Shown: positions 1 through 64,000 of the stretch, in pieces | Position numbering within the stretch: the first letter of the stretch is position 1 | How the letters are laid out: every line of letters starts with the position of its first letter | NCBI GenBank assembly: GCA_947649575.1 | Contig: CANSRZ010000004.1 | Span: 71,569 to 135,568 of the forward strand | Source of the DNA: an uncultured Clostridia bacterium | GTDB lineage: Bacteria > Bacillota > Clostridia > Christensenellales > UBA1242 | Length of the DNA stretch: 64,000 nt | Direction: 5' to 3' | The notes under the pieces: model-generated | The model's input: only the letters and a program-made list of their open reading frames with translations | Database searches by the model: none | What the model was told of the DNA's origin: nothing | Made by a program: the position numbers and the translations under genes

Positions 1-795
1 TTGCCTGACGCTCCTGTTGCTTTATTTTGCAAGGGGGACGTGTCTTTGCTGCAAAAATTTTCAATAGCCATAGTTGGCTCTCGCAGTCCGTCAAATTATG
101 GTCGAATTGTGACTGACGAGTTCGCAAGCGAGATTGCAAGGTCTGGTGCTATTGTTGTAAGCGGGCTTGCTTATGGCGTTGACAGTATTGCTCATGAAAA
201 GACTTTGGAAATTGGCGGAAAGACGATTGCTGTTTTAGGCAGCGGCTTTAACTATATTTATCCTGCCGAGCATACTCAGCTTGCAAATGAAATTGCCCAG
301 AAAGGCTTGCTTATCAGCGAGTACAGCCCGTCTTTTAAGGCGACAAAATACACTTTTGTGGCAAGGAACAGGATTATTGCTGGGCTTTGCGACGGACTGC
401 TTATCACAGAGGGCAGTTTGTCTAGTGGCACGCGTTCTACAAAAGATTTTGCGCTTAATTATGGCAAAGATGTTTATGCAATTCCTGGCTCAATCAAGAG
501 TTTGGCATCTGACCTGCCAAACAAACTGATTGCATGCGGTCATGCAAAGTGTGTACTTTCGGCAAAGGACATTTTGGAGGAATATAATCTTAAAAGCGTC
601 AAGAAAGTGGAGGTTAGACAAACATCCGCGCAAGAGGATATAATTCTCAATTTGCTTGCCGACGGCGAGAAAGATGTGGCATATTTGCAAGAAAATTCTG
701 GATTTGATATAAAAAATCTTAATTCTTATTTGACATTACTTGAAATTCGTGGGATAATAAGAAAGTTGCCGGGTAATTTTTACGCGGTCGTTTAA
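1..795 (+). CDS. dprA: DNA processing protein DprA/Smf (N-terminus may lie outside window)
   Basis: ORF open at left edge. Motifs GSRSPSNYG, SGLAYGVDSIAHE and GSGFNYIYPAEH are typical of DprA. Stop overlaps the topA start (TAATG). dprA-topA synteny is as in Firmicutes. Confidence 0.85.
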   Translation: MPDAPVALFCKGDVSLLQKFSIAIVGSRSPSNYGRIVTDEFASEIARSGAIVVSGLAYGVDSIAHEKTLEIGGKTIAVLGSGFNYIYPAEHTQLANEIAQKGLLISEYSPSFKATKYTFVARNRIIAGLCDGLLITEGSLSSGTRSTKDFALNYGKDVYAIPGSIKSLASDLPNKLIACGHAKCVLSAKDILEEYNLKSVKKVEVRQTSAQEDIILNLLADGEKDVAYLQENSGFDIKNLNSYLTLLEIRGIIRKLPGNFYAVV

Positions 796-2897
796 TGGAG
801 GAAAAATTGAAACTTGTTATTATTGAGTCTCCTGCAAAGAGAGAATCACTTAAAAAATATCTTGGCCCTGATTATGAGGTCTATGCAACAAAAGGTCATA
901 TCCGCGACTTGCCTCAAAAATCTTTTGCCATTGATTTAAAAAATAATTTTCAACCTAAATATGAAATTTTGCCAGACAAGAAAGAACTTATTGCTGGGTT
1001 AAAGAAAAAGGCTGAGCAAGCTGATTATGTTTATATCGCAACCGACCCCGACCGTGAGGGTGAGGCTATTTCTTGGCACGTGGCTTATGTGCTTGGATAT
1101 CCAGCTGACAAAAAATGCAGAATTCAATTTAATGAAATCTCTAAAAAGGCTGTTACAAAGGCTCTTGAAGAGCCAAGGGCAATTGACCTTAATCTTGTAG
1201 ACGCTCAGCAGGCTCGAAGAGTTATGGATAGAATCGTGGGCTATAAGCTTTCTCCAATTCTTTGCAAAAAGATTGCGCCTAAACTTTCGGCAGGGCGTGT
1301 TCAATCAGTTGCACTCAAACTTGTTGTTGACCGTGAAAAAGAGATTGAAGAGTTTAAGCCAGAAGAATTTTGGACTGTGACTGCAACTCTTGAAAAGTCA
1401 GGGCAGGCATTTAAAGCAAGTCTTGACAAAAAAGATAAGAAAAAATTTGTCCCTAAAAACAAAGAAGAAGTTGACCAGGCACTTGAAAAAATCAAGCAAG
1501 GTCAGTTTGAAATTGTTGAACTTAAAAAAGCTAACACAAAATCTCATGCCCCAGCACCATTTACAACTTCGACTATGCAACAAGACGCGCTTAATAAACT
1601 TGGCATGAGTTTGAAGAGAACTTCTTCAGCTGCACAACAACTTTATGAAGGCGTTGAACTGAAAGGCGAGGGCAAGACCGCTCTTATCACTTACATCAGA
1701 ACTGACAGCGTGCGAATTTCAACTGACGCACAAAATGCTTGTCTTGATTATATCAAGCGTACTTATGGCGACAAGTTTGTGCCAGCAAAGCCTAACATTT
1801 ATCATACAAAAGAATCGGCTCAGGACGCGCACGAAGCTATCAGACCTATTTCTATGGATAGAAAGCCAGAGGATATTAAAGATAGCGTTGCGCCTGATAA
1901 TTATAGATTATATAAGCTTATTTATGAGCGTTTCCTTGCCAGTCAAATGGCAGAAGCCGAATATGCAAGCGTGACAGTCAACTTTGACGTCAATGGCTAT
2001 GGCTTTAAGGCGAGCGGAAAAACTATGCTTTTCCCTGGCTATACAACTGCATACAAGGAATATGTTGACGATGATAAAAATGAAGGCAAAGAAACTTTGG
2101 CAGGCAAACTTCCTGTTATGGAAGAGGGAGAAGTTATTCCTTGCAAAGAAATCTTGCCAGAGCAAAAATTTACAAAGCCTCCAACTCGTTACACTGAGGC
2201 AAGCCTTGTCAAGGCTATGGAAGAAAAGGGGATTGGTCGACCTGCAACTTATGCGGCAACTATCACTGTTTTAACAAGCAGAACATATTGCGAAAAAGAG
2301 GGGAAATATCTTGTTCCAACAAAGCTTGGAAGAAATGTTACTGATTATCTTGACCAATTTTTCTCATCAGTTATCAATGTTAAATTTACGGCTCACATGG
2401 AGCAACGTCTTGATGATATTGCTGAGGATAAAGATGAATGGCAGAAAGTTATTGAAGCGTTCTGGGACGGTTTTTCTGTGCTTCTTGGAAAAGCTGACGC
2501 CTCAGCTGTTACTATGAAAGCTCCGCCAGAGGAAACTGACATTGTTTGCGAAAAATGCGGAGGCAAAATGCTTATCCGTGAGGGGCGTTATGGCAAGTTT
2601 TTGGGTTGTGCAAATTTCCCAAAATGCAAGAACGTTCAGCCACTTCCTGAAAAGGCGGCTGAGCCTAAAAAATATGCTGGCATTTGCCCTGAATGTGGAG
2701 CAAAAATGACGGTGCGTCATTCAAAGCGTGGAAAGTTATATTATTCTTGCGAGCGTTATCCTGATTGCACTTGCATGACTTGGGATTTGCCTACTGGCAA
2801 AAAGTGTCCTAAATGCAAAAGCCCAATTGTGCAAAAAGGCAAAGTAATCAAGTGTAGCAACAAGGATTGCGATTATAAGGAAGAAAATCCAAGTTAA
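795..2897 (+). CDS. topA: DNA topoisomerase I
   Basis: TOPRIM N-terminus (LVIIESPAKRESLKKYLG, ATDPDREGEAISWH). Active-site region ITYIRTDS. Several C-terminal Cys4 zinc ribbons (CEKCGG..C..FPKC, CPECGAKM, CPKCKSP). Confidence 0.95.
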   Translation: MEEKLKLVIIESPAKRESLKKYLGPDYEVYATKGHIRDLPQKSFAIDLKNNFQPKYEILPDKKELIAGLKKKAEQADYVYIATDPDREGEAISWHVAYVLGYPADKKCRIQFNEISKKAVTKALEEPRAIDLNLVDAQQARRVMDRIVGYKLSPILCKKIAPKLSAGRVQSVALKLVVDREKEIEEFKPEEFWTVTATLEKSGQAFKASLDKKDKKKFVPKNKEEVDQALEKIKQGQFEIVELKKANTKSHAPAPFTTSTMQQDALNKLGMSLKRTSSAAQQLYEGVELKGEGKTALITYIRTDSVRISTDAQNACLDYIKRTYGDKFVPAKPNIYHTKESAQDAHEAIRPISMDRKPEDIKDSVAPDNYRLYKLIYERFLASQMAEAEYASVTVNFDVNGYGFKASGKTMLFPGYTTAYKEYVDDDKNEGKETLAGKLPVMEEGEVIPCKEILPEQKFTKPPTRYTEASLVKAMEEKGIGRPATYAATITVLTSRTYCEKEGKYLVPTKLGRNVTDYLDQFFSSVINVKFTAHMEQRLDDIAEDKDEWQKVIEAFWDGFSVLLGKADASAVTMKAPPEETDIVCEKCGGKMLIREGRYGKFLGCANFPKCKNVQPLPEKAAEPKKYAGICPECGAKMTVRHSKRGKLYYSCERYPDCTCMTWDLPTGKKCPKCKSPIVQKGKVIKCSNKDCDYKEENPS

Positions 2898-4156
2898 TGA
2901 AAATTAAAAGAACTGTGAACATTATAGGTTGTGGTTTCGCGGGCATTGAGTGTGCTTTGTTTTTGGCGAGCCATGGCGTTAATGTTCACATTTTTTGTGA
3001 TAAAGAGGAGTCATATAAATGCGATTGCATAACCTGCGAGTGTCTTGCTAAAAGTGAGAAAAACTCTAACTATGCAAGAGATATGCTTCGCGAAGAACTA
3101 AAAACTTTGAACAGCGCTCTTATTGACGAAGAAAGCAAACTATCTAAAAACGGTCTTGTTGAATGTGGCTGTGTGGCGTCAAGGCTTCTTGAATTTGGAA
3201 GAAATTTGATAAAAAATCATGAAAACATAAAGCTTTTTAAAATTAATGTAAAAGAGCTTGACACAGAAGAACTTAATGTTGTTGCAACAGGCACTCACAC
3301 AAGCAAAGAGTTGTTTGAATGGCTTAAAGATTGTTTTGGCTCAATGAGGCTGATTGATGATTGTTATGAAAACCCGATTGTGAACAGGCTTGATAAAGAT
3401 TTTCTTTTTAAGAAAGAGGGTGATGAAAGCGAAGATTTATATCTCCCGCTTGCTTATCATGAATATATTGGCTTTTGCAATGAGATTGTCAAAGCGCACA
3501 ATGAATATCTTGATTTAACAAAGTCAAACAAGCTGGATAGCGGTGAGTTTACTGTTGAGAAACTTATCGGGAAAGGCAAGGACGCTCTCAAAAATTATGC
3601 ATTTCGCGAATGTAAACTTGTTGGACTTGAAGAAAGGCCTTATGCAATAATTCGTTTCAAAAAGCATGAACTGGGATATGAAATTTGTGGTCTGGCAAGT
3701 GAACTGCCAACAAATTTTCAAGATAGATTTATATATTTCTTAACGCCTTGCTATAATTGCCAAATTGTGAGATATTCAAGAGTTGTAAAAAGTGGATATA
3801 TCAACTCGCCATACATCATCAATGAACATAGTCAAGCAGTTAAAAATCCAAGGCTTTTCTTTGCAGGGGCAATCACTGGCTTGGAGGGACATTTGGAAGC
3901 AATGGCAAGCGGACTTGTAACTGCTATGAACTTATTAACTCAAATAAAAGGCAAAAAATTTGTCAGTTTGCCAAAAAATACAATGATTAGCAGTTTAACT
4001 CGTAAAATTTTAACAAATAATGGTATAAAATTCTCGCCAATTTTGGCAAATTATGATATAATGGAAGAAAGCCTTGACCGAGAGGAGTTAAAATCTCGCT
4101 CAAAGCAAGAACTTACAAAATTTATGGAGGACTTTAATGGAAAATTCAATGTTTAG
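2897..4156 (+). CDS. TrmFO/Gid-like FAD-dependent tRNA (uracil-5)-methyltransferase homolog, divergent
   Basis: N-terminal dinucleotide-binding motif [15 protein letters not shown]-terminal [21 protein letters not shown] matches the TrmFO signature. Position between topA and hslV is as in Bacillus. The central region is poorly conserved. Confidence 0.6.
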
Positions 4157-4679
4157 AGGGACAACCATTTGTGGCGTAAAACGTAACGGCAAAATTGCTA
4201 TTGCTGGTGACGGACAAGTTACAATGGGTGAAAGTGTTATTTTTAAAGGTAACGCAAAAAAGGTTAGAAGAATTTATAATGATCAAGTTGTTATCGGATT
4301 TGCAGGAAGCGTGTCTGATGCTTTTTCACTTTGCGAAAGATTTGAAGCTATGCTTTCAAAATTCTCAGGCAATCTTATGAGATCTGCTGTCGAGCTTGCT
4401 CAAACCTGGCGTGATGACAAGGCTGTTCGCAAACTTGACGCGCTTATGATTATTGCTGATAAAAATCAAATTTTGATGGTGTCAGGCACTGGCGAAGTTA
4501 TTGAGCCTGATGATGACATTTGTGCAATTGGCTCTGGCGGTAACTACGCTTTTGCTGCTGCCAAAGCGTTAAAGCAAAATACTGATTTGTCAGCCACTGA
4601 AATCGCTGGCAAAGCACTTAAAATTGCAAGCGAGATTTGTGTGTTCACAAACGGAAATATCATTGTGGAGGAGGTTTAA
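4137..4679 (+). CDS. hslV: ATP-dependent protease subunit HslV (ClpQ)
   Basis: N-terminal [22 protein letters not shown] (Thr protease). [11 protein letters not shown] motif. Followed by hslU. Confidence 0.9.
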
Positions 4680-4680
4680 T

Positions 4681-5976
4681 ATGAACTATTCACCAAGACA
4701 AGTTGTTGAAGAACTTGATAAATATATTGTTGGGCAAGCAAAGGCAAAAAGAGCGGTTGCTATTGCACTCAGAAATCGTTATCGTCGCAGTCAACTCCCA
4801 AAAGAGTTAAGAGAGGAAATTACTCCTAAAAATATCATTATGCGTGGCCCTACTGGCGTTGGTAAAACTGAAATTGCAAGACGTCTTGCTAAACTTGTTA
4901 AAGCGCCATTTATTAAAATCGAGGCCACTAAGTACACAGAGGTTGGCTATGTTGGACGTGATGTTGAAAGCATGATTCGTGACCTTGTTGAGGTTTCTGT
5001 AAGAATGGTCAAAGACGAAAAAGCTCATGAAATGGAAGCAAAAGTTGCTCCAACTGTTGAAAATCGCATAGTTGACGCTATTTGCGACACTTGGCGCGCT
5101 CAGGACAAGCAAGTTGACCGCACAATTGTTACAAACGAATATCGCGCAGGCATGCTTGATAATGAAAATATTGATATTATGGTGACTGATACTCCAAAAC
5201 CTATGGTGGCTATTGGTGGGCCTGGGATTGATTTAGGTTCTATGTTTGACGGGATTATGCCATCAAAACGAAAAAAGCGCAAAATGACTGTTGCAAGAGC
5301 GCGCGAAGTTGTTATGGCGGAAGAATGTGACCGCGTGATTGATAACGACAATGTGAACGCAGAGGCAATACGCCGTGCAGAAGAAGAGGGCATTATCTTT
5401 ATTGACGAAATTGATAAGATTATCGGCAAAGGCGGAGCAAGCAATAATCAAGATGTTTCAAGAGAGGGCGTGCAACGTGATATTCTGCCAATTGTTGAGG
5501 GTAGCACAGTTTCAACCAAATATGGCAATGTAAAAACGGACTTTATTCTTTTTGTAGCATCAGGAGCGTTCCATGTTAGCCGTATTGAAGATATGATTCC
5601 AGAACTTCAAGGCCGTTTCCCAATTCGCGTTGACCTTGACAACCTTACAAAAGAGGACTTCAAAAAAATTTTGGCAGAAACCAAAAACTCACTTATCTTC
5701 CAGTATTCAAGCATATTGAAAGTTGACAATATTGACCTCAAATTTACAAAGGACGCGCTTGACGAAATTGCTGAAATGGCAGTTGCTGAAAATGAAACAA
5801 GCGAAAACATTGGTGCACGCCGACTCCACACAATCATGGAACTTCTTCTTGAAGACATTTCTTTCAACGCCTCAGGCGACCACCCAATGCTTGAAGTGAA
5901 GATTGATAGAGCATATGTTCAAAACGCATTCAAAGAAACAAAGAAAAAGTTTGATTTAAAGAAGTATGTGTTATAA
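4681..5976 (+). CDS. hslU: ATP-dependent protease ATPase subunit HslU (ClpY)
   Basis: Start moved from the track's 4624 to the ATG at 4681 (MNYSPRQVVEELDKYIVGQ), directly after the hslV stop. Walker A GPTGVGKTEIARRLA. Walker B IIFIDEIDKI. Confidence 0.95.
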   Translation: MNYSPRQVVEELDKYIVGQAKAKRAVAIALRNRYRRSQLPKELREEITPKNIIMRGPTGVGKTEIARRLAKLVKAPFIKIEATKYTEVGYVGRDVESMIRDLVEVSVRMVKDEKAHEMEAKVAPTVENRIVDAICDTWRAQDKQVDRTIVTNEYRAGMLDNENIDIMVTDTPKPMVAIGGPGIDLGSMFDGIMPSKRKKRKMTVARAREVVMAEECDRVIDNDNVNAEAIRRAEEEGIIFIDEIDKIIGKGGASNNQDVSREGVQRDILPIVEGSTVSTKYGNVKTDFILFVASGAFHVSRIEDMIPELQGRFPIRVDLDNLTKEDFKKILAETKNSLIFQYSSILKVDNIDLKFTKDALDEIAEMAVAENETSENIGARRLHTIMELLLEDISFNASGDHPMLEVKIDRAYVQNAFKETKKKFDLKKYVL

Positions 5977-5991
5977 AAAGGAGAGGCGCAA

Positions 5992-6603
5992 ATGAAGATT
6001 TATTTTATTAGACATAGTGAATCTAAGGATGATTTAATCAACTGTTATGGTGGGGCTTCCGATTGGGATTTGACAGAAAACGGGGCAAAAAAGGTTGAAA
6101 AATTTAGGCCTAAATTTGAAAAGTTTAATATTCAAAAAATTTATGTTAGTCCTTTGAAGAGGGCATATAAAACGGCAGAAATCTTAAATAAAAAGACAAA
6201 TCTGCCTATTGAAAAGGTTTTTGATTTGCACGAAACAAATCATTATGGTTTTTTGACTGGACTTGAAAAGAATTTGGCAAAAGAATTGTTTGCATATTTG
6301 CTTGAAAAACCAGAATATCAAAATGCAAGTTATTACAACAGAAAAAGTATGCCTGGCGGGGAAACTGCCGACGAATTAGATAAGCGTGTTAAGTGCGTTT
6401 TGAAAAATATAATAAAGAGTAGTAAAGATTTGGACACTATCGCAATAGTAACTCATGGTGGTGTTTTAAGAAGTATATTTTCAACCATTTTAAAAGAAAA
6501 ACGTAAAATTTTAGACATTAAAGACGTTGCATGTGCTGAAGTAGAAAATAACAAAGGCAAATTTACAGTTAAACAAACTGATGGTTTTGTTTTTGAAAAG
6601 TAG
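5992..6603 (+). CDS. histidine phosphatase family protein (phosphoglycerate mutase-like)
   Basis: N-terminal catalytic motif IYFIRHSES. Later THGGVLR motif. RBS AGGAGAGG upstream. Confidence 0.7.
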   Translation: MKIYFIRHSESKDDLINCYGGASDWDLTENGAKKVEKFRPKFEKFNIQKIYVSPLKRAYKTAEILNKKTNLPIEKVFDLHETNHYGFLTGLEKNLAKELFAYLLEKPEYQNASYYNRKSMPGGETADELDKRVKCVLKNIIKSSKDLDTIAIVTHGGVLRSIFSTILKEKRKILDIKDVACAEVENNKGKFTVKQTDGFVFEK

Positions 6604-6609
6604 GGGAAG

Positions 6610-7317
6610 ATGGAAAAAGATAACAAAGTTTTTGACACCTCACGTACAGAACTTCTTATTGGAAAAGATGGAATTGAGCAGTTGAAAAGTAAAAGTGTGA
6701 CGCTTGTTGGTGTTGGCGGTGTAGGTGGCTATGTGGCGACCATGCTTGCGCGTGCTGGGATTGGCAAAATTAAACTTGTGGATTTTGACAAGGTTAGTCC
6801 GTCCAATATCAATCGTCAGGTCGTTGCAAATGTTAACACAATTGGCAGAAGCAAGGTGGAAGTTTTGAGGGAAATGTTGCTTGAAATCAACCCTGAGCTT
6901 GATTGTGAGATTGTTGACGAGAGACTCACGTCAGAAAATGTCGAGAAAATTGTTACGGCTTGTGATATGTGCATAGATGCAATCGACAGCGTGAGTGATA
7001 AGGTTAGCCTAATCGTGCATTGTAAGCAAAACAATATTCCAATTATTTCAGCCATGGGAGCTGGCAATCGTGTGAGCATTCCTAGATTTTACTTGACCGA
7101 TATTTACAAAACTCATGATGACGGCCTTGCCAAGGTATTGAGAAAGAAGTTAAGAGAAAGTGGCATTGCCACACTCGATGTTGTAACTTGCGAGGAAAAA
7201 GCTTTGCAAGTTGAGGGGCGAACAATTGGCTCGATTAGTTATTATCCTGCGATGTGCGGGATAACGTTAGCGGCGGTTGTTATTAATAAATTTTTAGGTG
7301 GATTATCCACTTTTTAA
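6610..7317 (+). CDS. ThiF/HesA family protein, TcdA-like tRNA threonylcarbamoyladenosine dehydratase
   Basis: Rossmann motif LVGVGGVGGYVA. DFDKVSPSNINRQ motif typical of E1-like ThiF/MoeB/TcdA enzymes. Confidence 0.7.
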   Translation: MEKDNKVFDTSRTELLIGKDGIEQLKSKSVTLVGVGGVGGYVATMLARAGIGKIKLVDFDKVSPSNINRQVVANVNTIGRSKVEVLREMLLEINPELDCEIVDERLTSENVEKIVTACDMCIDAIDSVSDKVSLIVHCKQNNIPIISAMGAGNRVSIPRFYLTDIYKTHDDGLAKVLRKKLRESGIATLDVVTCEEKALQVEGRTIGSISYYPAMCGITLAAVVINKFLGGLSTF

Positions 7318-7332
7318 TAAAAGGAGAAATTT

Positions 7333-7641
7333 ATGGAAATTTTGAATAAGGATAATTTTGAAGAACAGACAAAAGATGGCATTGTTGTTGTTGACTTTTT
7401 TGCAACCTGGTGTGGACCTTGCAGAATGATGAGCCCAATTTTGGAAGAAGTGCAAGAAGAGCTTGCAGGCAAGGTGAAAATCTTTAAGGTTGATGTGGAT
7501 GAGAGCGAAGAACTTGCACGCAAGTTTGGAGTTATGATGATACCAACAATTGTTATCTTAGAAAACGGGGAGCAACGCGAAAAGCACGTCGGGCTCTGGC
7601 AAAAAGACGATATGCTTGATGAAATAAAATCGTATCTTTAA
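7333..7641 (+). CDS. trxA: thioredoxin
   Basis: 102 aa with active site WCGPC. RBS AAGGAGA upstream. Confidence 0.9.
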   Translation: MEILNKDNFEEQTKDGIVVVDFFATWCGPCRMMSPILEEVQEELAGKVKIFKVDVDESEELARKFGVMMIPTIVILENGEQREKHVGLWQKDDMLDEIKSYL

Positions 7642-7647
7642 TTTCAT

Positions 7648-7683
7648 CTTCTTTTCTTTTAAAGAAAAGAAGCAAAAGAAAAC
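7648..7683 (+). repeat. hairpin repeat family, solo copy (CTTCTTTTCTTT-T-AAAGAAAAGAAG + CAAAAGAAAAC), A orientation, directly 3' of trxA
   Basis: Perfect 12-bp polypyrimidine/polypurine inverted repeat followed by CAAAAGAAAAC. The same unit recurs at 15299, 19698, 27133, 27333, 46371 and 46577. Confidence 0.8.
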
Positions 7684-7690
7684 TAAAAAC

Positions 7691-7730
7691 AAAACGCTTA
7701 CTAAAATTATTTAATTTTAGTAAGCGTTTT
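7691..7730. terminator. bidirectional rho-independent terminator between trxA and the convergent 7760..8107 gene
   Basis: AAAACGCTTACTAAAATT / AATTTTAGTAAGCGTTTT long perfect stem flanked by A and T runs. Confidence 0.8.
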
Positions 7731-7759
7731 GTATTGACTTTAACTTTATTAAATTCTTA

Positions 7760-8107
7760 TTACTCTTGTGGGATGACAAGTTCGCGAAGAGTGTTTGTTT
7801 CTTGTTGAAGTTTGTTTGTTTCATGCTCTTCATAATCATTTATCCAGTCAAGCCCAAACTCCTTTGCCATACCTTGCCTAAAAGCAGCATTTACTTGATC
7901 GTTTTTATCATACTCGCTTAAGCAATTGACTTCATAATCATTTTTAAAGATAATATATTCTAAAGCATATACTGCAACATATTCACCCTCATTATTGATA
8001 TAATGTTGCGATAAAGGATAAAAGCATTCTGGCATGTGTTTGTTTAAAAATTTTTCAAAAATTTTTTCTGTCTTTAAATATTTATGTTTTTTGTTTGATT
8101 TTAACAT
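7760..8107 (-). CDS. hypothetical protein (115 aa)
   Basis: Intact ORF with RBS (AGGAGG in the reverse complement of 8108-8125). No recognisable motif. Confidence 0.5.
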   Translation of the reverse strand: MLKSNKKHKYLKTEKIFEKFLNKHMPECFYPLSQHYINNEGEYVAVYALEYIIFKNDYEVNCLSEYDKNDQVNAAFRQGMAKEFGLDWINDYEEHETNKLQQETNTLRELVIPQE

Positions 8108-8293
8108 ATTGTATAACCTCCTAATGTTTATGTTTTTATTATATCATAATAATCGCTTTTGTCAAGAGGTGAAATAAATTAAAATTCTTAGAAAATTAAG
8201 CCATTTTTGGGCAAAAATCGCTTAAAAAGTTGATTTTTGGGTTAAAATTTGATAAATGTGTTAAAATTTTGCTTATTCTTAACAATTTATCTA

Positions 8294-8322
8294 TTGACAA
8301 TCTTGTGGCAAAGTGATAAAAT
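8294..8322 (+). promoter_or_regulatory. sigma-A type promoter for nifS-iscU
   Basis: TTGACA (8294-8299), 17-nt spacer, extended -10 TGaTAAAAT (8314-8322). Confidence 0.7.
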
Positions 8323-8445
8323 AAAAGCGACAGAAGAATGAAAATCACAGCTTTTGATTTGCTTTTTGTTATTGATAAACCATCACTTAAAAACAAAAAC
8401 AAGCAAAAGAATGCTTCTATCAAACTTTTTATAAAGGAAGTGACT

Positions 8446-9618
8446 ATGAGAAAAGTTTATCTTGATAATGCAGCAACAACTTATGTTTCTAGCGAAGTTT
8501 TGGCTGAAATGTTGCCTTGTTTTAACACAATTTATGGCAATTCAAGCTCGCTTCACAGCTTTGGGCGTGAGGCTTCAAACATTGTGGACAGAGCTAGGGA
8601 CAGAATAGCAAATGCTATTGGTGCTGCAAAATCCAATGAAATATATTTTACTTCTGGCGGAACAGAAGCTGATAACTGGGCAATTAAAGGCATTGCTCAT
8701 GCTTATGCAAATAAAGGCAAACACATCATCACAAGCGCGATTGAGCATCATGCGATTTTGGAAGCCTGCAAACAACTTGAAAAAGAGGGTTATGAAGTGA
8801 CTTATCTTCCTGTTGACAAATATGGTCTTGTAAGTTTGCCTGACCTTATTCATGAAATCAGAAAGGACACAACTCTTGTTTCAATTATGACTGTTAATAA
8901 CGAAGTTGGAACTATTCAAAATGTTAAAGCTATTGCAAAGATTTGTCATGAATATGGCGTAATTTTCCATACTGACGCTGTTCAGGGCATTGGCGCACTT
9001 AGAATCAATGTTAAGGATATGGATATCGACGCTATGAGCATTTCGGGGCATAAAATTTATGGACCAAAAGGCGTCGGCGCGTTGTATCTTAAAAACGGGA
9101 TCAGAATTGATCCACTTATCATTGGCGGCAATCAAGAACGTGCTAAACGTGGCGGAACTATTAACGTTCCTGCTGTTGCTGGCTTTGGAAAAGCTGTTGA
9201 AATTGCTGTTCGTGACATTGCAATCAATCAACAAAAACTTAAAGCAATTCGTGAGTACTTTATTGATAAGGTTACAGAGCGCATTCCATATATTCAAATC
9301 AACGGACACCCACAACAAAAAATTCAAGGCACTGTTCATATCTCTTTTGAGATGATTGAGGGAGAATCAATCCTTATGCTGCTTGACCTTGAAGGTATTG
9401 CTGTTTCTACTGCTTCGGCTTGCACTTCAAATTCACTTGAGCCATCTCATGTTTTGCGTGCTATGGGCATTCCTGATGAAATTGCACAGGGCTCAATTCG
9501 TTTCTCATTTGGCAAAAATATTTCTAAAGACGATGTTGACTATGTTGTTGATGTGCTTGAAAAAGCAGTTGAACAACTTAGATCGATTTCACCAATAACT
9601 AAAGCGGGGAGGAAATAA
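8446..9618 (+). CDS. nifS: cysteine desulfurase (NifS/IscS type)
   Basis: Start moved from the track's 8338 to the ATG at 8446 (MRKVYLDNAATT), preceded by AAGGAAG. PLP-lysine motif SGHKIYGPKG. Catalytic loop SACTSNS. Confidence 0.9.
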   Translation: MRKVYLDNAATTYVSSEVLAEMLPCFNTIYGNSSSLHSFGREASNIVDRARDRIANAIGAAKSNEIYFTSGGTEADNWAIKGIAHAYANKGKHIITSAIEHHAILEACKQLEKEGYEVTYLPVDKYGLVSLPDLIHEIRKDTTLVSIMTVNNEVGTIQNVKAIAKICHEYGVIFHTDAVQGIGALRINVKDMDIDAMSISGHKIYGPKGVGALYLKNGIRIDPLIIGGNQERAKRGGTINVPAVAGFGKAVEIAVRDIAINQQKLKAIREYFIDKVTERIPYIQINGHPQQKIQGTVHISFEMIEGESILMLLDLEGIAVSTASACTSNSLEPSHVLRAMGIPDEIAQGSIRFSFGKNISKDDVDYVVDVLEKAVEQLRSISPITKAGRK

Positions 9619-9620
9619 TT

Positions 9621-10025
9621 ATGTATAACAAAACTGTTTTAGAAAGATTTAAAAATCCTAAAAACGCTGGCGGACTTCGTGGCGCAAACGGCGTTGGCAA
9701 AGTTGGCAATGCTGCTTGTGGCGATATTATGAAAATGTATCTCTTAATCAACGAGGACGGCATAATCGAGGACGCAAAGTTCAAAACATTTGGTTGCTGC
9801 GCTGCGATTGCTTCAACTGATGTTGCTTGCGACCTTGTTAAAGGCAAAACAATTGATGAAGCACTTAAAGTGACAAACAAACAAGTGTTTGATATCTTAG
9901 GCGATTTGCCAGCACATAAAATTCACTGCTCAGTCTTGGCTGAAGAGTCAATCAGAGCAGCAGTTGAAGATTATTACAAGCGTGTGGAAAAAGAATCTAA
10001 AAAAATAGCTAAAGATAATCAATAA
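9621..10025 (+). CDS. iscU: Fe-S cluster assembly scaffold IscU/NifU N-terminal type
   Basis: Three conserved Cys contexts: AACGD, FGCCAAIAS and HCSVLA. Immediately downstream of nifS. Confidence 0.9.
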   Translation: MYNKTVLERFKNPKNAGGLRGANGVGKVGNAACGDIMKMYLLINEDGIIEDAKFKTFGCCAAIASTDVACDLVKGKTIDEALKVTNKQVFDILGDLPAHKIHCSVLAEESIRAAVEDYYKRVEKESKKIAKDNQ

Positions 10026-10026
10026 C

Positions 10027-10054
10027 AAAAAACAGCCAGTTTGGCTGTTTTTTA
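10027..10054 (+). terminator. rho-independent terminator after iscU
   Basis: AACAGCC-AGTT-TGGCTGTT stem followed by a T run. Confidence 0.8.
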
Positions 10055-10067
10055 TAGAATAAAAGTC

Positions 10068-10096
10068 TTGATATTTGTAATGCTTTGTGTTATAAT
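10068..10096 (+). promoter_or_regulatory. sigma-A type promoter for the 10118 small ORF / 10262 gene
   Basis: TTGATA (10068-73), 17-nt spacer, TGtTATAAT extended -10 (10088-96). Confidence 0.65.
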
Positions 10097-10117
10097 ATTC
10101 TTATAAGGAGTTTTTTG

Positions 10118-10258
10118 ATGGCTAACATTTTGAATGATATTTTGACAATTTTGGCACAAAATCCTGATTTTGTTAAACAGCTTCATTATGAAGAGCTTGA
10201 GGCTCTTATAGTTTCTGCCAGTGAGGCTGAAAAATCTAATAAACAAAGGAGAAATTGA
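10118..10258 (+). CDS. small hypothetical protein (46 aa), below ORF-track cutoff
   Basis: ATG preceded by AAGGAG (10105-10110). Hand translation: MANILNDILTILAQNPDFVKQLHYEELEALIVSASEAEKSNKQRRN. The stop is 3 nt before the next ATG, and an RBS for that gene (AAGGAGA) lies inside its 3' end. Confidence 0.45.
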   Translation: MANILNDILTILAQNPDFVKQLHYEELEALIVSASEAEKSNKQRRN

Positions 10259-10261
10259 TTT

Positions 10262-10924
10262 ATGTTAGATAGAAAGGCAACTAATCTTGAAGAAGCAAAT
10301 TTGGACGAACAATTTTTGAAAGTTTACAGCAATCTTGTTGCTGGAAATTGGTCATTCGATGAATTTTTTGACAAATATTACAACAAAAATTTTACTTATA
10401 AAAAAATTGCTGAAAAATTGCAAGGGAAAAGAGCTTTGAAACATATTTTTGTTAAAAAGATTTTGGATTATTATGACGCATTAGATTCAGTTTATATCAC
10501 GCAAGCGCAAGTGGATTTTATTGCAGATAAATCTATTAAACTTAAATTTAGCGATTTTAATACAGACACAAGAAGCACTCTTGCAATGTGTGATGATAAG
10601 GATTATATTGATATTAGTCATAATGTTTATAAAAAATTGGGATTGCTGCAAACTGGATTTGACCGCAGAGGCAGTTATTTGGCTTACGTTGTTGACGGGC
10701 AGCGCAAAAACGTTGACGATGATGTGCTTGATCAAGCTTTGGCATATGCAAAAAGCAAGAATATCTATCGTTGCAATTACACAATTTCTAAACTTGCAAA
10801 AGAAATTGTTTGTGGCAATATAGATTATTCAGAAGAGACTCAACAAGAAATGGCCGAAATGCAAAAAACTGTTTTAGAAATGGTACAAGAAAGTCAAGTA
10901 TCAGAAACACAACAACAAAATTAA
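10262..10924 (+). CDS. hypothetical protein (220 aa)
   Basis: Intact ORF, coupled to the preceding small ORF, followed by a terminator. No recognisable motif. Confidence 0.55.
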   Translation: MLDRKATNLEEANLDEQFLKVYSNLVAGNWSFDEFFDKYYNKNFTYKKIAEKLQGKRALKHIFVKKILDYYDALDSVYITQAQVDFIADKSIKLKFSDFNTDTRSTLAMCDDKDYIDISHNVYKKLGLLQTGFDRRGSYLAYVVDGQRKNVDDDVLDQALAYAKSKNIYRCNYTISKLAKEIVCGNIDYSEETQQEMAEMQKTVLEMVQESQVSETQQQN

Positions 10925-10955
10925 AAATATCACGGAATTTCCGTGATATTTTTTT
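10925..10955. terminator. bidirectional terminator between the 10262 gene and the convergent ytxH-like gene
   Basis: AAATATCACGG-AATT-TCCGTGATATTT followed by a T run. Confidence 0.8.
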
Positions 10956-11193
10956 ATTTTTTTGCGCTTGTTGCACTTTGCATTTGCTTTTTGATAGCAT
11001 TATTACCTTTCTTGATTGTTTTTGCTACCTTTTCAGCACCTTGCTCTGCTTTTTGTCCAATCTTTTCGGCTTCTTTCATGACGGTCTTCTCTCCATTATC
11101 CATCATTTTTTTAGCATCCTGGCTATGTTTGTATAGCATTGCGCCTGTGATAAGTCCTAAACCGAACCCTGCAAGCATAAAAATATCTTTCAT
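10954..11193 (-). CDS. YtxH-like general stress protein
   Basis: 79 aa. N-terminal hydrophobic segment FMLAGFGLGLITGAML, then a K/E/A-rich helical tail, as in the YtxH family. The antisense ORFs 10810..11136 and 10943..11218 are shadows. Confidence 0.6.
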   Translation of the reverse strand: MKDIFMLAGFGLGLITGAMLYKHSQDAKKMMDNGEKTVMKEAEKIGQKAEQGAEKVAKTIKKGNNAIKKQMQSATSAKK

Positions 11194-11346
11194 TTTGCCT
11201 CCTTTAACCTATCCTTAGGTTGTGCAGAATTTGTGATTTTATACATGTTGGTCTATTATTTTTGTTATTATAATCCATATTTCTTCGTAGCTCAGACCAT
11301 TCCCCGTGGAAACGAAAAAAAAGTTTTAATTTTCTTTCTCAAAAAG

Positions 11347-11374
11347 TTGACACGGGGGGGGGATTTGCTATACT
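11347..11374 (+). promoter_or_regulatory. consensus promoter with a G9 homopolymer in the spacer
   Basis: TTGACA (11347-52), 16-nt spacer containing GGGGGGGGG (11354-62), TATACT (11369-74). Lies upstream of the GLUG-repeat surface protein gene. Confidence 0.6.
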
Positions 11375-11437
11375 GATTTTGAAAATCAATATAGATTTTT
11401 AGTTATACTCAAATATTTAGTAAATACTGTAAAATAA

Positions 11438-11466
11438 TTGACTTTTGATATTAAAAATTATACAAT
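11438..11466 (+). promoter_or_regulatory. second candidate promoter upstream of the GLUG-repeat gene
   Basis: TTGACT (11438-43), 17-nt spacer, TACAAT (11461-66). Confidence 0.5.
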
Positions 11467-11564
11467 TTACTTATATTTTGAGTAAAAGTAAAAGCTTGCT
11501 AGATGACACCTTTGCTATGACTAAAAAGTGCATGCTTGCACATATTAACAAAGGAGAGTTTGTT

Positions 11565-14285
11565 ATGAAAGAAAAAAGCAAAAAACTCACGAAAATTGGG
11601 AAAATTTGGATGACGATTGTTTCTGCCGCATGTGTTTTAACTCTTGTTTTTGGCTTGACTTTTGGGCTTGGAAATTTTTTTGATAAGTTGCCAGAAAATG
11701 AGGAGGATTCAATTGGTGGGCCAACAAATTCTACATTTTGGGACGCAGATATCAGTCAGGTAGACACTGATTGGGAAGGCAATGGCACTCAAAATGACCC
11801 ATGGCTTATTTCTAGCGCAGAGGAACTTGCTGGTCTGGCTTATACAATTTCGCAAAACACAGCATCTGCAAACGATAAATACGCAGAAGGCGATGCAACT
11901 TATTTTTATAGCGGTAAATATTTTAAGTTAACAAATGATGTAGATTTGTCCAAATATTACTGGCGACCAATTGGAGTGCAGGGCAAGAATACGTCATTTG
12001 GGCAAAGTGCAGTAACTCCTTGTTATTTTTCTGGGATGTTTGACGGAGATTATCACATGATTACTGGCATGTTTGCAAGCAATAGTGATATAAGTGGAAG
12101 CGGTTATATGAATGGAGTAGGTTTGTTTGGCTCTGTGAGCGGATATTTTTTGCCGTCTGGCGATGTAATTTCAACTACAATAGAAAATATAAAACTTGAC
12201 AAATCTGAAAGTGCCAATGGACAGGGCTATTATACGGGAGGTATTATTGGATTTGCTTCAAGTCTTACAAATGTTCTAAATTGTAGCAGTAATGCTCAAG
12301 TTGGTGCAGGAGCTTGTGTAGGGGGTATTGTTGGTGGTGGTTCAGCAACTCTTACTGTTAAAAATTGTTATAATTCTGGAAATGTTACAAACTTGGGACC
12401 TAATGGTGGTGGAATTATTGGTATGGTAGGTGCTGCATGTACAATTGAAAATTGTTATAATACTGGTACAATAGATTCTTCAAATGGTGGAGGCGGAGGG
12501 TTGGTTGGTAATAGTGGTATTGTTTATATGAAAAATAGTTATAACTTTGGCACGTTGAGATACTATTCAACTGCAGGTGGTTTGGTTGGAACTTGCTCAA
12601 CTGGAAGTATTACAAATTCATATAATATTGGCTCTTTAGTTAATGGTTCTGCATCAACTGCAACTAACATTGGGCAATTGATTGGCTCAGTTGCGCTTTC
12701 AATAACTCTTTCAAAAGTGTATTATAAAAGCGGTACTGCAATTGGAAGCGGTACTGGCTCAGCTATTGCAAAAAGCGATTTGGCAACTGTTGCTAAGAAT
12801 AAAAGTTTTTATACCACTCAATCAAATTGGGACAGTTCATCTCCTTGGGATTTTGATAATGTTTGGGCAATTGATGGCTCTTTGAATGATGGCTATCCTG
12901 TGTTTATTTGGCAAGTGCCAATTACAAAATGGACTCAGGTTGCAGACATGTCTTATGAAACTTTAAATGAAGGAACTGAAGCAAACCCTTATATAATTGA
13001 CACGCCTGAAAAGTTGGCTGGGATTGCTAAATACGTAAACAGCGGTTATGAAATAAGTAAAAATACCACTTATGCTGGCAAATACTTTAAGCAAACTGCA
13101 AACATACGTTTGGGTCAATATGATTGGGAAGCTATTGGATATTTTGGAATGTATTCTTATTTTGCAGGCACTTATGACGGCAACGGATACAAAATCTCTG
13201 GGTTGCATGTAAACACAAGCAAGCTATTTCAAGGATTGTTTGGTGTTTTAGGTGGTGGTGGAATAATCAAAAATGTTACTTTAGAGAATTCTGAGATAAT
13301 TGCGACAGGCGGTTATACAGGTGCTATTGTTGGCTGGTGTGATAATCGTAATACAGTTAAGAACTGCAGAGTTATGTCGACTGTGTCAATCACAGGAGGA
13401 GGAAGTCATATAGGCGGAATTGTTGGGGCTTCAGGTCCGGGCGGTATACAAGAAATATCTAATTGTGAAAATTATGCTTCAATAAAACAAACGTCAAACG
13501 CTGCAATTTATGTTGGCGGAATATCTGGTATGGTGCAGGGGAGCGTCAATGTTATAAATTGTGTAAACTATGGCAATGTGACAAGTGCTGGTGATTACGT
13601 AGGCGGAATTTATGGTTATACACCTGGAGGTAAGGTTGAAAATTGTGTTAATCATGGCAATATAACTGGCAAAAATCATGTTGGTGGCATTTCTGGAGGT
13701 GATTCAGTCGATACAACTATCACAAATTGCATAAACAATGGAATAATAACGGGAATAGAATTCGTTGGCGGAATAGTTGGGAATATGGGGAGGTGTAAAA
13801 TTATTAACTGTATTTCTTCTGGTAATCTTATTGGCGACAAATATGTTGGAGGAATAGCGGGAACTCAGCCAATTGGAATACGCTCTGATCCAACTGAAAA
13901 TCCAAAGTCTACTGGAGAAATTAAAAATTGTTTAGCAACTGGTTTCATCAAATATAACGGCGATGACCTTGCATTTGCTGGAACTTTGGTTGGATATGTT
14001 CAAGATTCTGTTAGCGGTTTTATAGTTACAAATTGTGCTTTTTATGGTTCTAGTAACAAAGACCTTGGCATGTTTGCAAAAGCAACTGCCAGTGCTATGA
14101 CATTTGATTCTTGTTATAGTGATTGTCAACGGGTTAAACAATATTCAAGCGGTGATTTTGCTGGATTTGGTATTGTTGACGGATTAAACGACGGATATCC
14201 TGTTCAAAAGGAGTTATTCTGGGCGGCGGAGTTTGCGCCTGCTTTGGACGTGGCAAGTTATTTTGCTGGCTGGACAAAAATCTAA
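11565..14285 (+). CDS. large secreted/cell-surface protein with GLUG-motif repeats
   Basis: Start moved from the track's 11445 to the ATG at 11565 (MKEKSKKLTKIGKIW..), preceded by AAGGAG. N-terminal TM/signal segment. Many repeats of the GGIIG / VGGIVG / GGLVG type (GLUG motif) in two blocks. Confidence 0.7.
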   Translation: MKEKSKKLTKIGKIWMTIVSAACVLTLVFGLTFGLGNFFDKLPENEEDSIGGPTNSTFWDADISQVDTDWEGNGTQNDPWLISSAEELAGLAYTISQNTASANDKYAEGDATYFYSGKYFKLTNDVDLSKYYWRPIGVQGKNTSFGQSAVTPCYFSGMFDGDYHMITGMFASNSDISGSGYMNGVGLFGSVSGYFLPSGDVISTTIENIKLDKSESANGQGYYTGGIIGFASSLTNVLNCSSNAQVGAGACVGGIVGGGSATLTVKNCYNSGNVTNLGPNGGGIIGMVGAACTIENCYNTGTIDSSNGGGGGLVGNSGIVYMKNSYNFGTLRYYSTAGGLVGTCSTGSITNSYNIGSLVNGSASTATNIGQLIGSVALSITLSKVYYKSGTAIGSGTGSAIAKSDLATVAKNKSFYTTQSNWDSSSPWDFDNVWAIDGSLNDGYPVFIWQVPITKWTQVADMSYETLNEGTEANPYIIDTPEKLAGIAKYVNSGYEISKNTTYAGKYFKQTANIRLGQYDWEAIGYFGMYSYFAGTYDGNGYKISGLHVNTSKLFQGLFGVLGGGGIIKNVTLENSEIIATGGYTGAIVGWCDNRNTVKNCRVMSTVSITGGGSHIGGIVGASGPGGIQEISNCENYASIKQTSNAAIYVGGISGMVQGSVNVINCVNYGNVTSAGDYVGGIYGYTPGGKVENCVNHGNITGKNHVGGISGGDSVDTTITNCINNGIITGIEFVGGIVGNMGRCKIINCISSGNLIGDKYVGGIAGTQPIGIRSDPTENPKSTGEIKNCLATGFIKYNGDDLAFAGTLVGYVQDSVSGFIVTNCAFYGSSNKDLGMFAKATASAMTFDSCYSDCQRVKQYSSGDFAGFGIVDGLNDGYPVQKELFWAAEFAPALDVASYFAGWTKI

Positions 14286-14323
14286 TGTTTTGACAAGATT
14301 TGCAAGGAAATTATTTAAAAACC

Positions 14324-14352
14324 TTGCAAATCTTGTTTTTTTGTGTTATAAT
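14324..14352 (+). promoter_or_regulatory. promoter of the SRP RNA gene
   Basis: TTGCAA (14324-29), 17-nt spacer, TATAAT (14347-52). Confidence 0.7.
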
Positions 14353-14356
14353 CATA

Positions 14357-14631
14357 AAACCGAGCTAGACGGAGAGTTAGCGGTGCTCTGTAACCTACAA
14401 TCCGCTATAGTAGGGTTGACGATTTGCTTCGGTTTAAATTTTTTGAATATGTGTGATGTTATTTAATGTTGAAGTCAAGGTCTTATGCAATTAAAATTCA
14501 TGAACCAGGTCAGAGCTTGACGGCAGCATCCTTAAGTGAACACTTTAGTGTGCCATAAGGTAGCTTTGGTGGAGTTAAATAATGTCAAGGCAGTCAGGGA
14601 ATTTTTATCAACGCAAATCGCTCGGTTTTGA
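14357..14631 (+). ncRNA. ffs: signal recognition particle RNA, large Bacillus type (scRNA)
   Basis: AGCGGTGCTCTGTAACCTACAATCCGCTATAGTAGGG matches the Alu-domain of B. subtilis scRNA. TCATGAACCAGGTCAG..GACGGCAGCATCCTTAAGTGAA matches domain IV. The 5' end AAAACCGAGC pairs with the 3' end GCTCGGTTTT. Ends are approximate. Confidence 0.85.
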
Positions 14632-14638
14632 AAATTCA

Positions 14639-14681
14639 AGGCAGTCAAAAGGCTGTCTTTTTTGTGCCTTAGGCACCTTTT
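14639..14681 (+). terminator. two short hairpins with T runs downstream of SRP RNA
   Basis: AGGCAG..CTGTCT followed by TTTTTT, then GTGCC-TTA-GGCAC followed by CTTTTATT. Confidence 0.5.
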
Positions 14682-14714
14682 ATTGTTGCACGACTATAAA
14701 ATTAAAAATAACTA

Positions 14715-14742
14715 TTGACAAATAAAAAAATTATGATAAAAT
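14715..14742 (+). promoter_or_regulatory. promoter for the 14773 gene
   Basis: TTGACA (14715-20), 16-nt spacer, TGaTAAAAT (14734-42). Confidence 0.6.
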
Positions 14743-14772
14743 ATAAGTGAAAATAAATTCAAGGAGAAAATT

Positions 14773-15219
14773 ATGTTTTTAAAAGAAGGCGAAAAAAGAT
14801 TTGTACTTATTAAAAGTGTTGACCAATTGTATGAAATTTTAAGGCCTGCATTTGTAGGATATGGGGTTGAGAAAAAAGATTTTATAGCAGATGAGACAGA
14901 TGTTGATGGCTGTTTCACTGATAATAGAGATTTTAAAAAGATACAAGAATGTGGGTGTCTTATTAAAAGACCACATGCTTATTGTGTTGTAGTAAATGAT
15001 TTTTGTGTAGTAAATATTTATGGTGACCAAGAAGATAAATTTGTTACTAGGGTCTTAAGAAAAGGGCTTGTTAAAACTGAAGGCAAAAAAGCGGTAAAAT
15101 TGTTGCGTGAATACAAAACAAGAGAAAGAGTTGACCCTGATATGCAATGTTATTATGCAATGGTTGGAATTACAGACCCACTTGAACTATATAAAGAAGA
15201 TACAACTGAAAATGAATAG
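14773..15219 (+). CDS. hypothetical protein (148 aa)
   Basis: Intact ORF with AAGGAGA RBS. No recognisable motif. Confidence 0.5.
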   Translation: MFLKEGEKRFVLIKSVDQLYEILRPAFVGYGVEKKDFIADETDVDGCFTDNRDFKKIQECGCLIKRPHAYCVVVNDFCVVNIYGDQEDKFVTRVLRKGLVKTEGKKAVKLLREYKTRERVDPDMQCYYAMVGITDPLELYKEDTTENE

Positions 15220-15248
15220 ATTTCATTTTTAAAAAGTAAATAAAATTT

Positions 15249-15298
15249 AAAACAAACCTTTCGACAACTTTGAAAAAAGCTTAGAAAGGTTTGTTTTT
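15249..15298. terminator. hairpin terminator between the 14773 gene and ung
   Basis: AAAACAAACCTTTC ... GAAAGGTTTGTTTTT, 14-bp stem with a long loop. Confidence 0.6.
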
Positions 15299-15335
15299 AT
15301 TTTTCTTTTGTTTCTTTTCTTTAAAAGAAAAGAAA
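15299..15335 (-). repeat. hairpin repeat family, solo copy (TTTTCTTTTG + TTTCTTTTCTTT-AA-AAGAAAAGAAA), directly 3' of ung
   Basis: Same unit as 7648..7683 in the opposite orientation on the + strand. Relative to ung (minus strand) it lies just after the stop, in the same way as the other A-orientation copies. Confidence 0.75.
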
Positions 15336-15343
15336 TCTAAAAT

Positions 15344-16003
15344 TTATTCCCAGTTTATAGGTTGTTCGTCATGTTTGACTAAAAAGTCGTTGCATTTGGA
15401 AAAATGCTTGCAACCGAAGAAACCACGATAAGATGAGAGCGGGCTTGGATGAGGCGCTTTGAGGACTAAGTGATGACTTGGTATTTGCGGAGCAAAGGCT
15501 TGTGCGTTTGAGCCCCAAAGAAGAAATACGATTGGCTTTTCGCGCTTAGCAAGGAGGTTTATCACTGCGCTTGTGAACTCTTCCCAGCCATGGCCTCGGT
15601 GAGAGTTTGCTTGATGAGCGCGAACGGTTAGTGTGGTGTTGAGTAGCAGTACTCCTTGTTTTGCCCAGCGTGACAAATTGCCAGAATTGATTGGCTCTAT
15701 GCCGAGGTCGTCATGGATTTCCTTAAAAATATTTACAAGGCTTGGCGGAATAATAAAATCGTCTGGCACTGAGAAAGAAAGCCCTTGTGCTTGACCTGGT
15801 TCGTGATAAGGGTCTTGACCAATGATTACAACTTTGACATCATCATATGAAGTGAAGTTCAGGGCATTGAAAATATTCTCCATTGACGGATAAATTGTTC
15901 GCGTGGCATACTCGTCATCCAAAAATGCTTGCAAATTTTTGAAATATGGCTTGTCAAATTCTGGCTTTAAAAGTTCAAACCAATTCTTTTTGATTTTTAT
16001 CAT
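15344..16003 (-). CDS. ung: uracil-DNA glycosylase
   Basis: Motifs GQDPYH and HPSPLS. Start placed at the second ATG (MIKIKKNWFELL), which has an AAGGAAA RBS; the track starts at 16024. Confidence 0.93.
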   Translation of the reverse strand: MIKIKKNWFELLKPEFDKPYFKNLQAFLDDEYATRTIYPSMENIFNALNFTSYDDVKVVIIGQDPYHEPGQAQGLSFSVPDDFIIPPSLVNIFKEIHDDLGIEPINSGNLSRWAKQGVLLLNTTLTVRAHQANSHRGHGWEEFTSAVINLLAKREKPIVFLLWGSNAQAFAPQIPSHHLVLKAPHPSPLSSYRGFFGCKHFSKCNDFLVKHDEQPINWE

Positions 16004-16125
16004 ATGTTTTCCTTTTATATGCAAAGTTTAGCATATTTGCATATTCTCAGTCAAGCGAAAATATTTTTTTAATTTTGGCTTGTAAAAATTTTGAGTTTGT
16101 GATATAATTAAAATAAGGAGAGGTT

Positions 16126-16464
16126 ATGGAAAAGAAAGATTATCCAGAGTTGAAATATGATTTATTATACAAAACCGAAAGAGAACTTATGAACAAAGAG
16201 GCAGTGCCAGATAAGAATAAGTTTAAGGCAATAACTGAGAAATTGGGTTATGTGTTGGCGTTGCAAGACGCATGCAAAACTGGACAGTGTCTTGTTGACA
16301 GTGCAAGTGACTCAAAATCTAAATTGAACAGAATGGCAGAACTTAAACAAACTGAGTCCCTTTATCAAGACACATTAAAGGCAGCTTATGATGTTTTGTG
16401 CGAAAATGGTGGCAAAGATATTTACGCCAATCTTTTGCAAGAGGCAAATAAAGAACAAGAATAA
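16126..16464 (+). CDS. hypothetical protein (112 aa)
   Basis: Intact ORF with AAGGAGAGG RBS. No recognisable motif. Confidence 0.5.
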   Translation: MEKKDYPELKYDLLYKTERELMNKEAVPDKNKFKAITEKLGYVLALQDACKTGQCLVDSASDSKSKLNRMAELKQTESLYQDTLKAAYDVLCENGGKDIYANLLQEANKEQE

Positions 16465-16500
16465 AAAGTGGCATTTAGTCACTTTTTTTGTTGTTTTGTT

Positions 16501-16528
16501 TTGATATTTCTGCGTTTTGGGTTATAAT
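16501..16528 (+). promoter_or_regulatory. promoter for the IscU-like/GGGtGRT operon
   Basis: TTGATA (16501-06), 16-nt spacer, TATAAT (16523-28). Confidence 0.6.
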
Positions 16529-16548
16529 TTTAGCGGAGGAATTATTTT

Positions 16549-17217
16549 ATGAGTTGTCCTAAAAATATTAAAGGGTTTGGACCTAGCCCTATTCCTGAGG
16601 AAGCAAAATGGGTTCAGAGTAAAGAAATTACGCAGATTTCTGGATTTTCTCACGGGTGCGGAAAGTGCGCGCCTCAGCAAGGCACTTGCAAACTGACTTT
16701 GAATGTTAAAAACGGCATCATCAAAGAAGCCCTTGTGGAAACAATCGGTTGCAGTGGCATGACTCATTCAGCGGCTATGGCGGCTGAAATCTTGCCTGGA
16801 AAAACATTGCTTGAAGCTTTAAACACTGACCTTGTTTGCGACGCTATCAATGATGCTATGAAAAACATCTTTTTGCAACTGGTTTATGGTCGCAGTCAAT
16901 CGGCATTCTCTGAGGGCGGGCTTGAAATCGGTGCAGGCTTAGAAGACCTCGGCAAAAACTTGACTAGCAGCGTTGCCACAGTTTATTCAAGAGAAGATAC
17001 AGGGACAAGATATTTAAATCTTACTGAGGGATACATCACAAAGCAGGCACTTGACGAGAATGGCGAAATTATTGGCTATGAATATGTTTCAATCGGCGCA
17101 CTTATGAACCTCTTAAAAGATGAAAATGTTGACGTGAAAGAGGCTATCAAAAAATCAACAAAGCGTTATGGCAGATTTGACGAAGCGGTCACTGTGATTG
17201 ACCCAAGGAGGGATTAA
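16549..17217 (+). CDS. IscU/NifU N-terminal-like domain protein with C-terminal extension
   Basis: GCGKCAP..., KEALVETIGCSGMTHSAAMAAEILPGKTLLEALN parallels the IscU pattern (FKTFGC..AIASS...KGKT..EA). Coupled to the downstream GGGtGRT gene. Confidence 0.6.
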   Translation: MSCPKNIKGFGPSPIPEEAKWVQSKEITQISGFSHGCGKCAPQQGTCKLTLNVKNGIIKEALVETIGCSGMTHSAAMAAEILPGKTLLEALNTDLVCDAINDAMKNIFLQLVYGRSQSAFSEGGLEIGAGLEDLGKNLTSSVATVYSREDTGTRYLNLTEGYITKQALDENGEIIGYEYVSIGALMNLLKDENVDVKEAIKKSTKRYGRFDEAVTVIDPRRD

Positions 17218-17219
17218 TT

Positions 17220-18215
17220 ATGGATTATGTTACAAAATATATCGCTATTAAAGACGCACTTAATCAATATGGAATGAAAGACCTTGACGAAGCAAAAAAG
17301 ATTTGTCTTGACAATGGAATTGATGTTGAAAGTATTGTTAAAGGCGTTCAGCCAATCTGTTTTGAAAACGCTGTTAAGGCTTACGAACTCGGCACAGCAA
17401 TTGCAATCAAGAGCGGAGTAATATCTGCTTGCGAATGTGCTGAAAAAATAGGTGAGGGATTGCAAGCATTCTGCGTGAAAGGCTCGGTTGCTGATGACCG
17501 CCAAATTGGATTAGGTCATGGCAGGCTTGCTTCAAGACTTTTGGATGAAAAAACAAAATCTTTTGCATTCCTCGCTGGGCATGAATCTTTTGCAGCAGCA
17601 GAGGGGGCTATGGGAATTGTCCGCACTGCAAACAAAGTTAGAACAACTCCTCTTAATGTTATATTGAACGGACTTGGCAAAGACGCAGCATATATTATTG
17701 CAAGAATAAACGGCTTCACTTTTGTGCAAACAGAATACGACCACTATACGGGCGAACTTAAAATTGTCAAAGAGATACCTTTCTCAAAAACTGAGAAAGC
17801 AAACGTAAAAGTTTATGGTGCTTATGACGTTCCAGAGGGCGTTGCAATTATGCAGCACGAAAAAGTTGACGTTTCTATTACAGGCAATTCAACAAACCCA
17901 GTACGTTTCCAACATCCAGTTGCAGGCACTTACAAAAAGTGGTGCAATGAAAACGGAAGAAACTATTTTTCAGTTGCCTCAGGTGGCGGAACAGGCAGAA
18001 CTCTTCATCCAGACAATATGGCAGCAGGGCCTGCAAGTTATGGCTTGACTGACACTATGGGAAGAATGCACTGTGATGTTCAGTTTGCAGGTTCTTCATC
18101 AGTGCCAGCGCATGTTGCAATGATGGGCTTTATTGGCATGGGCAACAATCCAATTGTTGGTGCAACGGTGGCTCTTGCTGTTGCAGTTGCAACAAGCCCA
18201 AGCGTTCAGCATTAA
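17220..18215 (+). CDS. GGGtGRT family protein (function unknown)
   Basis: Contains the eponymous SGGGTGRTLHPDNMAAGPASYG motif. About 330 aa, as in that family. Confidence 0.8.
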   Translation: MDYVTKYIAIKDALNQYGMKDLDEAKKICLDNGIDVESIVKGVQPICFENAVKAYELGTAIAIKSGVISACECAEKIGEGLQAFCVKGSVADDRQIGLGHGRLASRLLDEKTKSFAFLAGHESFAAAEGAMGIVRTANKVRTTPLNVILNGLGKDAAYIIARINGFTFVQTEYDHYTGELKIVKEIPFSKTEKANVKVYGAYDVPEGVAIMQHEKVDVSITGNSTNPVRFQHPVAGTYKKWCNENGRNYFSVASGGGTGRTLHPDNMAAGPASYGLTDTMGRMHCDVQFAGSSSVPAHVAMMGFIGMGNNPIVGATVALAVAVATSPSVQH

Positions 18216-18220
18216 TATAT

Positions 18221-18252
18221 AAAAACTCACCAATAAAATAGGTGAGTTTTTT
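18221..18252. terminator. bidirectional terminator between the GGGtGRT gene and the CBS gene
   Basis: AAAAACTCACC-AATAAAATA-GGTGAGTTTTTT. Confidence 0.8.
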
Positions 18253-19018
18253 AATATAATTCCAAAATTTTATTCATGTCAACAACGTCACTTCCTGTAA
18301 CTATGCCAAGAGTTTTTTGATTTATGTCACCGTCTTTGGTGATAAGAATTGCCAATAATTTTGGCTTATTGTGAAACTCATTCAAAGCTTCTTCAACTGT
18401 GATTGAGGCTGGTGCAATTGTGTAATAATTTGAATTTTCCACAACAGAAAGCATATCTTCAATTTTAACATGATTTAAAAAGTTTTCGCTTTTGCCACCT
18501 GCAAGCAAAAATTGACCGAGGCTATCCAAAATCTTTTGCCCATTTGCAATTCCAATCAAATTTTCGCCGTCATAAACTGGCAAGTTGGAATATTTTGAGG
18601 TTGCCATTAAAGTTATAATATCATACATGCTGGTATCAGCTGAGACTGTTAACACATCACGTCTTGCAACTGTATCAAGTGCTTTTGGAGGAGTGGTTAA
18701 AAGTTTTGCGATGCGCTCTATATCTTCAACAACAGACATATGAGGCTCTGCAATCACGATATCCTCATTTGAGTTGTGAACAATTGCATTTCGAAGCCTG
18801 CCATAATCTATCAAATTATCTTCATTTTTTCTGATGATATAGTTTAAAACAACCGCCTTTCTGATAAGGTCTGAAAAGCCCATGCTTCTGTTTATGCTGT
18901 ATCTCACTTTGAGAGCATAATCGATGTCATTATAGGCGTCAATAAATCGTTTTGCATTTGTTTTTTCTTCATTAATATTTTCTTGTTTGCTAGTTTCTTG
19001 AACTTTTTTCTTTGTCAT
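18251..19018 (-). CDS. CBS domain pair protein with unknown N-terminal domain
   Basis: The C-terminal half shows two CBS-like units (DVLTVSADTSMYDIITLM..., NLPVYDGENLIGI...; ...AILITKDGD..LGIVTGSDV). Confidence 0.65.
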   Translation of the reverse strand: MTKKKVQETSKQENINEEKTNAKRFIDAYNDIDYALKVRYSINRSMGFSDLIRKAVVLNYIIRKNEDNLIDYGRLRNAIVHNSNEDIVIAEPHMSVVEDIERIAKLLTTPPKALDTVARRDVLTVSADTSMYDIITLMATSKYSNLPVYDGENLIGIANGQKILDSLGQFLLAGGKSENFLNHVKIEDMLSVVENSNYYTIAPASITVEEALNEFHNKPKLLAILITKDGDINQKTLGIVTGSDVVDMNKILELY

Positions 19019-19104
19019 AAAACCTCACTAAGTTAATTATATAATAATATTTTATACAAATTTGCAAAAAAAGTAAAATAAAATCGCTAAAAAACAAAAT
19101 TTAC

Positions 19105-19132
19105 TTGACAAAAGTTTTCAGATGGATATACT
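19105..19132 (+). promoter_or_regulatory. promoter of the ileS leader
   Basis: TTGACA (19105-10), 16-nt spacer, TATACT (19127-32). Confidence 0.65.
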
Positions 19133-19139
19133 TAAAGTG

Positions 19140-19382
19140 TATTTGAAATAAAAGCGTTGATGAAAGACAAGGTTTTAAGCGGAAGTTTTCAGAGAGTTGC
19201 TGGTTGGTGAAAAGCAATGGCGGAGGCATAAAATTATCACTTTCGGAGTTGCTTGGCTGAAAATTATAGTAAGGCAAGTCGGGACTTCCCGTTATAGAAG
19301 GCGTGAGTGATAGCTCACTATAAGTTTACAAGTGGTTAAGCCTTTTTAAAGCACGGGGGTCTTGTATCTTTCCGTGCTTTTT
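19140..19382 (+). promoter_or_regulatory. T-box leader (Ile specifier) with intrinsic terminator
   Basis: Stem I elements TGATGA (K-turn), CAGAGAG and GGTTGGTGAAA. Candidate specifier ATC followed by A at 19236-39. UGGU bulge at 19333-36 flanked by ACAAG/CTTGT. Terminator AAAGCACGGG / TCCGTGCTTT followed by a T run (19348-19382). Lies upstream of ileS. Confidence 0.75.
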
Positions 19383-19384
19383 GC

Positions 19385-19581
19385 AACCTGATGTTGCACG
19401 ACTGTCTTATGAGCTTATAGCAAATTCAAATTGTATTCGTTCATAACAAGCGACCAGATGTCGCCCGAGTGTCTGCGAACTGTAATGAAAATTCATTTTA
19501 CAATCGTTCAACTAGCAAAGCGCTTGGCAATTGTCTTATTGGACACTTACAAAAACTAATTAGTTGTGCAACATCTGGTTA
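19385..19581 (+). repeat. approx. 197-nt element closed by a 19-bp imperfect inverted repeat (structured RNA or MITE-like insert)
   Basis: AACCTGATGTTGCACGACT (19385-19403) pairs with AGTTGTGCAACATCTGGTT (19562-19580), with 1 mismatch and 1 G-U. Internal hairpins at 19407-46, 19450-64 and 19478-19508, and helix 19467-74/19541-48. Confidence 0.6.
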
Positions 19582-19697
19582 TTTTCTTCTTTAAATTTTA
19601 TTAAAAAAATAAAAGATAAAGTTTGCGATTTTAGAAATTTGCAAATGAATTAGAAAGAAGAAAAAATCTTAAAGCGAATTTCTTAAATCGCAAAAAG

Positions 19698-19732
19698 TTT
19701 TCTTTTGCTTCTTTTCTTTGAAAGAAAAGAAG
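19698..19732 (-). repeat. hairpin repeat family copy (TTTTCTTTTG + CTTCTTTTCTTT-G-AAAGAAAGAAG type), B orientation, about 10 nt upstream of the ileS RBS
   Basis: GTTTTCTTTTG CTTCTTTTCTTT G AAAGAAAAGAAG. It is the right end of a partial third copy of the 235-bp element (19598-19732 resembles the right halves of the 27133 and 46371 elements). Confidence 0.75.
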
Positions 19733-19753
19733 ATAGGATAAGGAGAGAGAAAA

Positions 19754-22700
19754 ATGAAAAAAGAAAATTCAATGCCAAACTTTGTTGAAATGGAACACGG
19801 CGTGCTAAAACTTTGGGAGGATAACAAATGCTTTGATAAAGTTAAAGCCCAAAACGCAGGACACGAGCGTTTCCGCTTTTTGGACGGCCCTGCAACGGCA
19901 AATAATCGTTTGGGAATTCACCACTTTTGGGGCAGAACGCTTAAAGATTTAACAATTCGATATAACGCACTTAAAGGCAGAGATTGCCAATTTCAAAATG
20001 GCTTTGACGGTCAAGGCCTTTGGGTGGAAGTTAATGTCGAGAAAGAACTAGGCTTAAACGGCAAGCCAGAAATCCAAAAATATGGAATTGATAAATTTAC
20101 CAACAAGTGTATGGAGCGTGTTGCATATTTTGGCAATGAAATAACTCAGCAGTCAAAGCGCATGGGTCAATTTATGGACTGGGAGAATAGTTATTACACT
20201 AACACCGATGAAAATATCACTTCTATTTGGCATTTCCTTAAAACTTGCCATGAAAAAGGCTGGATTGCAAAAAAACATCGTCCAATGGCATGGTGTCCTC
20301 GATGTGGGACAAGCTTGTCTGAGCATGAAATGAGTTCATCTTATCATGAGGTTGAGCACACTGCAATTTATGCTAAATTCCCTGTGAAAAGCAAAGATTT
20401 TTATATCGTTGCATGGACAACAACGCCTTGGACGCTTTCTGCCAATGTGGCACTTGCTGTTAATCCAGAGTTTGATTATGTTAAAGTAGAGTTCAACGGC
20501 GAAAAGCTTGTGCTGGGCAAAGATAGGCTTAAACTTTTGAAAGCGGACGTTAAAATTTTGGAGACTTTTAAAGGCTCTGACCTTGTTGGACTTGAATATG
20601 AAACTTGTTTCCCAGAACTTGGCGACCAAAACTTTGCTCACAAAGTTGTTGCTTGGGATGAAGTCTCTGACGAGGACGGCTCTTGCGTTGTTCATATTGC
20701 ACCTGGCTGCGGTATGGAGGACTTTGAACTTGGACAATCTCTTGGGCTTCCAGAAATTTGTCCAATCAATGAGCAAGGAGTTATGCTTCCGTCAACTGGC
20801 TTCTTGGCTGGCAAAAAGACAACCGATGTTGTTGATTTGGTGGTTGATAGACTTAAACAAGACAATAAATTATTATATGCACATAAGCACAAGCACTCAT
20901 ATCCATTCTGCTGGCGCTGTAAAACTGACCTTGTTTACAAACTTATTGACGCGTGGTTCATCAAGGTAGACGAAATACGTCCAATGGCGCTTAAAGCTAT
21001 TGAAAGCGTTGAGTTTAAGCCTGAATATGCTAAAAAGCGTATGGTTGATTGGCTTTCAAACATGGGCGATTGGAACATTTCTCGTAGTCGTTTCTATGGG
21101 CTGCCACTTCCATTCTATGTTTGCGAAAAATGCAAAAAAGTTCACGTTATTGGCAGTTTGGAAGAGCTTAAAGCAAAGGCGATTGATCCTAGTCTTGTTG
21201 ACAAGCTCCCAAATATTCACAGACCTTGGATTGACGACATCAAAATCAAGTGCGAGTGCGGAGAAGAGCTTTCTCGTGTTCCAGAAGTTGGCGACGTTTG
21301 GCTCGACGCGGGGATTACGCCTTTCTCGACTAAGAAATATTTCACTGACAAAAAGTTTTTTGAAGAAAATTTCCCAAGCCAATATGTTTGCGAAATGATT
21401 GAGCAAATCAAGCTTTGGTTCTATTCACTTTTGATGATGAGCGTTGTTTTGACTGGCAAAGCTCCTTATGAAAAAGTTGTGACTTATCAATATGTTAAAG
21501 ATGAAAACGGCGGGGAATTCCACAAGAGCGGTGGAAATTCTTTGGAAGCCGACCATGTTGCTGATAAAGTTGGCGCTGACGTTGTAAGATATTTGTATTC
21601 TTCTTCAAGCCCTGTCAACGACATGCGTTTTGGCTTTAATTTGACCGATGAGGCAAGACGAAAATTGCTCAGTTTTTGGAATGTTTACACTTTCTTTAAC
21701 ACTTACGCTTGCATTGATAATCCTGATATTGCTGACTTCTATCCAAAAGAAAAAGACCTTTCTTATGCTGATAAGTGGCTGATTGAAAGCGTGAACAAGT
21801 TTATCAAAGATAGTGATGAGAATTATGCAAATGACAAAAACTATTTTGTTGTGCGCGATTTTGAAAAACTGGTGGATGATATTTCAAATTATTATATCCG
21901 CTCAAACAGAAAGCGCTTCTGGAAGAGCGAGAATAAAATCGACCAAATGACCGCTTATTGGTGTTTGTATTATGCAATCAAGTCAATAATTCAAGTTATG
22001 ACACCTATTATTCCATTTGTGACTGAGTATATTTGGCAAAATATGGTACGCGAAGTTGAAAAGAGTGAAAAAGAGTTCATCATGATGGCGGGCTATCCTG
22101 AAAAATTGTATGATAAAACTTTTGACGGCGTGCTTGAAACAACTGCCGTAGCAAGAGATATTATGTCAACTGCTCAGCGTTTAAGAAATGAAAACCAAAT
22201 CAAGGTTAAACAGCCTTTAAAGAAGATGTATGTGGCTGGCGAGAATGTTGAAAGTGTGGTTGAAGTTTTGGGAGAAATCATCAAAGACGAACTCAACATC
22301 AAAGAGATTGAGTGCGTGACTGACGACTCTAAGTTTAACGATGAATATCTGTCTGTCAACTTTAAAAAAGCGGGCGCAGTTTTAAAGGGTGATGTTCAAA
22401 AGCTCAAAAATGCACTTGCTGAATTGACGGATGAACAAATTAAGTTTGTAATGAATGGCTATTATAACGGCAAAGTTAGCGTTGGAGAATTTAAAGACCT
22501 TGACAGTGAACTGTTCAACCTTGAAAAGAAGCCTAAAACAGATTTTGTTATTGCTCATGAAAATGGTAACACCGTTGTGCTTGATATAAATCTTGATAAA
22601 GCGCTTGTATTAGAGGGCTATTATCGCGAATTTGTGAGAGGACTTCAAGTTCTTCGTAAAGAAGCCGATTTTGCAATTGACGAACGCATTTACGCTTACT

Positions 22701-22870
22701 TTGAAACAGCTGATGACGAACTTGCCGAAATGCTTTTCAACTACATGGATAAAATTAAGCAAGAAGTGCTTATCATCCGTGCAGTTGAAAGAGTGCTTAA
22801 GCCAGTGATTGAAAAAAACATTGAAGTTGGCGACAGTTTTATTATTGCAAAGCTAGAGAAATCTGAATAA
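19754..22870 (+). CDS. ileS: isoleucine--tRNA ligase
   Basis: 1038 aa class I aaRS. WCPRCGTSLSEHE zinc/editing-region motif typical of IleS. HIGH-like GIHH and KMSKS-like HKSGGNS. T-box with ATC specifier upstream. Confidence 0.88.
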   Translation: MKKENSMPNFVEMEHGVLKLWEDNKCFDKVKAQNAGHERFRFLDGPATANNRLGIHHFWGRTLKDLTIRYNALKGRDCQFQNGFDGQGLWVEVNVEKELGLNGKPEIQKYGIDKFTNKCMERVAYFGNEITQQSKRMGQFMDWENSYYTNTDENITSIWHFLKTCHEKGWIAKKHRPMAWCPRCGTSLSEHEMSSSYHEVEHTAIYAKFPVKSKDFYIVAWTTTPWTLSANVALAVNPEFDYVKVEFNGEKLVLGKDRLKLLKADVKILETFKGSDLVGLEYETCFPELGDQNFAHKVVAWDEVSDEDGSCVVHIAPGCGMEDFELGQSLGLPEICPINEQGVMLPSTGFLAGKKTTDVVDLVVDRLKQDNKLLYAHKHKHSYPFCWRCKTDLVYKLIDAWFIKVDEIRPMALKAIESVEFKPEYAKKRMVDWLSNMGDWNISRSRFYGLPLPFYVCEKCKKVHVIGSLEELKAKAIDPSLVDKLPNIHRPWIDDIKIKCECGEELSRVPEVGDVWLDAGITPFSTKKYFTDKKFFEENFPSQYVCEMIEQIKLWFYSLLMMSVVLTGKAPYEKVVTYQYVKDENGGEFHKSGGNSLEADHVADKVGADVVRYLYSSSSPVNDMRFGFNLTDEARRKLLSFWNVYTFFNTYACIDNPDIADFYPKEKDLSYADKWLIESVNKFIKDSDENYANDKNYFVVRDFEKLVDDISNYYIRSNRKRFWKSENKIDQMTAYWCLYYAIKSIIQVMTPIIPFVTEYIWQNMVREVEKSEKEFIMMAGYPEKLYDKTFDGVLETTAVARDIMSTAQRLRNENQIKVKQPLKKMYVAGENVESVVEVLGEIIKDELNIKEIECVTDDSKFNDEYLSVNFKKAGAVLKGDVQKLKNALAELTDEQIKFVMNGYYNGKVSVGEFKDLDSELFNLEKKPKTDFVIAHENGNTVVLDINLDKALVLEGYYREFVRGLQVLRKEADFAIDERIYAYFETADDELAEMLFNYMDKIKQEVLIIRAVERVLKPVIEKNIEVGDSFIIAKLEKSE

Positions 22871-22871
22871 C

Positions 22872-22899
22872 AAAAAACACGATAACATCGTGTTTTTTT
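22872..22899 (+). terminator. rho-independent terminator after ileS
   Basis: AAAAAACACGAT-AAC-ATCGTGTTTTTTT. Confidence 0.85.
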
Positions 22900-22901
22900 G
22901 A

Positions 22902-23450
22902 TTAATCTTCATTGATTTCGATAAATTTCATAAGCTTTATGTACATTTTTGAATTTTCTTTTTCTGTATATATAGTGGATGAACCATCCTCAAAAACGAC
23001 CTTAAATTTATAAACTCGTGTTTGTATAATTTCTTGATAGTTTAGAAATCCATGTAGCTTATCTGACATTTCAGTATAACTATCGATAATTTTTACTGCT
23101 TTTATGTATTTACCATTTATTTGCTTTGAATCTTCTATAATTAAAAGTTTGTTTATAATGCCATATTTAGCCCAGTTTTCTTCTTTCCATTTAAATTTTC
23201 GCGGGTCTGCTTTTTTAAACATTAAAATAATTGATACAGGAATATATATCAATATAAATATACTAAAAAGAAAATAGCCCAATACTATCCCCGTTATCCC
23301 AATTATTAAAATCAAAATATCAAATATAATATATTTTGAAAATTTGGTTTTAAAATTTTTTTTAGCTTCTTTGGCCTCTTCCTTAAGTTCTTCTTTAGAC
23401 ATATTATCTAATAATTGTTTTGCTTTTTCTTCAATTTGATTATAATCCAT
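22902..23450 (-). CDS. hypothetical membrane protein (182 aa)
   Basis: Charged coiled N-terminus, two hydrophobic segments (IIFDILILIIGITGIVLGYFLFSIFILIYIPVSIILMF), soluble C-terminal domain. Divergent from the XRE regulator. Confidence 0.5.
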   Translation of the reverse strand: MDYNQIEEKAKQLLDNMSKEELKEEAKEAKKNFKTKFSKYIIFDILILIIGITGIVLGYFLFSIFILIYIPVSIILMFKKADPRKFKWKEENWAKYGIINKLLIIEDSKQINGKYIKAVKIIDSYTEMSDKLHGFLNYQEIIQTRVYKFKVVFEDGSSTIYTEKENSKMYIKLMKFIEINED

Positions 23451-23479
23451 AATTTTTCTCCTTTATATTTCCTATTATA

Positions 23480-23529
23480 TACGAGAATTCCTCGTAAGTC
23501 AAGTAAAAAACGAAAATTTTTCGTATAAT
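23480..23529 (+). promoter_or_regulatory. operator-like palindromes and -10 box of the XRE gene
   Basis: TACGAG-N5-CTCGTA (23480-96). ACGAAAATTTTTCGT (23510-24) abuts TATAAT (23524-29). The ATG lies 6 nt after the -10 box. Confidence 0.55.
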
Positions 23530-23535
23530 ATTTTT

Positions 23536-23736
23536 ATGAATATAGGCGAGAATATAAAATCATTGAGGTTAGAGAGAGGAATGACGCAAACTCAGCTTGC
23601 GGAGATTCTGTTTTTAAGTCAAGATACTATTTCGCTATGGGAGTGTAATAAAAGTTTGCCAGATATTATTTCATTAATTAAATTATCTCAAACTTTTCAA
23701 GTTTCTACCGATTATATATTAGGATTAGAAAAATAG
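23536..23736 (+). CDS. XRE-family helix-turn-helix transcriptional regulator
   Basis: 66 aa. IKSLRLERGMTQTQLAEILFLSQDTISLWE is a classic HTH_3 pattern. No SD sequence (candidate leaderless mRNA). Confidence 0.85.
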   Translation: MNIGENIKSLRLERGMTQTQLAEILFLSQDTISLWECNKSLPDIISLIKLSQTFQVSTDYILGLEK

Positions 23737-23740
23737 AAAA

Positions 23741-23762
23741 CGACTTTCTAAGTCGCTTTTTT
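23741..23762 (+). terminator. terminator after the XRE gene
   Basis: CGACT-TTCTA-AGTCG followed by CTTTTTT. Confidence 0.55.
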
Positions 23763-23824
23763 GTTTATTTCTATTGCTTTTTTCTTAAAATTTTGCTAAA
23801 ATATAATTAATTAAGGAGAAAAAA

Positions 23825-24685
23825 TTGAAATTAGCAAATTCTTGGCAAGATTATAAAGTTTTGGCGACTGGCGATGGTGAAAAACTTGAAAAGTGGGGAG
23901 ATGTTACTCTTCTTCGTCCTGACCCTCAGGTTATTTGGCACGCAAAAAATAATTTAGCAAAAACAAAAGGACTTGACGCTCATTACAAACGCGAAAGCAC
24001 GGGTGGCGGTCATTGGGAATATCTTAAAAAAATTCCAGAAGAGTGGATAATATCTTGGCAGGGTGTGAAATTTTCTATCAAGCCTATGGGCTTTAAACAC
24101 ACAGGGCTTTTTCCTGAGCAGGCTGTTAATTGGATTGACATTGCAAAGCTTATTAAAAATTCAAATCGAGAAATTAAGGTGTTAAATCTTTTTGCTTATA
24201 CTGGTGCGGCAAGCGTTGTTTGTTCGCTCGCTGGCGCAAAAGTCACTCATGTGGACGCAAGCAAGGGCATGGTTGAGCGGGCAAGAGAAAATGCACGTTT
24301 AAACAAAATTGACAATATAAGATTTATAATAGACGACTGCAAAAAGTTTATTGAGCGTGAAATTCGCCGTGGCAACAAGTATGACGCAATCATTATGGAC
24401 CCACCAAGTTATGGGAGAGGAACAAGTGGCGAAACTTGGAAGCTTGAGGACAATCTTTTTGATTTTGTGTCACTTTGCAAGGGTGTGCTTAGCGATAATC
24501 CGTTGTTTGTTTTGATAAGTTCTTACACAACAGGTTTGCAGCCAGGAGTTTTGACAAATGTTTTAGGGCTTAACTTTGGCTATTCAAACATTGACGCTGA
24601 CGAAATCGGCTTGCCAAGCGAGGACGGCACAATCCTCCCTTGCGGTGCTAGGGGATTGAAAGTATTTAGGAGGGGAAATGAATAG
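23825..24685 (+). CDS. class I SAM-dependent methyltransferase (RlmI/YcbY C-terminal-like)
   Basis: TTG start after AAGGAGA. Motifs VLNLFAYTGAASV (SAM binding) and IIMDPPSYGRG. Confidence 0.7.
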   Translation: MKLANSWQDYKVLATGDGEKLEKWGDVTLLRPDPQVIWHAKNNLAKTKGLDAHYKRESTGGGHWEYLKKIPEEWIISWQGVKFSIKPMGFKHTGLFPEQAVNWIDIAKLIKNSNREIKVLNLFAYTGAASVVCSLAGAKVTHVDASKGMVERARENARLNKIDNIRFIIDDCKKFIEREIRRGNKYDAIIMDPPSYGRGTSGETWKLEDNLFDFVSLCKGVLSDNPLFVLISSYTTGLQPGVLTNVLGLNFGYSNIDADEIGLPSEDGTILPCGARGLKVFRRGNE

Positions 24686-25811
24686 GTTTGTATATTTAGA
24701 TAATAATGCGACAACCAAGATTTCAGCCTCTATTAAAGAAAAATTGCAACCATACTTGGATTTGCAATATGGGAATCCAAGTTCACTTTATGGTCATGGT
24801 GTAAAAATCAAGAAAGAGATTGTAAAAGCACGCCAAAATTGTGCAGATCTTTTAAATTGTAAGCCAGAAAATTTAATTTTTACCAGTGGTGGAAGTGAGA
24901 GTAATTGTTCTGCTTTTAATTCAGCAGTTAATCAATTTCCAAATAAAAATAAAATAATTACTACAAAGGTTGAACATAGTTCAATACTTGAATATTGCAA
25001 AATTCTTGAAAAGAAAGGTTATGAAATTGTTTATTTGGATGTAGATGAAAATTGCAATATAAATTTAAAACAACTTGAACAAGAAATTGATGAAAAAACT
25101 TGCCTAGTTTCAATTCAATTTGCAAACAATGAAGTTGGAACGATTTTACTTACAAAAGAAGTTGTTTCAAAAGTTGAGAAACTCAAACAAAAATTTGATT
25201 TTCTTTTTCATGTTGACGGTGTTCAAGGACTTGGGAAATTTAAAATTGATGTTGATGATTTGAACGCAGATTTCCTTTCTTGTTCAGGTCATAAAATACA
25301 TTGTCCAAAAGGAATTGGGTTGCTTTATATTAAGGACACCAAAAACTATATTCCTTTAATTGCAGGACATCAAGAATTTGGGCTTCGTGGTGGAACTGAA
25401 AATGTGTTAGGGATTATTGCTTTGGGAGAATCTTGTAATTATATAAACAACAATTTCAACGAAATTCATGAAAAGATTGTTGAAACTCACAATTATTTAG
25501 AAGAACAACTTTCAATGATTAAAGGTTTAAAAATAAATTGTAAAGATGTAGAGAGAATTCCAAACACAACAAGCCTAACTTTTGATGATATCTCTAGTAA
25601 TCAACTTATGTTTAAACTTGATGAAGTGGGGATATGTGTTTCAACAGGTTCAGCTTGTAACAGCGAAAGCAGTGAGCCAAGTTATGTTTTGACAAGTATG
25701 GGAATAAAAAATCCACAGAATACAATTCGAGTTAGCATTGATGAAAATACAACAATAGGTCAAATAGATTATTTCATAGAAAATTTAAAAAATATTTTAA
25801 AAGGAGAATAA
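24678..25811 (+). CDS. cysteine desulfurase family aminotransferase (second copy)
   Basis: YLDNNATT, PLP-lysine SGHKIHCPKG, catalytic GSACNSES. The start overlaps the preceding gene and follows AGGAGG. Confidence 0.85.
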   Translation: MNRFVYLDNNATTKISASIKEKLQPYLDLQYGNPSSLYGHGVKIKKEIVKARQNCADLLNCKPENLIFTSGGSESNCSAFNSAVNQFPNKNKIITTKVEHSSILEYCKILEKKGYEIVYLDVDENCNINLKQLEQEIDEKTCLVSIQFANNEVGTILLTKEVVSKVEKLKQKFDFLFHVDGVQGLGKFKIDVDDLNADFLSCSGHKIHCPKGIGLLYIKDTKNYIPLIAGHQEFGLRGGTENVLGIIALGESCNYINNNFNEIHEKIVETHNYLEEQLSMIKGLKINCKDVERIPNTTSLTFDDISSNQLMFKLDEVGICVSTGSACNSESSEPSYVLTSMGIKNPQNTIRVSIDENTTIGQIDYFIENLKNILKGE

Positions 25812-25815
25812 AATT

Positions 25816-26406
25816 ATGCCAGCAATTATAAATCATAAAATTTGTGACCAAGCAAATGCTTGTGGAGGAATTAATGTTTGTCCAGTGGGGGCATTCACTT
25901 ACAATGAAAAAACAAAAAGAATTGAAATCGATAATGATAAATGTATTTCATGTGGTGCTTGTGCAAAAACTTGTCCTATTGCTGCAATTGGAGTTGCAAA
26001 AACTTGGGAAGAGTTTGAAGAATTAAAACAAGCCATTGATGAAGATCCTAGAAGTGCAGATGATTTGTTCGTTGATAGATTTGGTGGTGACATAATCAAT
26101 GAAAATGTTTTGATTGATTTTGAAAATCTTGACAAAGTTATTAAAGAAAATGATAAAGTTATTATTGAACTTTTTAATGATGACAGCATTATGTGTCTAT
26201 TGAAATCTATTCCATATCAAGATATTTTAGCAAATTCAAATTACGATAAATATTATAGATGCAATGTTGGGACAAATGATTTTTCTAAGTATGGTATAAG
26301 TGAGCTTTCAAGTTTGTTGTTAGTAAATAACGGCAAAGTCACAAAAGTTGTAAATGGATATTTTGAAGAAAAATATAAGGAAAAACTATTTACATTATTA
26401 AAATAA
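25816..26406 (+). CDS. 4Fe-4S ferredoxin-domain protein with thioredoxin-like C-terminal region
   Basis: N-terminal Cys clusters CDQANACGGINVCP and CISCGACAKTCP. The C-terminal approx. 110 aa is not identified further. Confidence 0.55.
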   Translation: MPAIINHKICDQANACGGINVCPVGAFTYNEKTKRIEIDNDKCISCGACAKTCPIAAIGVAKTWEEFEELKQAIDEDPRSADDLFVDRFGGDIINENVLIDFENLDKVIKENDKVIIELFNDDSIMCLLKSIPYQDILANSNYDKYYRCNVGTNDFSKYGISELSSLLLVNNGKVTKVVNGYFEEKYKEKLFTLLK

Positions 26407-26422
26407 AGTTTAAGGAAGAAAA

Positions 26423-27124
26423 ATGGAAGAAAAGTTGAATGTTTTATATGAAGATAATCATGTGGTTGTGGTGATTAAGCCTCAAAATATGCCTTCGCAA
26501 GAAGATGAAAGCGGGGACATGGATTTATTAACGCTTGTAAAAAGTTATATTAAAGAAAAATATAACAAGCCAGGCGAGGTGTTTATTGGTCTTGTTCATA
26601 GACTTGATAGGCCTACCGGTGGCATTATGGTTTTTGCACGCAATTCAAAGTCGGCTGCAAGACTTTCAGAGCAAATCCGTGAGCATCAAATGGAAAAAAC
26701 TTATTATGCAGTTTGCAATGGCTGTCCTAAAGAGAAGAGCGGTAGTCTTATCAACTATCTTAAAAAGGACGAGAAAGAGAATATTGTTAAGATTGTGACG
26801 CGTAGTGAAACTGGCGCAAAAGAGGCAAAGTTAAGTTATAAAGTTTTGCAGGCAAATGAGGATAAATCTTTACTTGAAGTCAAAATTATAACTGGACGCA
26901 GTCATCAAATTCGCGTGCAAATGGCAGGCATAAACTGTTCACTTGTAGGGGACAATAAATATGGCAAAAATACTAACAAGGCTACTTCAAACTTAGGACT
27001 TTGGGCTGGCAAGTTAGAATTTGTTCACCCAGTAACCAAAGAGAAAATGGTGTTTATGGCAAAGCCTGACCAAGGCAAAGCTCCTTGGAAAGATTTCTAT
27101 TTAGATAAATATTTTATACGATAA
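26423..27124 (+). CDS. RluA-family pseudouridine synthase
   Basis: Catalytic motif HRLDRPTGGIMVFA. GRSHQIRVQM motif. Confidence 0.85.
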   Translation: MEEKLNVLYEDNHVVVVIKPQNMPSQEDESGDMDLLTLVKSYIKEKYNKPGEVFIGLVHRLDRPTGGIMVFARNSKSAARLSEQIREHQMEKTYYAVCNGCPKEKSGSLINYLKKDEKENIVKIVTRSETGAKEAKLSYKVLQANEDKSLLEVKIITGRSHQIRVQMAGINCSLVGDNKYGKNTNKATSNLGLWAGKLEFVHPVTKEKMVFMAKPDQGKAPWKDFYLDKYFIR

Positions 27125-27132
27125 GAGTTTGA

Positions 27133-27367
27133 CTTACTTTTCTTTTAAAGAAAAGTAAGCAAAAGAAATATAAAAGCCTTTCTTAATTATTAAATAATTG
27201 GCGAAAGGCTTTAAAATTTTTTCTTATTTTTAAAAAAAGTAAAAAATATAATATTTAACGTTTTGAAAAATTTCCGAATTACTTTAATGAGAAAAGGATT
27301 TTAAAGCAAATTTAAAAAGCGTTAATATTTAGATTTCTTTTGCTTCTTTTCTCAAAAAGAAAAGAAG
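27133..27367 (+). repeat. full-length approx. 235-bp intergenic element (MITE-like) with hairpin-containing terminal inverted repeats, copy 1
   Basis: Left end CTTACTTTTCTTTTAAAGAAAAGTAAG CAAAAGAAAT (27133-69). Right end ATTTCTTTTG CTTCTTTTCTCAAAAAGAAAAGAAG (27333-67). Internal boxes TTAACGTTTTGAAAAATTT (27255-) and AAATTTAAAAAGCGTTAA (27308-25) are shared with copy 2 at equivalent offsets. Confidence 0.8.
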
Positions 27368-27391
27368 AGGGAAAAACAATAAGGAGATTTT

Positions 27392-29167
27392 ATGAAAACG
27401 AGAAATGAGATTGAAGAAAAGTATAAATGGGATTTGAGCTGCTTTGGTGTTAACGATGGCAATTTTTATGCCAAGTGTGATGAAATCAAGAAACTTATGG
27501 AAGAAATATATAAGTTTAAAGGAAAGCTTGAAACCGATGATGATATTTACAAAGTTATGAAGCTTGATGATAAAATTGACAGACTGATTGAGCCTCTTGA
27601 CATGTTTATTCATCTTAAAAGCGTGGAAGATTTAAGCCTCTCCAAATATGACGAGATGAGTGATTTTTTGGAAAAGATTGAAATTGAATATAATCAAAAA
27701 ACGCTGTTTGTTACCGAGAAACTTAAAAAACTGAGCAATAAACAAATCAATGACATGCTGGCACAAAAACGTTTTGAGGAGTGGGAACTGTATCTTAAAA
27801 AACTGAAAGATAACAGGAAGCACAGAGTATCCAACAGCGTTGATAAATTTTTGGCAGGCGCTGACTTTTTGGGTGGAAACAATGAAATTATGGAAAAATT
27901 TACTGATGTGGATATGACATTCCCAGATGTTGAAGACGGTGAAGGCAAAAAGCATGAATTTAACGAAAGCAATGCGATAAGCTATCTTCAAAGCGATGAT
28001 AGAATTTTGCGCAGAAATGCAATTGTTAATTTGCATGGCACTTACGGCAAATATATCAACATGTTTTCAACAAATTATATTTATTCTGTCAAAGAAGATT
28101 GCTTTTTTGCTAAGGGTTATAAATTTAAAAATGCAATGGCTCGTTCTATGAATGCGGAGGAAGTTAAAGAGAAGATTTACATTACTTTAATCAAAAATGT
28201 ACGAGAAAATTTGCCACTTTTGTTTGACTATTTTGAACTTAAACGTCAAAAACTTGGGTTGAATGATTTTTATAATTATGACGCTTATGCAACATTGGAT
28301 GTTGAAAACAATAAAAAATTCACCTACGACGAAGCAATTGAACTTATCAAAAAAGCGGTTGCTCCGCTAGGCGAGGATTATGTTTCGCTAATTCAAAGAG
28401 CAAAAGACGAACGCTGGATTGACGTTTTCCCTAACAAGAACAAGCGTGGAGGAGCATTTGAAACTTCAATATATGGTTATCATCCATTTGTTATGACAAA
28501 TTTTAACTGTGGGCTTGAAGATGTGTTCACGCTTGCACATGAGCTTGGTCATGCAATGCATTCATATTATTCTGACAAAGCTCAGAATTATGAGAAAGCT
28601 CAATACAAAATCTTTGTTGCCGAGGTTGCAAGCACTACAAATGAAATGTTGCTTTTGCAATATCTTCTTAAAAATGCCAAATCTGACAAAGAAAAAGAAT
28701 GCTATTATAATAAACTTTTTGAAAGCGTGAAATCTACAATTTTCCGTCAAACGATGTTTGCTGAGTTTGAAGAAAAAGTTCATGCTGAACATGAAAACGG
28801 CGGGGCTTTGTCAAAAGACAAACTTTGCGATATCTATTACAAACTCAACGAGGACTATTTTGGCAAAAAAGTTAAACTTATGCCAGAAGTTAAATTTGAA
28901 TGGGCAAGAATCCCGCATTTCTTTTCGCCATTCTATGTTTATAAATATGCAATTGGACTTATATGTGCGTTGAATTTTGCTGAGAAATTATTTAATCAAG
29001 AAACTGGTGCACGAGAGAATTATATCAATAAATTTTTGTGTGCGGGCAAAAGCAAACCGCCAGTTGAGATTTTGAAAGAGGCAGGTTGTGACCTTGAAAA
29101 ACAAGAAACTTATACAGAAACTTTTGAATATTTGCAAGACATGTTAAAGGCATGGAAAAAACTTTAA
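27392..29167 (+). CDS. pepF: oligoendopeptidase F (M3B)
   Basis: 591 aa with zinc motif HELGHAMH. M3 family layout. Confidence 0.9.
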   Translation: MKTRNEIEEKYKWDLSCFGVNDGNFYAKCDEIKKLMEEIYKFKGKLETDDDIYKVMKLDDKIDRLIEPLDMFIHLKSVEDLSLSKYDEMSDFLEKIEIEYNQKTLFVTEKLKKLSNKQINDMLAQKRFEEWELYLKKLKDNRKHRVSNSVDKFLAGADFLGGNNEIMEKFTDVDMTFPDVEDGEGKKHEFNESNAISYLQSDDRILRRNAIVNLHGTYGKYINMFSTNYIYSVKEDCFFAKGYKFKNAMARSMNAEEVKEKIYITLIKNVRENLPLLFDYFELKRQKLGLNDFYNYDAYATLDVENNKKFTYDEAIELIKKAVAPLGEDYVSLIQRAKDERWIDVFPNKNKRGGAFETSIYGYHPFVMTNFNCGLEDVFTLAHELGHAMHSYYSDKAQNYEKAQYKIFVAEVASTTNEMLLLQYLLKNAKSDKEKECYYNKLFESVKSTIFRQTMFAEFEEKVHAEHENGGALSKDKLCDIYYKLNEDYFGKKVKLMPEVKFEWARIPHFFSPFYVYKYAIGLICALNFAEKLFNQETGARENYINKFLCAGKSKPPVEILKEAGCDLEKQETYTETFEYLQDMLKAWKKL

Positions 29168-29172
29168 ATAAT

Positions 29173-29203
29173 AAAAAAGTGGACTACAAAGTCCACTTTT
29201 TTT
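29173..29203. terminator. bidirectional terminator between pepF and the Cys-rich gene
   Basis: AAAAAAGTGGAC-TACAAA-GTCCACTTTTTTT. Confidence 0.85.
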
Positions 29204-29561
29204 AATCCTTTTTGCAATTGGCAAGCATGTAGCCAGCATACATATATAAAAGCGAACAAGGAATTTGGAAGTTTATGCAGCTACATGATGGCATGCAGGA
29301 TTGGATAGGGAAGTAGTTAAAATTTGGCTGTTGCCAACAAGGTTGCTGAAAGGGCGGGCAGATTTGAGGTGAAAATTGCGGAAAGCAAGAAGCGTTCTGC
29401 CAGCAAGAGCATTGATTTTTTGGACGATTGCAACGCGGGCAAAAGTCGAAGCATGGCTGGCAAGTGCATTGATGTGGTGGACGTCCACAATGAGGACAGA
29501 GGCGTGGCGGGCGATGAAAATCAAAACACATGCCCTCTACATAATTTGTATTTAATTTCAT
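29202..29561 (-). CDS. cysteine/proline/glutamine-rich protein (119 aa, 18 Cys)
   Basis: Repeated CPxC / CxC / QxC spacing (CPHCGRPPHQCTCQPCFDFCPRCNRPKNQCSC...). RBS AAGGA upstream, terminator downstream. The other frames here (29273..29524 -, 29324..29563 +) look like shadows. Confidence 0.55.
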   Translation of the reverse strand: MKLNTNYVEGMCFDFHRPPRLCPHCGRPPHQCTCQPCFDFCPRCNRPKNQCSCWQNASCFPQFSPQICPPFQQPCWQQPNFNYFPIQSCMPSCSCINFQIPCSLLYMYAGYMLANCKKD

Positions 29562-29592
29562 AAGTAATCCTTTTTTTTAATAAATTATATTA

Positions 29593-30609
29593 ATGAAAAT
29601 TTTTGCTAACAAAGCTGTCATGACTTTTATGGTCATTGTTGGAACTGTTATTGGCTCAGGATTTTTAAGCGGGAAAGAAATCGTTGTATTTTTCTCTCGC
29701 TTCGGAAATATGAGTTATTTTTGCATTTTTATTGCATTTTTTCTGTTTTTTGCGTTATTTTATTATTTTTTAAAATTTGGCGACATCATTGTTGACAAAT
29801 TGTCTAAAAGCAAATTTTCTAATATCCTTAATTGCTTTATTTGCTTTACACTTTCAAGCGCTATGTTTGCTGGCATTTTCAGTCTGGTTGAAGATATGCA
29901 TTTTGTTATAAAACTTGCAACTATGCTGATTGTTTTTGTGTACGCTTGTCGCGTTGCAATCAAAGGCGCAAGTTTGCTTGAAAGATTAAATCTTATTCTT
30001 GTGCCAATTATGATTATATTTTTGCTTATCAACCTTATCAGGTTGTTTTCTGTTAAAAGCGGAAGTTTATTCTTGGGCGGGTTTTATCCATTCAGCCTTT
30101 TCTTTTGCATTTTGTATGTTGTGCTTAATACTTCCAACTCAGCAATTGTTATTTCAAGCTTTGGCAAGGACCTTTCTAATAAGCAAAAAGTGCAAGTCAG
30201 TTTTTTTTCTGCACTTGCACTTTGTTTGATTCTTTTATTTGCAAATATAGTTCTTTTGCAAAACTCTTTTGTGTTCGGCGAAGATATGCCTATTCTTGAA
30301 CTTTTTGTTGGCCCACAAAAATTTGTCATGAGTTTAATTATTCTGCTCGGGTGCGTAACAACATTGTTTTCTTTGGTTTATAGTAACACGGGGTCTTTGA
30401 GGGGTGTGTGCAATAATAATATTTTTGTTTTGTTTATTGGTGTTGTTATGCCCTTTGCTTTAAGTTTTATGGGCTTTGGATTTATTGTTTCAAAATTTTA
30501 TCCACTTACAAGTGTGCTGGGGATATTTTTGTTATGCGATTTACTGTTGTTTCCTCTTTTCAAAAAGGTTTACAAGAAAATACATTCCGCCAGCAAGAAT
30601 AGACAATAA
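29593..30609 (+). CDS. polytopic membrane protein (YkvI-like)
   Basis: About 10 hydrophobic segments. N-terminal IGSGFLSGKEIVVFF resembles the YkvI-family GxGFASGQE motif. No obvious SD. Confidence 0.5.
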   Translation: MKIFANKAVMTFMVIVGTVIGSGFLSGKEIVVFFSRFGNMSYFCIFIAFFLFFALFYYFLKFGDIIVDKLSKSKFSNILNCFICFTLSSAMFAGIFSLVEDMHFVIKLATMLIVFVYACRVAIKGASLLERLNLILVPIMIIFLLINLIRLFSVKSGSLFLGGFYPFSLFFCILYVVLNTSNSAIVISSFGKDLSNKQKVQVSFFSALALCLILLFANIVLLQNSFVFGEDMPILELFVGPQKFVMSLIILLGCVTTLFSLVYSNTGSLRGVCNNNIFVLFIGVVMPFALSFMGFGFIVSKFYPLTSVLGIFLLCDLLLFPLFKKVYKKIHSASKNRQ

Positions 30610-31347
30610 AATTATGCTTGCCATAACAAGGTCAAGATTGAGCATGGACTTGCCATAATTAATGAGATAGCCAAGTCCTGCTGAACTTGAAATATATTCG
30701 CCCATAACAGTTCCGACCCAACTCATGCCAACATTGATTTTTAACACCGAAACAAATTCGGGGATTGCATTTGGCAGAATAAGTTTTCTTAATATTTGAA
30801 ACTTGCTTGCATGCATTGACTGCATAAGAAGTATCTTATCTTGGTCGCAAGATGTGAATGCATTTAATAATGATATGATTGTTATCACGATACATATAAG
30901 CACACACATCACAACTGTGGCTGAAAAGCCACTGCCAACCCAAAAGATAATCATTGGGCCAAGGGCTATTTTGGGCAAACTGTTTAAGATAACTAGATAT
31001 GGCTGTGAAACTTTTCTAGCGCGTTCGCTCCACCAAAGCAGGATTGCTATGATTGCTCCAAGCAGGGTGGCAACAATAAAGCCTATCACAGTTTCTGCCA
31101 AACTTATGCCCATGTGCATCCAAATTTCACCGCCAGCAATAAGACTGGCTATGCATTTGATAACTCTTGACGGGCTAGAAAAGAAAAATGGGTCTATCAC
31201 TTCAAAATGTGCTAGAAGTTCCCATAACCCTAAAAGCAGGGCTAGAATAAATATTTGCAGAAAGACTACTAAAATTTTTTCTTGTTTTAATCTTTTTATA
31301 TATTTTTTATGTGCCTGTGAAAAATTAACTTGTTTTTTGGTTTTCAT
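30541..31347 (-). CDS. ABC transporter permease (NitT/TauT-like)
   Basis: Six TM segments. EAA-like loop LMQSMHASKFQILRKLILPNAIP. Start placed at MKTKKQ (GGAGAA RBS), overlapping the ATPase gene end. Confidence 0.8.
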   Translation of the reverse strand: MKTKKQVNFSQAHKKYIKRLKQEKILVVFLQIFILALLLGLWELLAHFEVIDPFFFSSPSRVIKCIASLIAGGEIWMHMGISLAETVIGFIVATLLGAIIAILLWWSERARKVSQPYLVILNSLPKIALGPMIIFWVGSGFSATVVMCVLICIVITIISLLNAFTSCDQDKILLMQSMHASKFQILRKLILPNAIPEFVSVLKINVGMSWVGTVMGEYISSSAGLGYLINYGKSMLNLDLVMASIILLSILAGGMYFLVNLFEKRKQQ

Positions 31348-32101
31348 TGGTAAGACTTCTCCAAATGGTTTCAAAATACCTGCCAAATTCTTTGTCCTCG
31401 CGCTTTAATAGTGGCGTCTTACCCTCAAAGCTTAGGTCAACCACTTGCTTTGTGCAAGCTGGTCGTGATGACAACACAATTATTCTATCCGACATTGATA
31501 AAGCCTCTGAAATGTCGTGACTGACAAGCAGAGCGGTTTTTTGTTCGCGTTTAATAATATCATATACATCATCGCAGACAAGCAGCCTTGTCTGAAAATC
31601 GAGTGCTGAGAAAGGCTCGTCTAAAAGTAAAAGCTGAGGTTCTAGCATTAATGTTCGAATGAGCGCAACTCTTTGACGCATTCCGCCACTAAGCTGGCGA
31701 GGTTTTTTGTTTCGGAAGTTGTAGAGGTCATATTTTTTTAACAATTCTTCGGCACGAGCAAGTTTTTTGGGGTCTTTATTTTTCTTTTGTATTTCAAGCC
31801 CTAGGGTTATATTTTGCCAAATTGTGCGCCACTCAAAAAGATGGTCACGTTGGAACATATAGCCAACTTTGCCGTCATGTTTGCCAACTTTTTCATTGCC
31901 AATAAGGATTTCGCCTGTTGATGGCGTCAAAAGCCCTGCGGTCAAGGAAAGAATTGTTGTTTTTCCACATCCGCTTGGACCAACTATTGAAGCAAACTGA
32001 TTTTCATTTACTGAAAAGGTCAAGTCTTTAACAGCTTGAATTTCGTTATCTTTTGTTTGATAGAAATAACTTACACTATTGAATTGTAAAAAATTTTCCA
32101 T
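31325..32101 (-). CDS. ABC transporter ATP-binding protein (NitT/TauT-like)
   Basis: Walker A GPSGCGKTT. Signature LSGGMRQRVAL. Walker B LLLLDEPFSALD. Confidence 0.9.
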   Translation of the reverse strand: MENFLQFNSVSYFYQTKDNEIQAVKDLTFSVNENQFASIVGPSGCGKTTILSLTAGLLTPSTGEILIGNEKVGKHDGKVGYMFQRDHLFEWRTIWQNITLGLEIQKKNKDPKKLARAEELLKKYDLYNFRNKKPRQLSGGMRQRVALIRTLMLEPQLLLLDEPFSALDFQTRLLVCDDVYDIIKREQKTALLVSHDISEALSMSDRIIVLSSRPACTKQVVDLSFEGKTPLLKREDKEFGRYFETIWRSLTNENQKTS

Positions 32102-32181
32102 ATTGTTGACCTCTACATTATCAGTTTAGTTTCAACTTTTTAAATTGTGCAAAAATTTATTTGGATTTTTGGCAGTAACTA

Positions 32182-32210
32182 TTGAGTTCGAAAAATTTGT
32201 AAGATATAAT
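32182..32210 (+). promoter_or_regulatory. candidate promoter of the capsid-module operon
   Basis: TTGAGT (32182-87), 17-nt spacer, TATAAT (32205-10). Confidence 0.55.
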
Positions 32211-32220
32211 TTGGCAAAAG

Positions 32221-32529
32221 TTGCTTGGGGAGGATTTTGTGGATGAGGAAATTAAATTAAAAAAAGCCTTGCTTAAAAAGGCTCTCGGCTATAATGCTGA
32301 CGAGGTTGTTTGCGAATATGTGCTTGATGAGGACGGGCAAGCAAAGTTAAGCAAGAAAAAAGTTACTCGAAAACATTATGCTCCTGATATTTCAGCCGTT
32401 AAGGTTTTGCTTGAACAATATCACGGCGACTATGCCAGCGAGGTGCTTAACATGACCGACGAGGAATTAGAAATCGAAAAAAAGCGACTTTTGAATTTAT
32501 TAAAGGAGGAAGATAGTGGAGATAACTAA
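32221..32529 (+). CDS. terminase small subunit-like fragment (C-terminal region only)
   Basis: KKKVTRKHYAPDISAVKVLLEQYHGDY resembles the C-terminal part of Terminase_2-type TerS proteins. No N-terminal HTH. Start uncertain (TTG 32221 or GTG 32239). Confidence 0.4.
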   Translation: MLGEDFVDEEIKLKKALLKKALGYNADEVVCEYVLDEDGQAKLSKKKVTRKHYAPDISAVKVLLEQYHGDYASEVLNMTDEELEIEKKRLLNLLKEEDSGDN

Positions 32530-32737
32530 GTGCAAACATATTGTTAAATGCGACTTTTCTGGTTGCAACAACTTGGCACAGTTCTCTTTTTCAACAAAGG
32601 GCTTGATTAAGAGAGATTTATGCTTTTGTGAAGATTGTTTGAAAAGCATGTTTGAATGTTTTTCTAAAATGCAAATTCCAAAAGGAATTGAAAGCCCATT
32701 TAAATTAAACAAGAGGTTAAAGAAAAATGAAAAATAA
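32516..32737 (+). CDS. small Cys-rich (zinc-ribbon-like) protein
   Basis: GTG start after AAGGAGGA. Cys pairs CKHIVKC..C and CFCEDC. Overlaps both neighbours. Confidence 0.4.
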   Translation: MEITKCKHIVKCDFSGCNNLAQFSFSTKGLIKRDLCFCEDCLKSMFECFSKMQIPKGIESPFKLNKRLKKNEK

Positions 32738-34571
32738 AAATGTAGATAAAAAGAATTTAGTTAAAGATGTGATTGACGATTTTCATAAACGTCAAATTGA
32801 TAGAAAAAGTTTTGATTCTATTTGGCAAGTTAATATGAACTTTTTGCTTGGCAATCAATATTGCAATATTGGCTATGGCGGACTTTTAGAAGAGCAAGAC
32901 AAGCAATATTTTTGGCAGGAGAGGGAAGTTTTTAATCATATTGCACCTATTTATGATGTTCGCTTTGCAAAGCTGTCTAAGATTAAGCCAAAGATGACGG
33001 TTATTCCTGCGACAACTGATGAGCGTGATGTTAAAACTGCAAAGGTTTCTAAAAAAATTCTTTCAGCAGTTTACAACAAGATGAGTTTTGACGACAAAAT
33101 CAACACTGCATTAAAGTGGAGCGAGGTTTGCGGAACTTGTTTTTATAAAGTTGTCTGGTCAAACGAACTTGGACAAGTTGTTGGCATTGACGAGGACGGC
33201 AACAAAATCAGAAGCGGGGATATTGACATAAGCGTTTGCTCACCATTTGAAATTTATCCTGACAATATGTCGGCTGAAAGTCTTGACCAATGCCAATCTA
33301 TTATTCACGCAAAAGCGTACAGTGTTAGCGAAATCAAAGAAATGTTTGGCGTTGACGTTGAGGGCGGAACAATAAAAACATTTACTTTAAACAATGTTAT
33401 TTCAGGGCTTGGCGGACTTGGCTATAACGCAACGGCTACAAAAATTACCCAAAGCGTGAAAGGTGATTCTGCAATTGTTATTGAGCGTTATGAAAGACCA
33501 AGCAAAGGTTATCCAAATGGCAGACTTGTTATTGTTGCGGGCGACAAACTTGTATTTGACGGCGAACTTCCTTATCTTAACGGCATTGACGGCAAGCGTG
33601 ATTTCCCATTTGTTCGTCAGGTTAGTTTTGAAAACCCAGGCTGTTTCTGGGGAAGCAGTGTGATTGAAAGACTTATTCCTGTGCAAAGGGCTTATAATGC
33701 TGTTAAAAACAGAAAGCATGAATTTATTAATCGTTTATCGCTTGGCATTTTGAGTGTTGAGGACGGTTCAGTTGATATTGAAAACTTGGAGGATGAGGGC
33801 TTGTGTCCTGGCAAAGTTCTTGTGTATAGACAAGGCTCAAATCAGCCTAAATATCTGTCTGCTGAAAGTATTCCGACAGGGCTTAGCGATGAAGAAGATA
33901 AACTTTTAAGTGAATTTTCTAAAATAAGCGGAGTTAGTGAACTTTTGGATAGTAATTATCTTGCCTCAAATGTGTCAGGCTCGGCACTTGAACTTTTGAT
34001 TAATCAAGATGAAATGCGATTAAATACAAGCAGCGAAAGTTTGAAAAGTGCTATCAAATTTGTTGCTCAACATATTTTGAGATTGTATAAGCAATTTGCT
34101 CTTTTCCCAAGACTTGCAAAACTCGTTGGAGAAAACGGTCAGGTTGAGATGTTCTATTTCTCATCAAACGATGTGTCTAGTGACGATGTTGTTATCAGCG
34201 CTCAAAATGATATGGGGGAAACCTTAACTCAAAGACGAGAAACTTTGTTTAAACTGCTTGAAAAAGGACTGTTATATGACCAAGACGGCAATTTAAACAG
34301 CAGAGCAAAGGCTAAATTTTTGGAAATGTTCGGGCTTGGAGTTTGGGAAAGCGGTCAAGATTTGAACAGTTTGCAACTTAACAATGCCGAAGAAGAAAAT
34401 CTTAAAATGCTTGACGGCGTTGTTGTTAAGAATAGCGAAATTGATGACAATCAAATTCATATAAATGCACATATTGCATTCATGCTTGGCGAGGATTATA
34501 AAAAGGCAAAGGCTAAAAATCCAAAACTTGAAAGTATATTCTTAGAGCATGTAAGGGCTCATAAAGCTTAA
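32727..34571 (+). CDS. phage portal-like protein
   Basis: 614 aa. N-terminal pattern R..D.KSFDSIWQVNMNFLLGNQY followed by VFNHIAPIYDVRFAKLSKIKPKMTVIPATTDERDVKTAKVSKKIL is typical of portal N-termini. Position is upstream of scaffold and capsid genes. Confidence 0.6.
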   Translation: MKNKNVDKKNLVKDVIDDFHKRQIDRKSFDSIWQVNMNFLLGNQYCNIGYGGLLEEQDKQYFWQEREVFNHIAPIYDVRFAKLSKIKPKMTVIPATTDERDVKTAKVSKKILSAVYNKMSFDDKINTALKWSEVCGTCFYKVVWSNELGQVVGIDEDGNKIRSGDIDISVCSPFEIYPDNMSAESLDQCQSIIHAKAYSVSEIKEMFGVDVEGGTIKTFTLNNVISGLGGLGYNATATKITQSVKGDSAIVIERYERPSKGYPNGRLVIVAGDKLVFDGELPYLNGIDGKRDFPFVRQVSFENPGCFWGSSVIERLIPVQRAYNAVKNRKHEFINRLSLGILSVEDGSVDIENLEDEGLCPGKVLVYRQGSNQPKYLSAESIPTGLSDEEDKLLSEFSKISGVSELLDSNYLASNVSGSALELLINQDEMRLNTSSESLKSAIKFVAQHILRLYKQFALFPRLAKLVGENGQVEMFYFSSNDVSSDDVVISAQNDMGETLTQRRETLFKLLEKGLLYDQDGNLNSRAKAKFLEMFGLGVWESGQDLNSLQLNNAEEENLKMLDGVVVKNSEIDDNQIHINAHIAFMLGEDYKKAKAKNPKLESIFLEHVRAHKA

Positions 34572-34588
34572 AAATAAAAGGAGTTATT

Positions 34589-35269
34589 ATGGAAAAAGAT
34601 TTTAGAGAACAACCATTAGAGGAACCGGCAAATGCTTTAAACGTAGCGAATGAGGAAAGTGCTGTGAGTGAGAATGGCTCTCTTGAACAAAGGCAAGAGG
34701 AAAGTTCTGAAAATTTAAACAGCCAAAGCGATAATTTTGAAAAAGAGAGTCAAACTTTTGGCAAATTTAAAAATGCGGAAGCGTTGTTAGAAGCTTATAA
34801 CAATCTTCAATCAGAATTCACCAAAAAGTGCCAGCGCCTAAGTGAACTTGAAAAAGACAAAACTGAAAAAGCAACACAAGAACAAAATACAGAAAGTTTA
34901 CTGGAAAACAATTTAAATCAGTTCCTTTCAAAGAACGCTGAAGCCAAAGATTATGCCGAAGAGTTGAAACAAAAAATTTCTATTCAAGGCGATTATTCTG
35001 AAAACGCTTTTCAAAATGTTTGGGCAGGCATTGTGCTTGACCATATCAAATCAAAAGCATGTGTTCAGGATAAAATAGTGGACAAATATGTCCTTTCTGA
35101 CGAAAATGTAAAAAATATAGTTATTCAAAATTATCTAAATTCACTTAAAGAAAATTCTTCACCAATTGTAATTTCTTCTAAAAAGGGTGAGAGGGTGTCT
35201 GATTTATCATCGGACACTCCAGCTTCCCTTAACGATGCAAGAATTATGATGGAAAGATTATTTAACTGA
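34589..35269 (+). CDS. scaffolding-like protein
   Basis: Acidic, Q/E/K-rich, predicted coiled coil. Lies between the portal-like and capsid-like genes. Confidence 0.5.
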   Translation: MEKDFREQPLEEPANALNVANEESAVSENGSLEQRQEESSENLNSQSDNFEKESQTFGKFKNAEALLEAYNNLQSEFTKKCQRLSELEKDKTEKATQEQNTESLLENNLNQFLSKNAEAKDYAEELKQKISIQGDYSENAFQNVWAGIVLDHIKSKACVQDKIVDKYVLSDENVKNIVIQNYLNSLKENSSPIVISSKKGERVSDLSSDTPASLNDARIMMERLFN

Positions 35270-35344
35270 TTTTTATATAATTTATAATAAAAAAACTACA
35301 TTTTTGTTAAATTATTTAAATTTTTAATTTTTAAGGAGATGAAA

Positions 35345-36544
35345 ATGGTTACTTTAACTACTGCAAACAACGCACTTAAAGAAGTTTACGTTGGCGTTGT
35401 AGCAAATCAATTAAACATTAATGCAAACCCACTTCTTGCTCAAATCAAAAGAAGCAACAAGGATATATGGGGAAAAGAAATCGTAAAAATGACTACTTAT
35501 GGAATTAACGGCGGTGTTGGCGCTGGCGAAGAAGCTGGCGAACTTCCTGTTGCAACTGGCAATAACTATGCTCAAATTCGCGCAAGCCTTAAAAACCTTT
35601 ATGGTCAACTTGAAATTTCTGACAAAGCAATAAAAAGCTCATCAAACAACATCGGCGCTTTTGTTGACCTTTTGGCTTATGAAATGGAGGGGCTTGTAAA
35701 GGCTAGCTCTTTCAACCTTGGAAGAATGCTTTATGGCGATGGCACTGGCAAAGTTGCTACTATTTCTGCTGTTGATACAGCAAGCAAAACTGTTACTTGC
35801 GACAGCGTTAGAAACATAATCGAGGGCATGATTTTAAATGCTTATGCTGGCGACACAAAGAAAAACACTTCTGTTATCAAAGTTACTTATGTTGACCGCG
35901 TTAACAATAAGTTCACTTTTGACGGAACAATCTATGCAGGTGATGAACTTGCTGAAAGTCAAGTTTTGTATGTTCAAGGCTCAAAAGGACTTGAAATTTC
36001 TGGTCTTGGCAAAATTTTCTCTGAAACAGAGGATACTCTTTATGGACTTTCAAAAGCTGACAATGCTTGGCTTAAACCTTATCAAACTGCTACTACTGAA
36101 AAAGAAATCTCTGATATTTTGATGCAAGAAGCTCTTGACTTCTTAGAGGAAAACGTTGGCTCTAACATCAACTTTATTGCAACTTCAAGCAAAGTTCGCA
36201 GAGCTTATCAAGAATATCTTGGCGCTTACAGAAGAAACGTTGAAATTATGGAACTTAACGGCGGATTTAAAACACTTTCTCATAATGGAATCCCTGTTGT
36301 TGCTGACCGTTTTGTTGCTGATGATGAAATGTTTATGCTTAACACAAACGACTTTACTCTTCATGAACTTGACGACTGGAAATGGATTGAGGGTGAGGAT
36401 GGAAGCGTTCTTCGTCAAAATCCAGGACATGCAACTTATAGTGCAACTCTTGTTAAATATGCTGAACTTGTTTGTGATAGACCAGCAGGACAAGCAAAAA
36501 TTCGCGGAATCAAATCTAGCGTAACAAATCCATTCCATGCTTAA
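35345..36544 (+). CDS. major capsid-like protein
   Basis: About 400 aa. Start at the second ATG, 6 nt after AAGGAG. Followed by a strong terminator. Position after the scaffold gene. Sequence features (LYGQLEISDKA, RMLYGDGTGKV) are reminiscent of HK97-fold capsid proteins. Confidence 0.6.
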   Translation: MVTLTTANNALKEVYVGVVANQLNINANPLLAQIKRSNKDIWGKEIVKMTTYGINGGVGAGEEAGELPVATGNNYAQIRASLKNLYGQLEISDKAIKSSSNNIGAFVDLLAYEMEGLVKASSFNLGRMLYGDGTGKVATISAVDTASKTVTCDSVRNIIEGMILNAYAGDTKKNTSVIKVTYVDRVNNKFTFDGTIYAGDELAESQVLYVQGSKGLEISGLGKIFSETEDTLYGLSKADNAWLKPYQTATTEKEISDILMQEALDFLEENVGSNINFIATSSKVRRAYQEYLGAYRRNVEIMELNGGFKTLSHNGIPVVADRFVADDEMFMLNTNDFTLHELDDWKWIEGEDGSVLRQNPGHATYSATLVKYAELVCDRPAGQAKIRGIKSSVTNPFHA

Positions 36545-36549
36545 TAAAT

Positions 36550-36579
36550 AAAAAGCCAAAAATAATTTTTTGGCTTTTT
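36550..36579 (+). terminator. terminator/attenuator after the capsid-like gene
   Basis: AAAAAGCCAAAAA-TAA-TTTTTTGGCTTTTT. Confidence 0.8.
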
Positions 36580-36647
36580 ATTCTATTTTAGTTATAAAAA
36601 ATGTGTTTTTTGCAGTTTTTTGATTAATTTTTTGAAAATTAGGAGTT

Positions 36648-36965
36648 ATGATGAAAAAATATTTTTTGATAAATAGCGATGTGTATTTTATAGCAGAGCG
36701 TATAAAGCAAATTGATAAAAACTATTTTATTGTTTTCAACCGATTGAAAAACAAGTTTGAAGTTCACGCCTTTGGGCAAGAGGGAGGCACTTATTGTTTT
36801 ACTATTCCATTTGACGCCCTTGACGAGCGAACGCTTGAATTTACTTTAAAAACGCGAAGCCAAAATATGAATCAAATCATAAAAGAGATTGACGAGGCTA
36901 ATCAAAAGCTGCAAAAAGACAACCTGAAATTTGCGACTAAAAAAATTGAGGAGGTTTTATTATGA
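36648..36965 (+). CDS. hypothetical protein (105 aa), capsid module
   Basis: Intact ORF. Its stop overlaps the next start (ATGA). Confidence 0.45.
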   Translation: MMKKYFLINSDVYFIAERIKQIDKNYFIVFNRLKNKFEVHAFGQEGGTYCFTIPFDALDERTLEFTLKTRSQNMNQIIKEIDEANQKLQKDNLKFATKKIEEVLL

Positions 36966-37522
36966 ACGCAATAGATATTATTAAGCTTGCTTGTGATTTT
37001 ACTGGCAATGAAGATTTGGCGATGAAGCTTGAAGAAGAAAACCCAGAGTTTACAACTTCTGAAAACAAAACATTAGCTGTAATGCTGAAATGCTTGAACT
37101 TAATTCAAAACGAAGTGGCAACTGAATATATTCCACTTGTTGCATTTCAAGATGTGACAGCCGTGGACTTCAAAGTTGATTATTCTAAGTTTGACAAAAA
37201 GCCAATTTCTATAATTTCTGCAAAAGACAAACTTGGCAGAAATATCCGCTTTAAAGCTTTTGCCGATTATCTGATGTTATTTGCTGGCAAGGCAAAAATA
37301 AAATATTATTATATGCCAGAAGAGATAAATTCAATCCAAGATACACTTTCTCAGCCACTTTTGCCTATGCGCATATATGCATATGGCATAGCTAGAGAAT
37401 ATTATCTTCTTCAAAATCTTTCTGACGATGCTGATATTTGGGAGGTTAGATTCAAGGATAGTCTATCTGTTTTTGCAAGAAAAAAACAAGATGTCAAAAT
37501 GCCTTGTAGGAGGTGGTTATGA
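36962..37522 (+). CDS. hypothetical protein, possible head-tail connector
   Basis: 186 aa. The N-terminal IIKLACDFTGNEDL resembles gp6-like connector N-termini. ATGA coupling on both sides. Confidence 0.35.
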   Translation: MNAIDIIKLACDFTGNEDLAMKLEEENPEFTTSENKTLAVMLKCLNLIQNEVATEYIPLVAFQDVTAVDFKVDYSKFDKKPISIISAKDKLGRNIRFKAFADYLMLFAGKAKIKYYYMPEEINSIQDTLSQPLLPMRIYAYGIAREYYLLQNLSDDADIWEVRFKDSLSVFARKKQDVKMPCRRWL

Positions 37523-39003
37523 TTTATAAACACCTTGTAAAGGGCAAAAAAAGCACCAGCAAAGATTTGGTGTTTGATGTCTTTGATGATTATGTTAATT
37601 TAAACGATTCAGAAGATAAACAAAAATTTAACAGAGTTTCTAGCACTTATAATTTTGACTTATCTAACGGGCAGTTGTTGACAGGCTATGGATTTAAAGA
37701 TTTAAGCATGCCAACAAACACGTCTGATATGGACAACGAAACATTAATCAATGTTAGAGGAAATGAAATAACTGCAATTTGGTCATTCAGATGGTTCGAC
37801 TTTGCTTTAAAAGACAATAAATATTATATTGTTTACTTTAACGATGGAAACTATCTGGAATTTGCTAATCTTTTTCATGAAAGACCGCTTCCGCTTTATG
37901 CAGAAACTCATTTCAATAAAGCACCAATCGGATGCCCAATACGTTATGAAAAAGATGACGCCTTGTTGTTTTCATCAGATGTTGACGGCTTGTTTTTGCT
38001 GACAGGTGCAATCACCAAAACTTTCAAACTTGCTCCAAGGCTATTGTCGCTTTGCTCGGCATTTGATAAAATTTTTGCGGTTATTGCAAATGACAGAGCA
38101 AGCTTGATGTACACAGATGATAAAAACATTTCGCATTGGACTGAAAACAATTTGGAAGAAATCAAGTTTGACGATGAAAGAGGGAAACTCAATAAAGTTA
38201 TACTTTTGAACGATTATGTTTATGTTATACGTGACTTTGGAATAAGCAGAATTTCTGTTTACAGCACAAGTGGCAACTTTGATATCAGTCAACTTTATCA
38301 ATCGGACAGCTATATTTTCCCAGGAACGATTGCCTCATCTGGTGATAAAATATACTTTTTGGAGGGCTCTGGAATCTTTGCTTTTAATGGTTCATCTACA
38401 AGCAAGATTAATCTTGACTGCGATGAACTGTTGAAAAACGCTGACAAACGTAATGCCAGTGCAGTTTGTTTTGAGGGGAAATATTATCTTTCGTGCAGAT
38501 ATGATTTTAACGACGGACAAACTGTGGGCTGTGAAAGCAATCCTAAATGTGTGAACAATTTGCTTTTGGTGCTTGACCTTGTTTCAAAAAAGGTGAATGT
38601 GCTTAGAGGTGTTGATATTCATCAACTTTGCGTGTTGAACAATCCTTATAAAAGCAAAGTTGTTGCATGTTTTAACGGCGAGTATTGCAATAGAATTGGG
38701 GAACTGACAAATGACGGAATAATATTTGATAATGCGACGCAAAAAATTTGGACAAGCGTGCTTAGCACTTTGTCTTATCCAGAGAAATTGAAGCGTGTTA
38801 AATTTTTGAATATAAAAACAAAAACCGATTGTGATGTTGTGATAACAAGCGAAAAGCAGTCAAGGACTTATCATGTTTATGGAAGTGATAAACTTCAACA
38901 AATCAAAGTGGATGTGACAGGACGAGAACTTCAAATATCTTTCAAATGCAATGATGCAAATGCTAACATTTCTAATGTGAAGTTAATATATAATGTGATA
39001 TGA
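37519..39003 (+). CDS. hypothetical structural-type protein (494 aa)
   Basis: ATG 5 nt after AGGAGG, overlapping the previous stop. Beta-rich repetitive composition. No Walker A motif, so it is not a terminase. Confidence 0.45.
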   Translation: MIYKHLVKGKKSTSKDLVFDVFDDYVNLNDSEDKQKFNRVSSTYNFDLSNGQLLTGYGFKDLSMPTNTSDMDNETLINVRGNEITAIWSFRWFDFALKDNKYYIVYFNDGNYLEFANLFHERPLPLYAETHFNKAPIGCPIRYEKDDALLFSSDVDGLFLLTGAITKTFKLAPRLLSLCSAFDKIFAVIANDRASLMYTDDKNISHWTENNLEEIKFDDERGKLNKVILLNDYVYVIRDFGISRISVYSTSGNFDISQLYQSDSYIFPGTIASSGDKIYFLEGSGIFAFNGSSTSKINLDCDELLKNADKRNASAVCFEGKYYLSCRYDFNDGQTVGCESNPKCVNNLLLVLDLVSKKVNVLRGVDIHQLCVLNNPYKSKVVACFNGEYCNRIGELTNDGIIFDNATQKIWTSVLSTLSYPEKLKRVKFLNIKTKTDCDVVITSEKQSRTYHVYGSDKLQQIKVDVTGRELQISFKCNDANANISNVKLIYNVI

Positions 39004-39118
39004 TAATTATAAATAAAGGGCATATTTCTCACTACAAAAAAAAGGAATATTTAAAAGAGGTGAGCAATATGAAAAATATTTTTAAGGAAGAAGATTACAA
39101 TTCTGAGAGGATAGAAAA

Positions 39119-39346
39119 ATGAACTTTTGGAATGAAATAATCAGTGTGGTGGTAAGCAATGGCGTTTTTGCAACTTTGTTTGTCTTTTTGTTTTTCTATC
39201 AACTTAAAGACAGCGCAAAACGTGAAAAGGCATATCAAAGCACCATAAAGGATTTAACTGAACATTTGGAAGTTATTGAAGCTGTTAAACAAGATGTTGA
39301 AGAGCTTAAAAATGTGATAACAAGAGGAGGGTGTGATGAAGAATAA
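39119..39346 (+). CDS. BhlA/UviB-family holin-like protein
   Basis: 75 aa. One N-terminal TM (VVSNGVFATLFVFLFFYQLKDSAKREKAYQ) followed by a charged helix, as in BhlA/UviB. Confidence 0.55.
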   Translation: MNFWNEIISVVVSNGVFATLFVFLFFYQLKDSAKREKAYQSTIKDLTEHLEVIEAVKQDVEELKNVITRGGCDEE

Positions 39347-39605
39347 ATTCCGCTCTTATGGCTTTTGGACTGCTCTTGCAGGTGCTGTTGTTGTGCTTAT
39401 CAATGCACTTGGACAAGCTTTTGGATTTACAATTGATAATGAAATTGTCACTAATATAATCATGGCAATTGCAGGAGTTCTTGTTGTTTTTGGAGTTGTT
39501 TCAATGCCTAAAAAGGATAATGAAGATAAAGAGGAAGAAAATTTGGATATTCAAGAAAAGGATAATCAAACTTCTGAGCAAGAAGAAAATATGCAAGATA
39601 AATAG
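39333..39605 (+). CDS. two-TM holin-like protein
   Basis: 90 aa. Two TM segments (FWTALAGAVVVLINAL, IIMAIAGVLVVFGVV) and an acidic tail. Overlaps the previous gene after AGGAGG. Confidence 0.5.
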   Translation: MMKNKFRSYGFWTALAGAVVVLINALGQAFGFTIDNEIVTNIIMAIAGVLVVFGVVSMPKKDNEDKEEENLDIQEKDNQTSEQEENMQDK

Positions 39606-39634
39606 AAAAAACCGAGCAAATTGCTCGGTTTTTT
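39606..39634. terminator. bidirectional terminator closing the capsid module and the convergent lipoprotein gene
   Basis: AAAAAACCGAGCA-AAT-TGCTCGGTTTTTT. Confidence 0.85.
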
Positions 39635-39635
39635 G

Positions 39636-41999
39636 TTATTTTCTTGTTGAGGCAGGGCCGTCAATCATTCCAATGCCTACTTGGAAACTATAGTTTTTAG
39701 GTTGAGCACCAGAGTTTTGGTCATAAGTGTCTTTCACAATTTTAAAAGCAATTTCAATGTAGTCACATCCGTTTTCATCCAAAGCGAATGCAGCAGGATT
39801 TAATATACCATAAGAAACATACTTTGTTGTGTCGCCAGTGATGGGGTCAGTTTCAACTGCGCGGTCAACAAGCTGATAATAATCTTTGCGTTTATCATTT
39901 CCGTTGATAGGCAGGCGAGTGCCGATGCTTTGCCAGCCAATGTATCCGTCAGTGATTGAGTTTAACGCGCCATCAGCAATTTGTCTGTTCCATTCTCCAC
40001 ACTTGACACCAGTTTGATTGCCTTGCTCATCGCGCTCTTTAAGTCCAAACATCATCATTGTGTTATTCTTTGAACCATAGTCAAATGGTCCAGCTTTAAC
40101 CTCAATTGTGAACTGTGGATTATCAGCATCGCCCTCAGGATTTGGAATAACTTTCCAAGTATTTGTTGCCTTTGTATATTTGTGCAAATAAACATTTATT
40201 GTTAAACTTGCATCGTCTGGCACTGCCTGATTGCCATATTTGTCATATCCATAGCGGAAGAAGAGCATCATGTTAGAAAATTCATAGTCTTTGCCAAACA
40301 TAAAGCACATGCTTTGATATTCCATAACAGGAATGTTTTTAAATTCATTGCCACTGTCGGCCGAGATAAAGAAATCATTGCCATAATAATCGCATATTTC
40401 TGAGGCTACAAATTTATCGTCAATGTTAGGTCCGTTTTCGTCGCCAGAAGAATTGCCGATAGAAACTTGCTTTGTACAAATATCAATTATTGCCTCAACA
40501 TTTTCTTCATATTTGCGGTCAATTTCAATAGGCTTGTTAGTTTTTGTAGTTTCTATATCAGGGTCAAATTGTCCATCAATAACATTCCCATTTGAATCTT
40601 TATAATATACAACTTGATTGCCAATTTTGCGTACCATAACTTCTTTAGTTTGTGGTTTGCCTAAAGGGTCGTTTACAATAGGGTCATTTTCATCAATTTT
40701 GCCATCACCATTTGTGTCAATGGTTGAAATATTTGCAACATATTGAGTGTAGGTCTTTTCAGTTTGAGCAATTTCAAATGTGCTGTCGCTGTCAGTGCCA
40801 ATAATGTTTTCAAGAATCCAATTTTTCAGTCTGATTTGTTGACGTTCAGTAACACCAACATATGTACCAATTTGCTTAAAAATTTCTTTAATATTTTCAA
40901 GCGCAACTTCAGCAGAGGATTTATCAGCAGTTGCAGGGTATCCATCAACTTTAACTATAGGCATACCAGTAGTTGAGTCTATATTAACAGTAATATTATT
41001 AGGTCTTAAATCAAGGTTAATGCAATAGATTGCATATTCAAGTGCCTTGACATAGTCGGAATAAACACCATTGTTTTGCTTAGTGTATTCAGTGCCTAAA
41101 AAAGTTCTAGAATAAGCGTCAGTATTATTAGTTAAACTCCAATAGTAATTTATTAAGTTTGGGAGATTTCCTGTTTGTATATAATCACCATTAATATCAA
41201 TATTGTTAAGTATATTTTTTAATTTATTCTGGTCTTTATAGAAATAAATATTATTGTCATTATCATAATAATAACTTGTAGGGTATGCTGAACCCCCAAT
41301 AGTTATTTCGCTGTTATATAAAGGGTTGTCAGTATAAATTTTTTGAATTTGGGTCAAATATGAGTTATTATTGATAGTTTTTTCTATTGGGCTTAAAGGG
41401 AATTGATTGTCTGCGTATGTATAAACTGTTTGTAAGCCAAGTGTCCAGTTCCAATCGCTATTATGATTTGCTGTTATTTCAAAAAACTGTGTCTGCCCTT
41501 TTACTGTTTCATTGCCAGCATTATCCAATTCAATTTTTTTAAGTGTTATGTCGCTATATTCTTGCATTTGATATCTTATACTGTCGTACCAGCCTGTTTT
41601 AATTTCTGCGTCAGAACTAATAATTATTGGCTTTTCTGTTTTTTGACTTTTGACATATAAATTATTGTCATTGCTTTGGTCTGCAAGACCATATGTGCCT
41701 AGCAGTCCATTTAATAGCCACCAAGCATACTGTTCATAATAATTGCTGTTTTCTTCTCCACCAACATTGTCATCCCAATTATAGCTTGTAGGGCGATATA
41801 AAACCTTTGTTCCATAAAGGGGAACTGACATTGACGATTGGCGCTGTTCAAGATATTCTTCATAACTTATCTGACCATTTTCATAAGCTTCTTTAAGGCT
41901 ATCGGCATAATCAGAGTCATTGCCAGCACAGCCAACAAAAATAAAGCCTATCATTAGACATAAAATATAAGCAAATATTCTTGACAATTTCTTTTTCAT
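39636..41999 (-). CDS. large lipoprotein (787 aa), function unknown
   Basis: Signal peptide with lipobox FIFVGC. Contains one DTNGDGKIDENDP calcium-loop (dockerin/EF-hand-like) motif. Confidence 0.65.
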   Translation of the reverse strand: MKKKLSRIFAYILCLMIGFIFVGCAGNDSDYADSLKEAYENGQISYEEYLEQRQSSMSVPLYGTKVLYRPTSYNWDDNVGGEENSNYYEQYAWWLLNGLLGTYGLADQSNDNNLYVKSQKTEKPIIISSDAEIKTGWYDSIRYQMQEYSDITLKKIELDNAGNETVKGQTQFFEITANHNSDWNWTLGLQTVYTYADNQFPLSPIEKTINNNSYLTQIQKIYTDNPLYNSEITIGGSAYPTSYYYDNDNNIYFYKDQNKLKNILNNIDINGDYIQTGNLPNLINYYWSLTNNTDAYSRTFLGTEYTKQNNGVYSDYVKALEYAIYCINLDLRPNNITVNIDSTTGMPIVKVDGYPATADKSSAEVALENIKEIFKQIGTYVGVTERQQIRLKNWILENIIGTDSDSTFEIAQTEKTYTQYVANISTIDTNGDGKIDENDPIVNDPLGKPQTKEVMVRKIGNQVVYYKDSNGNVIDGQFDPDIETTKTNKPIEIDRKYEENVEAIIDICTKQVSIGNSSGDENGPNIDDKFVASEICDYYGNDFFISADSGNEFKNIPVMEYQSMCFMFGKDYEFSNMMLFFRYGYDKYGNQAVPDDASLTINVYLHKYTKATNTWKVIPNPEGDADNPQFTIEVKAGPFDYGSKNNTMMMFGLKERDEQGNQTGVKCGEWNRQIADGALNSITDGYIGWQSIGTRLPINGNDKRKDYYQLVDRAVETDPITGDTTKYVSYGILNPAAFALDENGCDYIEIAFKIVKDTYDQNSGAQPKNYSFQVGIGMIDGPASTRK

Positions 42000-42055
42000 A
42001 ACTATATTTTATACTAAAATTAAATAAAAATCAAATAAAATAATATATTTATAAT

Positions 42056-42083
42056 AAAAAATAGAGCATATTGCTCTATTTTA
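42056..42083 (-). terminator. terminator after the 465-aa lipoprotein gene
   Basis: AAAATAGAGCA-TAT-TGCTCTATTTT. A T run follows on the minus strand. Confidence 0.7.
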
Positions 42084-43466
42084 TAAATTTTGTTCAATTT
42101 CTTGTTGTGGTGTTTGATGAAGTAAGATGTCTTGATCTTTAACATTTTCAGGCAAAACTTGTATTGTTTGTTTACTTTCAAGTGTAAACTTTGAATCATC
42201 TTCAGCTTCTAAATAATTTTTGATGAAAGCAGGGATAGGAGCAGTTTGCGCAGAATCATTTAGAACAGTAAAAACAATTTCTCTTATATCTTTTCCGTCA
42301 AATAATCTCATAGTATGTCTATCGTCCTGAGGTCCATGCCCCAAAGTCCAGCCTGTCCAAATAGGTGTAACATAATCTTCTTTAAAAACTTTCTTATAAG
42401 ATTTATCAACATCCAATTGGTCAAAGCCTTGCATTGTGTTGATACTATTCCCATAAAATAATTCTCCTCCCATTTCGTTTCTAGTATAAGTCCACTCTCG
42501 CAATGCATCGGCGCCTTCAATTTTGGCGTTATCTTGAAATAAATCTTGCCAAGATAAATCTTTTTCTAGAACTTTTTTTGTAAGTGCTGTATGAATCATT
42601 GTGCTATTGTTGACCACCATGACAAAACCAATAGTATCTATAAATTGACTGTTTTTGCAATATAAGTAAGATTGTATAATTTTATAATTATCGTAATTTG
42701 GAGTTACCATATTGACCAAAAGATTGGTTGCTTCTTTTAAGTTTTCTTCCAGTTTTTCGATGTGGGCTGGATTATTTGGGTCAAACTGGTTTACAACAGG
42801 TGGTTTTTCTTGTGTGTTATCATTATACTCAGTTGGAACTTTTACGTTTGTAGCACCTGCGTTGTTGATAACTACTGTTTGTGTGCCGTTGCTGATTGTT
42901 ATTGTGTCAGTTGTATTGTTATAGCTATAAGTTATGTTTGTTTTGCCTGAAGCTGTTTCCATTGTGCCAGTTATTGTGTTGTCTTCAACTTTTTCAAGTT
43001 TAACGCTGTCAAGCATTGCATCAAAGCGCTGTTTGCATTCATCAGCCATTGGGATGTCGTTTGCAATATTATCCTTTTGCCATTCTTGCGCTGACATTGA
43101 ATAAACAAAATTGCCGTCAGAAGCTTTTTCATAGATTTTTGTGCCATTTTTGTCGGTCACTTTCATTTTATTGCCGTCTATTTCATATTTAACGCTTTCG
43201 TTGCCTTGTTTAAATTCAATTGTTACATCATCAGCCATTGCGATTTTGTTTCTAACAATTTCAAATTCAGCATTAACTTCTTCAATTTTTTTATCAGGGT
43301 CTGGCGTTTCAATAATGATTGGTGGCTTTTCTTGTTCGTTATTGACAGGCTTTTTATTATTATCACAAGCTGTTAACACTGCACCACCACTAAAAGCCAT
43401 TGTCAAAGCTAGAATGCCAGTTAAAAATTTATGTTTTTTAAGTTCAGGTTTGTCTATATATTTCAT
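42081..43466 (-). CDS. lipoprotein (461 aa), function unknown
   Basis: Start at the second ATG (MKYIDKPEL), preceded by GGAGGT. Lipobox AVLTAC. Confidence 0.65.
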   Translation of the reverse strand: MKYIDKPELKKHKFLTGILALTMAFSGGAVLTACDNNKKPVNNEQEKPPIIIETPDPDKKIEEVNAEFEIVRNKIAMADDVTIEFKQGNESVKYEIDGNKMKVTDKNGTKIYEKASDGNFVYSMSAQEWQKDNIANDIPMADECKQRFDAMLDSVKLEKVEDNTITGTMETASGKTNITYSYNNTTDTITISNGTQTVVINNAGATNVKVPTEYNDNTQEKPPVVNQFDPNNPAHIEKLEENLKEATNLLVNMVTPNYDNYKIIQSYLYCKNSQFIDTIGFVMVVNNSTMIHTALTKKVLEKDLSWQDLFQDNAKIEGADALREWTYTRNEMGGELFYGNSINTMQGFDQLDVDKSYKKVFKEDYVTPIWTGWTLGHGPQDDRHTMRLFDGKDIREIVFTVLNDSAQTAPIPAFIKNYLEAEDDSKFTLESKQTIQVLPENVKDQDILLHQTPQQEIEQNL

Positions 43467-43724
43467 AATTACCTCCATATTTTCAATTATATTATATCAT
43501 AATCAAAAACAAATTGCAATAGTTTTTTAATTTTTTATTTTATTTAAAATTCAAATAAAAGGAGTAAAAGCAATAAAAAATTCACTTCAAAATTTGCTTT
43601 CGACAAAAAGTTGCAAAATTTAACGTTTTTTGCTATATTTTAGCCGTTTTTCTGTTTGGCAAAATTTTTCTTTTATTTTATACTGACATTGCTTTTAAAA
43701 GCAGAGTATTTAAAAGGAGTATTT

Positions 43725-44045
43725 ATGAAAAATGACATTTTAAAAGAGCTTGCATTGAAGGCTAAAAATAGACTTATTCACAAAGACATGAAAGGTGAAG
43801 GAGATAAAAAAGATTATCGCATAAAAATCATTAAAAGCGGAGATGACGCTTTTTATAATAAAGTTAAAAACCTGCTTGGACGAGAAGAAGAAATTTTAAA
43901 TCCTATCAAATTTTTGATGGATGATGGTTTGCTCTCTGAGATGAGTGACGGAGAAAGAGAAAAATACTTATTTGAAACAGTTGATAAATATAATAAATTT
44001 AAATCGCAAATTGAAGACCAAAATCAAGTTGGATATGGATATTAA
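43725..44045 (+). CDS. hypothetical protein (106 aa)
   Basis: Start moved from the track's 43656 to the ATG at 43725 after AAAAGGAG. No motif. Confidence 0.5.
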   Translation: MKNDILKELALKAKNRLIHKDMKGEGDKKDYRIKIIKSGDDAFYNKVKNLLGREEEILNPIKFLMDDGLLSEMSDGEREKYLFETVDKYNKFKSQIEDQNQVGYGY

Positions 44046-44109
44046 TAAAATTAAAAAATCAAGCCCAAATGTTTGCCTTTCTATGTTAAAAAGTGTTAAT
44101 ATATGATAT

Positions 44110-46356
44110 ATGGCAAATTATGATATCAATTCTTTAAATGATGAACAATTACTCCCTCTCAAACAAATCGAGGGGGCTATTTTAGTTACAGCAGGTGCTG
44201 GCTCTGGCAAAACAAGGTTGCTTACTCACAGAGTTGCTTATTTGATAGACGAGTTTCATGTTTCTCCTTATAATATACTTGCTATTACATTTACAAATAA
44301 GGCTGCTGGCGAGATGAAAGAGCGTATTTCAAAAATGGTTGACGGGGCTGAGGGTGTTTGGATTTCTACTTTTCACTCTATGTGTGCAAGGATTTTAAGA
44401 CGTGACATTTCTGTAATGTATCCTTATGACAAAAATTTTACAATTTATTCAGCAGATGACAGCAGTCGAGTTGTAAAAGATATTCTTTCAGAGCGAAACA
44501 TCACTGATGATAAAATCAAAAAAGCAGTTGAGTTCCATTTGTCCAATTGGAAAAACACAAGCATGAGGCTTGAAGAATATGTGACTGCGCATAAAGACGT
44601 GATTGATATTGAAAAAATCGGATTTTTTATCAAAGAGTATGAAGATAGGCTGAGAAAGAACAATGCTCTTGATTTTGATGACCTGCTTAGAAAAACAATG
44701 CAGCTTTTTAAAGAATATCCTGATGTGCTTGCTCATTATGCAAATAGATTTAAGTTTATTTTAGTGGATGAGTTTCAAGATACAAACACTGTTCAATATG
44801 ACCTTGTTAAACTTCTTGCGTCAGTTCATGGCAATGTGTTTGCTGTTGGCGATGAGGATCAATGCATTTATTCTTGGCGCGGAGCTAACTTTCAAAATAT
44901 CTTTAATTTTAAGAAAGACTTTCCAAATTGCAAAGTGTTTAAGCTTGAACGCAATTATCGTTCAACTTCTGGCATATTGACGGTTGCAAATAATGTTATC
45001 AAAAACAACTCAGCGCGTCTTGACAAAAAGATGTGGACTGACAAAGGTGTTGGACAAACGCCTGAGCTATACAATGCCTATGACGAGCGAGATGAAGCAC
45101 TTTTTGTGGCTAAAAATATAGAAAAACTTGTTGCAAATGGCTATAAATATGATGAAATTGCGGTTTTAATGCGTTTAAACGCGTTATCACGCAGTTTTGA
45201 AGAGGCGTTTTTATCTTATAACATTCCGCACAGAATTTATGGCGGCTTTAAATTTTTTGAACGTCAAGAAATTCGATATATAATTTCATATTTAAGACTG
45301 TTTATAAACAAAAAAGACGATGTTTCTTTGCTTAGAGTTATCAATTTCCCAAAACGTGGCATTGGCGATGGAGCGATTTCGAAAATTAAAGCTTTGGCGG
45401 GTGACAATTCGCTGTTGGATACAATATTATCTCCAATTATGCTTGATGAAAATGCTGTTTACAAAAAGCTTGCAGATTTTGTCAATGTTTACAATGCTCT
45501 AGAAAAGCATTCCCACAACAAAATTTCAGAGTTTGTTGAGGAGGTTATAAAGGCGTTCAAAATCAGGGAGGCGTACAGCGAAAAGACAGAAGAAGACACA
45601 AACAGACTGCTCAATATTGACTCTTTTACGGCTTCTGTCAAAGAGTTTGAGAATGCTAATCCTGAAATGACATTGGCAGATTATCTTGAAACTATAACTT
45701 TGATTTCTGACAGTGATGAGATTGGTGAAAACGGAGCGGTCACTATTGCAACCGTGCATGCTGTTAAAGGACTTGAATACAAAGCGGTGTTTGTGATTGG
45801 GCTGGAAGAGGGGATATTCCCTATTTCGCGAGTTAACAGTGCAAGCGACCTTGAAGAAGAGAGGCGACTTTTGTATGTCGCAATCACGCGTGCCGAAGAA
45901 ATTTTGTACATGAGCCATTGTTCAAAGAGATACATGTATGGTCAAAGCCAATATCAATCTGCAAGCAGGTTTATAAGAGAGCTTGGGCTTTTGGGATTAT
46001 CAATGACCAAGTCTGACAGAAATGATTTTGCGTTTTCTGGAAATTCTGGTGGCGGATATAAGGCAACAAAATCTTGGACAAGTACTGCGTTTGGCGGAGA
46101 TAATTTATCAAGCGAGAATTCAACTGGCTTTACATTTAAGCATAATGATTTTATGAGCAAGCTTAACAGTAAAGTTGACGACAAGCCAAAGAAAGATGTA
46201 ACTATATATAATATAGGGCAAAAGGTTGTTCATCCCAAGTATGGCGAGGGGCAGATTATTGATATCACGCCAGACGGACTCGTGGCAGACATACTTTTTG
46301 AAGATTTTGGCAAGAAGTCCCTAATGCTAGAACTCGCCCCACTAGAAATAATTTAA
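44110..46356 (+). CDS. pcrA: ATP-dependent DNA helicase PcrA (UvrD family)
   Basis: Walker A AGAGSGKTRLLTHR. DEFQDTN. YRS..I. VHAVKGLEY. pcrA-ligA synteny. Confidence 0.93.
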   Translation: MANYDINSLNDEQLLPLKQIEGAILVTAGAGSGKTRLLTHRVAYLIDEFHVSPYNILAITFTNKAAGEMKERISKMVDGAEGVWISTFHSMCARILRRDISVMYPYDKNFTIYSADDSSRVVKDILSERNITDDKIKKAVEFHLSNWKNTSMRLEEYVTAHKDVIDIEKIGFFIKEYEDRLRKNNALDFDDLLRKTMQLFKEYPDVLAHYANRFKFILVDEFQDTNTVQYDLVKLLASVHGNVFAVGDEDQCIYSWRGANFQNIFNFKKDFPNCKVFKLERNYRSTSGILTVANNVIKNNSARLDKKMWTDKGVGQTPELYNAYDERDEALFVAKNIEKLVANGYKYDEIAVLMRLNALSRSFEEAFLSYNIPHRIYGGFKFFERQEIRYIISYLRLFINKKDDVSLLRVINFPKRGIGDGAISKIKALAGDNSLLDTILSPIMLDENAVYKKLADFVNVYNALEKHSHNKISEFVEEVIKAFKIREAYSEKTEEDTNRLLNIDSFTASVKEFENANPEMTLADYLETITLISDSDEIGENGAVTIATVHAVKGLEYKAVFVIGLEEGIFPISRVNSASDLEEERRLLYVAITRAEEILYMSHCSKRYMYGQSQYQSASRFIRELGLLGLSMTKSDRNDFAFSGNSGGGYKATKSWTSTAFGGDNLSSENSTGFTFKHNDFMSKLNSKVDDKPKKDVTIYNIGQKVVHPKYGEGQIIDITPDGLVADILFEDFGKKSLMLELAPLEII

Positions 46357-46370
46357 GTTTGTTTTTATGT

Positions 46371-48583
<2,213 letters not shown>

Positions 48584-48640
48584 TTTTGCTCTTCTTTTTA
48601 TATTTATACTTATTTATTTTGCGTTTTTGAAATTTGGGTC

Positions 48641-48668
48641 TTGACAAACAAAATATATATGATAAAAT
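48641..48668 (+). promoter_or_regulatory. promoter for the 48689 gene
   Basis: TTGACA (48641-46), 16-nt spacer, TGaTAAAAT (48660-68). Confidence 0.6.
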
Positions 48669-48688
48669 ATAGTCAAGGAGATTATAAA

Positions 48689-49381
48689 ATGATTAAACAA
48701 GAGAAAAAATTATCACCAGCAAAAAAATCTTGCATAAAGTTTGGTGTGCTTAGTGCTGTAAATGCTTCACTTGGCGTCGCTGGGCTTGTTTGCTCGGATA
48801 ATCCTATTCTTTCTGTTGTTGCAGGAGCAAGTTTGATTGTTTCTGGGCTTTGGACATTTTTGGGAGTTAAAGCTTTCCGTGCTCCTAAAAAAGAGGATAG
48901 AAAAGCCAAAAAATGTGCTTGCAAAGACCATAAAAAATGTTTCCATGATGCAAAAGTTTGCAAGGGCGTTGAGAAAAAAGAAATCAAAGCACAGGTTAAG
49001 GCTGAATATCCAGGGCTTAAAAACTTCTTTAAAAGAATTGCTGAGACTCAAAAAAGATACAAAGAGGCAGGCATTCCTAAATCTGCAAAGCCGTATAGAA
49101 TATGGAAAGGCACTTCAATAACTATTGGCGTTTTGTGCGGACTTATTGCAATGGGCAGCGGAGTTTTCTTGGCGAATAATATTATTGACGCTGAAACTCT
49201 TGCAAGTGAGGACAATACACAATCAGAGCAGTATTTGGATACTGATAAAGTTGCAAGCAATTCGCTTGGAGTTGCAACGGCAGGAGCAAGTTGCATAGGT
49301 CTTGCAATTGCAGCCGCCTCAGCAGCAAAAGCCGCAAAAAAACGTGAAGACGCAATGATTGAGAATTATCATATTGATTAA
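48689..49381 (+). CDS. hypothetical membrane protein (230 aa)
   Basis: Start at the ATG after AAGGAG. Several TM segments. K-rich central region. Confidence 0.5.
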   Translation: MIKQEKKLSPAKKSCIKFGVLSAVNASLGVAGLVCSDNPILSVVAGASLIVSGLWTFLGVKAFRAPKKEDRKAKKCACKDHKKCFHDAKVCKGVEKKEIKAQVKAEYPGLKNFFKRIAETQKRYKEAGIPKSAKPYRIWKGTSITIGVLCGLIAMGSGVFLANNIIDAETLASEDNTQSEQYLDTDKVASNSLGVATAGASCIGLAIAAASAAKAAKKREDAMIENYHID

Positions 49382-49421
49382 TAAATTATATTGAAAGAAA
49401 AACAAAAGGAGTGTTAATAAT

Positions 49422-49724
49422 ATGGATAAAAAAGAATTTGAACAAACAATAAAATTAACGGAATTGTTTTATGGGGTGTGCTCATCGGATGTTGATCCTA
49501 AACAGGTTGAGGAATTTGAAAAGACAATCAACGAAATTGCTGATCGTTTTATTTTTGAGAGAAATTTTGATAAAAAGCTTGAGAGATATTCTCTCCTAAG
49601 AATTCAAAAAGTATCTTCAAGGCAAAGAGATAATGCCTTAGTGAATTTGTTTTCAGATGCAATAAAGGTTTGTCCTAGTTTGGCGTCGAAGCAAGATGAA
49701 AAATTGCAACACCTTTATGCATAA
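49422..49724 (+). CDS. hypothetical protein (100 aa)
   Basis: Intact ORF with AAAGGAG RBS. Confidence 0.45.
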   Translation: MDKKEFEQTIKLTELFYGVCSSDVDPKQVEEFEKTINEIADRFIFERNFDKKLERYSLLRIQKVSSRQRDNALVNLFSDAIKVCPSLASKQDEKLQHLYA

Positions 49725-49725
49725 A

Positions 49726-50046
49726 ATGGCAAACGCAGGTTTTTGGAGTGTTTGTCTTAGTGCTGTTGAATGTGTGCCAGACTCAATGGATGTTAAGAAT
49801 AACGAAGGTAAAACTTTTGTTGATATTTATGGTGCGGCAAGTTTGAAATGTTCTTGTGCAAAAATATTAAGACTTTGCGGGGGTGCTAGTAAAGAATTAA
49901 AGGGAGTTTATAAAACTCTCTGCGAAAAATATCCAGAAGCCAAAGACCCTTATGCAGTGGCTGTTGATAAATCTATGGTAGAGCATAAAAAAGAAGAATC
50001 AGAAAAACCTTTGCTATCCAATATCGAGTTTTGGTTTGAAGATTAA
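49726..50046 (+). CDS. hypothetical protein (106 aa)
   Basis: An ATG immediately after the previous stop (MANAGFWSV...). The track's alternative start 49696 overlaps the previous gene. Confidence 0.45.
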   Translation: MANAGFWSVCLSAVECVPDSMDVKNNEGKTFVDIYGAASLKCSCAKILRLCGGASKELKGVYKTLCEKYPEAKDPYAVAVDKSMVEHKKEESEKPLLSNIEFWFED

Positions 50047-50058
50047 AAACAAAAATTT

Positions 50059-50091
50059 CTTGTCAAAAACACTTGACAAGGGATTTTTTTT
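50059..50091 (+). terminator. terminator after the 49726 gene, overlapping the rpsL promoter -35 box
   Basis: CTTGTCAA-AAACAC-TTGACAAG, then GGATTTTTTTT. Confidence 0.6.
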
Positions 50092-50101
50092 ATTGTATAA
50101 T
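50073..50101 (+). promoter_or_regulatory. consensus promoter of the str operon leader
   Basis: TTGACA (50073-78), 17-nt spacer, TGTATAAT (50094-50101). Confidence 0.75.
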
Positions 50102-50298
50102 CATCCACGTATGCTTCGTTGTCGGAAGCAATGCTAAAACAAACTTTTGCTTTGGAGTGATTGACAAAGTGAAATGTGTTGAAAAGCATTAACAAACAAC
50201 AAGTGAGGTTTTCTCGCTGATTTGCTTAAATAGCAAAGTTACTCTTTAGGTGTGGGTAATCGTGTTGTTCATGTTTTACAATGTTTTTGCATTTTTTT

Positions 50299-50338
50299 CG
50301 CGGCAATAAAGTTACAGAACTTTAATGTCGCGTTTTTT
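50299..50338 (+). terminator. intrinsic terminator-like hairpin inside the rpsL leader (candidate attenuator)
   Basis: 15-bp stem CGCGGCAATAAAGTT / AACTTTAATGTCGCG (1 G-U, 1 mismatch), 4-nt loop, followed by TTTTTT. Lies 30 nt upstream of the rpsL ATG. Confidence 0.65.
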
Positions 50339-50367
50339 AACGACAAATTTTAAAAAGGAGGAAAAAG

Positions 50368-50745
50368 ATGCCTACAATAAACCAACTCGTTAGACAAGGA
50401 AGAAAGACTTTTGATAAAAAATCAAAATCTCCACTTCTTGAAGAGAACCCTCAAAGAAGAGGCGTTTGTTTGTCAGTAAGAACTGCAACTCCTAAGAAGC
50501 CTAACTCAGCTCTTAGAAAGATTGCCAGAGTTAAACTTACAAACGGTTATGAAGGAACTTGCTACATCCCTGGTGTAGGACACAACTTGCAAGAGCATAG
50601 TGTTGTTCTTATCCGTGGAGGAAGAGTTAAGGACTTGCCTGGTGTACGTTATCATATTGTTCGTGGAACTCTTGATACCGCTGGCGTTGTTAACAGAAAG
50701 CAAAGCCGTTCTAAATATGGTGCTAAAAAACCAAAATCTAAATAG
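50368..50745 (+). CDS. rpsL: 30S ribosomal protein S12
   Basis: [13 protein letters not shown]... [10 protein letters not shown] ... canonical S12. Confidence 0.97.
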
Positions 50746-50876
50746 CAGCCCAAGCGCTGCGCGACTGTCAGCATAGAGAATTGAAATTTATGTTGCATTC
50801 GTTCTACATTTAATAAAAATTACTAAATTAAAAACATATTTATGTGCTACGGCACTGCAAAAGGAGGATTTATACA

Positions 50877-51350
50877 ATGCCAAGAAGAAATAGTGCGGTA
50901 AAGAAAGATGTGCTTCCTGATCCAATTTATAACAGCAAAGTTGTTACTAAACTCGTTAACCAAGTTATGGAAAGCGGAAAGAAAGGACTTGCTCAAAGAA
51001 TTGTTTACGGAGCTTTCGATATAATTAAAGAAAAGATGGGTGCTGAACCTATGGACGTATTCACAACTGCTCTTGAAAATGTTAAGCCTGTGCTTGAAAC
51101 AAAATCAAGAAGAGTTGGTGGTGCTACTTACCAAGTTCCAATGGAAATCAGACCTGAAAGACGTCAAACTCTTGCAATCAGATGGATTGTTGACTTTTCA
51201 AGAAAACGTTCAGCTGAAAGAGGAATGGACGCTAAACTTGCAGGCGAAATTATGGACGCTTACAATTCTACTGGTTCATCAATTAAAAGAAGAGATGAAA
51301 TGCACAGAATGGCTGAAGCCAATAAGGCGTTTGCTCATTACAAATGGTAG
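50877..51350 (+). CDS. rpsG: 30S ribosomal protein S7
   Basis: Start at [20 protein letters not shown] after AAAGGAGG. Canonical S7. Confidence 0.97.
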
Positions 51351-51459
51351 AATCGAAAATCTTGCTATACATCTCAAACTTTGCTAGGCAAAGTTCTACG
51401 ATTTTAACGCAAGTTTTCGATTCTCGCCGCCAAACGAAATCGCTAGCGATTTGCGGCGA
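51350..51459 (+). promoter_or_regulatory. two strong GC-rich hairpins immediately 3' of rpsG
   Basis: GAATCGAAAATCTTGC (51350-65) pairs with GCAAGTTTTCGATTC (51409-23), with an inner hairpin CTTTGC-TAG-GCAAAG. Second hairpin is TCGCCGC..AAATCGC-TA-GCGATTT-GCGGCGA (51424-59). No T run follows. Confidence 0.6.
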
Positions 51460-51502
51460 CTCTCGTGCGAAGAAAAAATTCTAAGCCGATAAGGAGAAAA
51501 AT

Positions 51503-51781
51503 ATGGAGTTAAACAAAAAGACCAAAGATATAATGAATAAAAATCTTTTAGACGAACTCGGGATATCTTTTGAAGAAGCGCAAGAAATGGATTGGGAAGA
51601 GTTTGAAAGTCTTATTGAATTAAAGTCAGGTAAAAAACTTAGTTATGCAAAACCAAGTATTTTACATCAAAATTCTGGTGATGATAGTGTTCTTATTGAT
51701 AATGGTAGATTCACGACTATGGAAGAAGTGGATGAAAAAATGGATAGAATGCTCAAAAAGGAAAGAGGTTTAGAAAAATAA
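51503..51781 (+). CDS. hypothetical protein (92 aa) inserted between rpsG and fusA
   Basis: Intact ORF with AAGGAGA RBS. Acidic. No motif. Confidence 0.5.
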   Translation: MELNKKTKDIMNKNLLDELGISFEEAQEMDWEEFESLIELKSGKKLSYAKPSILHQNSGDDSVLIDNGRFTTMEEVDEKMDRMLKKERGLEK

Positions 51782-51841
51782 AAAGTGTTTAACATCACTT
51801 TAAAAAGTTAAAATGTGCATTTGCACACAAAAGAGGTTATT

Positions 51842-52426
51842 ATGTATATTGAAAAACTCAGTGATGAAAAGATTTTGACTATTGCTAAAAAAGCAACAAT
51901 AGACCATTTCCCAAAAGAATGGCATGCAAATATTAGTTATGAGATTTTGGATGGGGAAAACAAAAGGGTAAGAAAAGAACCTGAAAAATTCTTCACTTAT
52001 GATGGATCACTTGGTTCTCCTATTGCACGAACATTACCTACTCATAAATTTTATGGTTATGCCCAATTTAAACAAAAACTTGTTAAAAGAGCAGAAGGTG
52101 GTTTTGCTGAGGAGTTATGTGTTGTAAAAACTACAAAAGAAATGGGATATGCTTATATCAAGGCAGAGTTGAAACAGCCTGAGAAAGAACCTTTAAAAAT
52201 TGGCTATATGTATATTGATGATAACACTTTTGAATTCTTTAATTTTGAATTATTTAAAGAAGAAGTGGACCCAGACTATATAATAGCAGAAGATTGGTTG
52301 CAGTTATGTCATGGTGGAATATTGCCAAATAAACCTGAAGCACAAAATCAACGAGAACAGTCTAAAAAGATTTTTAAACAAGAAATGGCTAATGAATTTG
52401 CTGATTATGCAGAAAGTCAAAAATAA
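51842..52426 (+). CDS. hypothetical protein (194 aa) inserted between rpsG and fusA
   Basis: ATG after AGAGG (MYIEKLSDEK...). No motif. Confidence 0.5.
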   Translation: MYIEKLSDEKILTIAKKATIDHFPKEWHANISYEILDGENKRVRKEPEKFFTYDGSLGSPIARTLPTHKFYGYAQFKQKLVKRAEGGFAEELCVVKTTKEMGYAYIKAELKQPEKEPLKIGYMYIDDNTFEFFNFELFKEEVDPDYIIAEDWLQLCHGGILPNKPEAQNQREQSKKIFKQEMANEFADYAESQK

Positions 52427-52517
52427 TTTAATAAACATAAAACCTTATAAAAATAATAAAAAGGTGGTTATAACCTGCCTAAAAAGGTTATAAATCTTAT
52501 AAAAGGAAATTAAAAAA

Positions 52518-54590
52518 ATGGCTAATGATTTACACATGACTAGAAATGTTGGTATCATGGCTCACATTGATGCTGGTAAAACTACTACCACTGAGCGTAT
52601 TCTTTACTATACTGGTAAGAGCCACAAAATTGGTGAAGTTCACGATGGCGCTGCTACTATGGACTGGATGGCTCAAGAGCAAGAAAGAGGTATTACTATT
52701 ACTTCTGCTTGTACTACTTGTAAATGGAAAAACCACACAATCAACATCATCGACACTCCTGGACACGTTGACTTCACTATCGAAGTTGAACGTTCTTTGA
52801 AAGTTCTTGATGGTGCTGTGCTTGTTTTGTCTGCTCGTGACAAGGTTCAACCTCAAACTGAAACAGTTTGGCGTCAAGCTACAAAATACCATGTTCCAAC
52901 AATTATCTATGTTAACAAAATGGATAGAGATGCGGCTGACTTCTTTGGTTGCCTCGAAAGCATCGAAAGACGTCTTAAAACTCCAACTCTTGCTATTCAA
53001 ATGCCTATTGGAGAGGCTGATACTTTCAGCGGAATTATCGACCTTTTGACAATGAAAGCTGAAATTTACAAAGACGATATGGGAACTCAAATTGAAATCA
53101 CTGAAATCCCTGCTGAACTTAAAGACAAAGCTCAACAATATCACGATAAAATGATTGAACAAATCGTTGAAACTGATGATGTTTTGCTTGAAAAGTTCTT
53201 CGGCGGAGAAGAAATTTCAATGGACGAACTCAAAAAAGCTCTTAGAAAGGGCACTATCGCAAAAACTTTCACTCCTGTTCTTTGCGGTTCTTCTTACAAG
53301 AACAAGGGTGTTCAAATGTTACTTGACGCTATGGTTGATTATCTCCCAAGCCCACTTGACATTCCACCAATCAAGGGTGTTAACCCTGATAACGAACAAA
53401 CTGAGGAAAGACATGCTGACGAAACTGCTCCACTTGCTGGACTTGCATTCAAAATTATGAATGACCCTTACGTTGGCGGACTTACTTTCTTCCGCGTTTA
53501 CTCTGGTAAACTTACAGCTGGCTCTTATGTTTATAACTCAAACACTGGCAAACAAGAGCGCGTTGGTCGTCTTATCCGTATGCACGCAAACAATCGTCAA
53601 GAAATCACTGAGGTTGGTGCAGGGGATATCGCTGCTATTGTTGGGCTTAAAGATACTATCACAGGACACACTCTTTGTGATGAAAAACATCCAATTCAAC
53701 TTGAGTCTATGCAATTCCCAGAGCCTGTTATTCAACTTGCTATCGAGCCTAAAACAAAAGATATGCAAGAGAAAATGGGTATTGGCTTAGGCAGACTTAT
53801 GAGAGAAGACCCATCTTTCAGAGTTACAACTAACCAAGAAACTGGACAAACTCTTATCGCTGGTATGGGCGAACTTCACCTTGAAATTATCGTTGACAGA
53901 CTTCTTCGCGAATTTAAAGTTGAAGCTAAAGTTGGTGAACCACAAGTTTCTTATCGTGAAGCTATCAAGAAAGCTGTTAAAGCTGAGGGTAAATTCATCC
54001 GTCAATCTGGTGGTAAAGGTCAATATGGTCACTGCGTTATCGAACTTGAACCATTGCCAGCAGGCAGTGGATATGAATTCGTTGACAAAACTGTTGGCGG
54101 CTCTATTCCAAAAGAATATATTCAACCTATTAATAATGGTATCCAAGAAGCAGCTCATAACGGCGTAGTTGCTGGTTATGACACAGTTGACTTCCGTGTT
54201 ACTGTTGTTGACGGCTCTTATCACGAAGTTGACTCTTCTGAAATGGCGTTCAAGATTGCTGGCTCAATGGCATTCCAAGACGGCGCTAAAAAAGCTGATC
54301 CAGTTCTTCTTGAGCCTATCATGAAAGTTACTGTAGAAGTTCCTGATGAATATCTTGGAACAGTTATGGGCAACCTTACTTCTCGTCGCGGTATGCTTAC
54401 AGGCACAGAAAGCAGTGCAGGTATTCAAATCGTAAACGCAGAAGTTCCACTTGCTGAAATGTTTGGTTATGCAACTGACCTTCGCAGCCAAACTCAAGGC
54501 CGTGGCAATTATGTTATGGAACCACTTCGTTATCAAGAAGTTCCAAAATCAATTGCTCAAAACATTGTTGCAGCAAGAGCGAAAAACTAA
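52518..54590 (+). CDS. fusA: elongation factor G
   Basis: [28 protein letters not shown]. 690 aa. Confidence 0.97.
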
Positions 54591-54908
54591 GGCTGTGCGG
54601 GGACAACTAGAATTTTAAACGCGGACACGCCTTTGGCTAACCGCTAAAATTCGTTTTCCCCACAGTACCCCTTTTCGCCTCTTGCGAAATCACGCAGTGC
54701 ATTTCGCTGCGAGTAGGGAGGTAAGCAATTTTTCAGGGTCGGGCAAAGCCCTTCTTCCCATAAAAACTTGCTTACGATTATATAAAATTTTTAGTATGCT
54801 AGATGCTAAAAAAGCAAAATATAGTGCCTTGTTTGCTTAAATTTACAAAATATTGAGTTTAGGCAGGCAAAAAACTTATAAAAACTTAAAAAAGTTATCA
54901 AAATCATT

Positions 54909-54936
54909 TTGAATTTAATTCTAAATGTGTTAAAAT
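54909..54936 (+). promoter_or_regulatory. candidate internal promoter for tuf
   Basis: TTGAAT (54909-14), 16-nt spacer, TGtTAAAAT (54928-36). Confidence 0.55.
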
Positions 54937-54976
54937 AACATCGTAAAAAATATTTACAAAAAAGGAGATTAAAAAA

Positions 54977-56179
54977 ATGGCAACTGGAGTATTTAATAGA
55001 TCTAAGCCACACGTAAACATTGGAACAGTTGGTCACGTAGACCATGGTAAAACTACTTTGACTGCTGCTATCACAATGACCCTTGCTGCTGAAGGTAAAG
55101 CAGAAAAAATGAGATATGACCAAATTGATAAGGCACCTGAAGAAAAAGCTAGAGGTATCACTATCAATACATCTCACGTTGAATATGAAACAGACAAACG
55201 TCACTACGCTCACGTTGACTGCCCAGGACACGCTGACTACGTTAAAAACATGATTACTGGTGCTGCTCAAATGGACGGAGCTATCCTTGTTGTTGCTTCA
55301 ACTGATGGTCCTATGCCTCAAACAAGAGAACACATTCTTCTTGCTCGTCAAGTTGGCGTTCCTTACATCGTTGTTTTCATGAACAAAACTGATCAAGTTG
55401 ACGATCCTGAACTTCTTGAACTTGTTGAAATGGAAATCAGAGATTTGCTTACTGAGTATGGTTTCCCAGGAGATAAAACTCCTATTATTAAGGGCTCTGC
55501 TCTTAAAGCTTTGGAAGCTGCTCAAGCTGGAAACGCTTCTGACCCTGCTTGCGACTGCATCCGTGAACTTATGGATGCTGTTGACTCTTATATCCCTGAC
55601 CCAGTTCGTGACACTGATAAACCTTTCCTTATGCCTGTTGAAGACGTATTTACTATCACTGGCCGTGGAACTGTTGCTACTGGTAGAGTAGAAAGAGGAC
55701 AAATTAAGGTTAACGACGTTGTTGAAATCGTTGGTCTTGGTGCATCTAAACAAACTGTTGTTACAGGCGTTGAAATGTTCCACAAATCACTTGACGCTGC
55801 AATGGCTGGTGATAATGCTGGACTTCTTCTTCGTGGTGTTCAAAGAAATGAAATCGAAAGAGGTCAAGTTCTTTGCAAGCCTGGTTCAATTCACCCACAC
55901 ACAAAATTCACTGCTGAAGTTTACGTTCTTAAGAAAGAAGAGGGTGGACGTCACACTCCATTCTTCAATGGTTACAGACCACAATTCTATTTCAGAACAA
56001 CTGACATCACTGGTGTTATCGAACTTGAAAAGGGCGTAGAAATGGTTATGCCTGGCGATAATGTAAGAATGACTATCTCTCTTATTAACCCAATCGCTAT
56101 TGAACAAGGACTTCGTTTCGCTATCCGTGAGGGTGGCAGAACAGTTGGTTCTGGTGTTGTTGCTTCTATCATTGAGTAA
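54977..56179 (+). CDS. tuf: elongation factor Tu
   Basis: [26 protein letters not shown]. 400 aa. Confidence 0.97.
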
Positions 56180-56376
56180 TAACTGGGAAGAACTAGAATT
56201 TTAAGTGTTTAAAACACAAGACGCTTGCTCGTCTATAAATAAAATAATAGAAAATAAAACTCTTTGCATAAAGTTTATTTATCAATAGGATAGGTTTTTG
56301 CTGTGCAAAATTAATAATGTATTTAAGCTAAACTGCCAACGCGCGGGCAGTTTGGTTATAAATTCATAACATAAAA

Positions 56377-56417
56377 AATAACTAAGTGTTTGTGATTGGG
56401 CACTTAGTTATTTTTTT
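56377..56417 (+). terminator. strong terminator about 200 nt downstream of tuf
   Basis: AATAACTAAGTG ... CACTTAGTTATT followed by TTTTT. Confidence 0.75.
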
Positions 56418-56420
56418 GTG

Positions 56421-56449
56421 TAAAAAATGGTGAATTTAATTCACCATTT
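56421..56449 (-). terminator. terminator of the WG-repeat gene
   Basis: AAATGGTGAA-TTTAA-TTCACCATTT. A T run follows on the minus strand. Confidence 0.7.
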
Positions 56450-56451
56450 AT

Positions 56452-57378
56452 TTAGCATGGATCACAATATTTATTCCGTTCAATTTCAACTTCAAGTCTT
56501 TTTTTATACTTTTCACTTTTAACTTGTTTATAAAATGGGTCTTTTTCTCTGCCATTAATTTTATCAAGTTCAGTTATAAATCTTTCATATTTTTCAACAG
56601 ATCCAAATGAATGGCAAATTAAATCATTGATTGGTTTGTCAATTCTTGCATTTAATCTTTTTATAGTTGTTTCATTGTAGTTATTCTGGTGAATATCATT
56701 ATAAATTTCTCTAAGACTTTCAATTCGAGAAAGATATGTAATAAAACGACGAGTAGGTGAATGGCTAGCTTTTGCTGTATCATAACCATTTTTATCTGCA
56801 ACATATAATTTTTCGCCACGCTTTGAGTAAACATCAATGGTGCTATCGCCAACAGCCACAATAACACCTTTTAATACTTCAAATTGCTCAACTTTGCTGT
56901 ATCGTGCTGGCTCAAAAGAATTATCTTTGTATTGGATAGGCACAATTTCTTGACCTTTTTTGTCTATTATCCCAAGTAATCCGTTTTTTCCAACAACACC
57001 AAGCCCGTTTACAAATAAACTAACGTGATCATAAGTCCCTATAGGATTGTCAACATACTCATCATAAACGTCTACTCCGTTCAAAGTTTGAACAGAAAAC
57101 ATTCCGTCTCCGATTGAGCAAAAGTTCCATTCAGTTTCACTAAAAACATTGCCTGAAAGGCTACCAGCATCATCACTGATTGTAACAGAAGCGCTATTAA
57201 ACATTTGTGCATTTTCTGGAGTCATCACTTCAATAATTTGCCCTCTTTCACCATGAATATGCTTGCATTTGTAAGGTATAATATTCTGTTTGATTATAGC
57301 GTTTTGTGATGAACGTTGAAAACCATCTGCAATAGAGTCAAAATCATCTGTAATTTCAACAAATTTTTTCTTTTTCAT
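56452..57378 (-). CDS. WG-repeat-containing protein
   Basis: Segments such as VGKNGLLGIIDKKGQEIVPIQY resemble the KWG/WG repeat family. 308 aa. Confidence 0.55.
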   Translation of the reverse strand: MKKKKFVEITDDFDSIADGFQRSSQNAIIKQNIIPYKCKHIHGERGQIIEVMTPENAQMFNSASVTISDDAGSLSGNVFSETEWNFCSIGDGMFSVQTLNGVDVYDEYVDNPIGTYDHVSLFVNGLGVVGKNGLLGIIDKKGQEIVPIQYKDNSFEPARYSKVEQFEVLKGVIVAVGDSTIDVYSKRGEKLYVADKNGYDTAKASHSPTRRFITYLSRIESLREIYNDIHQNNYNETTIKRLNARIDKPINDLICHSFGSVEKYERFITELDKINGREKDPFYKQVKSEKYKKRLEVEIERNKYCDPC

Positions 57379-57466
57379 TTTTATCTCCTTTTGTTATGAA
57401 AATTATATTATATTTACATCCAAAAGTCAATACCTAAAATAAAAAATTGCATTTCCTTATAAAAAT

Positions 57467-57495
57467 TTGCAAAAAGTTATTGTTTATGCTAAAAT
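57467..57495 (+). promoter_or_regulatory. promoter for sepF-lspA-rluD
   Basis: TTGCAA (57467-72), 17-nt spacer, TGcTAAAAT (57487-95). Confidence 0.65.
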
Positions 57496-57516
57496 ATTGT
57501 TGTATAGAGGTAGAAT

Positions 57517-57885
57517 ATGGGATTTATGGATTATATCTTTAAAGCACTCGGGTTTGAGGCGGGTGAGAAAAAAGTAAAAAATGTTAAGAAAAAAACGAGG
57601 GCAAGTTATAAGCTTAAAAATGGCAAAGCGCAGGATAGGGTTGAAGAGATTGACGGCATTCCTGTTTACTATCCAGAAAATTTTGTTCAAGCAAAAGAGT
57701 TTGCCGAGTTTTTAAAAGATAAAAAAGCGGTTATAATATCTACTGACCTGTGTGACAAAGAATCAACTGAACGCATAATCGATTTTTATAATGGTGTAGT
57801 TCTTGCTATTGGCGCTAAATTTATTGTGCTGGATGAGGGCAGGTTATATTTGCTTTTGCCGGAGGGAATGGAAGTTGAAGAATAA
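57517..57885 (+). CDS. sepF: cell division protein SepF
   Basis: 122 aa. N-terminal MGFMDYIFKALGF amphipathic helix. C-terminal DUF552-like core (P..F..A..I...LK....VI..L). Confidence 0.7.
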   Translation: MGFMDYIFKALGFEAGEKKVKNVKKKTRASYKLKNGKAQDRVEEIDGIPVYYPENFVQAKEFAEFLKDKKAVIISTDLCDKESTERIIDFYNGVVLAIGAKFIVLDEGRLYLLLPEGMEVEE

Positions 57886-58621
57886 AAATCAAAAAAACGA
57901 ACAAGAAAAAGCTTCAAAATTTAACAAAAAGCAAGTTATTTGCAATATTTTGATGCTTGTTTTTTTGGTGTTTTTTTTGGTTTTAGATATTGCTCTTAAA
58001 TATGTTATTGAAAGCAAACTTGGCTCTGGCGGGGTTGCAAATTTTATTCCAGGTTTTATCAACCTTGTTGTGGTTCATAATTATGGCGCGGCTTGGGGCT
58101 TATTTGCAAAGGTGCAATGGCTTTTGATTGTGGTCACTTTTATTTTTTTGATAGTATTTTTATGGTTTTTCTTTACAAAAAAGTCAAATTCATATTTGCT
58201 TGGAATAGCTTCGGGATTGCTACTAAGCGGAACGCTTGGCAATCTTTATGACCGCTTGGTTTTTGGCTATGTTCGTGATTTTTTGAACTTTGAATTTATG
58301 AATTTCCCTGTATTCAATATAGCTGACTCAGCGCTAACCGTGGGAATTATTTTGCTTTTAATTTATTTTGTTTTTATCTATCCAAAAGAGTTAAAAATTG
58401 AAAAGCAAAGGATGAAGAAAGAATTTGGCAAAAACGGCGAAATTAACACTGACGATTTAGATAATATTGATACTAAAAGATTTGATTTAAAAGAGGCGTT
58501 AAACTTCAAGAAAATGTGGAAAAAGCATTCAGAAAAGAAAGCGGAGAAAAAAAGGCAAACAACTTTGCAAAATGTTGAGGCTGATAATGATAAATTGGAC
58601 GGCGAGGAGGATGAAAAGTGA
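57875..58621 (+). CDS. lspA: lipoprotein signal peptidase II with long charged C-terminal tail
   Basis: Motifs NYGAAWG and FNIADSALTVG. Start proposed at TTG 57875, 8 nt after GGAGGG (the track's 57803 overlaps sepF). About 85 extra K/E/D-rich residues at the C-terminus. Confidence 0.75.
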   Translation: MKNKNQKNEQEKASKFNKKQVICNILMLVFLVFFLVLDIALKYVIESKLGSGGVANFIPGFINLVVVHNYGAAWGLFAKVQWLLIVVTFIFLIVFLWFFFTKKSNSYLLGIASGLLLSGTLGNLYDRLVFGYVRDFLNFEFMNFPVFNIADSALTVGIILLLIYFVFIYPKELKIEKQRMKKEFGKNGEINTDDLDNIDTKRFDLKEALNFKKMWKKHSEKKAEKKRQTTLQNVEADNDKLDGEEDEK

Positions 58622-59517
58622 CAGGAGAGATTATTGTTGGCATTGAACACAAGGGCGAGCGTTTGGATAAATTTTGTTTGGCAAATTTTGAAAATTTGAG
58701 CCGTGCATATATAAAAAACTTGATTGAAAGTGGTGCTATTTTGGTTAACGGCAAGATTGTAAAAGCTGGCTTTGAACTTAAAAGCGGGATGAAAATTGAA
58801 TACAAAATAGATGAGCCTAAACAGCTTGACGCTAAAGCTGAAGATGTTGAGTTTGATATTGTTTTTGAAAATGAAAATTTGCTTGTTGTTAATAAACCAC
58901 AAGGGCTTGTTGTTCATCCTTGTTTATCGACCAAAAGCGGAACTCTTGTGAATGGTTTGCTTGCTAGGGTTAAAGATTTAAGTGGAATTAATGGTGTTTT
59001 AAGACCAGGGATTGTTCATCGTCTTGATAAAAACACATCAGGATTGATGTTGGTGGCTAAAAATGACATTGCTCATGTGTCTTTGGCTAAGCAAATTGCA
59101 GAGAAAACATGTGTTCGAAAATATTTGGCCTTACTTGAGGGGAATTTGAAGCATGAAGAGGGTGAAATTGTTACTCAGATAGGTCGCAATCCAAAAGACC
59201 GCAAAAAAATGGCTGTTTTACAGCAGGGCGGTCGCAAAGCAATAACTACATATAAGGTTGTTAAACGTTTTCAGCGTTATTGCCTTGTTGAGTTCACGCT
59301 CAAAACTGGCAGAACTCACCAAATTCGCGTTCATGCAAGCCATTTAGGTCATCCAGTTGTAGGCGACGACCTTTATGGCAAGGGTGAAAAGAAGTTGAAT
59401 GGTCAACTTTTGCATTCATATTATATAGAGTTTGACGAGCCTGTTTCAGGTGAGCGTTTATCGTTCGAAATTTTTCTTCCAGGCTATTTTCAAAATTTTG
59501 TTGATAAGCTAATTTAA
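58618..59517 (+). CDS. rluD: 23S rRNA pseudouridine synthase RluD-type
   Basis: S4-like N-terminus. HRLDKNTSGLMLVAK. GRTHQIRVH. lspA-rluD synteny as in Bacillus. Confidence 0.9.
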   Translation: MTGEIIVGIEHKGERLDKFCLANFENLSRAYIKNLIESGAILVNGKIVKAGFELKSGMKIEYKIDEPKQLDAKAEDVEFDIVFENENLLVVNKPQGLVVHPCLSTKSGTLVNGLLARVKDLSGINGVLRPGIVHRLDKNTSGLMLVAKNDIAHVSLAKQIAEKTCVRKYLALLEGNLKHEEGEIVTQIGRNPKDRKKMAVLQQGGRKAITTYKVVKRFQRYCLVEFTLKTGRTHQIRVHASHLGHPVVGDDLYGKGEKKLNGQLLHSYYIEFDEPVSGERLSFEIFLPGYFQNFVDKLI

Positions 59518-59572
59518 AAATAAGTATTGATTTTTGGTTTTTTGTGTGATAAAATAGGCCAAAGGAGTTTTT

Positions 59573-60256
59573 ATGAGGGGCTTGTTTTATAAAGAATTTG
59601 ACGTTGACAAAAATCCAGAAAGTCAATACTTTTTTGAATGTATTAAAAAATGTAGAATTTTGCGTGGTGTTGATAAATTATCATTGCAAGAATATTTGCA
59701 AGAGGGTTGGCGTGATTTATGTTATGTATACTCAGCGTATAACATAATGGGACTTAAATCAACTGATAGATTAATGAGGGGTGTTATTTATACAAAGAAC
59801 TATCGTGGTATAGACGACTGGAGCTTATTTGAAAAATATAATAAGAATTGTCATTATGATCGTGATTTAATTGGTTATCTTGATTTTCCGAATAGAAAGA
59901 TAAATAAATATCCTAACTATGCTCATGGCTGGGTTGAATTTGATTTTGATAATAAGACGTATATTTATGATAATCAATATAGTTATCCAGTACTCAAACA
60001 AGAATGGGAGCAAGAGCATTCCCCATATGTTTTGAGAAAGGTTTATACTCAGAAAGAATTACTTGAAATGATAGAGAATAAATATAAAGATAAACTTCAA
60101 ATTTCTACACAAGATAATCAAAAAATTATTGTAGCGCATGAAATACATGACAAATTTAAGGATGATTATATAGGGGCAATTTTCTTTAATTCGAAATTTG
60201 TTTTAGAGAATGACGAGGTTGTTGATTTTGAGGTTGAGCCTTTAGTAAGTGGTTGA
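59573..60256 (+). CDS. hypothetical protein, possible transglutaminase-like/papain-fold cysteine peptidase
   Basis: Candidate Cys-His-Asp arrangement (DLCYVYSAY ... YAHGWVEF ... YIYDN). Weak, by eye only. Confidence 0.35.
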   Translation: MRGLFYKEFDVDKNPESQYFFECIKKCRILRGVDKLSLQEYLQEGWRDLCYVYSAYNIMGLKSTDRLMRGVIYTKNYRGIDDWSLFEKYNKNCHYDRDLIGYLDFPNRKINKYPNYAHGWVEFDFDNKTYIYDNQYSYPVLKQEWEQEHSPYVLRKVYTQKELLEMIENKYKDKLQISTQDNQKIIVAHEIHDKFKDDYIGAIFFNSKFVLENDEVVDFEVEPLVSG

Positions 60257-60290
60257 AAAACCCCACCAATTATTGGTGGGGTTTTGGTTT
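60257..60290 (+). terminator. rho-independent terminator
   Basis: AAAACCCCACCAAT-T-ATTGGTGGGGTTTT, then GGTTTTT. Confidence 0.85.
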
Positions 60291-60407
60291 TTATACATTA
60301 CGAGTTGAATATCGCTTGAGCGACGTTGGTGCAATATTTGGCCTTTTGGCCGAAAAACCTTTAACTTTTAAGTTAGGCTTTAAGATAATCGTCGAACATT
60401 TGGTTCA

Positions 60408-60782
60408 TTAGCGTTGAAGTTCTGTGATTCCAACATGACGTTTCTTTCTTTCAATTTCAATCATGTTTGAAAGCATATCTCTGATTTCATATGGGTTGGC
60501 AATATGTCTTAAGTGAAAACATGGAGCACGTTCATCATTTGAATAGATTTCAATTGTTCCAGTTTTGAAAATTTTGTCACCAAGTGAAAGAAGCAGGGTG
60601 ATATCAAAGCAACGATATAGATTGATTTCGTCAATAATCGCAGATAAAAAGCCTTTGTGTCTAAAAAGTTTAACCCATTCGCCCTCTTTTTCTACCAAAT
60701 AATAACGATAAAAAGACCATGGAAGCCCAAAGTGTCTTTTTCTATCATGCCATAAAACTTTTGTTCCTTTTGGAAATCTCAT
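60408..60782 (-). CDS. hypothetical protein (124 aa), possible bacterial PH-like domain
   Basis: Intact ORF with GGAGGA RBS. Weak resemblance to the bPH fold pattern. Confidence 0.4.
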   Translation of the reverse strand: MRFPKGTKVLWHDRKRHFGLPWSFYRYYLVEKEGEWVKLFRHKGFLSAIIDEINLYRCFDITLLLSLGDKIFKTGTIEIYSNDERAPCFHLRHIANPYEIRDMLSNMIEIERKKRHVGITELQR

Positions 60783-60900
60783 AAATCCTCCATTGGAAAT
60801 ATTTTAAACAAAAATCATAAAAAAGTAAAGGGATTTTTAATTTTTTTTGAAAATTTTGTAAATTTTTTATGGCAAATACATATTTTTGTTGAATTATATT

Positions 60901-60925
60901 AAAAAAGAGAGCGTTAAGCTCTCTC
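60901..60925 (-). terminator. terminator of the Cys-rich microprotein gene
   Basis: Minus strand reads AAGAGAGAGC-TTAAC-GCTCTC followed by TTTTTT. Confidence 0.7.
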
Positions 60926-60949
60926 TTATGTGTCTATTACTTTAATGGG

Positions 60950-61129
60950 TTATTTGCAAGAGTTGCCACAACCACAGATGAGTAAAAGAAGAATTAATGT
61001 GCAGCAGTCCATTTGGCAACCGCAACCGCAGCATTGTAAAAGTAATAACAATGTTACAATTGAGCAAATGTCACAGCCATTTCCACAACCACATGAGTTG
61101 TTTCCACAGTTATTATTAAAGAAATTCAT
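60950..61129 (-). CDS. cysteine-rich microprotein (59 aa, 14 Cys), not in ORF track
   Basis: Minus-strand ATG 5 nt after AGGAGG. Hand translation: MNFFNNNCGNNSCGCGNGCDICSIVTLLLLLQCCGCGCQMDCCTLILLLLICGCGNSCK. Terminator downstream. The track's + strand ORF 60930..61142 is its antisense shadow. Confidence 0.6.
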   Translation of the reverse strand: MNFFNNNCGNNSCGCGNGCDICSIVTLLLLLQCCGCGCQMDCCTLILLLLICGCGNSCK

Positions 61130-61161
61130 TTGTTCCTCCTAAAAATTTAACTTATGTATAT

Positions 61162-61215
61162 TGTGCATTTGTTTTGCACACTATCATATTACTCAATTGC
61201 TTGCACAAATGTGCA
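61162..61215. promoter_or_regulatory. paired TGTGCA/TGCACA inverted repeats in the divergent control region
   Basis: TGTGCA-N7-TGCACA (61162-80) and TGCACA-N2-TGTGCA (61202-15). Confidence 0.4.
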
Positions 61216-61383
61216 TATTTTGCTGTTGTTTTTTTGTTTTGTTTATGCTTTTCAAGGCTTGAAAACAGTGAAATTTCATAAAAATACATTAATTTGCAAC
61301 ATTCGACAAAACAAGTCATCTTTCGTTTGCATATTAATTTGACCCATTCACAAAATATTTTTGATTTTAATGACGAAAATTTG

Positions 61384-61412
61384 TTGACATTCTGCTCAAA
61401 ATAATATACAAT
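61384..61412 (+). promoter_or_regulatory. promoter for the right-edge surface protein gene
   Basis: TTGACA (61384-89), 17-nt spacer, TACAAT (61407-12). Confidence 0.65.
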
Positions 61413-61457
61413 AGGTTGTTGAAAAAATTTTCATTAATATCATGCGAGGTTATTTCT

Positions 61458-64000
61458 ATGTTAAAAACACAAAAAAACAATGTACAAAAAATCTTTAAAG
61501 GAGCTGTCCTTGGCGTTGCTTGCGTTCTTTCTTTATCAGCAGTGCCTTTTGCTTCGCTTCAATCTGCAAGCACTTCGGCTGCTTCTGTGGAAAGTGGGAA
61601 CCCTTCCATTTCTGTTTCTGAGGCTGCAAAAACAGTTGTAAAAGGCTCTGAATATCAGATTAAAAAAGGGAAATATGTTAACGGTTCAACTTCAGAGGAC
61701 GTTGTTGTTGGCGACACTGCAGGAACAGTTAAAACTGACATTACTGTTAAGTATAAAAATTCTAATTTGAAAGAGACAATCAACGAGTCTTCTGCAACTG
61801 GCATCGCTGGAACTTTTGTGCCATCTTTGGTTGGAACTTATACTATCACTTATACAGTTCAAGATGGCGATAAAGAGTTTAGCTATGATTATGACGTAGT
61901 TTGCGAAATCAGCGACGCTTCTTTTGAGTTTGAAAGCAATGACAAAAATGTTTTGCCTTCTGTTTATGACTTGTCTATTGCAGGCGGCAAAGACGTTGTG
62001 CTTCCACTTCCAAAAGTTTTGGACGCAGACGGCGAAGAAATCAAAGTTAAAGATGGTGATGAAGAACGCACACTTAATTTCTATACTGCAAAAGATAAAA
62101 ATACAATTCCTGAAACTGAAAAAGAATATGTTTTGATTGCTGTTTCTGGTATTACTGGCATTGAGGACGGTTTTAGCTATAACAATGAAACAAAACAATT
62201 TGTTATCTCTGGCGAAACTTTGAAAAATAGCCAAGCTGGAACTTGCAGAATTGATTATAGATATTATCAAAATGGTCAATTTGTTACTTCAACAACAAAA
62301 TCTTTTGATCTTTCAAAATCTTATTATAAAGTTGAAGATAAAGATGGCGCTAATGCAGGTTACACTCTTAGAGCAACTTTTGCAACTTCAAGACCTGACA
62401 AAGCTTCAACTGGCGTGGCTCTTCCTCTTCCAACTATCAAGGCTACAACAGACGCTAAAAACTCACCATCAAGTGAGTCTATCAATGTAAGCTATTCAGT
62501 TAAAATTTCTAAACGTAACTCAAACAACAATTTTGAGGAAATCACTGATACAACTGGAATTCTTGATACAGTTAAAAATACTTTCACAGCTCCAAGTGAC
62601 GGGGATTATAAGTTTGATTACACTGTTGTTGACTTCTATGGCAACACTGTTACTGAGAACTTGTCTTTCCGTATCAATGGCGTGAAAGATGACATTGCTC
62701 CAACTGTTTATGTTTTTGACGGCAAGGATGCTGAATCTCTTGAAAAGGATGAGGACGGCAATACAATTTATACAAGCGCTATCAATGCAATCAAGTCAAG
62801 AACAAGCAACAGAAACATGGTTATCTATGCTATTGGCGCAAACGACAATGTTAAAGATAAAGACATTGAACTTACAAGAGTTATCAGAGATGCATCTGGC
62901 ACTACAAGATTCACAATTGATGACCAAGCTTATAAAAATTATAACCTTATTTTCAATTTTGGAAAGAAAGACGGTGATGATAGTGTTGGACCTTATAAAC
63001 AATTTATCTTGGACAACGCTTATGTTGCAAGAAATATGCAAAATGCAAGCACTGCAACTGAAGAAGAAATTGCTGCATTCTTGAAAGAAAACAATTATTT
63101 GATTGTAACTCATAAAGCAGAGGATAAGCCTGCAACTGATGAGGCTAAAACTGCTCTTATTGAGCGCGGATATGCTTATGTTGAAAACGCTGGAGAGCAT
63201 GTTTTCTCAACTCAAACTTACAGCCTTATTTACTCAGCAAAAGATGCTGCTGGAAATAGTGCTGAAAGCGATCCAATTTCAATGTATGTGACAACTGATA
63301 AACAATATACTGATAAAACAACTCCAAAAATCACTTTCTCAACTTCACTTCAAGACACTTATCTTCCTGACCAAAGCTTTAAGTTTGCTGTTCCAAAGGC
63401 AAGCGATGATGAAGACAGAAATGTTGAACTTTTTGTTGGTTACAGATTGCTTAAATCTACAAAGACAGGTGGCAATTATGACGTTGTTGCAAATGTAGAG
63501 GGTGAAGAAACTGTTACATTTGAAACTAACGAAAACTCTGTTGTTGCTAATAAATGGTATGGCACTCAAGGAACTCATACTGCACAATTTGTTCTTCCAG
63601 AAGCAAATTCTAACGGGGAATACAAAATTGACCTTGCTCCTTTGACAACTGCTCATACTGATGCTTCTTTCGTTGAAATCTTGGTTTATGGCATTGACGA
63701 TTATGGCAATATCGGCTTCTTCAACAAAATTATCAAAATTGCAGCTCAAAATGATACTAAAGCTCCTTCAATTGTGGCTGGCAGCATTGATACTTTTGAT
63801 AGTGAAAATGCAAGTGTTAAACAAGGCGAGAAAATCACTCTTCCTAAGATTATTTACACTGATGACCTTGTTGACTATATGACCACAACTGTAGAAGTTT
63901 ATTATGTGACTAAAACTACTACAGGTGAGGGCGCAGAAGCTGTTACAACCAAAAATTATAAAGCTATGCCAAGCGAAAACGCTAGCACAACAGTTGATAG
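61458..64000 (+). CDS. large secreted cell-surface protein with repeated Ig-like modules (3' end outside window)
   Basis: I translated this frame by hand from the ATG at 61458 to the window end (847 codons) and found no stop. Signal peptide KIFKGAVLGVACVLSLSAVPFASLQSAS. Recurrent module starts: KDDIAPTVYVF, DKTTPKITFST, NDTKAPSIVAG. All track ORFs in this span are in other frames or on the other strand. Confidence 0.75.
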   Translation, partial: MLKTQKNNVQKIFKGAVLGVACVLSLSAVPFASLQSASTSAASVESGNPSISVSEAAKTVVKGSEYQIKKGKYVNGSTSEDVVVGDTAGTVKTDITVKYKNSNLKETINESSATGIAGTFVPSLVGTYTITYTVQDGDKEFSYDYDVVCEISDASFEFESNDKNVLPSVYDLSIAGGKDVVLPLPKVLDADGEEIKVKDGDEERTLNFYTAKDKNTIPETEKEYVLIAVSGITGIEDGFSYNNETKQFVISGETLKNSQAGTCRIDYRYYQNGQFVTSTTKSFDLSKSYYKVEDKDGANAGYTLRATFATSRPDKASTGVALPLPTIKATTDAKNSPSSESINVSYSVKISKRNSNNNFEEITDTTGILDTVKNTFTAPSDGDYKFDYTVVDFYGNTVTENLSFRINGVKDDIAPTVYVFDGKDAESLEKDEDGNTIYTSAINAIKSRTSNRNMVIYAIGANDNVKDKDIELTRVIRDASGTTRFTIDDQAYKNYNLIFNFGKKDGDDSVGPYKQFILDNAYVARNMQNASTATEEEIAAFLKENNYLIVTHKAEDKPATDEAKTALIERGYAYVENAGEHVFSTQTYSLIYSAKDAAGNSAESDPISMYVTTDKQYTDKTTPKITFSTSLQDTYLPDQSFKFAVPKASDDEDRNVELFVGYRLLKSTKTGGNYDVVANVEGEETVTFETNENSVVANKWYGTQGTHTAQFVLPEANSNGEYKIDLAPLTTAHTDASFVEILVYGIDDYGNIGFFNKIIKIAAQNDTKAPSIVAGSIDTFDSENASVKQGEKITLPKIIYTDDLVDYMTTTVEVYYVTKTTTGEGAEAVTTKNYKAMPSENASTTVD

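Follow-up and report, generated by a model that had tools for sequence, protein, structure and literature searches.

The window, by which we mean the whole 64-kb stretch of DNA analyzed here, carries the locus within a core part of the chromosome. The gene order was topA, nifS (8338-9618), nifU (9621-10025), a 220-aa open reading frame (ORF; 10262-10924), a 79-aa gene on the minus strand (10954-11193), an intergenic region, the gene for a 906-aa protein on the plus strand (11565-14285), a hairpin, an SRP RNA gene, ung, and ileS. Relatives of the ileS product with 77-83% identity belong to MAGs named "Clostridia bacterium" or "Clostridiales bacterium", which makes the organism an uncultured member of the Clostridia. 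The intergenic region between the 79-aa gene and the 906-aa gene is 371 nt long and holds a predicted promoter, P1, with a run of nine G in its spacer. After the stop codon of the 906-aa gene, a plus-strand hairpin with a perfect 15-bp stem and a 14-nt loop (14293-14336) forms the probable terminator and the probable right edge of the cassette described below. Directly 3' of this hairpin is a bacterial large SRP RNA gene (14360-14625; Rfam RF01854, 156.7 bits), which was the only family found by the Rfam scan of the window. No tRNA genes were found in the window, and the 371-nt intergenic region matched no Rfam family even at E-values up to 5.

Several ORFs of the window had no significant family, namely the 220-aa ORF and the 79-aa gene, a 148-aa ORF (14773-15219), and a 787-aa ORF on the minus strand (39636-41999). 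The 220-, 79-, and 148-aa ORFs were scanned against Pfam and NCBIfam, and the 787-aa ORF against NCBIfam only. A search of 5.8 billion proteins returned just seven relatives of the 79-aa protein. Contig L011, one of those used for comparison below, carries a 4-nt deletion at about position 10511 within the 220-aa ORF.

The gene at 11565-14285 encodes a membrane-anchored protein with two GLUG-type beta-helix modules. The 906-aa ORF proposed in the first-pass annotation was confirmed, with a ribosome-binding site (GGAGAG) on the plus strand at 11553-11558, 6 nt ahead of the ATG. In the public entry, P0001 (922 aa), translation is taken to begin at 11517, with an ATG that no ribosome-binding site precedes. 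The start at 11565 appears the more likely true one, because GGAGAG lies ahead of it and because it agrees with the N-termini encoded by the other alleles.

The 906-aa protein matched no Pfam or NCBIfam family significantly, and a sequence search of the PDB was also empty. An AlphaFold2 model computed with 33 sequences had a mean pLDDT of 86.9; in it, a disordered linker joins an N-terminal TM helix (residues 10-34) to two beta-solenoid modules in tandem. The best Foldseek match in the PDB was 3n6z (E 3.3e-6, target TM 0.56), the GLUG beta-helix of a putative IgA1 protease of Bacteroides ovatus. The next structural matches were the beta-helix domains of streptococcal IgA1 proteases, that of S. 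pneumoniae among them, followed by tailspike- or lyase-type beta-helices. The product had been described as a signal-anchored GLUG-repeat surface protein; the anchor helix and the GLUG-like beta-helices bear this out, but the Pfam GLUG family PF07581 was matched below its gathering threshold (E = 0.033; 15.0 bits vs a cut-off of 20.5; 6 stretches). PF07581 was annotated on most of the 120 homologues listed, with E-values down to 1e-167; the protein combines a modeled GLUG-type right-handed beta-helix fold with homology to PF07581 carriers. No protease domain, LPXTG motif, or lipobox was found in it. Surface exposure of the protein is predicted, and the TM helix, the beta-helix modules, and alleles that are 30-70% identical agree with a product that is exposed at the surface or under fluctuating selection in another way.

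Direct reading of the window gave the P1 region as AAAAAG-TTGACA-C-GGGGGGGGG-ATTTGC-TATACT. On the plus strand, a perfect consensus -35 hexamer TTGACA (11347-11352) is followed by a single C (11353), the G9 homopolymer (11354-11362), and ATTTGC (11363-11368), which is the 3' part of the spacer. The -10 hexamer TATACT occupies 11369-11374, and a TG at 11366-11367, one base ahead of it, makes it an extended -10 element (TGC plus TATACT, 11366-11374). These coordinates and the 16-nt spacer were as claimed in the first-pass annotation. In a promoter consensus scan of the window, P1 matched the consensus at 11 of 12 positions with the TG present. The hypermutable element makes up nine of the 16 spacer positions, and P1 is probably a sigma-A-type promoter, with its predicted transcription start near 11381. 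The upstream part of the module (11300-11346, plus strand) is rich in A/T tracts (TTCCCCGTG...A8 at 11315-11322...GTTTTAA) and was approximately 100% conserved across all contigs of the window locus. It is possibly a UP element or a factor-binding site.

We further examined how unusual such a tract is in this DNA. The window is AT-rich, as had been noted earlier, with a G+C content of 35.8%, and the G9 tract was its sole G or C run of at least 6; the next longest was 5. Approximately 0.03 G or C runs of at least 9 are expected in 64 kb under an iid or first-order Markov composition. The promoter scan found only 19 sites scoring at least 11/12 on both strands of the window, and the chance that a random run would fall wholly within a spacer of one of these sites was approximately 0.002. 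On these grounds, the presence of G9 in a near-consensus spacer is more than chance. The tract also belongs to the repeats of hypermutable length (about 7-8 or more) that are over-represented for composition, and at the sequence level it separates the -35 from the -10 in the promoter of the gene that it would regulate.

To compare tract length across assemblies, contigs were collected from ENA and Logan assemblies. An exact-protein look-up with the 79-aa neighbor protein led to 10 metagenome contigs, its 97%-identical variant led to one more, and the 86%-identical GLUG allele P0002 led to one Logan contig. The P1 module was recovered 13 times, from the window and 11 other contigs. The tract was G9 in 10 of the 13 observations (the window, L007, L008, L009, L010, L012, L015, L016, L023, and the left end of L024) and G10 in the other three (L013, L017, and the right end of L024). 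At the window locus, G10 was found on two different gene alleles, A in L013 and B' in L017. Contigs L013 and L015 have a common left-flank haplotype, yet differ in both tract length and allele, and contig L011 breaks off 2 nt into the tract. Tract length is thus polymorphic between assemblies, with the G10 calls coming from low-coverage contigs or a contig end. A fixed length across strains, which the first-pass annotation had named as evidence against a switch, was not what the assemblies contained. A spacer range of 15-17 nt had also been proposed; spacers of 16 and 17 nt were seen among the 13 copies, but 15 nt or a clearly "off" length never was. The contigs of this locus were fetched through an identical 79-aa neighbor and are close relatives on their left side. 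That different alleles keep the tract is, for this reason, no independent sign of selection.

The sequences on the two sides of the tract behaved differently. To its left, contigs were 98-100% identical to the window, whereas to its right distinct alleles were found. Allele A (the reference) was present in the window, L008, L013, and L016, and allele A', whose gene product has 86% aa identity to A, in L007. Alleles B (L009, L010, and L023) and B' (L017) depart from A at 11371, as does allele D, and allele C (L012 and L015) departs at 11387. When window 11371-14307 was compared with L007, L009, L010, L012, L015, L017, and L023, four or more allele classes (A/A', B/B', C, and one D-like) were seen in one chromosomal slot. 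The encoded N-termini were all signal-anchor-like and strongly different from one another, and the replacement alleles at this locus were 30-70% identical between strains. Fragments of allele B shared about 70% identity with P0005 and 57-64% with P0004. The identical left flanks, the distinct right alleles, and the haplotype common to L013 (A) and L015 (C) indicate that the gene is, as judged from these contigs, a recombining hypervariable cassette with its 5' boundary at the P1 -10 region.

The promoter elements were retained across this boundary. The -35 hexamer and the block C-Gn-ATTTGC were unchanged in 13/13 copies, and the P1 -10 was either TATACT or TACAAT, always with TGC ahead of it and at the same spacing. 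Both -10 variants (TAnAnT) retain the critical A2 and T6 as well as TGn. The P1 hexamers were kept although the allele surroundings diverge from 11371 or 11387.

The tract-free second promoter candidate reported earlier was recovered at 11438-11466 on the plus strand. This promoter, P2, consists of TTGACT, 17 nt, and TACAAT, and scored 10/12 in the promoter scan. In alleles A, A', B, B', and D, P2 (TTGACT or TTGACA, 17 nt, TACAAT) was retained 63-65 nt 3' of the P1 -10, and no allele whose sequence covers this region lacked it. An imperfect 36-nt inverted repeat on the plus strand brackets P2 (arms 11397-11432 and 11458-11493), and within it are two palindromes resembling TTACTCA-N5-TGAGTAA (11405-11423 and 11467-11485), the best matches to that motif in the window. 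These palindromes are candidate operator sites, and the repeat is probably the operator of a regulator. In contig L021 from a related species, the GLUG gene has a single promoter, with a perfect copy of the palindrome 3' of it (about 1190-1208, minus strand); neither L021 nor L022, also of related species, carries a G tract. Since L021 has a single promoter and a perfect palindrome and lacks the tract, P1 and its tract seem to have been added in front of an older promoter-operator unit. The leader from P1 to the gene is 184 nt, and the scan of the window found no plus-strand terminator between P1 and the gene. A structured 5' leader was considered and rejected, with an MFE z-score of only -1.85.

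Copies of the module were also found away from the window locus. The Logan contig L024 (SRR21474242) carries the GLUG paralogue P0003, which is 38% identical to the window protein. The N-terminus of P0003 resembles that of P0004, a protein encoded on the window's own 154,929-nt contig, outside the window. Because the downstream neighbor of P0003 is a divergent PFOR gene and not the SRP RNA gene, P0003 sits at a different locus. The start of L024 (1-31) reads C-TTGACAC-G9-ATTTGC-TACAAT and continues into P2. Its end (7279-7299) reads ...GAGATTTGC-TTGACAC-G10-ATTT, and the 60 nt 5' of this right-end copy are homologous to window 11300-11346. L024 represents either two module copies in the genome or one copy assembled with two tract lengths, and both readings favor a contingency locus. 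Two Logan contigs, L007 and L024, have their first bases at the -35, which had been considered as a sign of tract heterogeneity; this was rejected, since a multi-copy module explains these starts better. A variable-gap pattern scan of JGI metagenomes gave only two unrelated chance matches, which indicates that the collection lacks the organism, and pattern scans of viral contigs gave none.

A G tract of another kind was found in the same protein family. A scan of a genome collection identified GLUG paralogues 35-36% identical to the window protein on contigs L001 and L002 of the MAG CAOJZM01 ("uncultured Christensenella sp."). In both contigs (3834-3960 in each), a G9 tract lies in the coding region directly after the hydrophobic segment of the signal peptide. 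With G9, the ORF stops at 41 aa, and it is this OFF frame that both assembled contigs carry; with G10, one frame runs from the signal peptide into the GLUG domains. At G10, the L001 ORF exceeds 723 aa and runs to the end of the locus, and that of L002 meets one further frameshift about 370 nt into the ORF, so that G10 restores its frame incompletely. The arrangement has the appearance of a classical translational poly-G design. The L001 and L002 genes have a TATACT box 6 nt ahead of the ATG and no Shine-Dalgarno sequence, and may be leaderless. The gene calls for the homologues P0013, P0030, and P0034 lack a signal peptide, and the first residue of each lies at or immediately ahead of a Gly-Gly-Gly. 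Such N-termini would be the expected product of an out-of-frame coding poly-G and are suggestive in these few cases. Enrichment of Gly-Gly-Gly after the signal peptide was not significant (20 of the 120 listed homologues, against a background of 11% per 90-aa stretch).

Of the readings we considered, the best supported, to which we give moderate confidence, is a slipped-strand contingency locus that would tune P1 of the GLUG surface-protein gene. Slipped-strand mispairing during replication would add or remove a G in the P1 spacer. The spacing would then change from 16 nt at G9 to the optimal 17 nt at G10, and presumably beyond, and P1 strength would follow. P1 would read through the 184-nt leader into the gene for the two-module GLUG beta-helix protein. 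Variation in expression set by the tract would be heritable but reversible, on top of the allele exchange that diversifies the protein itself. On this reading, P1 would fire, tract length would alter its output, and switching would occur within clonal populations, of which the break of L011 inside the tract and the two tract lengths on L024 are the only hints. The earlier proposal of a candidate phase-variation switch is supported by the G9/G10 polymorphism, the kept hexamers, the recurrence of the module, and the coding-region G9 of CAOJZM01.

The effect of the tract is probably a graded modulation rather than a clean ON/OFF. Extended -10 promoters depend less on the -35 element and on spacing. 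A graded effect is likely here because P2 is conserved and because the extended -10 of P1 lowers its dependence on spacing. A change from 16 to 17 nt may have a modest effect, and P2 could supply most of the expression and buffer a change at P1.

The alternative that survives best, although we think it unlikely, is that the tract is mutable but without consequence: P2 would transcribe the gene, P1 would be inactive or minor, and the tract would be carried along in a duplicated module. P2 is indeed a good match with the optimal 17-nt spacer, its position and sequence are kept in A, A', B, B', and D, and the GLUG gene of a related species manages with a single P2-like promoter followed by the palindrome. 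However, a G9 or G10 run in a genome of 36% G+C would be expected to decay unless maintained, and this one lies exactly in the spacer of an 11/12 promoter with TGn. Three or more module copies retain the -35, the TG, and the -10 of P1, these elements persist from one allele to another, and the changes from TATACT to TACAAT spare the key positions. The use of a coding-region G tract elsewhere in the same family also argues against a tract without consequence.

We regard as decidedly improbable that the G tract is a fixed cis element of selected length, such as a protein-binding site or a rigid G/C-rich spacer that determines P1 strength, with the G10 calls being errors and no switching taking place. 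Ten of the 13 observations are G9, as a fixed element would have it, and the G10 contigs L013 and L017 have k-mer coverages of 2.3 and 1.6, with the third G10 at a contig end, so that any single G10 call may be a homopolymer sequencing error. All three deviations nevertheless fall at the tract. In approximately 9 kb of aligned left flank across 11 contigs, the sole 1-nt indels were the two at the G tract, the A8 run (11315-11322) 31 nt upstream of it was invariant in the aligned contigs, and the remaining contigs, with equally low coverage, had no homopolymer indels. The reading frames of L001 and L002, broken at G9 and restored at G10, are sensible only for a tract that changes length, and G tracts of 9 or more are intrinsically prone to slippage.

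A recombinational switch (an inverton or shufflon), to which the G tract would be incidental, has very little probability left. The exchange of downstream alleles with breakpoints at or just after the -10, the two Logan contigs beginning at the -35, and the imperfect inverted repeat around P2 could all be taken as its marks. Against this, P1 and P2 had the same orientation to both flanks in all contigs (13/13 copies in one orientation), no inverted repeat flanks P1, and the rest of the 64-kb window contains no alternative cassette sequence; the multi-copy module accounts for contigs that begin at the -35. The arms of the P2 repeat are separated by only 25 nt, which is too short for the known invertases. 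An inverton or shufflon was rejected for want of an inverted repeat flanking P1, of inverted copies, and of alternative cassettes in the window. Finally, poly-G artefacts occur in two-color Illumina data, but the probability that the G run is such a sequencing or assembly artefact is negligible, as 11 other independent assemblies, made in different projects and with different assemblers, have the tract at interior contig positions and with identical flanks, and these copies together with the tract census have effectively refuted the idea already.

Returning to the contingency-locus reading, the poly-G module may tentatively be seen as a common 5' unit of a multi-locus GLUG family, although we hold this wider view to be doubtful. 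Such a unit would set expression locus by locus, giving combinations of the vlp type, and would also serve as a recombination anchor for cassette exchange, a role suggested by the allele breakpoints at or just after the -10. The sister lineage may reach the same end through a poly-G within the coding sequence, in the part for the signal peptide. If this wider view is true, it would be the first SSR "phasome" in commensal Clostridia, where only inversion switches are known. A slippage promoter switch with a coding counterpart in another MAG would widen contingency-locus biology to include a lineage seen so far only in metagenomes, with a large hypervariable family of beta-helix surface proteins as its target. 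It would also point to strong fluctuating selection on these GLUG proteins, with phage, host immunity, and adhesion as examples of its source. Annotators would then do well to read GLUG genes that look "truncated", and contigs that break at such tracts, as biology and not error.

In the literature searched, we found no report joining GLUG with phase variation, and no equivalent of SSR phase variation in Firmicutes from metagenomes. The runs of nine or ten G would fit a stochastic switch of a known type for which this search found no earlier report in the GLUG family or in this lineage. Invertible promoters have been described for cwpV, cmrRST, and pdcB of Clostridioides difficile and for gut Bacteroidales, and DNA inversion makes up nearly all the phase variation described to date in Clostridia and gut commensals (PMC11868660). 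Phase variation in Clostridioides is described there through invertible promoters only, and SSR cases in new organisms are regarded as notable expansions (PMC11868660). The system proposed here would share with these promoters the phase-variable control of surface or signaling genes. Unlike them, it would not use site-specific inversion between inverted repeats, as neither such repeats nor inverted variants are present. The coding G9 of L001 and L002, in frame only at G10, resembles the intragenic poly-G/C genes of Campylobacter jejuni, Haemophilus, and Neisseria. Unlike tracts of the C. jejuni type, the window copy is promoter-located and would act on transcription, and the coding design occurs in another MAG.

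In Mycoplasma hyorhinis, the vlp genes are paralogous surface lipoprotein genes, each with a poly-A tract in its promoter, and are expressed in combinations; the promoter tracts of this family were reportedly described by Rosengarten and Wise in 1991. The present locus likewise belongs to a variable surface-protein family with a conserved homopolymer-bearing promoter region. It differs from vlp in that the tract is poly-G, the protein is unrelated and not a lipoprotein (it has no lipobox), and just two to three module copies have been seen so far. In fim2 and fim3 of Bordetella pertussis, a poly-C separates the site of the activator BvgA from the -10. Here too, the gene is predicted to encode a surface structure and its promoter contains a homopolymer that would change the spacing of promoter elements, but the tract lies between canonical -35 and -10 hexamers.

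The parallel in Neisseria concerns homopolymeric tracts between the -10 and -35, which control porA, fetA, and opc (PMC2791445). The first-pass annotation had cited promoter-spacer homopolymers as an established mechanism, and this was borne out for porA and opc and also for fetA (PMC2791445). The outcome in Neisseria is described as graded levels and not as pure ON/OFF (PMC2791445). For porA (poly-G), opc, and fetA (poly-C) of Neisseria meningitidis and N. gonorrhoeae, tract length determines how far the -35 is from the -10 and, through this spacing, how much surface protein is made, and we infer the same here; the tract lengths are also comparable (9-10). Unlike in Neisseria, the host is a Gram-positive-type Clostridia member, and the predicted sigma-A promoter has an extended -10 with a second, tract-free promoter downstream. 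Moreover, the module is repeated at several loci, and its target is a TM-anchored beta-helix GLUG protein instead of an outer-membrane porin or receptor.

Follow-up and report, generated by a model that had tools for sequence, protein, structure and literature searches.

The BOX elements of Streptococcus pneumoniae are boxA-boxBn-boxC composite repeats, that is, short, dispersed, intergenic and non-coding composites whose tandem internal modules vary by slippage or unequal crossover and whose terminal modules can pair into a stable stem-loop on transcription; they are enriched downstream of genes and have neither a clear target-site duplication nor a proven mobilising enzyme (Croucher et al. 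2011, PMC3049150). The REP and BIME sequences of enterobacteria and pseudomonads are small palindromic units in 3′ untranslated regions or between cistrons, often very near a stop codon, which form mosaics and in which the stem structure is kept rather than the sequence (Nunvar et al. 2010, PMC2817692). The MIRUs of mycobacteria are head-to-tail units of 40-100 bp found at about 40 loci, inside operons and in sense orientation, with ends in exact register with the translation signals of their neighbours and with filled and empty sites between species (Supply et al. 1997, as summarised in PMC3184786 and PMC12548453). These traits recur in the repeat family described here. We conclude, with high confidence, that a strongly folded 197-nt segment in the leader of an ileS gene is a passenger insertion, namely a composite copy of this lineage-restricted, non-autonomous and modular family.

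The window, a stretch of 64,000 nt, covers positions 71569-135568 of contig 4 of a genome of 1.09 Mb (35% G+C, 95% complete, 9 contigs), referred to as G000. Upstream of ileS, no strong sigma-70-type match occurs besides the promoter-like site listed in Table 1. When positions 18950-19850 were compared with Rfam at E ≤ 10, the sole match was a T-box (RF00230, 19148-19367, full model length, 86.3 bits, E = 3.5e-19), the weak matches at 19600-19800 being chance ones. Because the gathering score is 93, a default Rfam scan of the window misses this T-box, and the scan of the whole window at gathering thresholds returned the SRP RNA only. We accept 19148-19367 as a T-box despite its sub-threshold score, given the E-value, the Ile specifier, the terminator and the homology to the T-boxes of congeners. 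The T-box match ends at 19367, the U-tract ends at 19382 and the ileS ATG stands at 19754, which agrees with the approximately 370 nt that the original prediction had placed between terminator and start codon. All of this extra leader is repeat DNA, made up of the 197-nt element and a copy of a second family; the earlier assignment of 19598-19732 to another element family was thus correct. An exact-protein look-up of the gene upstream gave no match at the level of a strain comparison, and the 27-mer of the T-box terminator had none in metagenome contigs.

Table 1. Features of the ileS leader and of related repeats (window positions unless a contig is named)
Feature	Position	Strand	Details
Promoter-like site	19105..19132	+	TTGACA-16-TATACT; 11/12 consensus positions
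T-box leader	19148..19382	+	Ile specifier AUC (...UUAUCAC...), read from sequence
T-box terminator	19348-19356 with 19372-19380; U-tract to 19382	+	AAAGCACGG pairs with CCGTGCTTT, read from sequence
Repeat unit 1, intact	19383..19448 (G000:C4:90949-91016)	+	nhmmer E = 6.4e-15; covariance model 71.2 bits
Repeat unit 2, diverged	19450..19515 (C4:91016-91083)	+	nhmmer E = 9e-5; covariance model 50.6 bits
Repeat unit 3, decayed, 5′-truncated	19518..19560	+	..GCGCTTGG-CAATTGTC-TTAT..; nhmmer E = 0.79 only
Inverted 5′ module of a unit	19562..19581	-	reverse complement TAACCAGATGTTGCACAACT = H1 + ACNAC
Second, unrelated interspersed repeat, copy	19582..19753 (172 nt)	+	107 genome BLAST matches; families D1 and D2
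ileS	19754..22870	+	ORF, 1038 aa, T-box-regulated
Single unit	50746..50804 (G000:C4:122314-122372)	+	directly after TAG ending a 134-codon frame
Single unit	60347..60407 (G000:C4:131915-131975)	-	directly after TAA ending a 131-codon frame on the minus strand
Family end sequences			24-nt H1 end and CGACTGTC end
Third-module sites	G000:C4:36328-36400, C4:71080-71130, C1:22604-22650, C1:133010-133040, about 10 more		outside or at the edge of the window
Second-family examples in the window	7648-7683, 15299-15335, 19708-19732, 27128-27175, 46366-46413		

The first base of unit 1 is the base directly after the U-tract of the T-box terminator. The unit begins with the short hairpin that we call H1 (GCAAC-CTGAT-GTTGC, 19383-19397) and continues with ACGACTGTC, an AT-rich variable part and ATTCGTTCATAACA. 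Unit 2, intact as well, has the same plan, with its H1 (GCGAC-CAGAT-GTCGC, 19450-19464) followed by CCGAGTGTC and, further on, by AATCGTTCA, while unit 3 was called by eye from its likeness to GCTTGG-CGATTGTC-TTAT in other units. The right end of the segment is of another kind, as BLAST matched segment positions 178-196 to the opposite strand of the starts of other units. The 19-position closing helix (19385-19403 with 19562-19580) exists because this inverted 5′ module pairs with the 5′ module of unit 1; it has 17 Watson-Crick pairs in 19 (89%), one mismatch and one G-U, as had been predicted. The predicted interior also holds up, in that a helix pairs 19407-19419 with 19434-19446, the hairpin 19478-19508 is present in the minimum-free-energy fold, and the GCGAC hairpin lies where it was placed. 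The inner helices, however, are hairpins of the units themselves, the GCGAC hairpin being the H1 of unit 2.

A BLAST search of the genome with the 197 nt, a check for further copies that the original prediction had proposed, gave dozens of partial matches, mostly to the first 65-90 nt and often in tandem. The family comprises 61 units at 33 loci when counted with a profile (E < 1e-3) or 68 when counted with a covariance model, in 33-36 arrays of one to four units each on seven of the nine contigs, and Tandem Repeats Finder reported arrays with a period of 63-66 on five contigs. A unit measures 63-66 nt (about 64) and has four parts: (i) H1, a hairpin of 5 bp with a 5-nt loop, which occurs as GCAAC-CAAAT-GTTGC, CAAGC-CTAAC-GCTTG, CGAAC-, GCGAC-, GCAGC- and other variants; (ii) RCGAYTRTC; (iii) an AT-rich variable part of about 25 nt; and (iv) TTTATYCGTTCA, often followed by TAACA. 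H1 modules stand inverted at both ends at five loci (ileS, C6:38787-39139, C3:24575-24965, C5:114906-115237 and C4:31190-31334), and the inverted end is missing from most arrays. With dispersed intergenic copies, a variable number of tandem internal modules and distinct end modules, the family is BOX-like. The unit definition and the covariance model let "structured intergenic RNA" amounting to about 4 kb in this genome, and in the relatives that carry it, be seen as one family.

Several other classes of repeat were considered and rejected. The period of 63-66 nt recalls a CRISPR array, but the "repeats" vary within arrays, the "spacers" are homologous between units and there are 33-36 loci; neighbouring "spacers" are sometimes identical, with C1:42652-42845 at 96%. 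The repeats of type III toxin-antitoxin systems were set aside since there are arrays at more than 30 loci and they stand behind housekeeping genes (nrdR, def, rpsO-pnp, tRNA-Pro), integron attC/CALIN sites were ruled out on architecture, and CGAAC-N5-GTTCG is not spaced as a LexA box would be.

The resemblance to BOX is one of architecture only, and the present family is confined to one genus of uncultured Clostridia; here each internal unit has its own covarying hairpin, most copies lack the inverted end, and the 5′ end is locked to stop codons, which is not reported for BOX. REPs are 20-40 nt long and G+C-rich, whereas the hairpin here has 15 nt; a 5′ GTAG is conserved in REPs, which also come with a RAYT (Y1 transposase), whereas no match to Y1 (PF01797) was found here; and the units here are direct rather than alternating. 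REPs at most 15 nt from a stop codon reportedly lower translation (Liang, Rudd and Deutscher 2015). MIRUs carry a small ORF that overlaps the start and stop of their neighbours, whereas stops interrupt each of the three frames of the present units, whose periods (63-66) are not all multiples of three. MIRUs are also said to insert at start codons with tetranucleotide direct repeats, whereas the units here abut the upstream stop and show no direct repeats. The intergenic mosaic elements of neisseriae (dRS3/RS arrays), in which a short palindromic repeat alternates with segments of 50-150 bp, have the array layout seen here, but dRS3 is a phage integration target, which sets it apart. Correia elements have 26-bp inverted ends, target TA with duplication of the TA, and are cut by RNase III when transcribed. 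We know of no sequence relation between these neisserial elements and the present family. As it has no RAYT, no ORF and no target-site duplication, the family is therefore a new one of the BOX/REP/MIRU-like kind and a member of none of these, the comparison with BOX being by architecture alone.

H1 is the only helix that RNAalifold predicted from 48 aligned units. Its covariation is pronounced: 89.6% of cells pair, 59 cells carry double changes, none of 500 shuffles reached the observed value and slid controls gave 22-37%; in the best register, 227 of 240 pairs are Watson-Crick. H1 is read as a folded single strand, and G-U and A-C combinations in it are balanced (3 vs 4), a count that shows no asymmetry and does not tell the RNA level from the DNA level. 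In the AT-rich part, individual units can pair into a second hairpin, but RNAalifold gave no consensus for it. Across the 48 units, covariation for a multi-helix fold is thus confined to the 5 bp of H1.

The position of H1 relative to genes is far from random. In 17 of the 36 arrays of G000, the first H1 lies at -1 to +3 of the stop codon closing a frame of 60 codons or more, against 2.6% expected from random oriented intergenic placement (P about 6e-18) and 7.4% expected after any intergenic TAA, TAG or TGA (P about 1e-10); in four further arrays, H1 either follows the end of the frame by a few bases or has that end, a TAA, in its loop. The junction always reads TA|R with the stop codon kept, and comparison of filled and empty sites shows that this stop belongs to the gene itself, whose relatives stop at the same codon. 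TAG makes up 9 of the 17 register stops vs 12% of stops genome-wide, and TGA occurs once. Other carriers show the same register (5 of 7 in G012, 6 of 9 in G118 and 2 of about 4 in G079), as do G017 and a MAG from outside the sample. Elsewhere the left neighbour is a terminator T-run (the ileS T-box; rpsO before pnp) or the base after the CCA end of tRNA-Pro, and inverted units adjoin the ribosome-binding site (RBS) of the next gene. What precedes H1 is a stop codon, a T-run or an RBS and no fixed tetranucleotide. Arrays usually lie between a stop codon and an intrinsic terminator and have the orientation of the upstream gene; roughly one unit in four is antisense or adjoins a promoter or RBS.

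A literature search found no described repeat family that is locked to stop codons in like manner. We suggest, quite tentatively, that the family as a whole is a stop-registered one, being either mobile DNA directed to the TA of TAA and TAG (and to terminators and tRNA 3′ ends) or a hairpin kept by the host in 3′ untranslated regions that couples translation with the fate of the mRNA. To our knowledge, neither TA-directed insertion at stops nor hairpin coupling at termination sites has been described for a bacterial repeat family. If this suggestion were true, the copy in the ileS leader would be an off-target or re-used member, and if the register reflects a mechanism, it would open a new approach to the way in which small repeats find safe sites and could bear on how events at stop codons affect mRNA.

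The best surviving alternative to a passenger insertion is that the units are exapted mRNA modules, in which the terminating ribosome would melt H1 at the stop and H1 would refold when translation stops, coupling translation to decay, processing or ribosome release; the same unit in the ileS leader would then be a processing or stability element. This would account for the stop register and its recurrence in G012, G118, G079 and L074, for the prevailing sense orientation between stop and terminator, for the covarying stem and the motifs kept in old copies, and for a few copies whose stem is altered to pair with the stop codon itself (e.g. TGACC/GCTCA and TAAGC/GCTTG). We nevertheless consider it unlikely, as the family is absent from more than 90% of the sampled congeners, which rules out an essential function, and some orthologous copies have decayed (G000 C2:45224 vs that in G012). 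In addition, a 5-bp hairpin is weak, no G-U vs A-C strand asymmetry points to a constraint at the RNA level, and the quarter of the units that are antisense or beside promoters and RBSs does not fit. Together with the strict stop register, the conservation of H1, CGAYTRTC and CGTTCA in old copies suggests that this may be more than a selfish family; any host function that it has could extend to the ileS copy.

Units from separate loci are no more than 85% alike, most of them below 80%, whereas neighbours within an array reach 91-96%; it follows that arrays change by local duplication, and there is no sign of recent transposition. Of 141 sampled congeners, 8 gave matches to the family at E ≤ 1e-6 and two more at laxer cut-offs, and none of 16 genomes from 16 other families of the order did. 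Outside this sample, the exact 22-nt end motif occurred in only two other MAGs and one metagenome contig; at these three loci it never flanked a gene, and nothing similar was found in phage and plasmid records. Carrier species have their arrays at different genes, at sites that are empty or differently filled in G000 and vice versa, with shared sites at nrdR and, between G000 and G118, at the 666-aa gene at C5:51805. It is from these filled and empty sites that "insertion" would follow. The family is evolving by module exchange. Variants were noted at L040 and L078 of G010 and at L098. In G010, units have a different 5′ module (TGGTGAGGCRCCCAAC before H1) and the 3′ motif CCGCTCT and do not stand at stop codons, and an extra palindrome, GCAAACTTAGTTTGC, follows H1 in several species.

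A miniature inverted-repeat insertion, one of the three possibilities originally offered for the segment, came closest to the truth, as the segment is a dispersed repeat copy with inverted ends. That it is a classical MITE, i.e., an element derived by deletion from an insertion sequence, with inverted repeats at its ends and mobilised by a transposase of the DDE type that duplicates its target (e.g., TA), is less probable still than exaptation. The five loci with inverted H1 modules at both ends and the filled and empty sites speak for such an origin, as does the TA of every stop junction, since a TA duplication would produce both this TA and the one often found after ...GTTCA where units end. 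A TA duplication is indeed compatible with the sequence at these junctions, but TA is absent at all others (terminator T-runs, tRNA end, RBS), and comparison of the sequences on either side of the five two-ended copies revealed no shared direct repeat, so that no unambiguous target-site duplication is seen. Moreover, most copies are head-to-tail arrays without the inverted end, and their divergence between loci, given above, is that of old copies rather than of a plain MITE. No gene for a Y1, TnpB-type, rve, DDE_Tnp_1 or serine-recombinase enzyme was found in the 95%-complete genome: PF01797, PF00665, PF01609 and PF00239 had no match, and PF07282 had a sub-threshold match within a 737-aa frame only. 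No repeat in the genome is longer than about 600 bp. A 697-aa gene flanked by units on contig 4 was considered as a transposase and turned out to encode PNPase. Separately, we noted seven tyrosine-recombinase genes in the genome, one of which (C1:130331-130876) lies 2 kb from an H1 array.

The remaining readings of the segment make it an RNA element of the ileS leader in its own right. The fold of the plus strand (-63.9 kcal/mol) is much more stable than that of 200 shuffles (-39.6 ± 3.9 kcal/mol; z = -6.3, no shuffle as good), and that of the minus strand gave z = -3.5. The structure of the segment thus exceeds chance, but this non-randomness reflects its construction from repeated modules, of which one is inverted, rather than a conserved architecture of the RNA; the large 197-nt fold follows as a by-product from the way the modules are arranged. 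ileS orthologues, sought with the first 600 nt of the gene as query, were found in 34 of 60 congeners (the nearest about 77% identical in ileS), and the upstream regions of 29 were read. Most of these leaders have a homologous T-box. In the eight genomes in which the alignment reaches the end of the terminator, that end lies 15-20 nt before the ATG vs 369 nt here, and the order is terminator, U-tract, a few bases, AGGAG, ATG. In seven congeners (L050, L052, L053, L055, L061, L063 and L067) there is no T-box and ileS follows directly after the upstream gene. The 197-nt element occurs in none of the 29. A dedicated second riboregulator or an independent small RNA gene, the other two possibilities of the original prediction, would suit the very stable fold and the location between a riboswitch-like leader and its gene but is highly improbable, as the element is missing from all 29 homologous leaders, has no Rfam match at 19385-19581 even at E ≤ 10 and no promoter-like or terminator-like site within it (nor any promoter-like site within 19383-19753), is one of 60-odd repeat copies whose modules recur at more than 30 unrelated loci, and shows covariation for the 5-bp H1 only. 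A false lead is thereby removed: a strongly folded stretch behind a riboswitch-like leader can be mere repeat DNA, and fold z-scores are inflated by inverted repeat modules.

In the ileS leader, the position of the element directly after the U-tract is forced, because in relatives no more than a few bases separate the U-tract from the RBS. The element and the second-family copy occupy these few dispensable bases, and the T-box alone would decide on read-through, the repeat having no sensing role. The repeat would be transcribed as a passenger that lengthens the 5′ untranslated region by about 350 nt and might at most alter the processing or stability of the ileS mRNA; the long closing helix could plausibly serve as a substrate of RNase III. 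The number of units in an array probably rises and falls through slippage or unequal recombination. Inserts have landed repeatedly in the ileS leader. In L065 it holds a different tandem repeat (units of CAAGCAAAGCACAAC..), and in L064, L069 and L072 it holds other, unrelated inserts of 100-250 nt.

Some arrays were noted for their surroundings. The four-unit array G000:C5:91744-92077 (L004) begins one base after the CCA end of tRNA-Pro(CGG). In the rpsO-pnp leader (G000:C4:2066-2314), four units stand directly after the rpsO terminator, and an inverted unit (G000:C4:4792-4852) abuts the RBS of the gene after pnp. The pnp leader of other bacteria is a known target of RNase III autoregulation. 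At the end of a 331-aa ORF in the window (17220-18215), the last codons (...ATSPSVQH*, 18194-18215) are read from a decayed H1 module (CAAGCCCAAGCGTTCAG), so that the C-terminal tail of this ORF looks repeat-derived. The orthologue in G014 reads into H1 and stops at the TGA of GTTTGACGG, and a three-unit array follows. A third module, AAAYAGAAA-GTGCCATTGGCAC-ACGCTTGGCGA, with a hairpin of 5 bp and a 3-nt loop, closes many H1 arrays (about 14 sites).

In the second repeat family, present at about 67 sites genome-wide, a palindromic hairpin of 23 nt (TACTTTTCTTTTAAAGAAAAGTA or TTCTTTTCTTT-N-AAAGAAAAGAA) precedes AGCAAAAGAAAA. The copy of this family in the ileS leader ends in the perfect hairpin CTTCTTTTCTTT-G-AAAGAAAAGAAG (19708-19732), after which comes the ileS Shine-Dalgarno sequence AAGGAGAG (approximately 19741-19748). 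The hairpin often adjoins H1 arrays and, at about 30 of the approximately 67 sites, begins 2-12 nt after the stop of a long frame. As this hairpin, too, is found behind stops, the post-stop position is a general niche in G000, whereas the exact stop register belongs to the H1 family only. A gut Clostridia genome of 1.1 Mb that is 88-90% coding thus carries two abundant families of hairpin repeats just behind its stop codons.

Follow-up and report, generated by a model that had tools for sequence, protein, structure and literature searches.

A hairpin module with a mirror tail bounds dispersed structured intergenic repeats in an uncultured Clostridia bacterium and in other bacteria

Correia elements of Neisseria, RUP and BOX elements of pneumococcus, and ERIC are small, non-coding inverted-repeat elements of 100–250 bp that lie between genes, are co-transcribed with their neighbours, vary in presence by strain, and may form long RNA stems; of these, BOX alone is, to our knowledge, represented in Rfam. 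RAYT and IS200/IS605 enzymes read a hairpin together with a flanking guide. REP, BIME, and REPIN repeats are palindromes tagged with GTAG or CGTC (Di Nocera et al. 2013, PMC3733652). The BoxC/PIT/TMECO repeats of E. coli and other Proteobacteria are ~37-nt intrastrand-triplex repeats (Holder et al. 2015, NAR 43:10126, PMC4666352; Hoyne et al. 2000, as cited in PMC4666352). They are always intergenic and not found on phages, plasmids, or transposons, some copies form inverted pairs that combine two subtypes, and their loci are more rearranged between close strains (PMC4666352). Triplex formation by a TMECO oligonucleotide was observed by CD and NMR, no stable triplex was detected in double-stranded DNA or in vivo, and the purine-motif triplex reportedly does not form in RNA (PMC4666352).

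Anatomy of two composite spacers and of solo modules

In the 64-kb stretch of Clostridia DNA analysed here (hereafter the window), two spacers of ~235 bp (copy 1, 27133-27367; copy 2, 46371-46606) had been predicted to share hairpin-containing inverted ends and inner boxes, and both are present as described. Copy 1 is bounded by CTTACTTTTCTTTTAAAGAAAAGTAAG+CAAAAGAAA at 27133-27168 and its inverted counterpart TTTCTTTTG+CTTCTTTTCTCAAAAAGAAAAGAAG at 27334-27367, and copy 2 has an identical layout; the inner box TTAACG starts at +122 in copy 1 and +126 in copy 2, and the exact 18-mer AAATTTAAAAAGCGTTAA lies at 27308 and 46550 (offsets +175 and +179). Block-wise alignment of both spacers likewise recovered a variable hairpin at +40 amid conserved ends and boxes, and the ribosome-binding site (RBS) follows the right hairpin by 13–15 nt in both copies, within the 10–15 nt originally given. 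The inverted-end layout of the 235-bp unit is thus real, but the unit itself proved to be composite, as each half (an end module plus an adjacent long hairpin) also occurs solo. This end module of ~35 nt, a pyrimidine/purine hairpin followed by CAAAAGAAA, has 7 copies in the window, all falling in the 9.8 kb of DNA between genes and outside any coding sequence; 3 of these are solo modules that had not been spotted before (7648-7681, 15302-15335, and 19699-19732). The features are listed below by coordinates and strand.

7648..7681, plus strand: solo module, hairpin and CAAAAGAAA, 6 nt past the stop codon of a thioredoxin-like gene
15302..15335, minus strand: solo module, 8 nt past the stop codon of the minus-strand gene 15344-16024
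19613..19732, minus strand: half element in the ileS leader, with a long inverted repeat TTTGCGATTTTAGAAATT...GAATTTCTTAAATCGCAAA, head TTTCTTTTG, and hairpin at 19708-19732
27133..27159, plus strand: copy 1 left-end hairpin, CTTAC TTTTCTTT t AAAGAAAA GTAAG, 12-bp stem, 8 nt past the stop codon of an rluA-like gene
27160..27168, plus strand: copy 1 tail CAAAAGAAA, mirror image of the upper purine arm (candidate third-strand segment), complementary to the head at 27334-27342
27172..27222, plus strand: copy 1 variable hairpin AAAAGCCTTTC...GAAAGGCTTT followed by a T-run, orthologous to the terminator of L113 and L002
27247..27252, plus strand: TATAAT, putative -10-like box, conserved with L113 and L002
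27255..27325, plus strand: copy 1 'type A' long inverted repeat TTAACGTTTTGAAAAATTTCC ... GCAAATTTAAAAAGCGTTAA, corresponding to the two inner boxes of the original prediction
27334..27367, minus strand: copy 1 right-end module, inverted, with head TTTCTTTTG and hairpin CTTCTTTTCT caaaa AGAAAAGAAG
46371..46406, plus strand: copy 2 left-end module, hairpin GTTAC...GTAAC and tail CAAAAGAAA, 14 nt past the stop codon of a pcrA-like gene
46412..46454, plus strand: copy 2 'type B' long hairpin AATTTGCGATAC...GTATCGCAAAT, adjoining the left module
46497..46567, plus strand: copy 2 'type A' inverted repeat TTAACGCTTTGCAAAATTTGC ... GTAAATTTAAAAAGCGTTAA
46577..46606, minus strand: copy 2 right-end module, with head GTTTTTTG and hairpin CTTCTTTTTT tc AAAAAAGAAG

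With folding tools that consider Watson–Crick and G.U pairs only, hairpin arms folded as DNA gave z = -1.9 to -5.3 (-9.8 kcal/mol and z -5.3 for the copy 1 left-end hairpin), and the whole spacers folded as RNA gave z = -4.8 and -5.7. When ≤3 mismatches were allowed, the 25-nt hairpin pattern had 6 matches, i.e., 3 palindromic sites read on both strands, and none in 100 shuffles. The variable hairpin of copy 1 and its T-run look like the intrinsic terminator of the rluA operon; a simple terminator scan missed this hairpin because it has too few G–C pairs. Across both spacers, terminator scans and a two-hexamer promoter scan returned sites no more numerous than in shuffles, and the -10-like box is cited here because of its conservation with L113 and L002, not because a scan called it. 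Its counterpart in these relatives, (AG)TATAATAT, lies 5–8 nt 5' of the pepF RBS, and in the window the copy 1 right-end module stops 13 nt 5' of that RBS (AAGGAG, 27381-27386).

Elsewhere in the window, the ileS-leader half element ends 21 nt 5' of the ileS ATG and has a T-box (19148-19367; 86.3 bits, E 2.9e-19) upstream of it, a terminator-like hairpin at 7690-7733 follows the solo module 7648..7681 on its 3' side, and another such hairpin, which precedes the solo module 15302..15335, could be used by both directions of transcription. The 'type B' hairpin adjoins modules in L110, L113, L013, and L023 as well, and half elements are seen both 3' of stop codons and 5' of RBSs. Modules are oriented with the hairpin toward the nearest gene and the tail toward the spacer: the hairpin side was the closer one in 35 of 47 modules (p = 0.001), and where a gene lay within 40 nt it faced the hairpin side in 24 cases and the tail side in 4.

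Mirror tail and covariation within the module

The CAAAAGAAA segment had been read as the complement of the opposite end, which it is, but not merely so: the tail is also a mirror copy of the purine arm of its own hairpin, and changes along with that arm. The A-run was of equal length in arm and tail in 7/11 (n=3), 71/82 (n=4), and 10/10 (n=5) cases, a GG in the arm has its mirror counterpart in the tail, and in the right-end module of copy 2 the G of the head/tail is lost along with the upper C:G pair. A mirror run of ≥7 was detected for 131 of 239 hairpins, compared to 18 of 1195 controls. The lower stem covaries separately from the tail, with 92% Watson–Crick pairs vs 57% with shuffled partners and closing pairs that include C–G, G–C, T–A, and A–T. 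Its few mismatches are, on the tail strand, C.A (12) and G.T (2), and the former would be G.U wobbles on the head strand. In a consensus fold of 7 copies, compensatory changes were found in 10 of 29 predicted pairs, the 'type A' hairpin and the module hairpin combined.

The module has the layout that defines ITxF class II, namely a pyrimidine stem, its Watson–Crick purine partner, and a mirroring second purine block, with stems of 6–15 nt and loops of 1–6 nt: here these are CTTTTCTT, 3–5 nt, AAGAAAAG, 4–6 nt, and AAAAGAA, and the mirror relation is kept whether the A-run is 3, 4, or 5 long, and in GG variants too. It shares with BoxC/PIT/TMECO, also of class II, the order of pyrimidine arm, loop, purine arm, loop, and second purine segment, as well as an intergenic location, flanking genes of no common function, some inverted pairs, and rearrangement between strains. 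The module is however A/T-rich where BoxC consists of CCCTCNCCC/GGGNGAGGG, and it does not match the TMECO consensus CCCTCNCCC N3-6 GGGNGAGGG N3 GGGNGAGGG, so that it is not a member of the BoxC sequence family and has only the structural class in common with it. Unlike BoxC, it holds an extra covarying lower stem of 4–5 bp in its second 'loop', is usually coupled with a second long hairpin, and is found in Clostridia, Bacteroidota, Betaproteobacteria, and other groups; and while TMECO has no preferred distance to genes, the module sits tight against stop codons or RBSs in a fixed orientation. BoxC/PIT has remained a curiosity because it is one frozen sequence, and the importance of its third segment was thus never demonstrated. 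In contrast, many variants of the present module, in several phyla, keep pyrimidine arm, purine arm, and tail matched, and this three-way covariation represents comparative evidence for base triples, of the kind usually demanded for RNA helices.

An alternative triplex register, in which the tail would run upward from the foot of the full hairpin and place its G across from the lower one, was rejected since the A-run follows the upper arm and not the length of the lower stem. From geometric reasoning, the extended hairpin and the mirror-register triplex seem to preclude each other, the lower stem being central in the mirror repeat with a single linking base.

That CAAAAGAAA mirrors its own purine arm points to structured repeats of the BoxC/REP type rather than to MITEs derived from insertion sequences. 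Like REP (PMC3733652), the module is an extragenic palindrome of 20–40 bp (hairpins of 22–27 nt) in many copies, several relatives having multiple matches, and it carries an unpaired conserved tag at one end; also as in REP, units are often closely spaced, oppositely oriented, and capable of forming larger folds, and are mostly downstream of genes and plausibly transcribed, with some families found in several species. However, the tag is not GTAG or CGTC but CAAAAGAA(A), 8–9 nt long and mirror-related to the stem, and the stem is A/T-rich homopurine/homopyrimidine, unlike the G+C-rich REP. Partner modules are moreover 60–550 bp apart with inner hairpins of their own, ~40% of copies stand in front of an RBS, and no RAYT was seen among the 10 scanned ORFs of the window, near 107 loci, or between module pairs.

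Distribution across genomes and turnover between strains

The further copies in the window and those in other genomes confirm a dispersed non-coding repeat family with hairpin-containing inverted ends, as originally proposed. A search with an exact 24-base pattern yielded more than 107 loci among the matches listed, from at least five phyla, for a chance expectation that we roughly estimate at <1 match. The taxa include Clostridia, Bacteroidota, Cupriavidus, Latescibacterota, and Helicobacteraceae. Left and right modules are mutually inverted in the window, in L023, L034, L058, and L095, and in Cupriavidus; inverted pairs are present in many genomes, and tandem direct arrays and half elements are common. 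One relative carries complete left-plus-right module pairs, and related right-hand halves occur at non-orthologous loci of other genomes with 75–78% identity. In Cupriavidus, the modules belong to a ~600-bp non-coding multicopy element of like layout (hairpin+CAAAAGAAAGCG ... CGCTTTCTTTG+hairpin), the interior of which is conserved. A rival view raised with the original prediction, that the two spacers are paralogous leaders of one regulon, does not hold for such a dispersed family, because the neighbouring genes are unrelated, copies sit at either end of a gene and in both orientations, and the family spans several phyla.

Searches against described families returned little. Rfam 15 gave nothing relevant for the spacer, the Cupriavidus element, or 14 other loci, and the sole match to pass in a scan of the window was an SRP RNA; at gathering score and at permissive E-values, the hairpins were overlapped only by chance microRNA-like matches. 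Literature searches with the exact sequences matched only unrelated viral primers, and no description of this module was found in the literature on REP/RAYT and on MITEs.

Orthologous spacers display presence/absence polymorphism, and the sequence is not universally fixed, as related strains differ in both occupant and orientation and distant relatives are emptier. L110 is closely related to the window (rluA 92.7% and pepF 97.8% identical), and its rluA-pepF spacer holds a 46-type element in the opposite orientation, 75% identical to copy 2 when reverse-complemented vs 58% forward and 53% for shuffles. Two other contigs, L111 and L115, carry the window's allele at this site, i.e., 3 of the 4 spacer sequences (the window and three relative contigs) share one allele. 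L114, which is 93% identical to the window across ligA and the adjacent stretch of the spacer 5' of it, has a module past the ligA stop codon that the window lacks. The right half of copy 1 is missing from L113 and L002 and the whole element from L001, and no intact module was detected over the 23 kb of L113 that are syntenic with the window.

A distant relative retains a degenerate module at two of three orthologous sites, so that vertical inheritance with decay, not recent movement, accounts for much of the pattern. For the left half of copy 1, the orthologous sequence in relatives is a degenerate hairpin and terminator. Judging from these alignments, only the ~125-nt right half of copy 1 looks like an insertion, between the conserved -10 box and the RBS. 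The L110 allele could have arrived through ordinary allelic recombination from a diverged strain.

Possible origin and function of the modules

From the anatomy, covariation, distribution, and strain-level turnover observed here, we infer triplex formation, a mode of spread, and an effect on expression. The reading we lean towards, and hold to be somewhat probable as a whole, places both spacers, as composites, in a family of structured, REP/BoxC-like extragenic repeats that form MITE-like inverted pairs. The basic unit is a 12–13-bp hairpin, its 5' arm all pyrimidine and its 3' arm all purine, and measures ~35 nt with a tail (C, an A-run, G, and AA) that mirrors the upper purine arm. One strand could adopt either an extended hairpin or a pyrimidine-purine-purine intrastrand triplex, and the complementary strand, with a pyrimidine-motif layout (head, pyrimidine arm, purine arm), could form its structure in RNA as well. 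A module and its adjacent long hairpin constitute a half element of 90–125 nt, and two half elements placed tail to tail an element of 190–600 bp with hairpin-containing inverted ends. Copies would be gained, lost, swapped, and inverted between intergenic sites, most likely via recombination or template switching at their self-folding, mutually homologous ends, or possibly via some enzyme acting in trans. They would survive only at gene boundaries, transcribed into untranslated regions: past a stop codon, the module hairpin would precede the terminator, and before a gene, the long hairpin and module would occupy the leader between promoter (or T-box) and RBS. The effect on the host would probably be on mRNA-end stability or transcription insulation. 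Several observations count against this reading. It has to contend with the lack of any mobilising enzyme or visible target-site duplication in the searches reported below, with the vertical inheritance and decay seen at orthologous sites, and with the possible arrival of the L110 allele by ordinary recombination. A module so nearly identical from phylum to phylum is unusual among REP-like repeats, and the reading leaves this unexplained, just as it gives no reason for the conservation of two forms that look mutually exclusive. For BoxC, a stable triplex was observed neither in double-stranded DNA nor in vivo (PMC4666352).

We also entertain, tentatively and as rather doubtful, a stronger proposal in which the module is a selected triple-helix device that marks gene boundaries in at least five phyla and toggles with the extended hairpin, whose lower stem covaries. 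The flanking strand would dock in the major groove of the hairpin, either as U.A-U/C+.G-C in leader RNA or as intrastrand/H-DNA. If true, this would establish a new and widespread class of structured elements defined by three-way covariation, with a biological role in transcript-end control or programmed recombination of intergenic cassettes, as opposed to sequence debris.

It is conceivable, if fairly unlikely, that the modules are neither selfish nor recombinogenic but host cis-regulatory RNA elements, the likeness of the spacers reflecting common function and vertical inheritance. Before a gene, the U-rich head and hairpin, possibly as a U.A-U triple helix, would shield the leader or adjust translation; past a stop codon, the hairpin, A-rich tail, and terminator would set and protect the mRNA 3' end; and the tail/head would also supply the A- and U-tracts of the terminator hairpin in both directions. 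The strict position and orientation of the hairpin, 5–37 nt from a stop or start codon, would fit such a role, as would the ileS copy within a transcribed leader with a T-box upstream and an RBS downstream, the degenerate copies kept at orthologous sites in L113 and L002, and the head TTTCTTTTG, which trails the long hairpin like a terminator U-tract. So would the lower-stem mismatches, as potential G.U wobbles of the head strand, and the better folding of that strand in 14 of 20 copies before a gene. Yet a terminator-like hairpin and U-tract immediately before ileS and pepF would be harmful if efficient, and sense RNA past stop codons has the purine-tail layout, whose triplex reportedly does not form in RNA (PMC4666352), although the mirror tail is equally conserved there; for these copies 3' of stop codons, sense vs antisense fold stability came out at 12 vs 15. 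The flanking genes (pepF, ligA, ileS, trx, dnaA, cca, and thrS) are also unrelated, near-identical strains hold different family members in either orientation at one site, and close relatives manage without the element.

We judge it unlikely that the elements are classical transposase-driven MITEs or REPIN-like, with whole units of 190–600 bp transposed by an enzyme encoded elsewhere that reads the inverted ends, such as a single-strand HUH/Y1 enzyme reading the hairpin and a flanking guide. Terminal inverted repeats do bound a short non-coding unit, and insertion polymorphism among related strains is observed (L110, L114, L113, L002, and L001). The ends, while mutually inverted, are of distinguishable hairpin types (TTAC/GTAA on the left, CTTC/GAAG on the right), full-length 46-type copies occur at two different loci and in both orientations, and the 600-bp multicopy element of Cupriavidus has a conserved interior. 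Identity of the ends across phyla would suit a horizontally spread enzyme, and a hairpin with a short conserved single-stranded tag follows REP/RAYT logic (PMC3733652). However, searches near ~110 loci and inside module pairs turned up no transposase, and the ORFs enclosed by pairs are housekeeping genes including dnaA, cca, rbgA, thrS, and priA. Pfam searches of 10 unannotated window ORFs returned nothing relevant to a transposase or RAYT, no ORF family recurred near 107 loci save artefactual ORFs inside the Cupriavidus repeat, and no parent insertion sequence with matching ends was found in ~0.8 Mb of loci. Target-site duplications were not visible at the flanks of either copy or at junctions inferred from L113/L002, a comparison of limited power in this A/T-rich context. 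The exact pattern had no match in 2.9 million viral contigs, nor had the whole copy 1 spacer or the Cupriavidus element in BLAST searches against plasmids. Half elements and tandem direct arrays are common, which is at odds with transposition of whole units, as is the history of copy 1, whose left half is orthologous to older sequence and whose right half alone appears inserted; and we know of no role for mirror-repeat covariation in transposase recognition.

The likeness to Correia, RUP, and BOX elements drawn in the original prediction accordingly survives in part. The elements share with these, and with ERIC, their non-coding nature, size range, inverted ends, intergenic location, co-transcription with neighbours, strain-level variation, and capacity for long RNA stems. 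Yet neither a target-site duplication (TA or other) nor a related insertion sequence, autonomous partner, or transposase was found, sequence similarity and an Rfam BOX match are lacking, each end is a perfect hairpin with a mirror tail, and halves occur solo. Membership in the transposase-driven MITE class of Correia and RUP thus remains unproven.

An inverton, i.e., a promoter-bearing segment flipped by a site-specific recombinase at the inverted ends and making pepF and ligA expression phase-variable, is very improbable. It would agree with the ~170-bp interior, which contains a -10-like box and a terminator-like hairpin between inverted repeats of ~35 bp, and with the opposite-orientation element at the same site of one strain. 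Yet the same interior is not found in both orientations: the L110 interior is 65% identical to that of the window reverse-complemented and 61% forward, and instead matches the other family member. One allele prevails in 3 of the 4 spacer sequences compared, solo modules occur past stop codons, each end is a palindrome in itself, the neighbouring genes have housekeeping roles, and there is no recombinase gene among the scanned window ORFs.

Under the structured-repeat reading, MITE-like cassettes that vary among near-identical strains are delimited by one and the same module, which would tie non-B structure to the turnover of promoter and terminator regions, a link testable in culturable Cupriavidus. 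Short-read contigs break exactly at modules, and for assemblies of gut Clostridia these breaks fall precisely at gene boundaries.

Two look-alike spacers and the module at their ends

The original prediction described a family of ~235-bp, Correia/RUP/BOX-like elements with hairpin-containing inverted ends, and its sequence description of the two spacers (rluA–pepF and pcrA–ligA) proved exact for the ends, the boxes, and the +40 hairpin. Both spacers share a left hairpin with CAAAAGAAA, a variable hairpin near +40, a TTAACG box at +122 and +126, respectively, an exact 18-mer at +175 and +179, and an inverted right end. The hairpin pattern matched 6 times in the window, which is 36% G+C and derives from an uncultured Clostridia lineage, and 0 times in shuffles, and both spacers folded much better than their shuffles (z = −4.8 and −5.7). 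A dispersed, mobile-like repeat family was retained, but not the single ~235-bp unit: each spacer is composite, and the real unit is the terminal module.

Features of the window:
7648–7681, solo module, 6 bases past the stop codon of a thioredoxin-like gene, with a terminator-like hairpin next
15302–15335, solo module, past the stop codon of a gene on the minus strand
19148–19367, + strand, T-box in the ileS leader (86.3 bits, E 2.9e-19)
19699–19732, solo module, 21 bases ahead of the ileS start codon
26423–27124, rluA-like gene, 5′ neighbor of the first spacer
27133–27367, first spacer (copy 1)
27392–29167, pepF, 3′ neighbor of the first spacer
44110–46356, pcrA-like gene, 5′ neighbor of the second spacer
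46371–46606, second spacer (copy 2)
46634–48583, ligA, 3′ neighbor of the second spacer

In a scan of the window, the module followed the formula pyrimidine arm, 3–5-nt loop, and purine arm, then C-AAAA-G-AAA. Seven copies were found, all seven intergenic; the two spacers account for four of them, at their ends, and three stand alone. The “terminal repeat” of the spacers is an independent 35-nt module. All seven hold the hairpin toward the adjoining gene and the tail toward the spacer; across loci with G+C < 50%, 35 of 47 modules had the hairpin side closer to a gene (p = 0.001).

Most modules adjoin a second, longer hairpin of variable sequence, and a module with its hairpin makes up a half element of 90–125 nt; each window spacer is two such half elements, tail to tail. 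The type A hairpin corresponds to the two internal boxes initially noted, TTAACGCTTTGCAAAATTTGC ... GCAAATTTAAAAAGCGTTAA, type B reads AATTTGCGAYAC...GTRTCGCAAAT, and for modules past stop codons terminator-like hairpins come next. When seven copies drawn from five loci were folded to a consensus, 10 of 29 predicted pairs (type A and module hairpin pooled) had compensatory changes. Right halves 75–78% identical to the window’s were detected ahead of unrelated genes in other MAGs (loci L004, L077, and L106).

Covariation of the lower stem and the mirror tail

Two separate covariation signals were found, one in the lower stem and one in the tail. The lowest 3–4 scored hairpin pairs vary yet are complementary (CTTC/GAAG, GTTC/GAAC, GTTAC/GTAAC, TTTAC/GTAAA, GTTCC/GGAAC), with 92% Watson–Crick pairing vs 57% with shuffled partners. 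The tail reads as a mirror copy of the upper purine arm. Arms with three, four, or five A’s between their two G’s have tails with as many A’s between C and G. This agreement was observed in 7/11 cases for runs of n = 3, 71/82 for n = 4, and 10/10 for n = 5; the search pattern did not select for the first and last of these classes, which were by-catch. An AGGAAAG arm occurs together with a CAAAGGA tail, and when the inner G is missing from the arm, the tail has no G. Overall, 131 of 239 pyrimidine/purine hairpins displayed a mirror run of ≥7 bases, vs 18 of 1195 controls.

To our knowledge, replication or recombination errors give direct or inverted repeats but not mirror repeats, and a triple helix is the sole structure known to us in which mirror repeats matter. 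The tail strand of the module has the pyrimidine–purine–purine order of the class II purine motif, and the other strand has the head–pyrimidine–purine order of the class IV pyrimidine motif, which is possible in RNA as U.A-U (both Holder et al. 2015, PMC4666352). On geometric grounds, the full hairpin and a mirror-register triplex look mutually exclusive, because the middle of the mirror repeat is taken up by the covarying lower stem, with just one linking base. Both the mirror-tail covariation and the spread over phyla were unexpected and are worth follow-up.

Spacers in close strains and orthologous loci

The window’s rluA–pepF allele recurs in two contigs, one 98% identical (L111) and one matching throughout the aligned spacer (L115). 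Another contig, L110, carries rluA and pepF genes 92.7% and 97.8% identical to the window’s; similarity stops within the left tail (27164) and restarts 8 nt ahead of the right head (27327), and the spacer interior is a different family member. End to end, this element is 75% identical to copy 2 when reverse-complemented (58% forward, shuffles ~53%), which shows a complete element of the pcrA–ligA (“46-type”) kind placed, in reverse orientation, at another locus, and its type A stem is compensated (TTAACGC/GCGTTAA to TTGACGC/GCGTCAA). Contig L114, 93% identical to the window across ligA and the neighboring stretch of the spacer upstream of ligA, has a left-type module right past the ligA stop codon, a position without a module in the window, and a hairpin ahead of ligA of a different type than the window’s. 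Contigs of one sample break off precisely within modules (start of L111, ends of L112 and L114; Logan assemblies, SRR24951065), as expected of a multicopy repeat, and module repeats fragment short-read assemblies at gene boundaries.

Outside its own species, the best relatives of the window’s PepF come from MAGs, with 62–71% protein identity. The orthologous rluA–pepF spacers compared were:
L113 (MGBC129253), syntenic with the window at 72–87% nucleotide identity, spacer of 159 bp
L002, PepF 69% identical, spacer arranged as in L113
L001, PepF 71% identical, spacer of 88 bp without any module

The L113 spacer runs from a degenerate left hairpin through recognizably the same terminator and AGTATAATAT to the ribosome-binding site. 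The −10 box (27247–27252) is kept in the window, and compared to L113 and L002, ~125 extra bases, i.e., the type A hairpin and right module, separate it from the ribosome-binding site. Because these extra bases follow a conserved −10 box, the right half of copy 1 looks like an insertion into a very short leader; the left half is old at this site.

The ileS T-box scored just below the Rfam gathering score of 93 and was therefore missed by the default scan; the sole Rfam family passing its gathering score in the window was the large bacterial SRP RNA (RF01854, 14360–14625, + strand, 156.7 bits). Between the T-box and the ileS ribosome-binding site lie ~330 nt of extra sequence, half element included, in the order T-box, long hairpin, head, module, ribosome-binding site. 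The T-box being upstream of the ileS module, modules ahead of genes are therefore transcribed leader sequence. The L113 ileS leader holds a decayed version of this leader order, in line with the rluA–pepF comparison, and no intact module was detected in the syntenic 23-kb stretch of L113 or in L001 and L002 (35 kb), compared to seven in the window. Upstream of half elements in the window (~19400–19560) and two other MAGs (L004, ~1920–2060, reverse strand; L106, 2480–2640) lies a second repeat family of ~60–70 nt (…CCAAATGTCGCCCGACTATCTTAC…ATTGTATTCGGTCAAGG…), arranged in tandem, and L112 differs from the window by a 61-nt indel in this region.

Distribution across genomes and relation to named families

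The exact pattern CTTTTCT-N5-AGAAAAG-(N)-AAN-CAAAAGAA, scanned against one genome per species (596 Gb), matched at least 107 stretches. By a rough calculation, fewer than one match to its 24 fixed bases would be expected by chance. The matches listed included many Clostridia MAGs, Bacteroidota (Chitinophagales, Flavobacteriales), Latescibacterota, one Helicobacteraceae MAG, and a cultured Cupriavidus with flanks of 67% G+C. A ~600-bp multicopy non-coding element of Cupriavidus has the module as its left end and, on the right, the inverted counterpart (CGCTTTCTTTG plus hairpin); this is the spacer architecture originally described, in another phylum. Many genomes displayed inverted module pairs 60–550 bp apart, direct tandems, and arrays. 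The exact pattern had zero matches in 2.9 million viral contigs, a plasmid BLAST with the spacer and the Cupriavidus element gave no match, Rfam returned no family for the spacer or module, and a literature search by sequence found no paper with the module sequence in the library covered.

In one genome (48–49% G+C), module arrays with a period of ~80–155 bp (L085, 1550–2600 and ~7900; L109, 2950–3250 and 5490–6400) carry a further conserved hairpin (GCGCC(C)TTTCATTGCG...) after each module, and resemble clustered repeats more than the window’s two-module pairs. In Chitinophagales (L052, 3300–3620; L059, 5034–5110; L017, L008, L057, L079), the module is followed by TCG and a hairpin with a variable stem and conserved loop (GCTCCGCC) and 3′ flank (GGCTYACGCGCA), a distinct, covarying ~95-nt unit. 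One Chitinophaga MAG has a Flavo-1 RNA (RF01705, 57 bits; L070, 1129–1283, − strand) at a distance of ~1 kb from a module, probably by coincidence.

The evidence best supports a REP/BoxC-like structured extragenic repeat; in this reading, a hairpin with an integral third strand serves as the unit, and inverted pairs of it bracket exchangeable intergenic cassettes. BoxC/PIT/TMECO is the closest documented analogue: like the module family, it has a three-block layout, is strictly intergenic and off mobile elements, forms some inverted pairs combining two subtypes, and is linked to excess local rearrangement between strains (PMC4666352). REP/BIME are similar in genomic behavior, with a tag plus palindrome, inverted dimers, and a location mostly downstream (3′) of genes (PMC3733652). 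However, the module has neither the GTAG or CGTC tag of REP nor the CCCTC/GGGAG blocks of BoxC. The Correia/RUP analogy holds at the functional level only. No target-site duplication was visible, no transposase was detected among the window’s unannotated ORFs, no protein family recurred near modules, and the genes between module pairs are housekeeping ones (dnaA, cca, rbgA, thrS, priA). Because the family lacks the sequence-defined features of REP and BoxC and the target duplications of Correia- or RUP-type MITEs, and no parent insertion sequence was found in the ~0.8 Mb of loci covered, it was placed outside every named family.

The main rival explanation, that modules are host regulatory RNA elements, is kept alive by their strict position rule and their persistence at orthologous sites. 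As an extragenic repeat, the family may spread through recombination or template switching at its self-folding homologous ends, or through an unseen enzyme; locally, modules could act as hairpins at mRNA ends, provide A-/U-tracts for the adjoining terminator hairpin, or do nothing.

Elsewhere in the window, two adjacent, equal-length 134-aa ORFs (62796–63200 and 63345–63749, both − strand) have no Pfam match, as is the case for several further ORFs at the 3′ end. A phage-like gene block (window, ~32700–39000; L001, 16441–18986; L002, 9803–16039) includes a P22-type portal, an SU10-type major capsid, and neighbors, based on Pfam marks on the relatives’ genes. The block is syntenic between the window and relatives with PepF only ~70% identical, which points to either an old, fixed remnant of a prophage or a gene-transfer-agent-like cluster.

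Follow-up and report, generated by a model that had tools for sequence, protein, structure and literature searches.

To our knowledge, very few elements resembling gene transfer agents (GTAs) are known, and nearly all of them come from Proteobacteria. RcGTA and the other alphaproteobacterial GTAs are domesticated, vertically inherited and held under purifying selection; they are siphovirus-like and long-tailed, their essential genes are spread over several loci, and the gene for the large terminase subunit (TerL) lies inside the head-tail cluster. Satellites of the cf-PICI type likewise build their own heads, but these are mobile elements, equipped with integrase, replication module, TerS and TerL and devoid of tail genes. 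The first GTA from the gut, FpGTA of Faecalibacterium prausnitzii, was described only in 2026 as a podovirus-like system encoded at two loci, and the same study recorded that Christensenellaceae package fragments of ~4-6 kb in GTA fashion, without naming a gene cluster responsible, and that the RcGTA-type small terminase has no DNA-binding domain (PMC12946183, Nat Commun 2026).

Here we describe a phage-derived operon in a 64-kb stretch of DNA from an uncultured Clostridia bacterium, the whole of which is called the window below. We put the probability at slightly better than even (about 0.55) that this block is one half, covering structure and lysis, of a domesticated GTA-like element ("viriform") of podovirus type that has been split, its packaging motor being encoded at another locus. 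Ten plus-strand ORFs span 32221-39605, with start/stop overlaps at g1/g2, g2/g3, g6/g7 (ATGA), g7/g8 and h1/h2, and re-analysis recovered all of the ORFs, the promoter, the hairpin after the capsid gene and the bidirectional terminator reported in the original prediction (Table 1). ORF annotation likewise agreed with its account of the borders, an ABC transporter described as convergent on the left and lipoprotein genes on the right. The left-hand pair (30541..32101), which forms the module's left junction partner (J2), belongs to importers of the NitT/TauT (Sao/Ssu/Tau) type, and no substrate-binding gene (NMT1/SsuA-like) accompanies it anywhere in the window or in 80 related loci. To the right lie two large lipoprotein-like ORFs, and the wider surroundings consist of housekeeping genes.

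Table 1 Features of the operon and its left flank, in window positions.
Feature	Position	Strand	Basis or remark
ABC importer permease	30541-31386	-	NCBIfam best matches TauC/SaoP/SsuC
ABC importer ATPase	31325-32101	-	Pfam ABC_tran; NCBIfam best match SaoA, 4e-57
Sigma-70-type promoter	32182-32210	+	Sequence motif TTGAGT-N17-TATAAT
g1, small TerS-like protein	32221..32529	+	phrog_309 match
g2, 73-aa zinc-ribbon-like protein	32516..32737	+	Four invariant cysteines C12, C17, C38, C41
g3, portal, P22/SU10 type	32727..34571	+	PF16510 6e-17; phrog_156 3e-35
g4, acidic scaffold-like protein	34589..35269	+	Position between portal and capsid
g5, major capsid protein, podovirus type	35339..36544	+	Database gene call starts 35345
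AT-rich 16-bp hairpin then T-rich tail, 3' of capsid gene	36547-36582	+	Possible partial terminator
g6, 105-aa protein	36648..36965	+	Candidate head-completion/connector protein
g7, 186-aa protein	36962..37522	+	Candidate portal-nozzle adaptor
g8, podovirus nozzle/tail hub, 496 aa	37513..39003	+	Predicted structure and Foldseek
h1, BhlA-family holin	39119..39346	+	PF10960 5e-19
h2, Phage_holin_1-type holin	39333..39605	+	PF04531 2e-5; phrog_297 9e-11
Bidirectional intrinsic terminator closing operon	39606-39634	.	13-bp stem, T-runs on both strands

The 614-aa product of g3 and the roughly 400-aa product of g5 had been called portal-like and capsid-like, and profile searches placed both in the corresponding families. 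The capsid protein scored 256 bits against NCBIfam NF033394 capsid_maj_Podo (6e-76; cutoff 80), reached 2e-58 with phrog_14242 and matched annotated actinophage capsid genes at 27-30% over 97% of its length, while its AF2 model was of low confidence (pLDDT 47); the portal also gave a weak match to the phage GP4 portal 8jov_0. Between these two genes, g4 had no family match in profile searches but is present in 77 of the 80 loci, where synteny suggests a scaffold-like function. At the start of the operon, g1 had been taken for the C-terminal fragment of a TerS-like protein. Its match to phrog_309 (terminase small subunit; 9e-6) indeed covers only positions 195-265 of the 319-position profile and it has no recognisable DNA-binding domain, like the small terminase of the RcGTA type; however, g1 is a complete, conserved protein that has the same length (~96-102 aa) in 72 of the 80 loci and lies between TerL and portal in relatives. 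Its likely true start is a GTG at 32239 behind a GGAGG, giving a 96-aa product. The adjoining g2, conserved in 62 of the 80 loci, had no family match in profile searches.

The block had also been described as capsid-only and tailless, a view that did not hold for g8. We are confident that this protein is a podovirus nozzle (tail hub), on the strength of a predicted structure (AF2 pLDDT 88, pTM 0.88) whose top Foldseek matches were podovirus tail-complex chains, namely those of Pa223 (9nwi_Y, 6e-19, TM 0.70), VP1 (8zkk_O), GP4 (8jov_A), P22 (9jg6_a, a chain of 470 residues) and SU10, and T7 gp12; a profile match to SU10 7z47_G was obtained at 1e-3. An adaptor is probably encoded too: g7, found in 71 of the 80 loci and always directly upstream of the nozzle gene, resembles T7 gp11 and P22 gp4 in position and size and is a candidate portal-nozzle adaptor, having no PDB or family match of its own. 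Position likewise suggests a head-completion or connector role for g6, which occurs in 68 of the 80 loci and gave no significant family or PDB match. Both proteins that had been described as holin-like fell into holin families (Table 1). Known anti-phage defence systems were rejected as an identity for the module, whose proteins yielded only a chance-level match of g6 (7e-4) to PADLOC models.

The order portal, scaffold, capsid, small connectors and nozzle is that of the P22/SU10/T7 podovirus head and neck, and the families or folds of portal, capsid and nozzle match as well. Unlike these phages, the module is fixed in the host chromosome, and the locus holds no TerL, tail needle, fibre, tailspike, receptor-binding gene, endolysin, replication, lysogeny or regulatory gene; a complete P22/SU10-like prophage was rejected because only head-neck and holin genes are present. 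The absence of TerL, asserted originally, was upheld by tblastn, in which neither the TerL of relatives nor their c20, c21, c22 and fibre-like genes had a match within the window. Integrase and replication genes, also said to be missing, were found neither among the large window ORFs scanned, all of host type, nor in annotated representative flank clusters.

Compared by description, the locus shares with FpGTA a gut-Clostridia host, a chromosomal podovirus-like cluster for head and short tail that comprises about ten ORFs, short-tailed (podovirus-type) tail proteins (here the nozzle fold of g8), a TerS-like protein without a DNA-binding domain and the lack of replication and integration genes; it would also share the split of genes over two loci and release by lysis. 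In contrast, the module capsid belongs to capsid_maj_Podo and showed no N4-gp56 family match at E <= 0.01, whereas NCBI names the FpGTA capsid RCH50849.1 "N4-gp56 family". FpGTA carries TerL beside the portal in operon I and holin/endolysin and fibre genes in operon II, while the holins of the module are in its structural operon and TerL is absent from that operon. In FpGTA a gene annotated as Prp-like separates portal from capsid; here that place is taken by the gene for an acidic protein without a family match, and the host group is different. Membership of the FpGTA family was rejected on capsid family and operon layout, and, given the different capsid family, a short-tailed phage appears to have been domesticated separately here. 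The module resembles RcGTA and the other alphaproteobacterial GTAs in being domesticated, vertically inherited and under purifying selection, but those are long-tailed and unrelated to it in gene families and host phylum.

The family is widespread: at least 146 species-representative genomes contain portal relatives, and a search with the capsid protein gave more than 4,500 protein clusters, which come from Clostridia of the gut and rumen. About 50 species carry the identical ten-gene module beside the same ABC ATPase and permease (class A), with the pair adjoining g1 in about 45 of these loci; the carriers form a lineage of gut Clostridia, with MAGs bearing the labels Christensenella, Eubacteriales or Clostridia. 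Pairwise portal identity followed that of the ATPase and the permease (Spearman 0.81 and 0.80; Mantel 0/999), the same Spearman as between the two ABC genes themselves. In class A pairs at dS 0.5-1.2, dN/dS was 0.01-0.03 for g1, 0.01-0.04 for the portal, 0.03-0.06 for the capsid, 0.03-0.10 for g2 and 0.05-0.13 for the nozzle, that is 0.01-0.13 for these five genes at unsaturated dS; g4 evolved fastest (0.08-0.46), and the ABC genes gave 0.02-0.05 in the same comparison. The module is therefore inherited vertically, given its constant chromosomal site, its host-like co-divergence and the monophyly of class A in the portal tree, and it is kept intact under strong purifying selection. Synteny in about 50 species, co-divergence with host genes and this selection agree with the original view that the block is not simply decaying, and the fixed site, co-divergence and selection make the domesticated, GTA-like option it had listed the best fit.

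A fuller form of the cluster exists in about 25 further species (class B), where a regulator (c20), c21 and TerL (phrog_2 3e-31; Walker A motif GGNRSGKT) stand directly upstream of g1. In these loci g1, usually together with g2, separates TerL from the portal gene, fibre-like genes and c22 follow the nozzle gene, and the flanks repeatedly contain host genes, GyrA among them. This fuller cluster implies that genes were lost from the locus studied here: no TerL lies within 10 kb of the ~50 class A loci, and the class A locus is also without c22, the fibre-like genes and c20, a late-activator-like regulator. In a neighbour-joining portal tree without support values, and with crude gene calling, the TerL-less loci formed one clade nested within TerL-bearing loci, a topology that shows, as far as such sequence comparison goes, a single origin of the TerL-less state followed by persistence through a large radiation. 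A sister TerL-less group (L050, L052, L082 and L083) has other genes upstream of g1, reflecting either additional rearrangements or separation on more than one occasion.

For some TerL genes, the surrounding 5-10 kb contained neither g1 nor a portal, capsid or nozzle gene. These orphans cluster with L064, L223, L229 and L231, which among TerL-bearing lineages are the nearest to the TerL-less clade, and lie mid-contig in contigs of 270-342 kb. The order MgsA, p315, c20, c21, TerL, p815/835, NMT1 (minus strand) and Val/LeuRS is conserved between at least two species, in L227 as well, and across dozens of independent assemblies, and between species the orphan TerL is 88% identical at dS 1.5 with a dN/dS of 0.05. 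The orphan half ends at a lone SsuA/SaoX-type (NMT1) binding-protein gene, and the module begins after a SaoA/TauC-type ATPase and permease without a binding-protein gene. By gene content, the two junctions are thus apparently complementary, and one inversion would reproduce both of them with every flanking gene in its observed orientation. Orphan TerL half and class A module may occur in the same genomes; the MAGs that could be named differ, with an orphan TerL in CAYBLG and a class A capsid in CAYEFH, and exact-sequence queries with the portal and EF-Tu of the window had no match.

These observations suggest how the two-locus system may have formed and may work. The ancestral cluster would have had c20, c21 and TerL upstream, next to g1, as is still the case in the related species with the fuller cluster. 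The TerL half would have parted from g1 once, most likely by an inversion whose breakpoints separated g1 from the large protein encoded after TerL and, within an ABC importer operon, the binding-protein gene from the ATPase gene. After this separation TerL would act in trans from a second locus, a dispersal that would resemble that of other GTAs. From its conserved sigma-70-type promoter, the single operon would build a portal-bearing HK97-class capsid from portal, scaffold-like g4 and capsid protein and a minimal short tail from g6, the presumed adaptor g7 and the g8 nozzle, and would also yield the TerS-like g1, the zinc-ribbon g2 and two holins for release. Particles presumably form, package host DNA and are released by the holins. 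The module would then be a concrete candidate locus for the 4-6 kb GTA-type packaging in Christensenellaceae, and a TerL-less structural operon with an apparently reciprocal orphan TerL locus may show how GTA-like systems become multi-locus. If true, the two loci would offer a clear example from nature of a domesticated virus that a single rearrangement dispersed and that nevertheless kept its function.

Alternatively, TerL may have been truly lost and the shell with portal and nozzle kept as an empty or protein-loaded capsid, a phage decoy or a lysis-released structure that packages no DNA. We consider such a terminase-independent particle unlikely, although it accords with the lack of TerL in the window and near the class A loci, the concurrent departure of c20, c22 and the fibre-like genes, the module's own promoter and the strong purifying selection still acting on all module genes. 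However, constraint is among the strongest in the TerS-like g1 and the portal gene, which is hard to explain without packaging. Moreover, orphan TerL half-loci persist under purifying selection in the neighbouring lineage, with a junction complementary to that of the module, and a TerL kept on its own, with no portal to work with, would be just as puzzling. The stricter version, in which a capsid with portal and nozzle has been kept under strong purifying selection through the radiation of at least 50 species whose genomes encode no terminase at all, and repurposed for protein or RNA cargo, as a phage decoy or as a lysis-coupled structure, seems to us more doubtful still. Should these genomes hold no TerL, a portal-bearing capsid would have been kept for a purpose other than DNA packaging.

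Similarly doubtful is a PBSX-like particle, which would assemble and perhaps package DNA but serve as a bacteriocin-like or altruistic-lysis device rather than in gene transfer. PHROG annotation ties the BhlA-type holin family to bacteriocin production or immunity, the locus has no fibre or receptor-binding gene, and the same caveat was raised for FpGTA by its authors (PMC12946183). Known tailocins, in contrast, kill through contractile or long tails, and the module has only a podovirus nozzle. This proposal is a variant of the split GTA-like element and not an exclusive rival to it, and the data do not separate killing from gene transfer.

A phage satellite that builds heads itself but depends on a helper phage for TerL and fibres, the cf-PICI-like option of the original prediction, is improbable. 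Like cf-PICIs, the module is an island of head genes without fibres, and its capsid, portal and connector-like genes in the absence of TerL would suit such a lifestyle. Unlike them, it has a tail-hub gene and, in the block and the adjacent window ORFs scanned, neither integrase, replication module nor TerL; no excision or repressor gene or att-like boundary was seen for the module, which occupies the same chromosomal site in about 50 species with host-like co-divergence, and its relatives have TerL in cis with host genes recurring in their flanks.

An inert prophage remnant awaiting decay after a deletion is highly improbable, since the fuller relatives that would suggest it are set against ten intact ORFs in about 50 species, dN/dS of 0.01-0.13 at dS up to ~1.2, a conserved promoter and a TerL-less state that would have arisen once and persisted through a large radiation. 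The original prediction had named fuller relatives together with relaxed selection in this copy as the marks of such a remnant: relatives do carry TerL and fibre-like genes, but selection here is not relaxed.

The regulatory signals recur across class A. A TTGNNN-N17/18-TATAAT-like site occupies the equivalent position in 34 of 42 loci, and stable structures are common in the gap between capsid gene and g6, as judged by a crude conservation test.

The best-supported reading of the ten-gene module is that it forms the structural and holin half of a two-locus, podovirus-type GTA-like system. The ten-ORF observation in the original prediction was real apart from two descriptive errors, and the ORFs, promoter, hairpin and terminator were all found (table below). 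The GC content of the module was the same as that of its flanks. Its left surroundings consisted of core chromosomal genes (TopA, TrmFO, HslU, SRP RNA, IleRS, cysteine desulfurases and PepF), and on its right two large lipoprotein-like ORFs were followed by PcrA, LigA, EF-G, EF-Tu, LspA and RluD.

Features of the module and its surroundings in the window
Feature	Position	Strand	Basis
946-aa ORF, no Pfam family	11445-14285	+	
SRP RNA gene	14360-14625		
GGGtGRT-family protein	17220-18215	+	PF14057 at 6e-177
119-aa Cys/Pro/Gln-rich protein	29202-29561	-	
ABC ATPase and permease, abutting module on left		-	
Promoter TTGAGT-N17-TATAAT	32182-32210	+	sequence scan
Ten tightly packed or overlapping ORFs	32221-39605	+	ORF calling
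AT-rich 16-bp hairpin after fifth gene (capsid)	36547-36582		sequence scan
17-codon ORF with good ribosome-binding site	39070-39123	+	
Bidirectional terminator	39606-39634		sequence scan
Two large Asn-rich lipoprotein-like ORFs (787 and 465 aa)	39636-43478	-	

Profile searches identified the third gene (g3) as a P22/SU10-type portal (PF16510 at 6e-17; phrog_156 at 3e-35) and the fifth (g5) as a major capsid protein (phrog_14242 at 2e-58; NCBIfam capsid_maj_Podo, 256 bits with the cutoff at 80), with 27-30% identity to annotated actinophage capsid genes across 97% of its length. This capsid call rests on the NCBIfam and PHROG profiles, an AF2 model from a shallow alignment (65-85% identity) reaching a pLDDT of only 47. 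The 496-aa g8 had no family match, and a model built from 54 homologs (pLDDT 88, pTM 0.88) gave podovirus tail-complex chains as its best structural matches: Pa223 (6e-19, TM 0.70), VP1, GP4, P22 (a chain of 470 residues), SU10 and T7 gp12; its sequence profile also matched SU10 7z47_G. Portal, scaffold-like g4, capsid, g6, g7 and nozzle (g8) thus follow a T7/P22-type head-neck order, and the block can no longer be called capsid-only, as it had been described. Within this order, g6 is a candidate connector by position, and g7 (186 aa) a candidate adaptor by position and size. The last two genes, h1 and h2, encode BhlA-type and Phage_holin_1-type holins.

The first gene, g1, had been taken for a TerS fragment, a description that does not fit a protein of about 100 aa whose length is kept in 72 of 80 loci; its likeness to the TerS profile was limited to the C-terminal part of that profile. 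In the window, a GGAGG followed by GTG at 32239 suggests a product of 96 aa. The second gene, g2, carried four invariant cysteines. PDB profile searches with g1, g6, g7 and with c21 and c22 of related loci gave no meaningful match, and none of the module proteins matched defence-system models.

Among species-representative genomes of uncultured Clostridia, at least 146 encoded a relative of the portal, and an exhaustive capsid search yielded 3,065 clusters at 50% identity. Detailed analysis of the best 80 of the at least 146 portal relatives revealed two architectures. Class A, comprising the window and about 50 species, lacks TerL at the locus and has the order memb338 (a neighbouring ORF), ABC permease (-), ABC ATPase (-), then g1, g2, portal, g4, capsid, g6, g7, g8, h1, h2, then host genes. 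Class B (about 25 species; portal 45-53% identical to that of the window) has c20, c21 and a 481-aa TerL directly upstream of g1. Here c20, a regulator of about 188 aa, has a domain resembling sigma-70 region 4 or a phage activator, c21 is encoded on the other strand, and TerL is recognizable by phrog_2 (3e-31), Terminase_6N and the Walker A motif GGNRSGKT. Downstream of the nozzle gene, class B carries variable fibre-like genes (e.g. an 838-aa "tail protein", phrog_5302), c22 (DUF7934) and then the holins. Since class B flanks share GyrA, a polysaccharide deacetylase and an SSB-like gene across species, class B, too, seems to be a settled part of the chromosome and not a recent integration. 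A search of viral contigs with a single capsid sequence gave no match; an alignment-based scan did find relatives, about 60 of them in IMG/VR, nearly all with the class B layout; in a few, the capsid gene is followed by a different module.

Several variants were seen among these relatives. The c22 gene (about 317 aa; e.g. L057:18178-19167), which matched nothing in PDB or PHROG, always lay between tail genes and holins in class B and in a TerL-less sister group of class A, and was absent from class A itself. One TerL-bearing subclade (L054-L060, L122, L124, L126 and L239) had two tandem paralogous capsid genes of about 390 aa each (e.g. L054:12745-15112). Seven loci (L094, L118, L129, L136, L142, L147 and L150) kept c20, c21, TerL, g1, g2, portal, g4 and capsid, with g6-g8 replaced by ORFs of about 516, 374, 902-946, 365 and 204 aa (e.g. 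L118, downstream of 11179), which may represent a different tail type on the same head module.

All module genes were intact across class A, and 34 of 42 class A loci had an equivalently placed sigma-70-type promoter. At dS of 0.5-1.2, dN/dS was 0.01-0.04 for the portal, 0.03-0.06 for the capsid, 0.01-0.03 for g1, 0.03-0.10 for g2 and 0.05-0.13 for the nozzle, and 0.02-0.05 for the adjacent ABC genes in class A pairs of the same dS range. Pairwise portal identity correlated with that of the ABC ATPase and permease (Spearman 0.81 and 0.80, respectively) as closely as ATPase did with permease (0.81; Mantel 0/999). Intact genes, purifying selection, host-like co-divergence and the conserved promoter argue strongly against a mobile satellite, and the cf-PICI idea of the original prediction was rejected. 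The same four lines of evidence exclude a decaying remnant. An encapsulin reading was rejected because a portal is present. The domesticated, GTA-like option, also offered originally, is favoured by the low dN/dS (0.01-0.13), the portal/ABC co-divergence and the conserved promoter, and we put the probability that the module is domesticated at about 90%.

To locate the missing terminase, we searched with tblastn using TerL, c20, c21, c22 and fibre-like genes, which gave no match in the 64-kb window or any class A locus. In the portal tree, all TerL-less loci formed one clade nested among TerL-bearing loci, composed of class A and a sister group (L050, L052, L082 and L083) that retains c22. The upstream genes of this sister group differ from those of class A, which points either to additional rearrangements or to separation on more than one occasion. 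The nearest TerL-bearing relatives were L064/L089 and, judged by portal identity, also L223/L229/L231; the last three carry an inserted ORF of 744-1126 aa between TerL and g1. Scanning metagenomes with the TerL profile recovered intact TerL genes that had neither g1 nor g2, nor a gene for portal, capsid or nozzle, within 5-10 kb, and in the TerL tree these orphans grouped with L064/L223/L229/L231 in one small clade. When a profile of this orphan/L064 subclade was searched against a database, 4,876 TerLs were returned, with 476-aa TerLs dominating the top of the list. The orphan locus lay mid-contig (contigs of 270-342 kb) in an identical context in dozens of independent assemblies from at least two species plus L227, in the order giant Glug-repeat protein, p409, MgsA, p315, c20, c21 (-), TerL, p815/p835, NMT1/SsuA-type substrate-binding protein (-) and Val/Leu-tRNA synthetase. 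Between two species, the orphan TerL was 88% identical with dS of 1.5 and dN/dS of 0.05, close to the 0.03 of MgsA. The shared context and low dN/dS indicated that the orphan TerL half-locus is a conserved, selected chromosomal feature.

The ABC genes suggest a link between the two loci. By NCBIfam, the window ATPase was closest to SaoA (4e-57), its permease to TauC/SaoP/SsuC, and the lone binding protein beside the orphan TerL to SsuA_fam/SaoX, which are components of one importer type. No binding-protein gene was found in the window or the 80 loci, and no ATPase or permease beside the orphan binding-protein gene. A supposed ancestor would have carried an importer arrangement of memb338>, permease<, ATPase<, SBP<, ValRS> and a phage-like arrangement of c20>, c21<, TerL>, p8xx>, g1> ... 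h2>. One inversion with breakpoints between SBP and ATPase and between p8xx (p815/p835) and g1 would separate the TerL half from g1, giving TerL>, p8xx> joined to SBP<, ValRS> as one product, and memb338>, permease<, ATPase< joined to g1> ... as the other. We infer a single inversion, which would yield exactly both observed junctions, known from separate loci, with all flanking orientations correct. For the two-locus system, we consider it somewhat probable that TerL acts in trans, and put actual GTA-type DNA packaging at even odds.

The only closely comparable described system that we found is FpGTA of Faecalibacterium, whose operon I (about 10.5 kb, ten ORFs) encodes a TerS without DNA-binding domain, TerL, portal, an "N4-gp56 family" capsid and conserved hypotheticals, and whose operon II, 125 kb away, contains the genes for baseplate, fibre, holin and endolysin; its capsids measure about 40 nm and contain about 8.5-9 kb of DNA (PMC12946183). 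For Christensenellaceae, too, GTA-type packaging has been reported, without assignment to a locus (QANA01 sp019420265, about 6.3 kb; HGM11616, about 4.1 kb; PMC12946183). The module resembles FpGTA in kind but, by the features compared, falls outside the FpGTA family. Its capsid matches capsid_maj_Podo and not N4-gp56, and both the gene order around TerL and the split of genes between loci differ from those of FpGTA.

In the lineage closest to the TerL-less clade (L223, L229, L231 and L301-L306; e.g. L301:11504-14884), TerL is always followed by a large, fast-evolving protein (744-1126 aa, faint Glug match), and this family, possibly a particle fibre or adhesin, stays with TerL in orphan loci (L307:11609-14116). 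The 946-aa ORF just upstream of the SRP RNA gene in the window shows weak, partial similarity (25-32%) to the large proteins encoded after TerL in orphan loci. TerL was shortened to 176-308 aa in L089:2559-6868, L123:3376-7263, L127 and L143, with large inserted ORFs before or after it (367 and 732 aa, or the pair of about 510 and 536 aa in L127 and L143), which suggests that the TerL gene or the boundary between TerL and g1 is a recurrent insertion target.

Within the window, the 17-codon ORF separates the nozzle gene from the first holin; a gene of 41 aa is called at this place in the closest relative (L308:11488-11613). The Asn-rich lipoprotein-like ORFs directly after the module have no Pfam family and evolve very fast: even against L001/L002, the closest relatives, identity is 24-45%. 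The GGGtGRT-family protein is strongly conserved and bears no relation to the module. The 119-aa protein, with repeated CxxC-like motifs and no family match, is conserved beside memb338 in 28 of the class A loci.
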